Below are positions 1 to 35,603 of a DNA stretch of 35,603 nt, piece after piece. Positions within the stretch are counted from its first letter, which is position 1; each line of letters begins with the position of its first letter. This stretch comes from an archaeon (GTDB lineage: Archaea; Nanobdellota; Nanobdellia; Pacearchaeales; GW2011-AR1), in assembly GCA_043810775.1 (NCBI GenBank), contig JBDRNU010000017.1, positions 1 through 35,603 on the forward strand, written 5' to 3'. The position numbers were made by a program, and so were the translations under genes. The notes under the pieces were generated by a model. It made no database searches. It was not told the DNA's origin and saw only the letters and a program-made list of their open reading frames with translations.

Positions 1-950
1 AAGGAGTATTTCTAACTCCAAATCATGTAAGCTGGGCAGACCATATTCTGATAATGAAAGATGTTAACGGACAAGTCCAAGAGAATAGGGTGTCTTCACA
101 TAAGTTCTTTGCTCCAAATGGGCAAATCATGGCTGCAGCTGGCAAGGAAAAATATTTTAGGTTTCCTTTTTTTGGATTCATACTAAGGCAAGGGAAACAG
201 GTTCCAATTACAAACATAAAATACGAATTTGAAAAATGGTATCCTGGCGCTCCCCAAGAACAAAAAGATGAAATCTTAAATGGCCTTACTCCGAAACAAA
301 GAGATAAATGGAATAAAGAAGGAAGAAAGCTAAGTCAGCTTTTCTATGATACATATGAAAAAGTAATAGAGCCCCAGCCAGATCATGCTGTAAACCTTCT
401 TACTAGAGACTCTCTTCGCCATACTTCAGAAAACATAGGACTCTCAATTAAAGATGGTAAACTCATTCTAGTATATTTAGAAGGCACACGAAGCAAAACA
501 GGTAAAATGCAGCCAATAAAAACTGGCTCAACACAAATAATCTTAGAACACCAAGGTTTCAGTATTCCCACAGCAGTAACAGGCACAGATAAACTCTGGC
601 CAAAACAAAACGGAATATATTATATGTGGCCTTTTATAAGAGATTATCTTATAACTAAAAAAGTCCCTCCTGTAAAATTAAGAGTGAAATATGGTGCTCC
701 AATTCCTCACGAAGAAATTCTTGCAGAATGTAAAAAAGAATTTGAAGAAAAAGACAAGCAGGCCCACATCCCCCAGCTTGAAGAGCTAGTAGATTTAATT
801 AAAGAAAAAAAATTTATAGCATTTAGCGGAGAATATGAAAGATTCCAGCCAGTATTTAGTTTTACAGCAAAATACCTAATGGAAAGAGTTAATGATATGC
901 TTCCTAGTGAATATAAAACAAAACAAGTTGAAGTAAAATATCCTAAATAA
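1..950 (+). CDS. Lysophospholipid/glycerol-3-phosphate acyltransferase (PlsC/LPLAT family), 5'-truncated at window edge
   Basis: The frame is open upstream of the listed ATG at 54: from nt 3 it reads GVFLTPNHVSWADHILIM, containing the catalytic NHxSxxD (HX4D) motif. Downstream are YLEGTRSKTG (block III, FPEGTRS-like) and IPTAVTG (block IV). Confidence 0.8.
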   Translation, partial: GVFLTPNHVSWADHILIMKDVNGQVQENRVSSHKFFAPNGQIMAAAGKEKYFRFPFFGFILRQGKQVPITNIKYEFEKWYPGAPQEQKDEILNGLTPKQRDKWNKEGRKLSQLFYDTYEKVIEPQPDHAVNLLTRDSLRHTSENIGLSIKDGKLILVYLEGTRSKTGKMQPIKTGSTQIILEHQGFSIPTAVTGTDKLWPKQNGIYYMWPFIRDYLITKKVPPVKLRVKYGAPIPHEEILAECKKEFEEKDKQAHIPQLEELVDLIKEKKFIAFSGEYERFQPVFSFTAKYLMERVNDMLPSEYKTKQVEVKYPK

Positions 951-967
951 ATCAAAAGGAGGTCAAA

Positions 968-1117
968 ATGGCAAATCTAGGCATAACAATAGCAGCCCCA
1001 ATAATGTCCTTAATTTTTGGAATTCTAATCTTAGCTTTTCCAAAATTTCTAAGATATTTTGTAGGGTTATGGTTCATAATATTTGGTGCATTAGAATTAT
1101 TAGCAATATACATCTAA
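968..1117 (+). CDS. Small two-TM membrane protein, DUF3096-like (49 aa; not in ORF track)
   Basis: Manual translation gives MANLGITIAAPIMSLIFGILILAFPKFLRYFVGLWFIIFGALELLAIYI*. A strong Shine-Dalgarno GGAGGT lies at 958-963. The LIxGILILxxPxxLxYxV pattern resembles DUF3096. Confidence 0.75.
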   Translation: MANLGITIAAPIMSLIFGILILAFPKFLRYFVGLWFIIFGALELLAIYI

Positions 1118-1932
1118 TCAATAAGCAAAGAAGCTCCAATAATACCTGGGTGCTCTAATTTAGTAAATTTAATCTCAGGAATTCTTGGAATTATTGAATA
1201 TTTCCTAACTTGCTTTTTAATCATATCTAAACAAGGTTTCCCAGCATCCCTAAACCCTCCACCCAGAACAACAACTTCAGGATCAAAAACATTGATTAAA
1301 CTTGCAATTCCCATTCCAAGATAGCTGAAAAGCTCATTTAAGATTTTCCTTGCATTAGGATTATTCATCTTAATTAAATCCTTAACCATTAGTTCCTTGC
1401 CAAAATACTTTTTAGTTAAAAAAGCCTGTCTTTTTCTGGCAACTAAATTTTCTAAATCCTTCCCATTATCAATAATAATATGCCCTAATTCCCCTGCATA
1501 ACCTTCCCCCCTATATAACTCTCCATTAATTATAACTCCACCGCCAACCCCAGTTCCAATAGTAAGAATAAAAAAGTTTTTCTTTTTTGCTCCAAATTTA
1601 GCTTCAGCAAGTGCAACGCAATTTGCATCATTTTCAATTACAACTTTTTTCCTGAATTTATTCTCCAAGAATCTCTGCAGATTAAAGTTCCTTAAAGGCA
1701 AATTAGGTGGGTTTTTTATTATCCCCTTGTCAAGCGGCCCTGCACTCCCAACACCTATGCCCTTCACTTTACTGCTCATAACTCTTTCAATACTGTCAAC
1801 TATCTCACTAATCAAAGCTTGTTTTGTTTTAGGGGTATCTTTCTTAATATACTTGATAATTTTCCCATTCTTAACTAAAGCTGCTCTTAGATTAGTCCCC
1901 CCCAAATCTAAAGCAATTACCTCTTTATCCAT
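1114..1932 (-). CDS. ROK family sugar kinase (glucokinase-like)
   Basis: Motifs DLGGTN, ENDANCVALAE, GTGVGGG and GELGH. Confidence 0.9.
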   Translation of the reverse strand: MDKEVIALDLGGTNLRAALVKNGKIIKYIKKDTPKTKQALISEIVDSIERVMSSKVKGIGVGSAGPLDKGIIKNPPNLPLRNFNLQRFLENKFRKKVVIENDANCVALAEAKFGAKKKNFFILTIGTGVGGGVIINGELYRGEGYAGELGHIIIDNGKDLENLVARKRQAFLTKKYFGKELMVKDLIKMNNPNARKILNELFSYLGMGIASLINVFDPEVVVLGGGFRDAGKPCLDMIKKQVRKYSIIPRIPEIKFTKLEHPGIIGASLLID

Positions 1933-2018
1933 AAGTACTACTAGATTTTACTGTTTAAAAAACTAATGATAATTTTAAATATTCAAATGTATTTTGCATA
2001 TAAATTAAAGGGGGGAAA
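1933..2018. promoter_or_regulatory. Divergent promoter region between ROK kinase and hydrogenase operon
   Basis: 86-bp AT-rich gap between divergent starts with TATA-like tracts (TTTAAAAA about 1954, TTTTAAAT about 1973) and a G-rich SD-like AAGGGGGGA just before ATG 2019. Confidence 0.45.
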
Positions 2019-2966
2019 ATGCAAAAACTGCTTCCAAAAGCTAGAATTCATGATTTCATAAAAAACTTGATGAAGAATTATGAAGTTATAGCGCCAGTAA
2101 AAGAAAAAATAACTAAGTTTAAGGTAATTTCAAGTCCAGAAGAGATTTATCTTAAAGAAATCACCCAAGTTCCGATAAAACAGTTCTTTTTGCCGGAAAA
2201 TGAAACTTTAATAGATTATAAAAAAAGTAATCTTCATGCAAATAAAGACAAAACCCTCCAAAGAGTAATTTTTGGATTAAGAAAATGCGACACTAATGCT
2301 CTTCTAGTTCTAGATAAAATCATGATTGACCCACTATATATCCACAAGAGAAAAAAATCAATACTGATAGGTCTTTACTGCGAAAATCCTGATAAATACT
2401 GCTTTTGCAGCTCAATGGAGCTAGTAGATAGTTATGATTTGTTTTTTTACCCTGAAGGCAACAACTACCATATCTCCATTGGCTCAAAAGAAGGAGAAGC
2501 TCTTGTCAAAAATCTTCCTAAAGCAAAAAAAGAAGTTATAAAGCCATTTATAAATACAAAAGTTTTGAAAAATAAATCCATAGAAAAAGACTACAAAAAC
2601 AAAATCTGGCTAACTGATGTTGAAAAATGCCTAAGCTGTTCTGCGTGCACTGTCTATTGCCCCACATGCAACTGTTTTGATATATCTGATAAACTAAATA
2701 TCAATCTAAAAGATTCGTCAAGAGCAAGATTTCAGGCATCATGCCAGCTTAAAAGCTTTTCAAGAGTAGCTGGCGGAAAGGTATTTCGCGACTCACGGGC
2801 TTCTCGTTTCAAGCATTTTATATATCACAAAATTATTTACTATAAAAACAAATATAACAAATATATGTGTGTGGGTTGTGGTCGCTGTCTTCGTGTCTGC
2901 CCCACTAATATTGATTGGGTTAATACAATCAACTTGCTCAAAAACACAGGAAAAAACAAAAAATGA
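2019..2966 (+). CDS. hydB: Group 3b [NiFe] sulfhydrogenase beta subunit (4Fe-4S dicluster, AsrA-like)
   Basis: CLSCSACTVYCPTCNCF and CVGCGRCLRVCP ferredoxin motifs, plus YCFC; first gene of a beta-gamma-delta-alpha operon. Confidence 0.88.
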   Translation: MQKLLPKARIHDFIKNLMKNYEVIAPVKEKITKFKVISSPEEIYLKEITQVPIKQFFLPENETLIDYKKSNLHANKDKTLQRVIFGLRKCDTNALLVLDKIMIDPLYIHKRKKSILIGLYCENPDKYCFCSSMELVDSYDLFFYPEGNNYHISIGSKEGEALVKNLPKAKKEVIKPFINTKVLKNKSIEKDYKNKIWLTDVEKCLSCSACTVYCPTCNCFDISDKLNINLKDSSRARFQASCQLKSFSRVAGGKVFRDSRASRFKHFIYHKIIYYKNKYNKYMCVGCGRCLRVCPTNIDWVNTINLLKNTGKNKK

Positions 2967-3754
2967 CCTATCTGCCAATAAAATATAAAATAACTGGAAT
3001 AAAATGCCTGGCAGATGATATCAAATTATTCTATGTTAAGTCAAACCTAAATCCCATGCCCGGCCAGTTTATTGAAGTATCTCTGCCAGGAATAGGTGAA
3101 ATTCCCCTAGCATCTTGCACTTTTGACAAGAATAATATTAATCTGCTAGTTAGAAATGTGGGAATAGTAACCTCAAAGTTATTTAGTTTAAAAAATAAAG
3201 ACTCAATTTTTATCCGCGGGCCATATGGAAAGGGGTGGCCCCTTAACGAGTTGAAGGAAAAAGACCTGTTTATCATCGCAGGTGGAACGGGAATTGCTCC
3301 AGTAACCTCTCTGATAGAATATATTGAGAAAAACAAAAAAGATTTCAGAAAAATAAGCATTTATTTTGGATTTAGAAGCAAGGAATACATCCTCCTAAAA
3401 GAGAAGATAAATTCCTGGAAGAAAAAATTTAAGCTCATAATAAGTCTTGATGAAAAAGCAAAAGGATATGAAACAGGGCATCTCCCAAATATAATAGAAA
3501 AAACCAGGCTAAATGCAGAAAATTCTGTTGCTTTAATGTGTGGCCCGGAAATAATGATGTCCTCATCAACTAAAGCACTAAATAAAATAGGCTTGGCAAA
3601 TAATAAAATTTTCTGGAGCTTGGAAAGAAGAATGGAATGTGCAATAGGAAACTGTGGACGCTGCTTAATACAAGATGTGTATGTATGTAAAGATGGACCA
3701 GTATTCCGTTATGATAAAATTAAGCCTAAACTTGAAAATGAACAGTCAAATTAA
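2963..3754 (+). CDS. hydG: Sulfhydrogenase gamma subunit (FAD/NAD(P)-binding, 2Fe-2S)
   Basis: PGQF, RGPYGKGW, AGGTGIAP, MCGPEIMM and ERRMECAIGNCGRC...VCKDGPVF; ATGA overlap with hydB. Confidence 0.9.
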   Translation: MTYLPIKYKITGIKCLADDIKLFYVKSNLNPMPGQFIEVSLPGIGEIPLASCTFDKNNINLLVRNVGIVTSKLFSLKNKDSIFIRGPYGKGWPLNELKEKDLFIIAGGTGIAPVTSLIEYIEKNKKDFRKISIYFGFRSKEYILLKEKINSWKKKFKLIISLDEKAKGYETGHLPNIIEKTRLNAENSVALMCGPEIMMSSSTKALNKIGLANNKIFWSLERRMECAIGNCGRCLIQDVYVCKDGPVFRYDKIKPKLENEQSN

Positions 3755-3761
3755 GCCTAAA
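3717..3761 (+). repeat. 14-bp direct repeat AAATTAAGCCTAAA at the hydG/hydD junction
   Basis: Identical copies at 3717-3730 and 3748-3761. Confidence 0.7.
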
Positions 3762-4514
3762 ATAGGAATTTATGGGATTTCAGGATGTGCAGGATGTTTG
3801 CTAACTTTCCTGTATGAAGATTGCTTTAAAGAAATTTCCAATCTATTTGATATAAAAGCATTTCCAATGATAAAAGAAGATTCTTATCAGGGAAATTTTG
3901 ATTATGTTTTCATAGAAGGAACAGTCTGTTTTGATGAAGACATTCTTACAATAAACCAACTGAGAAAAAGAGCTGATAAAATAATAGCCCTTGGTTCTTG
4001 CTCCTGCTTTGGAGGAGTTCCGTCAATGAAAAACTTCCTCAACCAGGAAAAAACAATGAAACTAGTATACCCTAAATATAATCACCTAAAAGAAACTAAT
4101 CCTGAACCAATTGATATGCACATTAAAGTAGATTTTTACTTGCCGCAATGCCCTCCTAATAAAGAAGAAATTTTAAGATTCATAAAAAATATTGTGGCTG
4201 GCTCAGAATTTAAGCCTTATGCTGACCCTGTTTGCTTTGAATGTAGAAAACTAGGAAATGCTTGTTTGCTGGAGTCAAATGAAATTTGCCTTGGCCCAAT
4301 TACAAATGGTGGCTGTGATGCTCTCTGTCCTTCAAATAGTGTTGAATGCTATGGCTGTCGCGGGCCATGCAAAGATGCCAATATTAAGGCATTTTCCGAG
4401 TTGCTTAAGCAAAAAGGATATACTCTTCAAGCTCTTCGCGATAAAATGCAGACTTTTGCAGGCTTGCAATTCAAAGAAGAGGAGGAAAAAGTTTCAAAAT
4501 GGCTGGAGAAATAA
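3738..4514 (+). CDS. hydD: [NiFe] hydrogenase small (delta) subunit
   Basis: GCAGC, FIEG, ALGSCSCFGGVP, QCPP, VCFEC and CLGPIT..GC.A.CP...CYGCRG. Start placed at ATG 3738 (MNSQIKPKIG), not GTG 3675. Confidence 0.9.
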   Translation: MNSQIKPKIGIYGISGCAGCLLTFLYEDCFKEISNLFDIKAFPMIKEDSYQGNFDYVFIEGTVCFDEDILTINQLRKRADKIIALGSCSCFGGVPSMKNFLNQEKTMKLVYPKYNHLKETNPEPIDMHIKVDFYLPQCPPNKEEILRFIKNIVAGSEFKPYADPVCFECRKLGNACLLESNEICLGPITNGGCDALCPSNSVECYGCRGPCKDANIKAFSELLKQKGYTLQALRDKMQTFAGLQFKEEEEKVSKWLEK

Positions 4515-5755
4515 ATTTAAATCATATATGCAAAATAGAAGGTCATGCACACCTCACTTTAAAAATTGAAAAAAACAAAGTTTCAGTCTGCGAGCTCAAA
4601 GCAGCTGAAGGTGCGCGCTTTTTTGAAGCTCTGGTTCTGGGGAAAAAAATACAAGATATTCAAGAAATTGTCTCAAGAATCTGCGGAATTTGCAGCTGCG
4701 CTCACTCAGTATCCTCTATCCAGGCATTAGAAGAAGCCCTCAATATTCATCCAAGTGAACAGCAAAAGGCAATTCGTGAACTCTTAATGATTGGCGAGCG
4801 AATAAGAAGCAGTATAACTCATCTTTATTTCATGTCTCTTCCTGATTATTTAGGGTATAAATCAGCTTTATCAATGTCCCCTACTCACAAAGAAAAAATC
4901 AGCGACGCTCTTGCTTTAATCTCGCTTGGAAATAAAATTATTGAAGCTTTAGGTGGTAGGGAAATGCACCCTTTTCTTGAAATTAATAAAAAATTAAGAG
5001 AAATTGACAAAGATAAGCTAATAAAAGAAATTGAAAACTCAAAAAAATTATTTATTAAAACAATAAATTTATTTTTCAGTCTAAATCATCCTAAAATTGA
5101 AAGGAACACAGATTACCTTTCACTAAAAGACAAAACATATGCTATAATCTCAGGAAAAATAAAGTCAAATTCAGGGTTAATTGATGATAATAACTATAAG
5201 AAACATCTAAAAGAAAACATAAAAGAGTACTCCACATCAAAATTTGTCCTTAAAGATGAAAAGCCATTTGTTACAGGAGCCTCAGCTAGAATTAATAACA
5301 ACTCAGACCAGCTGGATATTGAAACAAAAAAATATTTAAGAAAAAATAAGCTCTCTCAAAATAATCCCTTTTTTAATAACCTGGCTCAGGCAATAGAGCT
5401 TCTTCATCTGGCCAACAGGGCAGTAAAACTAATTGAAAATCTTCAAATTGAAAAGCAAAAAATACAGCTGAAAATAAAACAAGGCGTAGGAGTTTCAGCT
5501 GTAGAAGCTCCGCGAGGAACCTTATTTCATGAGTATAAGATAAATAATCAGGGAGTAATTGATTACTGCAATATCATAACCCCTACAGCTCAAAACCTCA
5601 ATTCAATGGAGCTGGATATAAAACAGCTTGCCAACTCTTTGCTTCTGAAAAATACAAGCAAAGAAAAAATAATCCTGGAAATAGAAAAACTAATCCGAGC
5701 ATATGACCCTTGCTTTTCATGCTCAACCCACTTCCTTAAAGTGAAATGGTTATAA
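4499..5755 (+). CDS. hydA: Group 3b [NiFe] hydrogenase large (alpha) subunit
   Basis: KIEGH, ARFFE, L1 motif RICGICSCAH, EAPRGTLFH, and L2 motif DPCFSCSTH followed by a 7-aa cleavable tail (FLKVKWL). Confidence 0.93.
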   Translation: MAGEINLNHICKIEGHAHLTLKIEKNKVSVCELKAAEGARFFEALVLGKKIQDIQEIVSRICGICSCAHSVSSIQALEEALNIHPSEQQKAIRELLMIGERIRSSITHLYFMSLPDYLGYKSALSMSPTHKEKISDALALISLGNKIIEALGGREMHPFLEINKKLREIDKDKLIKEIENSKKLFIKTINLFFSLNHPKIERNTDYLSLKDKTYAIISGKIKSNSGLIDDNNYKKHLKENIKEYSTSKFVLKDEKPFVTGASARINNNSDQLDIETKKYLRKNKLSQNNPFFNNLAQAIELLHLANRAVKLIENLQIEKQKIQLKIKQGVGVSAVEAPRGTLFHEYKINNQGVIDYCNIITPTAQNLNSMELDIKQLANSLLLKNTSKEKIILEIEKLIRAYDPCFSCSTHFLKVKWL

Positions 5756-6100
5756 TTCAAGCTTCTCTTTAATATCTTTCTTTATCATCTCCTTATCCCC
5801 ATACTGGGGAATCCCAATAATTCTAACACCTAATCCAATTAACTGCAAAATAAAACTTGCGTCCAAATCATGGGCAGTTGATATCTTGCTCTCTTGCAAG
5901 TCATTTAAGCTTATCTCCCTGACTTCCTTCAAGTTTTCTACAACATCTAAAATAACTATTTTCTCTTGTGAGTTTAAATACTCAATTAGCTGGAAACTGT
6001 CTTTAATCATAATTATATTGTACTCAGCTAATTCACCAGCTACCTCTTTAGCTAAACTGTCTTCTTTAACAAACTCATTTCCTAAACATAAAATTTTCAT
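5750..6100 (-). CDS. Hydrogenase maturation endopeptidase (HycI/HybD family)
   Basis: From ATG 6100: MKILCLGNEFVKEDSLA...IVILDVV...STAHDL, matching the GNxxxxDD / D / STH pattern. Adjacent to hydA, which has a cleavable tail. Confidence 0.8.
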   Translation of the reverse strand: MKILCLGNEFVKEDSLAKEVAGELAEYNIIMIKDSFQLIEYLNSQEKIVILDVVENLKEVREISLNDLQESKISTAHDLDASFILQLIGLGVRIIGIPQYGDKEMIKKDIKEKLEL

Positions 6101-6150
6101 AAATAAACATGCCAAGAAAAGCTTAAATATATTATTAAGTTCTAGTTTAA

Positions 6151-7041
6151 ATGAAAAAAGAGGCACTAGGCACACTGCTGATTTTACTTACTGCAATAAG
6201 CTCAGGTATAGCTATAGTAGTCAACAAGTTTTTTGTTGCTTCAATAGACCCGCTAATACTTACAGCTTCACGAGCACTGATAATAGGAATTATATTTCTC
6301 GCTATTTCCTTGTTTATTTCCAAATCATCAAATAAAAAGTTCAACAAAGTTTCATGGAAATATTTAGTCTTAATTGGTATAATAGGAGGAAGTGTAGCTT
6401 TCTGGATGTTTTTTGAAGGTCTGAAATTAACTACAGCAGGAAGAGCAGCATTTATTCATAAAACCCTTCCTATTTATGCCTTTATTCTGGCTTTTATTTT
6501 TCTTAAGGAAAAAATAACAAAAAATCAGATTCTTGCTCTTGGAATAATGCTTCTTGGCCTAATATTGCTGGAATCTGGGAATGTACTAACAGAAATTAGA
6601 ACTGGAGATTTCCTAGTTCTTCTAGCTACTTGTTTATGGGCTATTGAAAATACTATTGCTAAAAAAGCAATGCTGAAAAAAGAGTCAAATTTTGTTGTTG
6701 TATTTTCAAGAATGTTTTTCGGCTCTATAATTCTTTTTGCAATTATATTTATTCTGGGAAAGTCTGGCGAGCTCCTCACCCTAAATTCAAAACAAGTTGC
6801 CTATATTTTAGTTTCAGGATTATTTTTATTATTTTATGTGCTAACTTATTACTGGGGCTTAAAATATATTAACCTATCAAAAGCTTCAACCATACTCCTA
6901 ATCTCTCCAGTTATCTCTCTGATTTTAGGTTATATCTGGCTAAGCGAGCAAGTCCTAGCCTTACAGCTAGCTGGTTCCCTCCTTATTCTAATTGGAGCTT
7001 ACTTTACTTCAAAAACAAAAAGTGAATCAAGAGAGATTTAA
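6151..7041 (+). CDS. DMT/EamA family transporter
   Basis: About 10 TM helices in two repeats; motifs AFIFLKEKI, GDFLVLLA and LGYIWLSE. Confidence 0.88.
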   Translation: MKKEALGTLLILLTAISSGIAIVVNKFFVASIDPLILTASRALIIGIIFLAISLFISKSSNKKFNKVSWKYLVLIGIIGGSVAFWMFFEGLKLTTAGRAAFIHKTLPIYAFILAFIFLKEKITKNQILALGIMLLGLILLESGNVLTEIRTGDFLVLLATCLWAIENTIAKKAMLKKESNFVVVFSRMFFGSIILFAIIFILGKSGELLTLNSKQVAYILVSGLFLLFYVLTYYWGLKYINLSKASTILLISPVISLILGYIWLSEQVLALQLAGSLLILIGAYFTSKTKSESREI

Positions 7042-7511
7042 TCTAGCTTTTCAACAGCATAGGAAAAATGAATTCTTACCTTGTCGCCAACCTTTACTTC
7101 TTTTAAAATATCAGAAAAAACAACTCTCTCCGAATCCCCATATTTTACTACAAGCAAATTCTCTTTTTTCTTTATAATTTCAGCAACATGAACCCTGCAC
7201 AAATCTTTCAGGCTTTCAGGCATAACTTTATAGGTCCCTTCCCCATCTCCAATAAATTTATTATGCTCTTCCAGCCAGTATTTCTTAATTAAATCTAAAT
7301 CCCAGTAATATTTATTCATTTCTCTAGCTAGAATTTTAATTCGCCTAAATGCAGAAGAAAAAAGCTTTTCAAGTTCCTCTCTTGTTGGAATAATGCCCTG
7401 TTTAAACTGTCTTTCAAGTTCATTATAATCTTCCTCACTTAACTGTCCAAGCTCAACTTTTAAATAAGCACACGGAAAAGCATACATAAAAAAATATTGT
7501 TCAGGATTCAT
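7038..7511 (-). CDS. Hypothetical protein with C-terminal HypC-like OB-fold (DUF6390-like)
   Basis: N-terminal YAFPC; the C-terminal LCRVHVAEI...VKVGDKVRIHFSYAVEKL aligns by eye with HypC; lies 1 bp downstream of hypC. Confidence 0.6.
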   Translation of the reverse strand: MNPEQYFFMYAFPCAYLKVELGQLSEEDYNELERQFKQGIIPTREELEKLFSSAFRRIKILAREMNKYYWDLDLIKKYWLEEHNKFIGDGEGTYKVMPESLKDLCRVHVAEIIKKKENLLVVKYGDSERVVFSDILKEVKVGDKVRIHFSYAVEKLD

Positions 7512-7512
7512 T

Positions 7513-7725
7513 TTAGTTGTAGATTTTTAATTCATCAAGCATCTTATAAGCTTCCAAAGCATCTTTTTCAGGAACTTTCTTAATGACAAACCCCACACTT
7601 ACAATAACATACTCACCTTCCTTAACTGAAATCAAGCTTTTAGCTGTTCTTTTCTCAGACTTATAATCAACCTCTATATTTTCTCCATCAACCTTAACAA
7701 CTTTTCCAGGAATTGCAAAACACAT
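7513..7725 (-). CDS. hypC: Hydrogenase maturation chaperone HypC
   Basis: N-terminal MCFAIPGKV signature and GEYVIVSVGF. Confidence 0.88.
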   Translation of the reverse strand: MCFAIPGKVVKVDGENIEVDYKSEKRTAKSLISVKEGEYVIVSVGFVIKKVPEKDALEAYKMLDELKIYN

Positions 7726-7726
7726 A

Positions 7727-8044
7727 CTAGTATTTAACTTTCAAAACTTTTATATCTTTTCCTTCTGTTACTTTGGGCAGATTTCCGCATTTAGGGCAAG
7801 AAAATAATACTAAGTCATGCATTTTCCCATTAATTTTAGCTCTCCCACTATAACTGCACTTGCATTTCACCCTAGATATCTTCTCCCTAATATTAACTGC
7901 CCACCCTGTCATCTTTTCAATAATCTCTTTTAATTCTTCTCCAGAAATACCGGCAAGCTCCCCAACTTCCAATTCCATCTCCTTGACTTTGCCTTTGTCT
8001 TTAACTTGTTCAATTATATTTTTAGCAAAAACAATTTCATGCAT
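7727..8044 (-). CDS. hypA: Hydrogenase nickel metallochaperone HypA
   Basis: N-terminal MHE Ni site, VGELAGI, CKC and CPKCG Zn ligands, and a terminal GKDIKV. Confidence 0.85.
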   Translation of the reverse strand: MHEIVFAKNIIEQVKDKGKVKEMELEVGELAGISGEELKEIIEKMTGWAVNIREKISRVKCKCSYSGRAKINGKMHDLVLFSCPKCGNLPKVTEGKDIKVLKVKY

Positions 8045-8048
8045 CTTT

Positions 8049-8678
8049 TTATAAAGAAATCAGATTTTTTAAAACCTTTCCAGGATTTTTCGCTTTTGTT
8101 ATGGCAGAAGATAAAGCAATCCCACTTGCTCCAAGTTTCATTGCAACTCTCAAATCTTCATTGCTGTGAATCCCAGCCCCTACTAAAAACTTAACTTTCA
8201 AATGCTTGGCAGTTTGCAAAATTAAATCTGGCTTTGCTTTGGAAACTGAATTTCTGCCTCCAACCAGTTCAGGAGGTTCTATAACTATATAGCTGGGATT
8301 TAGCTTTTGTATTCTTCTAGCTTCCCTTAAAGTAGAAGCAAAAACTAAAGTCTTAAGCCCAGTTTCCTTGCACCTCTTTACAGTTCTCTTTAATATTCTG
8401 AATTTTAGCTTATGCTCAGAGTGATTCAAAAACGCTCCCACAGCCCCGTCAACCTTAATTGCTTCAGCTAGAATATAACCAGTATGCCTTCCTGGAGAAA
8501 AATAATCTACATGCTGAGCATATATTTTTAGTTTAGTCTTTCTTGTAATTTCATAAATGTCACTTGCCTGAACACCTACAATTATATTTCTATCCACCTT
8601 CTCAATAGCTTTTGCTAGGTTAATTGCTTTCATCCCCTGCTTATACGTTTTTAAGTTTACTACTATAATAGGTTTCAT
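8049..8678 (-). CDS. tpiA: Triosephosphate isomerase (archaeal short type)
   Basis: VNLKTY, AQHVD, NHSEH, IEPPELVG and GAGI. Confidence 0.93.
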   Translation of the reverse strand: MKPIIVVNLKTYKQGMKAINLAKAIEKVDRNIIVGVQASDIYEITRKTKLKIYAQHVDYFSPGRHTGYILAEAIKVDGAVGAFLNHSEHKLKFRILKRTVKRCKETGLKTLVFASTLREARRIQKLNPSYIVIEPPELVGGRNSVSKAKPDLILQTAKHLKVKFLVGAGIHSNEDLRVAMKLGASGIALSSAITKAKNPGKVLKNLISL

Positions 8679-8680
8679 TG

Positions 8681-8986
8681 TTATATTTGAGAGTAATGAT
8701 TATAGCTTGGCAGCAAAAACTGAATAAAAGATATTACTATATAAACTATAAGAAAAGGCAGAACTATATTCTGAAGATACTGCAAAACTACATCTCCTAA
8801 ACTAGCACAGCAAACACAAGATTTTACAATTAAGTGGCTTGCATAATTATTAGTGCAATCAGGTTCACATACCTTGCACTGAATCTTTGAGTCAAGGAGA
8901 ATTTGAATTAATATCCACACTACTGTTAAAACCAAACTTACCAGCAGATTAATAAAATTAAGTCTTAAAAATCCTTTTTCTCTCAT
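8681..8986 (-). CDS. Hypothetical two-TM membrane protein with Cys-rich loop
   Basis: Two hydrophobic helices flank CKVCEPDC...CVCC; ATGA overlap with the aldolase gene. Confidence 0.65.
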   Translation of the reverse strand: MREKGFLRLNFINLLVSLVLTVVWILIQILLDSKIQCKVCEPDCTNNYASHLIVKSCVCCASLGDVVLQYLQNIVLPFLIVYIVISFIQFLLPSYNHYSQI

Positions 8987-9741
8987 TTTTTGAAAATAAT
9001 TCTCCTGATTTTATCTGCAACCTTGACTGGCTGTTTATCTTGCCATATGTTTCTTCCAACAGCCATTCCAATCGCACCACTTTCATTTATATCTTTAACC
9101 TGATTTAAAAAATATTTCTTATCTTTTTTAATTCCCCCAGCAATTACAACTTTTGCTTTCCCAGCTGACTTGACTGCCCACTTTAAGTCTTCTTTATTTC
9201 CATTATACTGAATCTTGATTATATCAGCTCCAATTTCTAATCCAGTTCTTGATGCATATGCCATTAATTCTTTGCTTGATTTATTCCTGATACTTTTGCC
9301 TCTTGGATAAATCCATGCAATTACTGGCAGCCCCTTATTATGCGCCTCTTTTTCAATTTTAGAAAATTCCTCCATCATTTCCTCTTCGTGTTTAGAGCCA
9401 ATATAAATTGTAAATCCCACTGCAGTGGCTCCTAGCTTAATTGCTTCTTCAACTGTTGCAATCTGTGCAGAAATAGGATCTCCTTTCACTAAGTTTGTCT
9501 TTCCATTAAGCTTTAAGATTAAAGGCACTTTTGATTTTTTTATTTCTTTGCTGTATTTTTCTGCAATGCCTTTCTGGAAAATTACAGCACTAAATTTTCC
9601 TTTCTTAGCTATATCTAAAATATATTTTGGATCAACACTCTTGTCATTAAAGTCGCTGGGTCCGTGCTCTAGCCCCTGGTCATAAGCTAGAAATAAGGCT
9701 TTTCCTTTTGTTGTAATTTTATTAAGGTTTACTTTTTTCAT
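8983..9741 (-). CDS. Class I fructose-bisphosphate aldolase (DhnA/FbaB family)
   Basis: LAYDQGLEHGP, WIYPRG, GADIIK (Schiff-base Lys), AGG and GRNIWQ. Confidence 0.9.
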   Translation of the reverse strand: MKKVNLNKITTKGKALFLAYDQGLEHGPSDFNDKSVDPKYILDIAKKGKFSAVIFQKGIAEKYSKEIKKSKVPLILKLNGKTNLVKGDPISAQIATVEEAIKLGATAVGFTIYIGSKHEEEMMEEFSKIEKEAHNKGLPVIAWIYPRGKSIRNKSSKELMAYASRTGLEIGADIIKIQYNGNKEDLKWAVKSAGKAKVVIAGGIKKDKKYFLNQVKDINESGAIGMAVGRNIWQDKQPVKVADKIRRIIFKK

Positions 9742-9923
9742 TTTAAATAAGTTTTAATAACAATATATGAATCAATCAAAAAACCCCCTATTCCAACTAA
9801 TAATAAAACCCAACTAATAAAATTTGTCTCTTTAAGCAAAGATAAAATAGCATAGATTATTACATATAAAAAAGCCAAAACTCCAAGTTTATCCATTTTA
9901 ACTGCAAATTTTTCAATTTTCAT
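9738..9923 (-). CDS. Small two-TM hypothetical membrane protein
   Basis: 61 aa, hydrophobic, with ATGA overlaps to both neighbours. Confidence 0.6.
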   Translation of the reverse strand: MKIEKFAVKMDKLGVLAFLYVIIYAILSLLKETNFISWVLLLVGIGGFLIDSYIVIKTYLK

Positions 9924-10492
9924 TTTTTTCTCTCCTTCATTAGTTTAGGAAAAATCCCCCCTGTAATTTTTATATAATCTTTATATTTTCTGCCAAAATT
10001 ATTAACTAATGATTTTTCCTCTTTGGGAATTTTGTAAATGTAAAAAGCAATCAATATTAATAAAGGGATTCCTGTAAAAAACCAGTTAGCTGTTAAAAAA
10101 ACAAAACCAATAAGCATTACAAAACTAGCACTGTAAATTGGATGCCTAATATACTTATATGGGCCCGTTCTGATTAATTTTTTAGATTTGTAAAATTTCT
10201 TTTCAATTACAGGGCTCCAATTCTCACCTAAATTTATATGAGCCCAGAAAATTAAAAATGATCCTATAAATATTAAAGAAAGTCCTATAAAAATTCTCAA
10301 ATAATAATTTAAGCTAAAATTAGCAAAATCTAAATAATTACTAAAATAAAGAATGAATAAGATTAGCAAAACTATATTTTTTGCCATTAATCTTGGTGTA
10401 AATTCATAATGTGAAGTAAATCTTGACCTTGCAATCAGAAATATTAAAACTAATGATAATACTATAAATTTCATTGCTAATTCAGGGTTCAT
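9920..10492 (-). CDS. Isoprenylcysteine carboxyl methyltransferase (ICMT/Ste14)-family membrane protein
   Basis: LGENWS, LIRTGPYKYIRHPIYS and EEKSL...FG..Y..Y. Confidence 0.88.
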   Translation of the reverse strand: MNPELAMKFIVLSLVLIFLIARSRFTSHYEFTPRLMAKNIVLLILFILYFSNYLDFANFSLNYYLRIFIGLSLIFIGSFLIFWAHINLGENWSPVIEKKFYKSKKLIRTGPYKYIRHPIYSASFVMLIGFVFLTANWFFTGIPLLILIAFYIYKIPKEEKSLVNNFGRKYKDYIKITGGIFPKLMKERKK

Positions 10493-11400
10493 CTCAGTCT
10501 CATCCTCAACAAGTTATTTTTAGCTCCAAAATATCTTATAACTGATTCACTTTCCATTAAGCCAAGCTTTAAACCCTCTTCAATACCCATGCCTGCAACC
10601 AATGATGCAACAAATCCACTGGCAAAAGCATCTCCTGCACCAGTTCTCTCAACAACCTTAACTTTATGAGGCATTAAATAATATCTTTTATTTCCATCAT
10701 AAGCTTCTATTCGCTTGTTTTTGTCAGTAATTACAACTATTCCTTTATCAGCTGTTAATCTTCTTAGCCCCAACAGCAAATCACCTTTTCCAGCAAGTAA
10801 TCTCGCTTCTTCTTTATTCATAATAATCACATCACATAATCTCACTAATCTTCCAAGTTTTTTCTTGCCATATTTCCTGATAATATACTCGCTTGGATTA
10901 TACACAATTTTAGTTCCTCTTTTCTTTAGAAATTCTGCAAGTTTTATCTGGCTTTGAAAACTCTCCCCTAATAAAGAAGTTAAATATAACCACTTAGTTT
11001 TAATTTTTCTAAATTTAATATCTTCTTGTTTTATTTTATTATTAATTCCCTTGTAAGTCAAAATAGTCCTGTCTCCACCCTTACTGTCTAATACAACTGA
11101 ATACCCGCTCATCTCCCTTACAGCTATTTTTCCCAAAAATCTCACTTTCTCCCTAAAAAACAAATCAAGAATTCCTCGCCCAGCTTCATCATCTCCTATC
11201 TTGCATATACACCCAGTTTTCAGTCCAAGTCTTGAAAAAGCAACAGCAGTATTAGTCCCACCCCCCCCAATATCCCACCTTAGGTTTTTAAGTAAAATTT
11301 TGCTCCCAACCTTGTAACTAATCATGCCTTTTTTCTCAGCAACATCAGTATCTACAAATAAGTCAACTACTGCGCTTCCAAAAGTTACTATGTCAAACAT
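10489..11400 (-). CDS. PfkB/ribokinase-family carbohydrate kinase
   Basis: Start placed at ATG 11400 (MFDIVTFGSAVVD); motifs GGGGTNTAVAFSRLG, NKEEA and ERTGAGDAFASG. Confidence 0.9.
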   Translation of the reverse strand: MFDIVTFGSAVVDLFVDTDVAEKKGMISYKVGSKILLKNLRWDIGGGGTNTAVAFSRLGLKTGCICKIGDDEAGRGILDLFFREKVRFLGKIAVREMSGYSVVLDSKGGDRTILTYKGINNKIKQEDIKFRKIKTKWLYLTSLLGESFQSQIKLAEFLKKRGTKIVYNPSEYIIRKYGKKKLGRLVRLCDVIIMNKEEARLLAGKGDLLLGLRRLTADKGIVVITDKNKRIEAYDGNKRYYLMPHKVKVVERTGAGDAFASGFVASLVAGMGIEEGLKLGLMESESVIRYFGAKNNLLRMRLR

Positions 11401-11530
11401 TTTATCCTCTTTTTCTAAGTTACTTAAGAAAAGGTAATTAATAAAACTTATGATTATAATTAACTCTCCAATAATTAAGAATGCTATCCACAACACAAAT
11501 TTTTATAAATACTTCTTGCTTAATCTAATC

Positions 11531-12124
11531 ATGAAAAAATTGGCAGTGATGATTTTTGCTATTTTAGTGAGTTTAAACTTTATTAGCGCATTTGGTTTTT
11601 CTCCACCCATACCAAACACATTTACTTTAAATCCGGGAAATTCAGCCAATTTTACTATGAGAGTTTATCCAGATGTAGATAGCAATTGTAGTTTTTATAT
11701 AACAGAAAATTCCCCTTTAGAGCTTGCCCTTCCATCTAGTTTTGTAGTATATTCTAATCAATCTTTTACAATTATTTATGGCTCTGTTAATGTACCTATT
11801 GGTTTAGCTCCTGGAAATTACACAGAAGTATTTTGTTTTGACAGCAAGCCTTTATTGGGAAATGTGGGGATTGGTGTCTGTGGATTAAAAATAACTGTTA
11901 TTGTTCCAGAACCTCCTATTCAGGATGCTGATGGGGATGGGATTCCAGATGAAGAAGATTTTTGCCCAGATACATCAGGAATAGCATTAAGCAAAGGCTG
12001 TTCTTGCGCACAAATTTTAGAGCTAAAACCAGGAAAAGACACAAAAGAAATTAACACTGGTTGTACTGAAAAAACAATTATAGCTTTTGATAATGGAATA
12101 AGTTGGGCTAAAAAATTATTTTAA
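11531..12124 (+). CDS. Secreted protein with Ig-like region and thrombospondin type-3 (Ca-binding) repeat
   Basis: Signal peptide MKKLAVMIFAILVSLNFISA from ATG 11531; beta-rich ...PGNY... region; DADGDGIPDEEDFCPDT; several N-x-S/T sequons. Confidence 0.7.
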   Translation: MKKLAVMIFAILVSLNFISAFGFSPPIPNTFTLNPGNSANFTMRVYPDVDSNCSFYITENSPLELALPSSFVVYSNQSFTIIYGSVNVPIGLAPGNYTEVFCFDSKPLLGNVGIGVCGLKITVIVPEPPIQDADGDGIPDEEDFCPDTSGIALSKGCSCAQILELKPGKDTKEINTGCTEKTIIAFDNGISWAKKLF

Positions 12125-13264
12125 AGCTTCAATTCCTACAAGCTTCTCTCCAGCAATGTACCTCAATAAAGCTCCTCCACTCAAGCTAATATATCCAAAC
12201 TTCTTAAAACTAATTCCAGACTTCCTGATAGTGTCAGCTAAATGCCCTCCCCCAATAACACTAAATCCTTTATTCTTGGAAATTGCCTTTAATATCTTCA
12301 TTGTTCCTCTAGAGAACCTCTTGTCACTCGAAAGTCCTGCTGGCCCTTTCATATAAATTGACTTCGCTTTTTTAATCTCATCAACATAATCTTCAATAGT
12401 TTCCTTGCCTATATCAAAAATCTCATAAATACTTGGAAATTCATCAATTTTTAACTCTCTTCTTTTTCCATGAACACTTACTGCAAAATCTCTAGGATAC
12501 TTGACATTTTTAAGTTTCTTCTTCAGCTTGCCAATAAGCTCCTTATTAATATACTTGTTTTCATACAAGTACTTATTTTGAGCGCCGAACCTCTTACCCT
12601 GTGCAATCAAGCAAGCCTGCCCAAATAACCCGCAAGCCAGTACTTTATTTCCTTTTAAAAGTTTAATGTCTTCTTCTGGCTTTGCCCCGCCTAGAATGTA
12701 CAAACTATTTTTCATCTTAATTTTATTCAAGGCTCTTAGCTCATATTCTAATAATCTTCCTCCGCAGCTTGGAAGATATTTTGGAAATAAGACCATAGAA
12801 GCATGCTTTCTGTGGCTGTTTGAAAAAGCATCATTTACATAAATATCAAACAAAGGGGCTATCTTTTTAATTAATTTATTTTCCCTGCCTTTTTCTGGCT
12901 TGTATTCATCTTTTTCCATACGGATATTTTCTAAAAGTAAAGCCTCTCCTTCCTCCAAACCCCTAATAGCCATTAAAGCCTTCATCCCAGTTATACTATC
13001 TACAAAATCAACTTTTGTAATTTTGCTAAGTAGTTTAGCATGCTGATCTAAACCAATAAAATCCTCTCTGCCAGGCCTGCCCTGATGGGCAATTATCACC
13101 ACCTTTGCTTTTTTCTTTTTCAACTCACTAATAGTATTTGAAGCAGCAATTATCCTCTCTGACATCACAACTTTCCCATTTACAACATTAGAATTCAAGT
13201 CTGCTCTAACTAAAACTCTCATACTATTAAAATCAAAATCATCTAAAGTTTTCAGCTTCCTCAT
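12116..13264 (-). CDS. pgk: Phosphoglycerate kinase
   Basis: VRADLNS, AHQGRPG, LLENIR, YVNDAFSNSHR, LGGAK, DIG, GGGH and SLSGGA. Confidence 0.95.
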   Translation of the reverse strand: MRKLKTLDDFDFNSMRVLVRADLNSNVVNGKVVMSERIIAASNTISELKKKKAKVVIIAHQGRPGREDFIGLDQHAKLLSKITKVDFVDSITGMKALMAIRGLEEGEALLLENIRMEKDEYKPEKGRENKLIKKIAPLFDIYVNDAFSNSHRKHASMVLFPKYLPSCGGRLLEYELRALNKIKMKNSLYILGGAKPEEDIKLLKGNKVLACGLFGQACLIAQGKRFGAQNKYLYENKYINKELIGKLKKKLKNVKYPRDFAVSVHGKRRELKIDEFPSIYEIFDIGKETIEDYVDEIKKAKSIYMKGPAGLSSDKRFSRGTMKILKAISKNKGFSVIGGGHLADTIRKSGISFKKFGYISLSGGALLRYIAGEKLVGIEALK

Positions 13265-13296
13265 TTTTACCTTTAAATTATAAGAAAAATAGTGTT

Positions 13297-13860
13297 TTAA
13301 ATCTTATGTAAAAATAGATTATAAATAAAGGCAATTAAACAAGAAATTAAATAAAAAACAATAAAAAACAATAGCAAATTTATAATTAAAGCTAAATAAC
13401 TTACAGGCTCATAATCCTTAATTTCGCCCAAAGAAAAAAGAGAGTTTATACCTTCTGCATCTAAATAAAGAGTCATCAGACAGTTATAACCTTCTTGAGA
13501 AATATAAAAACCACAAAAACCACTGCTTAGGAGGGAACACGGAACAGGATATAAAGGATCAACACGACTGATAATTTGATTGGAGATTAAAACAAAGGCA
13601 ATTTTAGTGTCACCAATCTCTTTCCTTTTTTCTTCAATTATATTAGAAAATTCTAATGTTTTTTGCACAAGCAACTCTGTATTATTCTGCTCAGTCAACA
13701 AGGTTCTTTGCTCATTAAAATCAGTCATCATACAGCTAAGTTCTCCAACAAAAGGAATCACCTTCATACTTGTAACAAAAACAATAATTAATAAAATAGT
13801 AATCATAATTGGTAATATTAATTTTCCAGCACTTGGCTTAATAAAATCTTTCCAATTCAT
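13297..13860 (-). CDS. Hypothetical two-TM membrane protein with Cys-containing extracytoplasmic loop
   Basis: MNWKDFIKP..K N-terminus, N- and C-terminal TM helices, and a YLISCLI tail. Confidence 0.7.
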   Translation of the reverse strand: MNWKDFIKPSAGKLILPIMITILLIIVFVTSMKVIPFVGELSCMMTDFNEQRTLLTEQNNTELLVQKTLEFSNIIEEKRKEIGDTKIAFVLISNQIISRVDPLYPVPCSLLSSGFCGFYISQEGYNCLMTLYLDAEGINSLFSLGEIKDYEPVSYLALIINLLLFFIVFYLISCLIAFIYNLFLHKI

Positions 13861-13861
13861 T

Positions 13862-14698
13862 TCATCTTTTCACTAATTTAATTTTAAACTTACTATCCCC
13901 AGGTTCATGCATACCTACCCTATATTCTTTTGCAGTTTTTGGAATTTTATGCATGCCCTTATTTAGATAATAATTATTATAATATCTCTTCTTTCCAATC
14001 ATCATCAAAACTTCCTGCCCTGATTCTTCTAATAAAGCCCCCCCGCCAAGCATGAAATTCTGCAAATCTCTAATCAGCAGTAAAACCAACACTAAAACAG
14101 TAGAAAGCAAAACGCTTATAATCTGTGAATATAAAACAGAAGTCTTTATATAAAAAATACTGAACAAAATTATGCCACTTAAAGCAAGAAGAATCACCCA
14201 CTGGCCATAACTCATTTTTTCATTATAAAGTGCAGCTGCCTGATTTCTTGCTTTCTCGATTTCAGTTAATTGCTCAAAAAGATATTCATTAGAAGAACTA
14301 TTTTTAACCTTTTTAATTTTTATAACTTCATCCCACATCTTCAAAAAATATTCAGAAGTTTCCTTATAACAATTACCTATAATAAAATCAAAAGCCACAA
14401 TATAAAAATTATCTATGCATTCTGCAATTTTTTTTGCAAAATTATCCCCATAAACTTGGGAGGTCTTATAAAAAGATAAAAACAAAGCATCCTCATCTGA
14501 AATTAACTCCCTTATTTTATCATACCTGCTGTTTAATCTTGAAATAAAAAATCCAGCTAAAATTGCGAACAAAAATGTGCTTATAGTTAAAATTAATGTA
14601 ACTTCATCATTAGGACCATATCCTGGGATAAAAATCACAATTGCTATAAAAAGAATAAATGCAATAATTGCTCCAGGCATAGAATAGATATATCTCAT
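13862..14698 (-). CDS. Four-TM membrane protein, DUF4239/bestrophin-like topology
   Basis: Two TM helices, a helical soluble region, then two TM helices ending IRDLQN; FAILAGF...E pattern. Confidence 0.55.
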   Translation of the reverse strand: MRYIYSMPGAIIAFILFIAIVIFIPGYGPNDEVTLILTISTFLFAILAGFFISRLNSRYDKIRELISDEDALFLSFYKTSQVYGDNFAKKIAECIDNFYIVAFDFIIGNCYKETSEYFLKMWDEVIKIKKVKNSSSNEYLFEQLTEIEKARNQAAALYNEKMSYGQWVILLALSGIILFSIFYIKTSVLYSQIISVLLSTVLVLVLLLIRDLQNFMLGGGALLEESGQEVLMMIGKKRYYNNYYLNKGMHKIPKTAKEYRVGMHEPGDSKFKIKLVKR

Positions 14699-15690
14699 TT
14701 TAACTTCTTCGCAAGCTCAACAAATTTTACACTATAACCATACTCATTATCATACCAAGCTAATACCTTAACAGAATTCCCTATAACTTGTGTATCTACT
14801 GCACTAAAAATTGAAATATGCTCATTTCTGATTATATCACTGGATACTAACTCCTCCTCACTATACTCTAAAACTCCTTTAAGCTTCTTCTTTGCAGCTT
14901 CTCTAAAAACAGCATTTACCTGTTCTCTTGTTACCTTGGTATTTAGTTCTGCAGTAAAATCAACAATGCTTCCACTGACAATAGGAACTCTTAAAGCCAA
15001 CCCATTCATCTTCCCTTCCATTTCAGGAATAACTTGACTAACCGCAGTTGTGGCTCCAGAAGTAGTGGGAACTATATTCACAGCAGCTGCTCTGCCTCTT
15101 CTTAACTTCTTGTCAGGCCTGTCAACAATTCCCTGAGTAGAAGTATAAGCATGAATAGTATTCATAAATCCCTTTCTAACCCCAAAGCTATCATTCAATA
15201 TTTTTACAACAGGCGCAAGGCAGTTTGTAGTGCAAGAAGCCATAGAAATTATCTGGTGCTCTTTTTTCAGCTTGTCATCATTAACTCCTAAAACAATAGT
15301 AATATCTGCCTCGCTTCCCTTGCATGGTGCAGAAACTAAAACTTTTTTTGCTCCAGACTTTAAGTGCTTGCTCGCCCCTATTCTGTCAGTAAAAAATCCG
15401 GTGCATTCCAAAACAACATCCACTCCCAAATCATACCAAGGCAGGTCAATAGGGTCCTTTTCAGCATAGACTTTTATTTTCTTCCCATTAACCTTCAAGA
15501 AACCCTCTCCATACTCAACATCTCTGTCATAATTTCCATAAACAGAATCATGCTTAATTAAATAAGCTAAAGTCTTAGTGTCAGTCAAGTCATTTATAGC
15601 CACAATATTCAACCCTTTTTCTAGTCCGATTTTCAAAACTAGCCTCCCTATCCTTCCTAAACCATTGATTGCAATTTTTTTTCTGAACAT
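14695..15690 (-). CDS. gap: Glyceraldehyde-3-phosphate dehydrogenase, type I (bacterial-type, probably NAD-dependent)
   Basis: INGLGRIGR, AINDL, ECTGFF, ASCTTNCLAP and WYDNEYGY. Start is ATG 15690 or TTG 15696. Confidence 0.95.
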   Translation of the reverse strand: MFRKKIAINGLGRIGRLVLKIGLEKGLNIVAINDLTDTKTLAYLIKHDSVYGNYDRDVEYGEGFLKVNGKKIKVYAEKDPIDLPWYDLGVDVVLECTGFFTDRIGASKHLKSGAKKVLVSAPCKGSEADITIVLGVNDDKLKKEHQIISMASCTTNCLAPVVKILNDSFGVRKGFMNTIHAYTSTQGIVDRPDKKLRRGRAAAVNIVPTTSGATTAVSQVIPEMEGKMNGLALRVPIVSGSIVDFTAELNTKVTREQVNAVFREAAKKKLKGVLEYSEEELVSSDIIRNEHISIFSAVDTQVIGNSVKVLAWYDNEYGYSVKFVELAKKLK

Positions 15691-15746
15691 TTTCAATCTC
15701 TTTTTCCTTTTAAATCAAGTAAAAGTTAATATTTAAATTTCACCTT

Positions 15747-16625
15747 TTAACCATGAAGTTTATCAATATTAGGGGTAGCTTCAGGGTCTTTTTTCTTTAG
15801 CTTGGCAAGATAATAGCTGATATACTCTCCTAACAACAACCCATAAAAAAGCCTTGCCAGCTCAGTTTTGCCTTTTAATTCAATTTTTTCAGCCTTGATA
15901 ATTTTCAGGGCTTTCTCAACCTCTTTATCTGCCTCCCCTAATAATAAGATACTAAAATCATCATAATCTATCTCAGCTTCAATTTCATTGTGATTTATCT
16001 CAGTGAAGTAATTGCAAAAAGCAGGAATCTTGCTTGTCTCATTTAAGTCAGTTTTCCATTTATAGGCAAGTGTTTTTAGTTTTTCAGAAGAAGAATAAAT
16101 AATAGGCGTTACTCCAAGCAATTCATCTACAAGTCCTTCAGCATCTTCTTCCTGAAAATTCCTAATAACTTTCAACACTTCATCAACATTTTCACCCTTT
16201 CCTAACAAAGTTAGCATTGCAAAAAACTGAAAAGGAATTGTCATTCTTGGCTCAAATCCTTTTGGAATTAAAATCTTTTTTTCTCTTGATTTTCCAAGCT
16301 TTCCACCAGAAGTAAAAACAACTATCTTAGACTTCTGCTTTTTCAGGCCCTGGTAAATCTTTATAGTCTCCCTAGTATTGCCAGAATAACTGACTATAAA
16401 AGCCAGAGTTTTTCTGTCTGCTCTAGGCACAATATTATTAACAGTAATTATGGGAATTTCAAGTTTATCCAATAAATAATCCCTAAGAAGATTGCCGGCA
16501 ATCCCACTGCCGCCAATTCCTGCAATTATAATCTTATTTATGCCTTTCAAACTAACTCTTTCCTTTATAATTGAAGCTTCCTGAACTAGTTGTGGAAAAC
16601 TTGTAAGCTGTTTCTCAATTATCAT
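15747..16625 (-). CDS. Bifunctional phosphoglucose/phosphomannose isomerase (SIS domain)
   Basis: GIGGSG, SYSGNTRET, TSGGKL, EPR, K...NE.SK and EINHNEIE. Confidence 0.88.
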   Translation of the reverse strand: MIIEKQLTSFPQLVQEASIIKERVSLKGINKIIIAGIGGSGIAGNLLRDYLLDKLEIPIITVNNIVPRADRKTLAFIVSYSGNTRETIKIYQGLKKQKSKIVVFTSGGKLGKSREKKILIPKGFEPRMTIPFQFFAMLTLLGKGENVDEVLKVIRNFQEEDAEGLVDELLGVTPIIYSSSEKLKTLAYKWKTDLNETSKIPAFCNYFTEINHNEIEAEIDYDDFSILLLGEADKEVEKALKIIKAEKIELKGKTELARLFYGLLLGEYISYYLAKLKKKDPEATPNIDKLHG

Positions 16626-16743
16626 CTTCTTCCTCTTTTATAATTAGCCTAGGTTTTTTTGGCTTAAATATCTTGCGATAGAAAAAACATAAGAATTATA
16701 AAGTTTAGAATTTATTAATCTATGTAGAAAAGGGCCGCTTGAA

Positions 16744-18960
16744 ATGAAAAAAGAGAGAGATTATTTTGAATTGTCGAAAGTTTGCTGTTTTCTTGGAAAC
16801 TTTCCGCCAAAAGAATGTGGAATAGCCACTTTTACAAAAGACTTAGCAACAGCAATGAATAAAAAATGGAATCCGAGGCTTAAATCAAGAATCATCGCGC
16901 TAAACGATGAAAGTTGCATTTATAATTATAACAAAAAAGTAGTTCTGGAAATTAACCGGGAAGATATTGAAGAATTTATAAATGTGGCTAAAAAAATAAA
17001 TGAGTCTGAAATTATAAAAATAGTCTGCATACAGCACGAGTTTGGAATCTTCGGGGGAGATTATGGAAGTTATATTATCCCTTTCTTAGAAACAATAAAA
17101 AAACCTGTTGTAACAACTTTCCACAGTGTTCTTCCCAACCCAGATAAAATTAGGAAAAGAATTGTCCAGTATATCTGCTCAAAATCTTCAGGAGTAATAG
17201 TAATGGCTAAAAAAGCTGTGGAGATACTCCATAATGATTATGAAGTCGACCCTGAGAAAATACATGTAATATATCATGGGATCCCAGATGTTCCGTTTCA
17301 ATCTAGGCATATTTCTAAAAAAAATTTAAAACTCGAGAGCAAAACAATCCTTTCAACTTTTGGGTTATTGAGCAGGGGAAAAGGAATAGAGTATATGATT
17401 GAAGCAATGCCTGAACTAATCAAAAAATACCCCAACTTATTATACTTGGTAATAGGGGAGACTCATCCAAATATTCGGCGTGAAGAAGGTGAATCATATA
17501 GGAATGAACTAATGAAAAGGGTAAAAGATTTAGGTTTAACTAATCATGTAAAATTTTACAATAAATATCTCTCACTTCAAGAAATAATCACCTATCTCCT
17601 TGCATCAGATATCTATATCTGCACTAATCTGGATAAAAACCAGATAGTTTCAGGAACTTTGTCATACGCAATGGGCTCTGGAGCTGTAGTTATCTCAACC
17701 CCGAGTGTTTATGCAGAAGAAGTATTATCAGAAGAAAGAGGAATAATCATAAACTTTAAAGACCCTTTTTCATATGCTCAAGCTATTGACAAGGTTCTTT
17801 CAGATGAAGAGCTAAAAGCCAAGCTTCAGGAAAATGCCTACTCATTTAGCAGGCAGATGACCTGGCAAAATGTTGCAACACAGCATTTGAAAATATTTAA
17901 TCAAATAACAAATCTAAGAGAAGATACAGTAAAAAAGTTCCCTTACATAAAACTTAATCACCTAAATAAACTTACAGATGATATAGGAGTTCTGCAATTC
18001 TCAAAGCTATTTGATCCAGACAAAAGTTCAGGATATACAGTAGATGATAACTCACGGGCCCTAATAAGTTCTGTCCTTCATAATAAACTATTCAAGTCAA
18101 AAAATTCCAATAATCTTATAAAGATATATCTTAATTTCCTAGAAAAAAGTCAAAATGAAGAAGGGTGGTTTAACAATATAATAGAAAATAGCAAGGTTTT
18201 ATGTAATAGTGAAGATGCTTTCGGCCGGGCTGTCTGGGCTCTGGGATTCGCAGCTTATAAAAGCGAAAATCCTGAAATAGTTGAAAAATCTAAAAATATG
18301 TTTGAAAAATCTCAAAAGCATATTGAGAGATTAAAATATCCCAGGTCAAGGGCATTTTCATTGTTAGGATTATATAACTACTATAAAAAGTTTTCAAATC
18401 CTGAAACTCTTGAAAAAATAAAAAACATTGCAGATGAGTTAGTAGAATTATATGAAAAAGAGTCATCAAAAAACTGGCAATGGTTCGAACCACATCTAAC
18501 TTACTCTAATTCAAAGCTGCCAGAAGCACTTTTCCTTGCTTATGAGATTACCAAAAATCCAAAATACCTTAAAGTTGCAGAAAAAACACTTAATTTTCTA
18601 TCTGATGTACTGTTTATCAACGGAAAGCTTGCACCAATAGGGCAAAACGGGTGGTATAAAAGAAGTAGTGAACGTGCTTTCTTCGACCAGCAGCCAATAG
18701 ATGCTTCAAATATGGTTCAGACTTATTTAGTGGCATATAATATTACAAAAAATAAAGAATACTACCAAAAAGCTATTCTTTCATTTAACTGGTTTCTTGG
18801 AAAAAATTATCTAAATCAGATGATATATAATGAATCAACAGGTGGTTGCTACGACGGTCTTGCAAAAGAATCTGTAAATCTTAATCAAGGAGCAGAATCA
18901 ACTATATCTTACTTGATTGCAAGACTTATGCTTGAAGAGTCTAAAAAGGGGCTTTTTTAA
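16744..18960 (+). CDS. GT4 (mannosyltransferase-like) glycosyltransferase fused to an (alpha/alpha)6 glycosidase-like domain
   Basis: N-terminal PPKECGIATFT, IQHEFGIFGG, HGIP, FGLLSRGKGIE, GETHP and SGTLSYA. C-terminal GYTVDDNSRAL, WFE..LTYSN, FDQQP and CYDGL...NLNQGAES. Confidence 0.82.
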   Translation: MKKERDYFELSKVCCFLGNFPPKECGIATFTKDLATAMNKKWNPRLKSRIIALNDESCIYNYNKKVVLEINREDIEEFINVAKKINESEIIKIVCIQHEFGIFGGDYGSYIIPFLETIKKPVVTTFHSVLPNPDKIRKRIVQYICSKSSGVIVMAKKAVEILHNDYEVDPEKIHVIYHGIPDVPFQSRHISKKNLKLESKTILSTFGLLSRGKGIEYMIEAMPELIKKYPNLLYLVIGETHPNIRREEGESYRNELMKRVKDLGLTNHVKFYNKYLSLQEIITYLLASDIYICTNLDKNQIVSGTLSYAMGSGAVVISTPSVYAEEVLSEERGIIINFKDPFSYAQAIDKVLSDEELKAKLQENAYSFSRQMTWQNVATQHLKIFNQITNLREDTVKKFPYIKLNHLNKLTDDIGVLQFSKLFDPDKSSGYTVDDNSRALISSVLHNKLFKSKNSNNLIKIYLNFLEKSQNEEGWFNNIIENSKVLCNSEDAFGRAVWALGFAAYKSENPEIVEKSKNMFEKSQKHIERLKYPRSRAFSLLGLYNYYKKFSNPETLEKIKNIADELVELYEKESSKNWQWFEPHLTYSNSKLPEALFLAYEITKNPKYLKVAEKTLNFLSDVLFINGKLAPIGQNGWYKRSSERAFFDQQPIDASNMVQTYLVAYNITKNKEYYQKAILSFNWFLGKNYLNQMIYNESTGGCYDGLAKESVNLNQGAESTISYLIARLMLEESKKGLF

Positions 18961-19799
18961 CTTAGAAATCTCAAGCCTTTAAACTCAAATTTAAAATTAA
19001 TAATCTTCTTCTTGAAAACTTTTTCCATTTTTTTCCTGTCTTCAGTAAAAAATAATACACTGCCTCCACCCCCAGCCCCGCACACTTTGGCAGAAATGGC
19101 GCCGTGTTTTTTCCCTTTTTCAATAAGGTCGTCTACACTCTTGGGCACAATGGATTTATGCAGTTTCTTTCTTTGTTTAGTCTCTTCATCCATTAGCTCA
19201 GCAAAACTAAGAAGTTTCTTCTGTAATAAAGCATTTTTCATCTGATAGGCAATTTCCTTAATTCTAAGAAGATTGTTTGTATTTTTACCCCTTAATAGAT
19301 TGTCAATTGAAAATTTGTTCAGCATTCCAGAATAATGTGCCCCAGTATAAACTAAAACTAATTTTTCCTCAAGCTCATGAATCGTTTTTTTATCTAGATT
19401 AAGAGGGATTACCCTTACACTATCTCCTTTAAATTCAAAAAAATTAATTCCCCCAACAGCAGCTGCATACTGGTCCTGCTTGCCTCCTACTAATCCAGTT
19501 GCCTGCTCTAAATTATAAACACTTTCAGCTAGCTGAATCTTGTCTTTATGCTGTGATATCAAAGCCAGCCATACTAGATTCATAACTCCGCTTGTTCCTA
19601 ATCCGCTGGAAGTGGGAACATTCGCGCTATAACTAAGTCCAACCCCTTTATCATTTGCAAGTAACTTGCCATGAACATAGTGATTAATAGTAGCATTAAG
19701 CACAGCTCCACCATGATCAAATGTAAAAGGTCTAATGTCAGTAGTTCCACCGGCAAAATCAATTCTCACAGGAGCTATTACCTCTTTTATTACTTCCAT
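18957..19799 (-). CDS. GHMP-family sugar(-phosphate) 1-kinase (HddA/fucokinase-like)
   Basis: APVRIDFAGGTTD, PTSSGLGTSG, GGKQDQYAAAVGG and KVCGAGGGG. Start is ATG 19799 (alternative TTG 19808). Confidence 0.85.
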   Translation of the reverse strand: MEVIKEVIAPVRIDFAGGTTDIRPFTFDHGGAVLNATINHYVHGKLLANDKGVGLSYSANVPTSSGLGTSGVMNLVWLALISQHKDKIQLAESVYNLEQATGLVGGKQDQYAAAVGGINFFEFKGDSVRVIPLNLDKKTIHELEEKLVLVYTGAHYSGMLNKFSIDNLLRGKNTNNLLRIKEIAYQMKNALLQKKLLSFAELMDEETKQRKKLHKSIVPKSVDDLIEKGKKHGAISAKVCGAGGGGSVLFFTEDRKKMEKVFKKKIINFKFEFKGLRFLS

Positions 19800-19841
19800 A
19801 TCTATCAAAAGATTTAACTAATTAAAAACCTTTGCCCACTT

Positions 19842-20411
19842 ATGGCTAAAAAAATCTTGGTTATTGTCGCTCATCCAGACGATGAAACTATTTGGATGGG
19901 TGGCTTACTATTAAGAAATAAATCTTGGGACAAGAAAATTATCACTCTTTGCAGAAAAAATGATTCAGACAGAGCTCCAAAATTCAAAAAAGTATGTAGA
20001 ATTTTAAATGCATCATGCTCAATGTCAACTCTAGAAGACACCAAACTCTATCCATTAGAAATTGAAAAAATTATTTCCCGCATAAAAAAGCTGCTGAAAA
20101 ATAAAGATTATGATTATATTTTCACTCACGGAAACAACGGGGAGTATGGGCATATCCGCCACACTGAAGTTCACCGCGCAGTTAATAAAATGATTGCTAA
20201 TAAAGAATTAAATTGCAAAAAGGTTTTTTATTTTTCATATCAAAAACAAGATAAAAATTGTAATATAAACTCCAATGCAGATATTATTATAAAGTTAAAT
20301 TCAAGAGAATTTAATATGAAACAATACCTAATTAAAAAAATTTATGGTTTTTCCAAAGATAGTTTTGAAGTAAAATCATCTCACAATAAAGAGGCATTTG
20401 ACACAAGATGA
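19842..20411 (+). CDS. PIG-L/LmbE-family N-acetylglucosaminyl deacetylase
   Basis: VAHPDDE and FTH...GEYGHIRH metal motifs. Confidence 0.88.
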   Translation: MAKKILVIVAHPDDETIWMGGLLLRNKSWDKKIITLCRKNDSDRAPKFKKVCRILNASCSMSTLEDTKLYPLEIEKIISRIKKLLKNKDYDYIFTHGNNGEYGHIRHTEVHRAVNKMIANKELNCKKVFYFSYQKQDKNCNINSNADIIIKLNSREFNMKQYLIKKIYGFSKDSFEVKSSHNKEAFDTR

Positions 20412-21544
20412 AAGCTTTAGTTCTTTTTCCCTATCCTGTTGAATCTGATGGAGTAAGCTTGCAAGGATCTCTCCTATACAAAGGTCTTCTGCATAATGGG
20501 GTTGAGGTAATTCCTTGCGATTTCAAAAATGGAATTCAAAAAGAATTTTATCTTCGCCACGAAAAGCCCGATGTTGCTTTCGGTGTGGGATTTTGGGGAA
20601 ACGTGCCCCAGATTATTCGCGAGCCTTTTAAATTTGGAATAAAGCCAGTGCCCTGGTTTAACGCTGACGGATGGGTAGCCAACTACAAGGAAGAATTTAA
20701 CAGGCTCGAGCTGATGTTTACCACCTCTAACTGGGTAAGAAGCATATATGAAAGAGATGGTGTTGATGTGAGCAAAATTTACCCAGTGCATATTGGAATA
20801 GACACTGATTTTTTTAAACCAGTAAATGATATAGAAAGAAAGCTTGCAGTGAGACGAATGCTTGGAGTAAAGGACAACGAAAAAATGATTCTAACTATGG
20901 GTGGGGATGTAACTTCAAAAGGAGCTCAAGAAATGTTTCGCGCGCTTAATCTAGTGAATAAAGAGTTTAAAGACTGGAGATATGTCTGCAAGTCCTGGCC
21001 AAGTGAATGTGCCCATGAATGGAGGGAAAAAGAAGAAAGGCTGATTGATGAGCTTGGACTGCATGACAAGGTAGTATTTATAGATGATGAATTTTCTCAG
21101 GAATTTATGGCAGAAGTCTTAAACGCTTGTGATATTTACGCTGCTCCATCCAGAATTGAAGGCTTCGGAATGATACAAGTAGAAGCAATGGCTTGTGCCA
21201 AGCCAGTAATCTCAATTAATGCAGGAGGCCCAGCTGAAACAATTCTCCACGAAAAAACAGGTTTTCTTGCAAAAGTAGCTGAAGAAATTAAGCTCGATGA
21301 AGAATGGGCCTACCCTTCAATGGGATTTTCAACAAAGCAGATTATCAAATTTAATCCTTCAAAAACATTTGCTTATCGAGCCAATATTGAAGATTTAAAA
21401 GAATATACACTAAGATTATTAAATAGTGATGAATTATGCAAACAAATGGGAAAGGCGGGGCGTGAACACACTATCCAAAATATAGATTATAAGGTTACTT
21501 CTAAGAAAATGCTGGACATTACTAAAGAAAAATTAGGGCTTTGA
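20408..21544 (+). CDS. Glycosyltransferase family 4
   Basis: GIDTDFFKP, KG, PSRIEGFGMIQVEAMACAKPVI and GGPAETI.HEKTGFL; ATGA overlap with the PIG-L gene. Confidence 0.9.
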   Translation: MKALVLFPYPVESDGVSLQGSLLYKGLLHNGVEVIPCDFKNGIQKEFYLRHEKPDVAFGVGFWGNVPQIIREPFKFGIKPVPWFNADGWVANYKEEFNRLELMFTTSNWVRSIYERDGVDVSKIYPVHIGIDTDFFKPVNDIERKLAVRRMLGVKDNEKMILTMGGDVTSKGAQEMFRALNLVNKEFKDWRYVCKSWPSECAHEWREKEERLIDELGLHDKVVFIDDEFSQEFMAEVLNACDIYAAPSRIEGFGMIQVEAMACAKPVISINAGGPAETILHEKTGFLAKVAEEIKLDEEWAYPSMGFSTKQIIKFNPSKTFAYRANIEDLKEYTLRLLNSDELCKQMGKAGREHTIQNIDYKVTSKKMLDITKEKLGL

Positions 21545-21681
21545 TTTGCTATTTGTTGATTTAAATTTTGTAAATGTTTATAAGTTGCTCAGTCTTTTAC
21601 TTATTAATAAAAAAGTGAAAATAAATATCTGTTTAATTGCCGGGCATGAGGGGGCACTGAAGCAGTCATAATTAAAAAAAT

Positions 21682-22719
21682 ATGGATTGGATAAAACTAA
21701 ATTCCGCAGTTTCTTACTATGAAAAACCAGCTCTAGGCAAAGTAAATCCTAAAACAAGATACATGGCTCTTTCTATAGATAAATCAACTCTAAAAAATAA
21801 ATTAAAAATAGGAATTGCAAGAGAAATAACAAAATCCCAAGGAAATGTAGACATTCCTGGTTTTATTGACGAATCTAAGTTAGTAATTGTATCAAGCTCA
21901 GATTTAATGAGTTGGAAAAAAGTAAATGATTTGAAAATAAAAAATATTGATAGGATAATAGCAAAAATCTCTTCTAAAGACAAATACTTTATAGGTTTAG
22001 AAGACCCTGACATCTGGCAAGAAGGAAAAATAAAGCATGTTTACTTTACAATTGCATTTAAGTATAAATCTGAACATGGCTATGCTGTTTATCTAGGGCA
22101 TGCACAAGGTAAGTCAATTGAAAGCTTAACTGCAACCTTACCAGTCCTTCAGCCTATAAAATCAGAAAAAATCGATGGTTTCAAAGAAGTTGCAATCTCC
22201 CCTATTAAAACAAAAGAAGGAAGATTTATTTTAAGTGAAGTTGAAATAAAAATGAAAAATAATGATTGGTCAGCAATTGCTGTCTCAAAAGCAAGTAAAA
22301 TGTCTGGAAAATGGCAATTTTTAAAAATCTTGTTAAACCCTCATGAATTAAAATATAATTGGTGCAAAGGGCATCTGTCTCCTTGCTGTTTCTTATCTTC
22401 AAGCTCATCACCAAATAATAATTTATTAGTTGGAATCATAAATGGCAGGCAGCCTTCAAAAATAATCAACAATAAAAAAATCTACAGAAAATTTCGCCCT
22501 GGCTTAATCTTATTCAATCCTCACACAGGTGAAATCCCCTGGATTTCGCCCACTCCTTTATTTGAAGACCCCCAAGCTACAACAATTACATTTGCTTCAG
22601 ATTTTATAGAACTAAGTAGTAATAAAGGGCTCCTCTACTGCCACGTAAATGATTCATTTATCCGAGCATACAAACTCAACTTGAAAGAAATAAAAAAATG
22701 CTTGCTAAACTCTCTTTAA
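21682..22719 (+). CDS. Divergent five-bladed beta-propeller glycosidase/phosphorylase (GH130-like)
   Basis: GLEDPDIW, GFKE and ITFAS...LYCHVNDS blade-like motifs; convergent with a canonical GH130 gene. Confidence 0.55.
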   Translation: MDWIKLNSAVSYYEKPALGKVNPKTRYMALSIDKSTLKNKLKIGIAREITKSQGNVDIPGFIDESKLVIVSSSDLMSWKKVNDLKIKNIDRIIAKISSKDKYFIGLEDPDIWQEGKIKHVYFTIAFKYKSEHGYAVYLGHAQGKSIESLTATLPVLQPIKSEKIDGFKEVAISPIKTKEGRFILSEVEIKMKNNDWSAIAVSKASKMSGKWQFLKILLNPHELKYNWCKGHLSPCCFLSSSSSPNNNLLVGIINGRQPSKIINNKKIYRKFRPGLILFNPHTGEIPWISPTPLFEDPQATTITFASDFIELSSNKGLLYCHVNDSFIRAYKLNLKEIKKCLLNSL

Positions 22720-23838
22720 CTGCCTCATAATTTCTTCTAAAGGCATTTTTTTTGCACTCACCACTCCATCCCCTCCGCCAGAGTAAATAATTATGTCCTT
22801 CCCATCCTTTACAATCCCTGAAGGAAAAATTATCTTTCTGTGATCAAATACACTTTTTTCATATCTCATCATAGGATATAAAACAGGAAAAGGAGCCTTA
22901 GCTATTAGTTTTCTTGGATTCTTTAGATCAAACAAAGCAGCTCCTGCATAATATCCGTCAATAAATTTTGATTCGAGCATTTTTTTTGCATAATCAAGAA
23001 AGGCTTTTCTATACTTTCTTGTCTTAGTTTCCACAACCCCATGATAAAGCAATAACCACCCTTTATCAGTTTTCAAAGGAGGAGGTCCGGCTCCAACTCT
23101 TCCATAATCCCAGCTGCCCCTCTTAGAGATATTTAATGAAAAAGGACTTTCCCATGCTTTTAAATCATCAGAATAGCAAATCCACATATGTGGCTGTACA
23201 AATGAAAAACTCCCTTCAGGCCTGTGAATAGCAACATACTTTCTATTAATTTTTTCAGGAAATAATACAACATCTTTGTTCTGCTGTTCAAAAATAATTC
23301 CCATTCTTTTCCAGTTTTCGCAGTCTCTTGATACAGCATAACTAGTAGAAACCCCTCCCTGCATTGACAGGCTAACATAAGTCATAATATATTTTTTTCC
23401 TATTTTGACTATTCTCGGATCTTCCACCCCAAACTCTCCATCATTTTCCAATCCAAAAAAGCTGGGTTTCTGTTCAATTGATTTGATGCTCAGGCCATCC
23501 TTGTCCAATATTACTCTCCTTAAATGGGAAATAAAGTTTAACCTTTTAGTGCCGTCCCTGAACATAAAATCAAGGTCTCCTCTTTTTCTGATTCTTTGCT
23601 TTTTTATTTTGTCCAATTCAAGCTGAAGTTTTTTCTTGCCTGTAAATCTTGGAGAATAATAAAATTTACCATCAAAATCTTTTTTTACTTTTTCCCAGAT
23701 TCTTACATAAAGAAGAACTTCACCTGATGGAAGTCTTACTGCGCCAGGATTAAAAACACCTAATACTTTAAATTCGTCTGAAGTTGGTTTAACATCTTCA
23801 GGTCTGAATAAAACCTTGTCCTCTTTTATTTTCACCAC
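22705..23838 (-). CDS. GH130-family beta-mannoside phosphorylase/hydrolase
   Basis: VFNPGAV, GVEDPRI, YIMTY, NKDVVLFPEKI, HRP, VGAGPPPLKTDKGWLLLYHGV, IFPSG and YSGGGD. Confidence 0.88.
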   Translation of the reverse strand: MVKIKEDKVLFRPEDVKPTSDEFKVLGVFNPGAVRLPSGEVLLYVRIWEKVKKDFDGKFYYSPRFTGKKKLQLELDKIKKQRIRKRGDLDFMFRDGTKRLNFISHLRRVILDKDGLSIKSIEQKPSFFGLENDGEFGVEDPRIVKIGKKYIMTYVSLSMQGGVSTSYAVSRDCENWKRMGIIFEQQNKDVVLFPEKINRKYVAIHRPEGSFSFVQPHMWICYSDDLKAWESPFSLNISKRGSWDYGRVGAGPPPLKTDKGWLLLYHGVVETKTRKYRKAFLDYAKKMLESKFIDGYYAGAALFDLKNPRKLIAKAPFPVLYPMMRYEKSVFDHRKIIFPSGIVKDGKDIIIYSGGGDGVVSAKKMPLEEIMRQLKRV

Positions 23839-23849
23839 TTTATTTGAAG

Positions 23850-25035
23850 CTACCTCCTCTTGAACTCATGTATATCTTTAATTCTCAGTGAATATAAAGC
23901 TATCCCAAGCATAGCAAGTGCAAATAATATAAATATAAATTTAAAAGGCAAAAACAATAAAATAATTGCTGAAAAAAAAAGTTGCTAAGGCGCTTCCAAC
24001 ATCAATTGCAGTATTATAAGGTCCATAGTACTTATCTCTTTCTTTTTCATTTACAATATCAAAAAAATAAGCCTCAGTAGTGGGCTCAACCATAGATATT
24101 CCAAAGCTGGAAATAACTAAAATAGGGAAAATATAATAAAATTCAGGAAAGAAAAAGCATAAAATAGCTGAAACAAATAAGATTAAATATCCTATTAAAA
24201 ACATTTTCTTAAATCCTTTTTTCCCTGCAAGCTTGCCAAAATAATATTCAGTTAAAATAGTTGGAATAACCACTCCTGCTAAAAACACCCCCACCCATAC
24301 ATCTTCATAACCACTCTCAACAATATAAATTGGAATATAAACATAAAGCAAAGCCATCCAGAAGTTCACAGCACCACCAGTCATATAGGCAAAAACCCTT
24401 TCCCTTTTTTTAAAAAAATCTACAGTTACTTTCACAATATTATAATCAATTCTTTTCTCCTTCCTATTATCATTAATTTTAAACTTCTTAAAAACAAATA
24501 AAGATAAAAATAATAATACTGCTGAATAAAAAAATACAGCTCTAAATCCATATATGCTTACAACATACCCTGCAATTAAAGGTCCAACAAACCAGCCTAA
24601 ATTAAAAATAGAGTAAATCAATCCCTCATTTTTAGAAACCTCCTGCTCTTTTGATTTATCTCTGACAATTATTCCAAAAGTAGTTATCCTTAAGCTGACA
24701 GCCACAGCTAGTAAAACTCCTAAAAATATAACCAAATAAAAATTAGTATAAATTGAAAAAATAAAATAAGATATTATAAATATAAAAATAGATAAGGCAA
24801 ATAATTTGCTTTTGCTGTACTTTTCAACAAAAGGTACAATAAAAAAACAAGCTAAAAGGCTTATTACAGTAAAAAAAGTTGTCAAAAAGCCAACATAAGC
24901 AGCACTATGTAAAAAAGAATCAAGGTAAATTGACCAGATTGCTCCAACTGAAGCCAACCCTATTAAAGACACTAAATAAGAAGCCCCTAACTTATCTATT
25001 GCCTTAAACCTAATACCTCTTTTTCTCAAATGCAT
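23850..25035 (-). CDS. MFS transporter, frameshifted at A9 run 23972-23980 (sequencing error, pseudogene or phase variation)
   Basis: MFS motifs (PFVEKYSK, GWFVGPLIAG, FGKLAGKKG). The called ORF stops at 23941. Deleting one base from the 9-mer extends it with SAIILLFLPFKFIFILFALAMLGIALYSLRIKDIHEFKRR* to 23850. Confidence 0.8.
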
Positions 25036-25070
25036 AAAATAAAATGGGAATATATATTTTTAATTCTTTG

Positions 25071-26150
25071 CTAAATCAAAACTTTCCCCATTTTAAGAGA
25101 TTTATAAGCTGCAATATACATCCCAGCGCTCCAAGCCTGCAATTCCCCATAATTTCTTTTAGTTATAGGATGAATCCACTCTGGAAAGTTTCCCCGCAAG
25201 TTACATTCTGCCAGTTTCTTTAATTCTTGCTCAGCTTCTCTAAACTTTCCCATTTTCACTAGAGCAAGAACATAAAACCCTCCAATAAAAGTCCAGATTC
25301 CACCATTAAGATAACTATTAGGATTTCCAGCAGCACAATCAATATAATAATCCTGCCAATGTTTGCTTTCCCTGTTTATAGGAGGATATATAGCCTTCAT
25401 AGGATATGGTTTGTTGATTTTTTTCTTTTCAATATAATTCAAAATCTTACTCGCTTGTTTCCTATCTGCAACTCCAAAAATAATTGCAAGTAAATTTCCT
25501 AGTGAATCAAACCAATCTCCTATTTCCTTATACTTATTATGGTTTTTCCATCTATAAGAATAATAATATTCATTCCCCCATAACTTATCATCCTCATTTT
25601 TATTGACTCTTTTCCTCAGCTTTCTTGCCTTTCTTCTTTTTCCAGCAAGATTTAAAACCTCATAATATAAAGCTTGAGTATTAATTGTATGTCCATATCT
25701 ATGTGGAAAAGCATCCTGCCAGTCGCTTGTTGGAAGCTGTTCCAGCATGCTATCTTCCCCCATATCTTGGTATTCCAGCCAAGTCAGGGCTTTTTCAATA
25801 GCTTTCTTATGTGAATTAAATAAAGAATTGTCTTTGTATCTCTTCCTATAAATATACTCTCCAATAATAAACCATAAGCTAGAATCAATTGATTTATAAT
25901 CTGCTTTTCTTCCAATCACCGCATTTGGAATCTGGCCGTGGTTGCTCTGGTTTTCTTCTAGTGTAACTAAACTTTTTTTAAATATTTCCTTAAATTCGTC
26001 TCCTGCTAAGCTGGCTCCTATCAAAGAAATCATACTATCCCTTGCCCAAACCCCCCTGTACCCTTTTATTCCCCCGGAAGCGAATAATCCCTTCTTAGTA
26101 CTGCAGACTCTTATTACCTCTTTTGATTTATCATAGGCTTCATCTAACAT
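25071..26150 (-). CDS. Six-hairpin glycoside hydrolase (GH100 alkaline/neutral invertase-like or amylo-alpha-1,6-glucosidase-like)
   Basis: Start placed at ATG 26150 (MLDEAY); motifs VWARDS, GQIPN, DSSLWFII, DWQD, FDSLGNLLAI, YLNGGIW, FPEW and QAWSAG. Confidence 0.8.
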   Translation of the reverse strand: MLDEAYDKSKEVIRVCSTKKGLFASGGIKGYRGVWARDSMISLIGASLAGDEFKEIFKKSLVTLEENQSNHGQIPNAVIGRKADYKSIDSSLWFIIGEYIYRKRYKDNSLFNSHKKAIEKALTWLEYQDMGEDSMLEQLPTSDWQDAFPHRYGHTINTQALYYEVLNLAGKRRKARKLRKRVNKNEDDKLWGNEYYYSYRWKNHNKYKEIGDWFDSLGNLLAIIFGVADRKQASKILNYIEKKKINKPYPMKAIYPPINRESKHWQDYYIDCAAGNPNSYLNGGIWTFIGGFYVLALVKMGKFREAEQELKKLAECNLRGNFPEWIHPITKRNYGELQAWSAGMYIAAYKSLKMGKVLI

Positions 26151-26172
26151 TACTATATTAATTAATCTAGTT

Positions 26173-26409
26173 TTAAATATCTTTATCTTTTTCGCTGAAT
26201 ATTTCCTCGCACTCATCAACTGCTGACACCAGTGCTGCCACATTCATCTGAGGATGCCTGTACTTATCACAAATAGAAGGCCCATCATAACCCTTATCTG
26301 TCATTGCTTGTTTAATTTCACTTAATACTCTATTGCACTCTTCGGGGCCAGATTGATAGTGCATTCTTTCTATATATTTTTTGGAAAGCTGAATAAATAA
26401 ATTTACCAT
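26173..26409 (-). CDS. Hypothetical protein (78 aa)
   Basis: ATG start 1 bp after the purF stop; fills the gap exactly; no recognised motif. Confidence 0.5.
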   Translation of the reverse strand: MVNLFIQLSKKYIERMHYQSGPEECNRVLSEIKQAMTDKGYDGPSICDKYRHPQMNVAALVSAVDECEEIFSEKDKDI

Positions 26410-26410
26410 T

Positions 26411-27931
26411 TTATAATTTTAGTTTTTGCTGAATAAGCCTGCCAGCTTCAGTAGGATAATTTCCATTTAAACAAGCTAAGCACAATTCATTATAACTTAA
26501 GCCACAAGCACTAACTAACCCCTGCACAGTCTGATAAACCATTGAGTCTGCGCCAATCTCATGCGCAACCCCTTTTTCCAAATCTTCCTTAAACCTAGCC
26601 CCAATTAACTCGCCTTTAGTGGGAAAATCAATGCCATAAAAACAAGGGCAGATAATAGGTGGTTCAGTGGCTCTAAAGTGAACTTCTAAAGCCCCAGCGC
26701 TCCTAATCATTGCAATCACAATCTTGCTGGTCTCTCCTCTGACAATACTATCTTCAATTAAAATAATTTTCTTTCCTTTTATTCTTCCAGAAATAACCCC
26801 ATACTTGCTATTCATAATCCTTGCCCTTTCACCCTCTTTATTAATAAATCCTCTATCAGTTCCGTCTCTAGTTATCGCTTGTGTTAAATTTAATCCAAAA
26901 TATTTCGCATAAGCCTCAGCTGCAGGAATAGCTGTATTTGGAACAGGCACAACAACATAATTTCCCTTATTTCTGAGAATATCCTCTTTCAAAGGTTCAT
27001 TGATTGCTAGGTTTATACCTAATTTCTCCCTAGTCTCATTAACAGAAATCCCATCAACAACAGAATTAGCCCTTGCAAAATAAACTCTTTCAAAATGGCA
27101 GTGTGCTTTCCTGTGTCCTGGAAAAAGATTTCTCATCTTTAGTTCCTTACCATTAAAAATCATGCAAGTTCCGGGTTCTGGTGATTTAAAATTTTTTATC
27201 CCTATTCTTTCCAAAGCAACACTTTCTGAAGCAACAGCAAAATAATCCTCATTTTCCCCATAAACTAGTGGTTTAAATCCAAAAGGGTCTCTCCACACAA
27301 CCAGCTCCCCGTTTGCAAACATAAAAACAACATTATAAGCTCCATCCATTTTTTCCATTACTCTTCTGCTCGCCTCAAAAAAATCAGGCTTCCCTCCGCC
27401 CCTCTCAAGTGAAAGCTGATTAAGAGTCTTGGAAATCAAATGCATCATAACTTCAGTATCTACCTTAGTATCAAGCAGATAATCTTCAGCCATTTCCTTT
27501 TTCAGTTCATCATAATTTACTAAATTGCCATTAAAAGCAATTGAAAATCTCTTCCATAATCTCGGATGATTCCTGAAAAAAGGTTGCGCCTCTTCAATCA
27601 AGTCTAGATGATGTATAGCACTTCCAGCAGTAGCATACCTTACATGTCCAATTCCAGCAGTCCCCTTGAAATATTCTAGATTTTCCTCAAACTCCTTCTT
27701 GATATTTGCCTTAAAAACACTAGTAACAGTTCCTAAATTTCTCAATAGCTTAAGTCTTTTTTCATAATCCTCATTAAAAGGATTATATACAGAAATTCCC
27801 GCACTTAACTGTCCCCTATGCTGAAGCTTGGAAAGCATCTCATACAATAATGCAGGAACAATCTCTTTTCTTAAGGGTTTTTTTAGGTATACTGCAGCTA
27901 TACCACACTCTTCACCTACTTTAGCTGGCAT
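26411..27931 (-). CDS. purF: Amidophosphoribosyltransferase
   Basis: Propeptide then EE|CGI, LQHRGQ, GHVRYAT, NGNL, C.FE.VYFAR, PVPN, EDSIVRG.T, PCFYGID and LCLAC (Fe-S ligands). Confidence 0.92.
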   Translation of the reverse strand: MPAKVGEECGIAAVYLKKPLRKEIVPALLYEMLSKLQHRGQLSAGISVYNPFNEDYEKRLKLLRNLGTVTSVFKANIKKEFEENLEYFKGTAGIGHVRYATAGSAIHHLDLIEEAQPFFRNHPRLWKRFSIAFNGNLVNYDELKKEMAEDYLLDTKVDTEVMMHLISKTLNQLSLERGGGKPDFFEASRRVMEKMDGAYNVVFMFANGELVVWRDPFGFKPLVYGENEDYFAVASESVALERIGIKNFKSPEPGTCMIFNGKELKMRNLFPGHRKAHCHFERVYFARANSVVDGISVNETREKLGINLAINEPLKEDILRNKGNYVVVPVPNTAIPAAEAYAKYFGLNLTQAITRDGTDRGFINKEGERARIMNSKYGVISGRIKGKKIILIEDSIVRGETSKIVIAMIRSAGALEVHFRATEPPIICPCFYGIDFPTKGELIGARFKEDLEKGVAHEIGADSMVYQTVQGLVSACGLSYNELCLACLNGNYPTEAGRLIQQKLKL

Positions 27932-27984
27932 AAAAACAAAAACAAGAATTAGTTTTTAAATTCATTTATACTGTAAAATATACT

Positions 27985-29127
27985 TTACCACTCTTTGAAC
28001 ATTTTAGGTAATTTAGGAGCTTTCTGCCCCTGATAATCTCCAGAATATATTTTAAAAGTGGGTTCAAAGTGTTCAATATCCCCTTTTTTTACATCATCAA
28101 AAACAACAATTCCTGCACTATCTCCTGTTCTTATTTTTCTCCTTACATTTGAATAACACTCTAAAGTTATCTCTCCACGAAAACCTGGCTGAAAAAATCC
28201 TGCGAAGTCAGTCCATAACCCAGTCCCACTTTTATGATGTGCCCTTGAAAGCCTTCCACAAATATCTCCAAGAATAATTTCCTCTCTTGTTCCAAACAAA
28301 TAAAAAACATTTGGCTCAACTATGCTTTCATTCCCAGGTTCAATTCTTTCAAAATACTTCCCAGGATCTACCAACCCCCTCATATCCATATCAATTGGCT
28401 CATCACACTTTCTGGCTTTGTAAGCAAAATCAGTTGAAAAAGTCATTTCTAATCCATGCTCACTTAATCTCTCGTCAAAAACATCTCTTTCATTTTCAAC
28501 TAGCTTAACCTTCCAACTCTCTTTTAGCTCCCCATTGCCTAAAAAATCACTCCCTTTATATCTTAAAAAAGCCTGAAATAATCTTGTCTCTCCGGGCCTG
28601 ATAATAATTGGAAATGCAAACAGCTGAACAGCTACAATTTTCTCCCCATCAATAGTCTCGCCAACATGATGGCTCATGCAGCCTACTCTTCCAGTAGTGC
28701 TTCTAGAATCAATCAACATATCATAATTCCCCATAAGAGAAAACCTTTCATAAGTAGGAATATAATAAACTTTTCTCCCATTTTCATCTGGCTCTAAAAC
28801 AAACTCTCGCCCTTCTTCAATTTTTAATTTATCTAGCCTAGCCCAGTCAAACTCATTAACTTCAGGAAAAAAAGTATCTGAAACAGCTATTGTCTGCCCT
28901 ACTCTTAGCTCAAAACCAACAGGCTTATACTGGTCTTCTAATAATTCAGGCTCAACCATAGAAAAAACTCTCTTATCAACATCAGGACATCTATCCCTAT
29001 CTTCATCTAAATCAGGCATTAATCTATGCACCTTGCCACTTTCTGATTCCCAAGCTCTGCCTTCTAATATTTCCTCACTCTTAGTTCCAGAAAAAAATCC
29101 CTTTGTTCTGCGCTTCAATATTACCAT
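27985..29127 (-). CDS. dcd: Two-domain dCTP deaminase (DCD-like, dUTPase-fold tandem)
   Basis: P.GFELR, DSRSTTGRVG, AGFFQPGFRGEITLE and YQGQ..PKLPK.F; 380 aa with two dUTPase-like repeats. Confidence 0.75.
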   Translation of the reverse strand: MVILKRRTKGFFSGTKSEEILEGRAWESESGKVHRLMPDLDEDRDRCPDVDKRVFSMVEPELLEDQYKPVGFELRVGQTIAVSDTFFPEVNEFDWARLDKLKIEEGREFVLEPDENGRKVYYIPTYERFSLMGNYDMLIDSRSTTGRVGCMSHHVGETIDGEKIVAVQLFAFPIIIRPGETRLFQAFLRYKGSDFLGNGELKESWKVKLVENERDVFDERLSEHGLEMTFSTDFAYKARKCDEPIDMDMRGLVDPGKYFERIEPGNESIVEPNVFYLFGTREEIILGDICGRLSRAHHKSGTGLWTDFAGFFQPGFRGEITLECYSNVRRKIRTGDSAGIVVFDDVKKGDIEHFEPTFKIYSGDYQGQKAPKLPKMFKEW

Positions 29128-29133
29128 TTTGAA

Positions 29134-32100
29134 TTACATCCACTTCCCTAAAGCCTCTTGTTTTTCAGTTTCCCTGCCAAAAACACTCTCAATATAACTC
29201 TTAGTCAGATCTAAACTCTGCCTAACATAAGCAGGAACTTCAAAATTTTCACTTAGATCAATAGCTGGCTGCAAATATTTTACTATGCTTCCTTGCGAAA
29301 TAGTAAATATAATCTTTCCATTACACTTAATGCACTTCCCAGCTAAAGGGGGTCGCCTATATTTTTCATTGCAAGTACTGCACCTAAAAACCTGTTGAGA
29401 AAACTTTCTTAAATTTCCCCTTATATCACGAATAAAATGCCTCTCAATAACAAGTCTTGCAACATCAGCAGTATCAACTGCCCTTATCTTTTCAGCAAGA
29501 TTCATCTGACATGCTACCTTTTCAGCCATTGTTCCTAATTTTTTGTAAGCAGAACATAACACTCCTTCATTAATATCATCTGTCTCATATTCATACCATA
29601 AATTAGTAAATTCCTCCTTTCCAAGCCTGTCTTTTATCCTTTCAATCTTAACCTCACTTGGATGTAAAAATTTATCACCTGCTTCATACAACTCTAAAGG
29701 AAGCTCTCGGACTATATCAATATCTAATAACATATCATCAACCTCTCCTGCCCTTATCCTTGCATTTAAAACTAAAGGAGCATCCTGAGTTCCCCCCCTA
29801 TGCGATGGTAAATACTCTCTTGAAAAATTTAATAACATATCTAGTAAAAGCATCATGGCAGCTTCGTCACCATCACAGTCTCTCCTCATAGCAGCATGAA
29901 TATAAGGGCTAGCTAAAAAAGTCTGGCTTTTTGAAAAACCAATAATTCTTCCTGCAACACAAGCACAGTTATGGGGGGCAATGCAAGCAACAAGATGACC
30001 CACCAAATCATCTCTTGACTTTATATTATAAAATGGCTTTAACCCATAAAATCTTACAAGCAAAGAATCTACAAATCTTGTAATCCTTACAAAAACATCA
30101 TCTGCCTTTTCATCCATGCTTTCAGGGCAGGCAGGTAGCAGCAGATCATGGGGTTTTATCTCTAGAATTTGATTATCATTTTCAAGCCCCTTTCCAAAAA
30201 TATCCTTCTTATAATCCATTTCTATTAATTTCTCAACGCTTGTCTCAATTTCCTTAGGTTTAAAATGAGTTATAGGAAGCTCAGTTGCATCAAATCTAAT
30301 AGTCCCATCTTTATTTACATTTAATCCAAAAAAAGCTCTTAATAAGCCTTTTGCAAGATTCTCAGGAACATGCTCTTTATTACTTGTCCCTCTGACTCCT
30401 TTCACAAGCTTAGGCATCTCTTCTGGAAAAAGACCTAAATGCTTTACAGCAGCATCATAATATTTCTTGCTGTCAATCCTCTTTGAAACATATCCTTGCC
30501 CTAAAGTATGATAAGGGCACTTATCAGAAGAAAATTTCTGCTTGCACTCTCTGCAATAATTCATCTTCTCAGTCTCACTTTTACAAGTTTCACAAATAAA
30601 ATAAATTGTTTCAGTTTCACATTTTTTACAATAATATATTGGAAAATCTGCTTTTATAGTTCCAACTGATACAGCTTCCTGCATACTTCTTAGTCTTCCA
30701 CCCTCTTCACCAACAGGAAATAAAACATTAGGGCTCCCAACTAACTTCCTTAGCTTGGCTTTTTCAGGCCTACCCATTCTAGCTCCAACAAAAGTTCCTG
30801 CCTTGTCCCTTATTCTAAACTCTGAATTAAGATTAATAATATCAATAACTTCCATATTTCTTATTTTTTTACAATACTCTCCAATATCATTTTCCAAAGA
30901 GTAATTTTCTTTTTCTACTAAGCTAGGATCTAAGCCGAAAGTAACTAGCAAAGCCTTACTATCTTCTTCACCTAATACAACATTTTCTGTAGTAACATCA
31001 TGTTCAACCCCCAACAATTCAAGGGCTCTTTTACCCTTCCTGAATCTCTCCCTTTCAGTTTTATTAAAAGGAAAAATAATTTTCTTATTAATATGTGCAT
31101 TTGAGAACCAGTCTAAAAAATCCATAAGAAATTTATAAGAAATCTGAGTCCAGTAATAAATAAAATTAGGGTGTAAAGATAAGTTATATTTTTTGCTTAG
31201 CTCCATTGCCTTTTCAAGGCTAACATTATAAATATCATCTATATCAATTTTGTCGCCTTTTTCTTTTGCAGCTTTTTTCAATTCCTGAAACCAAATCTGT
31301 TCCACATATCCTGCAGGCATTAATATATGATTTCTATTAATAAAATCACCATAAGGTACTAATATATCTCCAACATAAATTATTTCACTTACAGTTTTAT
31401 TGTATTTTTGAATGTCTTCTTTTGTTCTGAATTTCTTAACACTACCATCATTCAGTTTAACTATTGGCCCGTCAATCGAATTACAAGCAGAAATAGCAGT
31501 ACCTTTAGTAGGTCTCTCAGTTTTCAGTTGCGTGCCTGTAGCAATAAAATCATTTAATACATACATAGTCTCAGGATGAATGCTTAAAGCTGAATATCCA
31601 GAAACTCTTCCTCTCCCATATCGCATTCGAAATCCTCCTGAACGTGAAGGATGTCCTAAAACTGGCCTGCCAGCTACTAAATCTTGAATATAAACTGCAG
31701 AAGCATTTACATCTTTTTTAACATCTCTGAGTTTTTTTTGTAACTCGCAGAATTTCTCAAGAAAATCCCACCCACTTAATTTAAATCCTTTTTTCTTTAG
31801 CTTGCTAACCATTCTTAGTATTTTAGGGGCTTTCTGAATAATTCCCTCCCCAATAACTAAACATAATCCTGACCTTATATAATTAGTATCAACTCTTTCA
31901 AGGTCTTTATAATTGCTTACCTCTCTTTCAACACTTGGGTCTCCTGCAATCTGTATAGGTAAGTTCCTAATCATCTCTTCTATTTCTTTCTCGACAGGAA
32001 GATATTGTAAATTAGTGACTCTTTCATGATAATCATAAAGCTCAGTTATTACTCTCTTGATTTCCTCTTCACTAGGATCATATTTATCATAACCAAAAAT

Positions 32101-32610
32101 TTCCCTTAAATAATCAATAATAACTAATGAAAATGCAGCCCCTGTTCCACCTGCTGAACGTATTGGTCCTGAATAATAAGCTGTAAAATAATCTTTGCTA
32201 TCTCTTGTCTTATTAACTTTAAATTCAGTATATCCTTCAATAGGGCTGCTTACAACTCCTAGAAGAATATAAGCCATTCCCACCCTTATTCCAGCGTCAA
32301 TAGCTTCATGCAAATCTTTAAACTTGCAAAATTTTTCCTTCGCAATTTCTTCTGCAATAATCAGGCAGATCGCAGGATCTAAGCTTCCGTGCTCCTTTTC
32401 TAATTCAATAATTCTCTTGCTGATTTTAGATTCAGCTAACTGGGGGTAAACAGTAGCTATCAAATTAACTGCTCTTTCAGCTAAACTTGTAGCAAGAGGT
32501 ATCTCAACTACACTTTTAGGATCTAATCCTTTTTTTCTAGCTTCTTCAGCTACACTATAAGCTACCTTAACTTTATCTTCAATTTCCTTAAAGTATTTAT
32601 TAATTGTCAT
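29134..32610 (-). CDS. polC: DNA polymerase D large subunit DP2
   Basis: GPIRSAGGT, AGRPV, GTQLKTERP.K, GARMGRPEKA, catalytic RRDCDGDE, and C-terminal Zn finger CSTC...CIKC; no intein. Confidence 0.97.
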   Translation of the reverse strand: MTINKYFKEIEDKVKVAYSVAEEARKKGLDPKSVVEIPLATSLAERAVNLIATVYPQLAESKISKRIIELEKEHGSLDPAICLIIAEEIAKEKFCKFKDLHEAIDAGIRVGMAYILLGVVSSPIEGYTEFKVNKTRDSKDYFTAYYSGPIRSAGGTGAAFSLVIIDYLREIFGYDKYDPSEEEIKRVITELYDYHERVTNLQYLPVEKEIEEMIRNLPIQIAGDPSVEREVSNYKDLERVDTNYIRSGLCLVIGEGIIQKAPKILRMVSKLKKKGFKLSGWDFLEKFCELQKKLRDVKKDVNASAVYIQDLVAGRPVLGHPSRSGGFRMRYGRGRVSGYSALSIHPETMYVLNDFIATGTQLKTERPTKGTAISACNSIDGPIVKLNDGSVKKFRTKEDIQKYNKTVSEIIYVGDILVPYGDFINRNHILMPAGYVEQIWFQELKKAAKEKGDKIDIDDIYNVSLEKAMELSKKYNLSLHPNFIYYWTQISYKFLMDFLDWFSNAHINKKIIFPFNKTERERFRKGKRALELLGVEHDVTTENVVLGEEDSKALLVTFGLDPSLVEKENYSLENDIGEYCKKIRNMEVIDIINLNSEFRIRDKAGTFVGARMGRPEKAKLRKLVGSPNVLFPVGEEGGRLRSMQEAVSVGTIKADFPIYYCKKCETETIYFICETCKSETEKMNYCRECKQKFSSDKCPYHTLGQGYVSKRIDSKKYYDAAVKHLGLFPEEMPKLVKGVRGTSNKEHVPENLAKGLLRAFFGLNVNKDGTIRFDATELPITHFKPKEIETSVEKLIEMDYKKDIFGKGLENDNQILEIKPHDLLLPACPESMDEKADDVFVRITRFVDSLLVRFYGLKPFYNIKSRDDLVGHLVACIAPHNCACVAGRIIGFSKSQTFLASPYIHAAMRRDCDGDEAAMMLLLDMLLNFSREYLPSHRGGTQDAPLVLNARIRAGEVDDMLLDIDIVRELPLELYEAGDKFLHPSEVKIERIKDRLGKEEFTNLWYEYETDDINEGVLCSAYKKLGTMAEKVACQMNLAEKIRAVDTADVARLVIERHFIRDIRGNLRKFSQQVFRCSTCNEKYRRPPLAGKCIKCNGKIIFTISQGSIVKYLQPAIDLSENFEVPAYVRQSLDLTKSYIESVFGRETEKQEALGKWM

Positions 32611-32623
32611 TTCAAAATAAATA

Positions 32624-34183
32624 TCAGCTAAAATCTAAGATTTTGATTGCTTTTGTCTTTAAATTTAAAACTGGAACCTTGCAAGGATCAGGATTATTTC
32701 CAACTTTTTCTTCAAAAGGAGTCATTGATTGCCAGCAAGAACTGCAGACAATTAAGATATTATTATAAGTGTCAACGTCAGGTCTGTGCAAATCACCAGT
32801 TGTGATAACGTCAGGAACCTCACTTATTAATAAAGGGTCTTTATTTTCATTTGGAATATAAGTTACAGAAGAATGAATAGGTGCAAGATGCCTTCTTTTC
32901 AGCATTTCCTTTACAACTTTGGCAGGAGTATCGTGGCCTTTGTTTAATCTCAAATAATCTATTTCTGTAATAAAATTAGTCATACTCGCCCCATGATACA
33001 TTAACACCCTTACTCCTCTTTTCCCATTATTTGTTATCTCAATCATCGCTGGATTGCTCAATAATATAATATTATCTAAAGAATATAAAACCTCAGCATA
33101 TTTTTTGTCAATCATTGGTTGAGGTTCAGCAACTCTTACAGCATCGTGCTGCCCTGGAATAATCATAATAGTTATATCTTTCCTCAACTTGCCTAAAAAA
33201 TAAGCTAATTGCTGATACTGCTCTTTTATATCTTTTATACTAAGCAATTCCTCCTGCCCTGGAAATACCCCTACCCCATCTACATTATCTCCAGTTAAAA
33301 AAAGATATTTCACTTTCTTAGCTTCTTCTCTTTGATTTTCATCACCAACCTCTCCATTTAACCAGTCTATAAATTTTACAAAATTATCCTCAAGAAAATT
33401 AGTGCTGCCAATATGAATATCAGAAATAAAAGCAGCACACTCATCTTTTTCCAAACAAGTCTTTTCAGCAAGAATTATATCAGGATAGATAATTTCATTT
33501 GCAAACAGAATATCTTTATTTCCAGTGCATTTTATTCCTATAATATCATCTAATAATATATTTTTTGCTTTATCATAAACTGGTTTGTTGTTGTTAACTA
33601 AAACTGAAATCCTTCCAGTTAAATCTTCTACAGTAAGAAGTATGTTTTTATTTTTAGTTACTCTTTTTGAATGCACAATTCCAATAATAGAAATTCCTTG
33701 CCTATCTCCAGAAATCTTATTAATAGAAACTAAATTATCAAGTTCAGACCGGTTTAACATTATATTTTTCATCTCAGAATACCTGCTGCGAAAATACTTA
33801 GTAAAATCCTCAACACTAAGCTTTTTTACTGGATTAATTGGTGAAGCTATTATTTTTATATTCTTAAAAACCTGTTCTTCACTTTCATCTCTAGGAGTAT
33901 CTTGAATTTTTTGAGAAACTTTCTCTTTAGATATTTCAATACTTATACCTAAATTAATCTTAATTTTCTCAACTGTCTTTTCATCAATTATAATATTTTG
34001 AATTTGATCAACATTTTTCGCGAAGAAGTTTTTAGAAATTATCTTTTCTTTAGAAATAATACTAATCTGATCTATAATTTGTTTTATCGCTTTTTCGTCA
34101 CCTAAATTTTCAAGTAATTTATAAGCATCCTGATCTAATAAAATCCCTCTTTCCATACAAAACTTTAAAATTTGACTATCCAT
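32624..34183 (-). CDS. polB: DNA polymerase D small subunit DP1 (proofreading exonuclease)
   Basis: OB fold (EDLTG), then SDIHIGS, GDNVDGVG..PGQ, PGQHDAVR.AEPQP, YHG, RRHLAP and SCWQ. Confidence 0.95.
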   Translation of the reverse strand: MDSQILKFCMERGILLDQDAYKLLENLGDEKAIKQIIDQISIISKEKIISKNFFAKNVDQIQNIIIDEKTVEKIKINLGISIEISKEKVSQKIQDTPRDESEEQVFKNIKIIASPINPVKKLSVEDFTKYFRSRYSEMKNIMLNRSELDNLVSINKISGDRQGISIIGIVHSKRVTKNKNILLTVEDLTGRISVLVNNNKPVYDKAKNILLDDIIGIKCTGNKDILFANEIIYPDIILAEKTCLEKDECAAFISDIHIGSTNFLEDNFVKFIDWLNGEVGDENQREEAKKVKYLFLTGDNVDGVGVFPGQEELLSIKDIKEQYQQLAYFLGKLRKDITIMIIPGQHDAVRVAEPQPMIDKKYAEVLYSLDNIILLSNPAMIEITNNGKRGVRVLMYHGASMTNFITEIDYLRLNKGHDTPAKVVKEMLKRRHLAPIHSSVTYIPNENKDPLLISEVPDVITTGDLHRPDVDTYNNILIVCSSCWQSMTPFEEKVGNNPDPCKVPVLNLKTKAIKILDFS

Positions 34184-34184
34184 C

Positions 34185-35387
34185 TTATAAACTTAAAGAT
34201 TCATTTAATATAATAGAAGCTCTATTTAAAATAGGTTCAGGGATAGCTAATTTTATTTCCCTTGTTCTACCATGTCTACCCTTACTTATAACTTTAGCAT
34301 TAATCAAACCAAGCATGTCAAATTCAGCAATAATATCACTTACTCTTCTTTGAGTTAGAATATCTGTTTTAGTTTGCTTGCATAATTCTTGGTAAATATT
34401 ATATACATCACCAGTAAATATCTTATGATATTGTTTGCTCCTTTCAAGATGAATTACAGCAAGTAAAGTTAACTGAAATTGCTTAGGTGCAGTTTCAATA
34501 ACATCAATAATCTTATCCCTATCAAATTTATCATTAGATAAATCAACATGCTTTAAGCTAATTTTACCACTACCATCTCTCTCAGCAAGCTCACCAGCTA
34601 TCCTAAGTAAATCTAATGCCCTCCTTGCATCGCCATGCTCTCTCGCAGCAAAAGCAGCACATTTTTGTATTACTCCTTCTTCAACAACCCCTTGTTTAAA
34701 TGATTCATTTGCCCTTTCCATTAAAATATCTTGTAACTGAACAGCATTATAAGGTGGAAAAACAACCTCTTCCTCACTTAAACTGCTTTTGACTCTAGGG
34801 TCTAGATTATCTAAAAATTTTAAATCATTACTTATACCTACTAAACTTATTTGAGCATTGCTCAACTCCGAATTTAATCTAGTTAAATTATAAAGAAAAT
34901 TGTCAGAAATCTTTTTGACAGCCTGATCAACTTCATCTAAAATTAACACAAGTAAATGATTCTCTTTTTCTATAAGTTCTATAAATTTATTATAAACCTG
35001 ATCAGTCGGCAGTCCTGTAGCAGGTACAGTTCCCCCAAACTTTTTAACTAATTCAGCTAAAATCCTATATTCTGTATCTGCAATCTTCTTTAATTTACAG
35101 TTAATATACTCAATTTTTAAGTCAAAATCTTTTTTCATGGTTCTTTTAAGCATCTCATTTCTAACATATTGTAAAGAAAGAGTTTTTCCAGTGCCTGTCT
35201 GACCATACACAAAAAGATTGCTTGTTCTCTCACCCCTTAATGCAGGGGCTAATATACCTGCTACCTGTTCAATTTGTTTATCCCTATGTGTAATGCAATT
35301 AGGATTATAATTTGTCTGAAGAATAAACTTATTTTTAAATAAGGAGCTTTTAGTAGCTGAATCAAAAATTCTATCTAATTTTTCCAT
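34185..35387 (-). CDS. cdc6: Orc1/Cdc6 replication initiator
   Basis: Walker A GQTGTGKT, Walker B LILDEVD, LDPRVKSSL, FPPYNA.QL, HGDARRALDLLR, and winged-helix SKGRHGRTR. Confidence 0.96.
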   Translation of the reverse strand: MEKLDRIFDSATKSSLFKNKFILQTNYNPNCITHRDKQIEQVAGILAPALRGERTSNLFVYGQTGTGKTLSLQYVRNEMLKRTMKKDFDLKIEYINCKLKKIADTEYRILAELVKKFGGTVPATGLPTDQVYNKFIELIEKENHLLVLILDEVDQAVKKISDNFLYNLTRLNSELSNAQISLVGISNDLKFLDNLDPRVKSSLSEEEVVFPPYNAVQLQDILMERANESFKQGVVEEGVIQKCAAFAAREHGDARRALDLLRIAGELAERDGSGKISLKHVDLSNDKFDRDKIIDVIETAPKQFQLTLLAVIHLERSKQYHKIFTGDVYNIYQELCKQTKTDILTQRRVSDIIAEFDMLGLINAKVISKGRHGRTREIKLAIPEPILNRASIILNESLSL

Positions 35388-35603
35388 CTTTTTACACCTT
35401 TATATAAAACCTACCTCTCTAAGTTATTTTTGTTTTATAAATTTAGTTATATTAAAACATATACTTACACTCACACCTTCATTTCCAGTAGAGATTGATA
35501 AACAAAACATCAAATCCCGTCGAAATGATTAGTCATTTTGTAATTACAATGGAAAAATACACCAACTCCTCTTTCTTATGGAAGATTGTATATAATATAT
35601 AAT
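35388..35603. other. Probable replication origin (oriC) with ORB-like boxes upstream of cdc6
   Basis: The minus strand of 35472-35494 reads TCTCTACTGGAAATGAAGGTGTG (ORB-like). Plus-strand TCCCGTCGAAATGA (35515-35528) and TTACAATGGAAA (35544-35555) are mini-ORB-like. An AT-rich tract lies at about 35420-35465. Confidence 0.6.

Follow-up and report, generated by a model that had tools for sequence, protein, structure and literature searches.

The closest described systems are the Hyp proteins, which mature [NiFe]-hydrogenases. HypF is a carbamoyltransferase, HypE is a dehydratase, and HypD is an Fe-S scaffold. In the canonical HypCD scaffold, HypC Cys2, HypC His51, and HypD Cys41 act together. 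Passages of PMC12134894 state that no [NiFe]-hydrogenase obtains its NiFe(CN)2CO cofactor without the six Hyp proteins A to F, that the HypC His (E. coli His51) is conserved and needed for activity, and that some systems have additional carriers, HoxV and HupK among them. In a search of the full-text literature, with supplementary tables outside its scope, nothing was found on [NiFe] maturation without HypD, HypE, and HypF (HypDEF). The passages of PMC11216029 and PMC10936187 retrieved for DPANN, NiFe, and maturation dealt with [FeFe] maturases or merely listed hydrogenases, and the word "hydrogenase" does not occur in PMC8204110. Similarly, the literature search found no paper on DUF6390 (Pfam PF19927), an uncharacterised family.

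The window, that is, the whole stretch of 35,603 nucleotides that was analysed, carries a set of [NiFe]-hydrogenase genes together with genes for their maturation. One of the encoded proteins is called X here. The features are listed below in the order of their positions.

2019 to 2966, forward strand: hydrogenase beta subunit (4Fe-4S dicluster; PF17179, 102.5 bits)
2963 to 3754, forward strand: hydrogenase gamma subunit (FAD/NAD-binding, Fe-S; PF00175, PF10418)
3675 to 4514, forward strand: hydrogenase small (delta) subunit, start codon uncertain (PF01058, 73.5 bits)
4499 to 5755, forward strand: [NiFe]-hydrogenase large subunit, group-3b-like (PF00374, 113.5 bits)
5750 to 6175, reverse strand: HycI-type hydrogenase maturation protease (TIGR00072, 25 bits; PF01750, 18.7 bits; both below cut-off)
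6151 to 7041, forward strand: EamA/DMT-family permease (PF00892, 170 bits)
7038 to 7511, reverse strand: X, 157 aa, short form of DUF6390 (open reading frame; PF01455, 25.9 bits; DUF6390, 12.9 bits)
7513 to 7725, reverse strand: HypC, 70 aa (PF01455, 58.3 bits, cut-off 28.5; TIGR00074, 51 bits, cut-off 48)
7727 to 8044, reverse strand: HypA nickel metallochaperone, 105 aa (PF01155, 39.3 bits, cut-off 28.9)

In the translation, the large subunit contains RICGICSCAH and DPCFSCSTH, and seven residues form a tail after the latter motif. HypA shows the MHE start and the CxC...CxxC pattern. For the protease, whose listed reading frame begins at GTG 6175, Met 6100 is the probable start. The start codon of X lies one base past the HypC stop. 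The EamA permease gene is convergent to X, and their 3' ends share 4 bases. The sequencing runs listed as containing part of the stretch are of groundwater DNA only, with no RNA runs among them.

This arrangement recurs. In 20 X loci, hypA-hypC-X was grouped with the protease and four hydrogenase genes; a protease homologue was found in 16/20, and the convergent 3' overlap of EamA with X in 17/20. Of 30 X loci, 22 have HypC directly upstream of X in the same orientation, and in 26 HypC lies within 1.5 kb. A [NiFe] large-subunit match was present in 39/39 X genomes, and the homologues of X are therefore tied to hydrogenase loci, as the preliminary description of this DNA had expected. The recurring gene clusters in the neighbourhood were HypA, 2-oxoacid:ferredoxin oxidoreductase subunits, MFS, and other lineage-specific genes.

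The C-terminal part of X has the fold of HypC. The AlphaFold2 model of X reached a pLDDT of 95.8 and a pTM of 0.89. Residues 105-157 (7038-7199) matched PF01455 by hmmscan with an E of 1.1e-5 and 25.9 bits (cut-off 28.5). The genome scan gave X 28.7 bits against the same cut-off of 28.5, and TIGR00074 gave no match. By Foldseek, this OB domain superposed on T. kodakarensis HypC (3vyt_A) with an rmsd of 0.9 A over 51 columns and 33% identity (E 4.8e-4; TM 0.92 by target). Over the solved HypCs, the rmsd was 0.9-1.1 A with 33-35% identity. VIA placed residues 105-157 on residues 2-54 of 2z1c_A with a Z of 7.2 and an rmsd of 1.8 A over 53 residues, and 2ot2 also gave a Z of 7.2 against the X model. 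In this superposition, Cys105 of X falls on HypC Cys2. His148 of X lies within GDKVRIHFSYAVEK, which corresponds to GDYVLVHAGFAIEK of His-bearing HypCs. C14, H83, C105, and H148 were invariant in 32/32 X sequences (close homologues), where the H148 motif was GDKVxIHxxYAVEK, with His in all 32.

The OB fold is thus common to the C-terminal 53 residues of X and the HypC/HybG/HupF family (PF01455, TIGR00074; PDB 2z1c, 3vyr-3vyu), but the two differ at the N-terminus. HypC proteins begin with Met-Cys, whereas the Cys of X is residue 105, after ...SLKDL, with a 104-residue helical domain ahead of the OB fold. Being internal, this Cys has no free N-terminal amine, unlike HypC Cys2. X also occurs on top of a real HypC, which is itself without the His.

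Residues 1-104 of X form seven helices and include YAFPC (Cys14). Modelled separately (pLDDT 90), this domain had no PDB match by Foldseek (best E 7.8). The best Z among 48,161 chains compared by VIA-align was 4.1, with none at 5 or above, the profile of the domain found nothing under E 0.1 among PDB sequences, and a search of the ESM Atlas by features returned no usable match. These empty searches do not prove a new fold. The domain did resemble two DUF6390 clusters in the ESM Atlas (TM 0.66-0.67), with nothing else above 0.5.

The relation to DUF6390 was further examined by profile comparison. X aligned with DUF6390 in hhalign at 97.9% and an E of 4e-13 over 153 columns, which covered both the helical and the HypC-like domains. 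The Pfam DUF6390 model gave 12.9 bits (below the cut-off of 25; E 0.074) over the N-terminal 76 residues only. The Cys and His of the OB domain were invariant in 29/29 DUF6390 proteins. The invariant positions of the DUF6390 alignment are C20, H121, H122, C148, and H206, the last two of which are matched by C105 and H148 of X in hhalign. C14 and H83 of the X N-domain and the Cys/His of the DUF6390 N-domain fall in different hhalign columns, and the HH pair of DUF6390 sits in an insertion absent from X. DUF6390 proteins are about 80 residues longer than X, owing to this middle insertion, which bears the invariant motif PHHxFxV, and to a C-terminal helix. The two forms have common neighbours (HypC, the EamA permease, and a group-3b-like hydrogenase), and HypD, HypE, and HypF are nearly absent from the genomes of both. 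Their gene orders differ: hypC-X with a convergent EamA gene for X, and hypC-EamA-DUF6390 on one strand for DUF6390. By these alignments, X appears to be a HypC-derived minimal form of the DUF6390 family. At E<=1e-10, the X family comprised 368 clusters among 1.84 billion representatives, and together with the invariant residues of the 32 close homologues this goes beyond chance. The preliminary description had read X as a helical domain with YAFPC ahead of a HypC-like segment of about 53 residues that keeps the Cys and the His, and had called the protein DUF6390-like; the fold and profile comparisons bear out each of these points.

The HypC encoded beside X is altered. Its 70-aa product exceeds both HypC family cut-offs and starts with MCFAIPGK, and Cys2 is therefore kept. 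The conserved His is missing. The product reads EYVIVSVGFVI where the usual HypC pattern is V-H-x-G-F-A, and Ser43 (codon AGT, 7599-7597) occupies the column of the conserved His (E. coli His51). Within the phylum, the His was found in 0/26 X-linked HypCs (S in 7, N in 5, Q in 13, and G in 1) and in 0/10 DUF6390-linked HypCs, compared with 15/15 HypD-linked HypCs. The His was thus missing from 36/36 HypCs adjoining X or DUF6390. In one genome with both HypD and DUF6390 (G247), the HypC linked to DUF6390 is also without the His. The HypC part of HypC-HydE fusions is likewise His-less, and on these sequences the loss of the His appears to follow the absence of HypD rather than the presence of X as such. 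In other phyla, 14 of 69 DUF6390-linked HypCs keep the His, 13 of them in genomes without HypD; the loss is therefore not obligatory. The preliminary description had noted the retained Cys2 and the Ser in place of His, and had held that its pairing of a His-less HypC with X would fail if such HypCs were common whatever their partner. The translation agrees with the first, and the counts of 0/36 beside X or DUF6390 versus 15/15 beside HypD show that His-less HypCs are not common whatever their partner.

The distribution of X was compared with that of HypD, HypE, and HypF in samples of 401, 50, and 61 genomes, in which related genomes are not independent. The 401 genomes of the phylum were each >90% complete, and a [NiFe] large-subunit match was found in 92 of them. 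X was present in full length in 39 genomes and as a divergent copy in one more (G155), 40 in all; DUF6390 was present in 25, and HypD in 16. None of the 39 X genomes had HypD, and one of the 25 DUF6390 genomes did (G247). Four taxonomic families (f18, f28, f57, and f97) contain both kit types, never in one genome. HypE scored above cut-off in 0/21 X genomes, 0/14 DUF6390 genomes, and 15/15 HypD genomes. True HypF was absent from the five genomes G000, G073, G186, G009, and G220, of which G009 and G220 are single-contig genomes. The presence of hypD, hypE, and hypF in X genomes, which the preliminary description had left to be checked, thus came to 0/39, 0/21, and 0 in 3 tested. GTPase-type HypB was found in 0/20 X genomes, and the genome of the window gave a 20-bit match only. 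HypB was also considered as the factor that X or DUF6390 replaces. This was rejected, as HypB is absent from 11/16 HypD genomes and adjoins DUF6390 in G015; X/DUF6390 and HypB are therefore not alternatives.

Outside the phylum, 49 of 50 DUF6390 genomes were without HypD/E/F. HypD was found in 1/50 (with 3 stops), HypE above cut-off in 0/50, and HypF in 1/50. In one DUF6390 genome (G406), hypD and hypE are broken by stops and frame changes, which are possibly sequencing errors. Among Actinomycetia with DUF6390, 2/9 have HypD (G466 and G497), and the two genes are adjacent in one of them. From these cases and G247, the DUF6390 family may be an accessory that merely survives the loss of HypDEF. 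The family is also present in Pseudarthrobacter oxydans CC185, a soil bacterium in culture.

Several lines of evidence connect X directly to HypC. At least four distinct natural HypC-X fusion proteins were found, and the HypC part is His-less in all of them. A 282-aa reading frame in locus L032 was rejected as a fusion, since an upstream cytidylyltransferase-like gene is read in frame there. The modelling of X with HypC, which the preliminary description had proposed, gave a complex that passed its controls, with an ipSAE of 0.78 versus 0.08 for the best control; a value of 0.78 was reached by 58/80 solved complexes and 2/110 mismatched pairs. The runs agreed in at least 93% of contacts with a partner pLDDT of at least 84, in a prediction that was built on custom alignments and may lean on solved HypC structures. 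The predicted interface joins X residues 14, 104-105, and 149-150 to HypC residues 1-6 and 43-44. On the basis of the genome associations, the fusions, and the predicted complex, X is very probably a [NiFe]-hydrogenase maturation factor partnered by HypC. The same three kinds of evidence are consistent with the earlier proposal that HypC and X divide the HypC function between them, complement it, or serve as a scaffold. None of the outcomes named there as refuting the idea was observed.

Both HypD and X fill the gene slot after hypC, and X is distributed as an alternative to HypD. Like HypD, X is predicted to bind the HypC N-terminus, with a conserved Cys near HypC Cys2. X had no sequence match to HypD (PF01924, TIGR00075), and the Foldseek and VIA fold searches with its N-domain showed nothing clear. 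Unlike HypD, X has two invariant Cys only, with no four-Cys [4Fe-4S] motif and no Rossmann-type domain. HypE and HypF, the feeders of HypD, are also missing where X would replace HypD. That X is a functional stand-in for the HypD scaffold is given slightly less than even odds.

The best explanation as a whole, to which we assign a probability of roughly 55%, is that X and HypC form the metal scaffold of a HypDEF-independent maturation route. X would bind the adjacent His-less HypC 1:1. The HypC N-terminus, with Cys2, would be laid on Cys14 and Cys105 of X, near His148, and a shared Cys/His metal site would be formed. This site would take the role that HypC Cys2, HypC His51, and HypD Cys41 have in HypCD. 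HypC would then hand over the iron unit to the large subunit in its apo form, with nickel inserted by HypA and the C-terminal tail cut by the HycI-type protease. The module of hypA-hypC-X with the convergent EamA gene would serve the group-3b-like hydrogenase in genomes without HypD, HypE, and HypF. The phylum would thus have at least three alternative maturation kits, this module among them. We infer metal binding by HypC and X, iron as the metal, and the scaffold role from the evidence above, and likewise a CO/CN route, for which no enzyme was identified. The reading frames of 100 loci were clustered and ten recurring unlabelled clusters were searched with Pfam, and no candidate for a ligand-making enzyme was found. 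A 157-aa X cannot replace HypF, HypE, and HypD together. No known enzyme fold or catalytic motif was seen in X, and the proposed route therefore offers no source of CN and CO.

Another way to dispense with HypDEF exists in the same phylum. HydG and a HypC-HydE fusion are found beside [NiFe] large-subunit genes in genomes without HypD and without X/DUF6390. HydG and HydE are radical-SAM maturases of [FeFe]-hydrogenase, whereas a radical-SAM motif is absent from X. A route to CO and CN is known for the HydG kit but not for the X kit. HydG was found in 0/21 X genomes, and neither HydE nor HydG in the genome of the window.

X could instead act on the large subunit as a second, specialised chaperone or as an intermediate carrier, like the HypC paralogues HupF/HoxL or the intermediate scaffold HoxV/HupK, and not be the site of iron-unit assembly. 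Its HypC-like domain would then hold or protect the apo large subunit. This is unlikely, although the OB domain of X is a true HypC fold with Cys and His, the joint presence of DUF6390 and HypD in G247, G466, and G497 suits an add-on role, and HoxV and HupK are known as extra carriers (in passages of PMC12134894). Such a carrier leaves unexplained both the loss of the His in all 36 partner HypCs of the phylum and the absence of HypD and HypE from nearly all X/DUF6390 genomes. Furthermore, both the fusions and the contacts predicted at the HypC N-terminus suggest that X binds HypC directly rather than the large subunit.

The permease suggests a different role. The EamA gene was found in 77 of 100 X/DUF6390 loci, in two different gene arrangements. 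It could import nickel, another metal, or a small ligand, which X/DUF6390 would buffer or deliver in place of HypB/SlyD-type delivery. The invariant Cys and His of X/DUF6390 suit soft metals, and the lack of GTPase-type HypB in the 20 X genomes fits as well. However, HypB is also missing from most HypD genomes and adjoins DUF6390 in one genome. The domain of X derives from the iron chaperone HypC, and it is with the partner HypC that it co-varies. The Nitrososphaerales loci pair HypC with DUF6390 but contain no permease gene, and the absence of HypDEF is not explained. We therefore regard this role as improbable.

The idea that X regulates or senses hydrogenase assembly, for instance by reporting metal status, with no direct part in building the cofactor, has still less to recommend it. 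The helical N-domain without a known fold would leave room for such a function, but no DNA-binding or signalling domain was found in X by domain and fold searches, and the tight translational coupling and the HypC fusions better suit a stoichiometric partner; we consider it very improbable. Finally, it is scarcely credible that HypDEF only seem absent because genomes are incomplete or divergent genes were overlooked, with X a dispensable HypC-like paralogue: the genome of the window is 80% complete, most searched genomes are metagenome-assembled, and the broken genes of G406 may be sequencing errors, but the sampled genomes are >90% complete, the single-contig G009 and G220 and the 1.96-Mb chromosome G430 are also without HypD and HypE, identical searches recovered HypD and HypE in 15/15 control genomes and HypD in high-GC actinobacteria, and 0/39, 1/25, and 1/50 are impossible from random gaps.

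The preferred reading, X and HypC as a scaffold, can be extended to other lineages, more tentatively and with the odds somewhat against it. In the extended form, X/DUF6390 with a His-less HypC, usually with EamA, would be a complete route for building and delivering the iron part without HypD/E/F, in which either the ligand source is new or the iron ligands are different. It would be one of three interchangeable kits (HypCDEF; HypC with X/DUF6390; HydG with the HypC-HydE fusion) across DPANN archaea, Thermoplasmata, Nitrososphaerales, Patescibacteria, Chloroflexota, and some Actinomycetia.

The occurrence of X/DUF6390 with an altered HypC in hydrogenase genomes without HypDEF points to an undescribed way of making a [NiFe] enzyme. 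In hundreds of genomes from many phyla, closed ones among them, the [NiFe] hydrogenase seems intact and is accompanied by HypA, HypC, and the protease. HypD, HypE, and HypF are missing from these genomes, and a conserved HypC-derived protein is found in their place. Since the family is present in the cultured P. oxydans CC185, the question is testable at the bench. If these enzymes are active, CO and CN would be supplied in a new way, or a different iron site would be used. Either outcome could yield a much smaller gene set for hydrogenase production in other hosts, and would alter the reading of hydrogenase potential from genome data, because pipelines may score such organisms as being without maturation genes.

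The genome (about 1 Mb in 26 contigs, 80% complete) carries X as the last gene of a hypA-hypC-X operon beside a [NiFe] hydrogenase. Close homologues of the window proteins bear names such as Nanoarchaeota and Pacearchaeota. The locus is composed of the following features.

2019-5755, + strand, four-gene group-3b-like [NiFe] hydrogenase (Pfam matches)
5750-6175, - strand, HycI-type protease (profile matches)
6151-7041, + strand, EamA permease (Pfam)
7038-7511, - strand, X, last gene of the operon
7513-7725, - strand, hypC, middle gene of the operon
7727-8044, - strand, hypA, in operon with hypC and X

The hydrogenase genes encode a 4Fe-4S beta subunit, an FAD/NAD gamma subunit, a small subunit and a large subunit, the last with the motifs RICGICSCAH and DPCFSCSTH in translation. 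One base separates the HypC stop from the X start, and the 3' ends of EamA and X overlap by 4 bases. The 3' ends of the protease and large-subunit genes overlap by 6 bases. The protease ORF as listed has a GTG start and runs into the EamA start region; a start at Met 6100 (MKILCLGNEF...) is more likely. Sugar-phosphate metabolism genes lie directly beyond hypA (8049-16625). Among them, a triosephosphate isomerase was confirmed by Pfam, and a putative phosphoglycerate kinase (12116-13264), glyceraldehyde-3-phosphate dehydrogenase (14695-15696) and sugar isomerase (15747-16625) were recognized by eye.

The 157-residue X was modeled by AlphaFold2 from 32 homologues (pLDDT 95.8, pTM 0.89). Seven helices (residues 3-105) are followed by a five-stranded barrel (107-156), which superposes on Thermococcus kodakarensis HypC (rmsd 0.9-1.1 A, 33-35% identity). 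X residues 105-157 map onto HypC chain residues 2-54; thus Cys105 is the Cys2 equivalent and His148 the equivalent of the conserved His. The HypC-like C-terminal segment with Cys and His, claimed in the preliminary description, is borne out by the model. C14, H83, C105 and H148 are invariant across the 32 homologues (35-57% identical). The helical domain was also modeled alone (pLDDT 90), and no solved relative of it was found by Foldseek (best E 7.8) or by VIA (best Z 4.1, 48,161 chains).

The earlier guess that X is DUF6390-like was also correct. Pfam gave just 12.9 bits, below its threshold, and profile-profile comparison gave 97.9% probability (E 4e-13, 153 columns). The only ESM Atlas matches to X residues 1-104 above TM 0.5 were two DUF6390 clusters (TM 0.66-0.67). 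X is a short DUF6390. DUF6390 proteins have about 240 residues, with an insertion of about 60 residues carrying an invariant His-His and a C-terminal helix that X lacks. The OB-domain Cys and His are aligned between the two, whereas the N-domain Cys and His fall in different columns. X is related to HypC but lacks the N-terminal Cys and consists of more than one small domain; it shows no likeness to HypD. A search of 1.84 billion representatives with the X profile gave 368 clusters at E<=1e-10. Two adjacent DUF6390-type matches, which may be tandem paralogues or split genes, were seen in some loci (L112 6001-7300; L155 5881-6900; L169 4598-6700), and in one locus from Altiarchaeota an X-like ORF precedes EamA-DUF6390.

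X is, with a probability of about 85%, a maturation factor partnered with HypC. In 22 of 30 loci the gene immediately upstream of X, on the same strand, is hypC, and in 26 of 30 hypC is found within 1.5 kb. Natural HypC-X fusions occur as at least four distinct proteins (P0154, P0161, P0253 and the truncated P0162), besides P0007. The predicted X-HypC complex, built with custom alignments, reached an ipSAE of 0.78 versus 0.08 for the best of three controls; on a rough calibration, 58 of 80 solved complexes reached this mark, as did 2 of 110 mismatched pairs. Contact agreement between runs was at least 93%, with a partner pLDDT of at least 84. The prediction supports binding, with an interface formed on the X side by residues 14, 104-105 and 149-150 and on the HypC side by residues 1-6 and 43-44, which would bring the invariant cysteines of X to the Cys2 end of HypC.

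The distribution of maturation genes was measured by searching the same 401 Nanobdellota genomes (400 at least 90% complete) for large subunit, X, DUF6390 and HypD. Large-subunit matches were found in 92 genomes (87 above cut-off), full-length X in 39, including the window genome and two flagged unpublished (G243, G396), DUF6390 in 25 and HypD in 16; one genome, G155, has a divergent X copy. X and HypD never occurred together, and DUF6390 and HypD did so once (G247). A large-subunit match is present in every one of the 39 X genomes and 16 HypD genomes, so the presumed tie of X homologues to hydrogenases holds. X, DUF6390 or HypD is present in 79 of the 92. The others comprise six genomes with a single weak large-subunit match (E 2e-6 to 4e-4) and seven with a strong one (G106, G251, G298, G313, G320, the unpublished G333, and G372). 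Both kit types (X/DUF6390 and HypD) occur, in separate genomes, within each of the families f18, f28, f57 and f97, so a single ancient divergence does not by itself account for the split. HypE was above cut-off in 0/21 X, 0/14 DUF6390 and 15/15 HypD genomes. HypF matches in five X/DUF6390 genomes, including the window genome and two single-contig genomes, were housekeeping-domain fragments alone (at most 51 bits). HypB was rejected as a discriminator: the GTPase type was found in 5/16 HypD, 0/20 X and 1/14 DUF6390 genomes. The sole carrier among these 34 X/DUF6390 genomes is G015, where HypB (208 bits) directly adjoins DUF6390 (contig C91, 2147-4005).

Beyond the phylum, a pattern scan with one genome per species found DUF6390 in at least 595 genomes. 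They include archaea (Woesearchaeota, Thermoplasmata, Nitrososphaerales, Altiarchaeota, Micrarchaeia) and bacteria (Patescibacteria, Dehalococcoidia, Limnocylindria, Methylomirabilota, Bacillota and Pseudarthrobacter oxydans CC185). Among 50 genomes chosen from the best 80 loci, which matched a DPANN query and are therefore biased to group-3b-type loci, HypD and HypF were each found in one, G406, and HypE above cut-off in none. In this Thermoplasmata genome (contig C1, 338882-343565), an intact hypF is followed by hypD with three in-frame TGA stops and hypE split across two frames. The breaks reflect either decay of the canonical set or assembly errors, and the set may be intact but spoiled by sequencing errors. 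Of 61 Actinomycetia, nine carry DUF6390 and two of these nine HypD, with adjacent genes in one. HypD was also found in two high-GC Actinomycetia without DUF6390, indicating that the search works at high GC.

The window HypC belongs clearly to its family (58.3 bits), and its reported lack of His was confirmed: Cys2 is present, and Ser43 (AGT, 7599-7597) occupies the His position. Within the phylum, this loss tracks the partner. His was kept in 0/26 X-linked HypCs (Gln 13, Ser 7, Asn 5, Gly 1; one from the unpublished G243), 0/10 DUF6390-linked HypCs and 15/15 HypD-linked HypCs. G247 carries both systems: its DUF6390-adjacent HypC has Ser, and the one adjoining HypD is truncated by the contig end. 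The HypC-like domain of X and DUF6390 always keeps its own His, and the HypC part of every HypC-X fusion is His-less. Outside the phylum, 55 of 69 DUF6390-adjacent HypCs from the best 80 loci lack His (Gln 36, Phe 12, Ser 3, others 4). The remaining 14 keep it, 13 of them in genomes without HypD; His loss is therefore frequent, not obligatory. Seven of the 26 X-linked HypCs (loci L011, L015, L021, L022, L025, L027, L028) end in Cys (e.g. ...GKAC, ...HGC), reminiscent of the C-terminal Cys on which HypE carries its cyanide precursor; the window HypC ends in ...KIYN.

A third gene set was found in large-subunit genomes without X, DUF6390 or HypD. True HydG (538-569 bits) is present in four of six tested (G106, G298, G320, G372); it was found in 0/21 X genomes and, with an internal stop, in 1/14 DUF6390 genomes. 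G106, from the window genome's taxonomic family, has small subunit, large subunit, protease, HydG and a HypC-HydE fusion in order.

L103 (G106, contig C8), 7823-13450, HydG / HypC-HydE locus (HydG 562 bits)
L047 (G298, contig C2), 1501-2805, the same HypC-HydE fusion as in G106

The HydE parts score 267-278 bits, and Gln replaces the His in both fused HypCs. A His-less HypC is thus the mark of a HypC working without HypD, whatever the replacement. At the HydG loci, [FeFe]-type maturases may act on a [NiFe]-type subunit; alternatively, the loci may belong to the hybrid hydrogenases described in PMC11216029.

In the most likely mechanism, X would pair with HypC as a heterodimer, and iron would sit in a Cys/His site that the two share. 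HypC would later pass the iron to the large subunit, and HypA and the protease would act afterwards as usual. That X stands in for HypD is tentative, at slightly below even odds, since no CO- or CN-making enzyme was found by Pfam among the recurring ORFs of 100 X/DUF6390 loci, the main gap. It is also possible that the DUF6390 family began as an accessory, since DUF6390 and HypD coexist in a few genomes. A 2025 review (PMC12134894) states that the six Hyp proteins are necessary. Searches of article full texts turned up no publication about DUF6390 or about HypDEF-free [NiFe] maturation.

The permease is present in 77 of 100 X/DUF6390 loci. Among 20 X loci taken with 8-kb flanks, 17 share the window's arrangement, in which EamA runs towards X and the two 3' ends overlap, and one more has EamA 1.1 kb away; DUF6390 loci have hypC-EamA-DUF6390 on a single strand. 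Its retention in two differing arrangements argues for a function shared with X/DUF6390.

The cultured actinobacterium P. oxydans CC185 (G414) carries DUF6390, a HypC with His, a HycI-type protease and the large subunit in one cluster, and no HypD, HypE or HypF was found within 20 kb or in the whole genome. The cluster (loci L186, L188, L190; contig 5, about 200-232 kb) also encodes DUF6084 and a NifU-Rieske protein, and its [NiFe] large subunit has 616 residues. This strain is a possible bench model.
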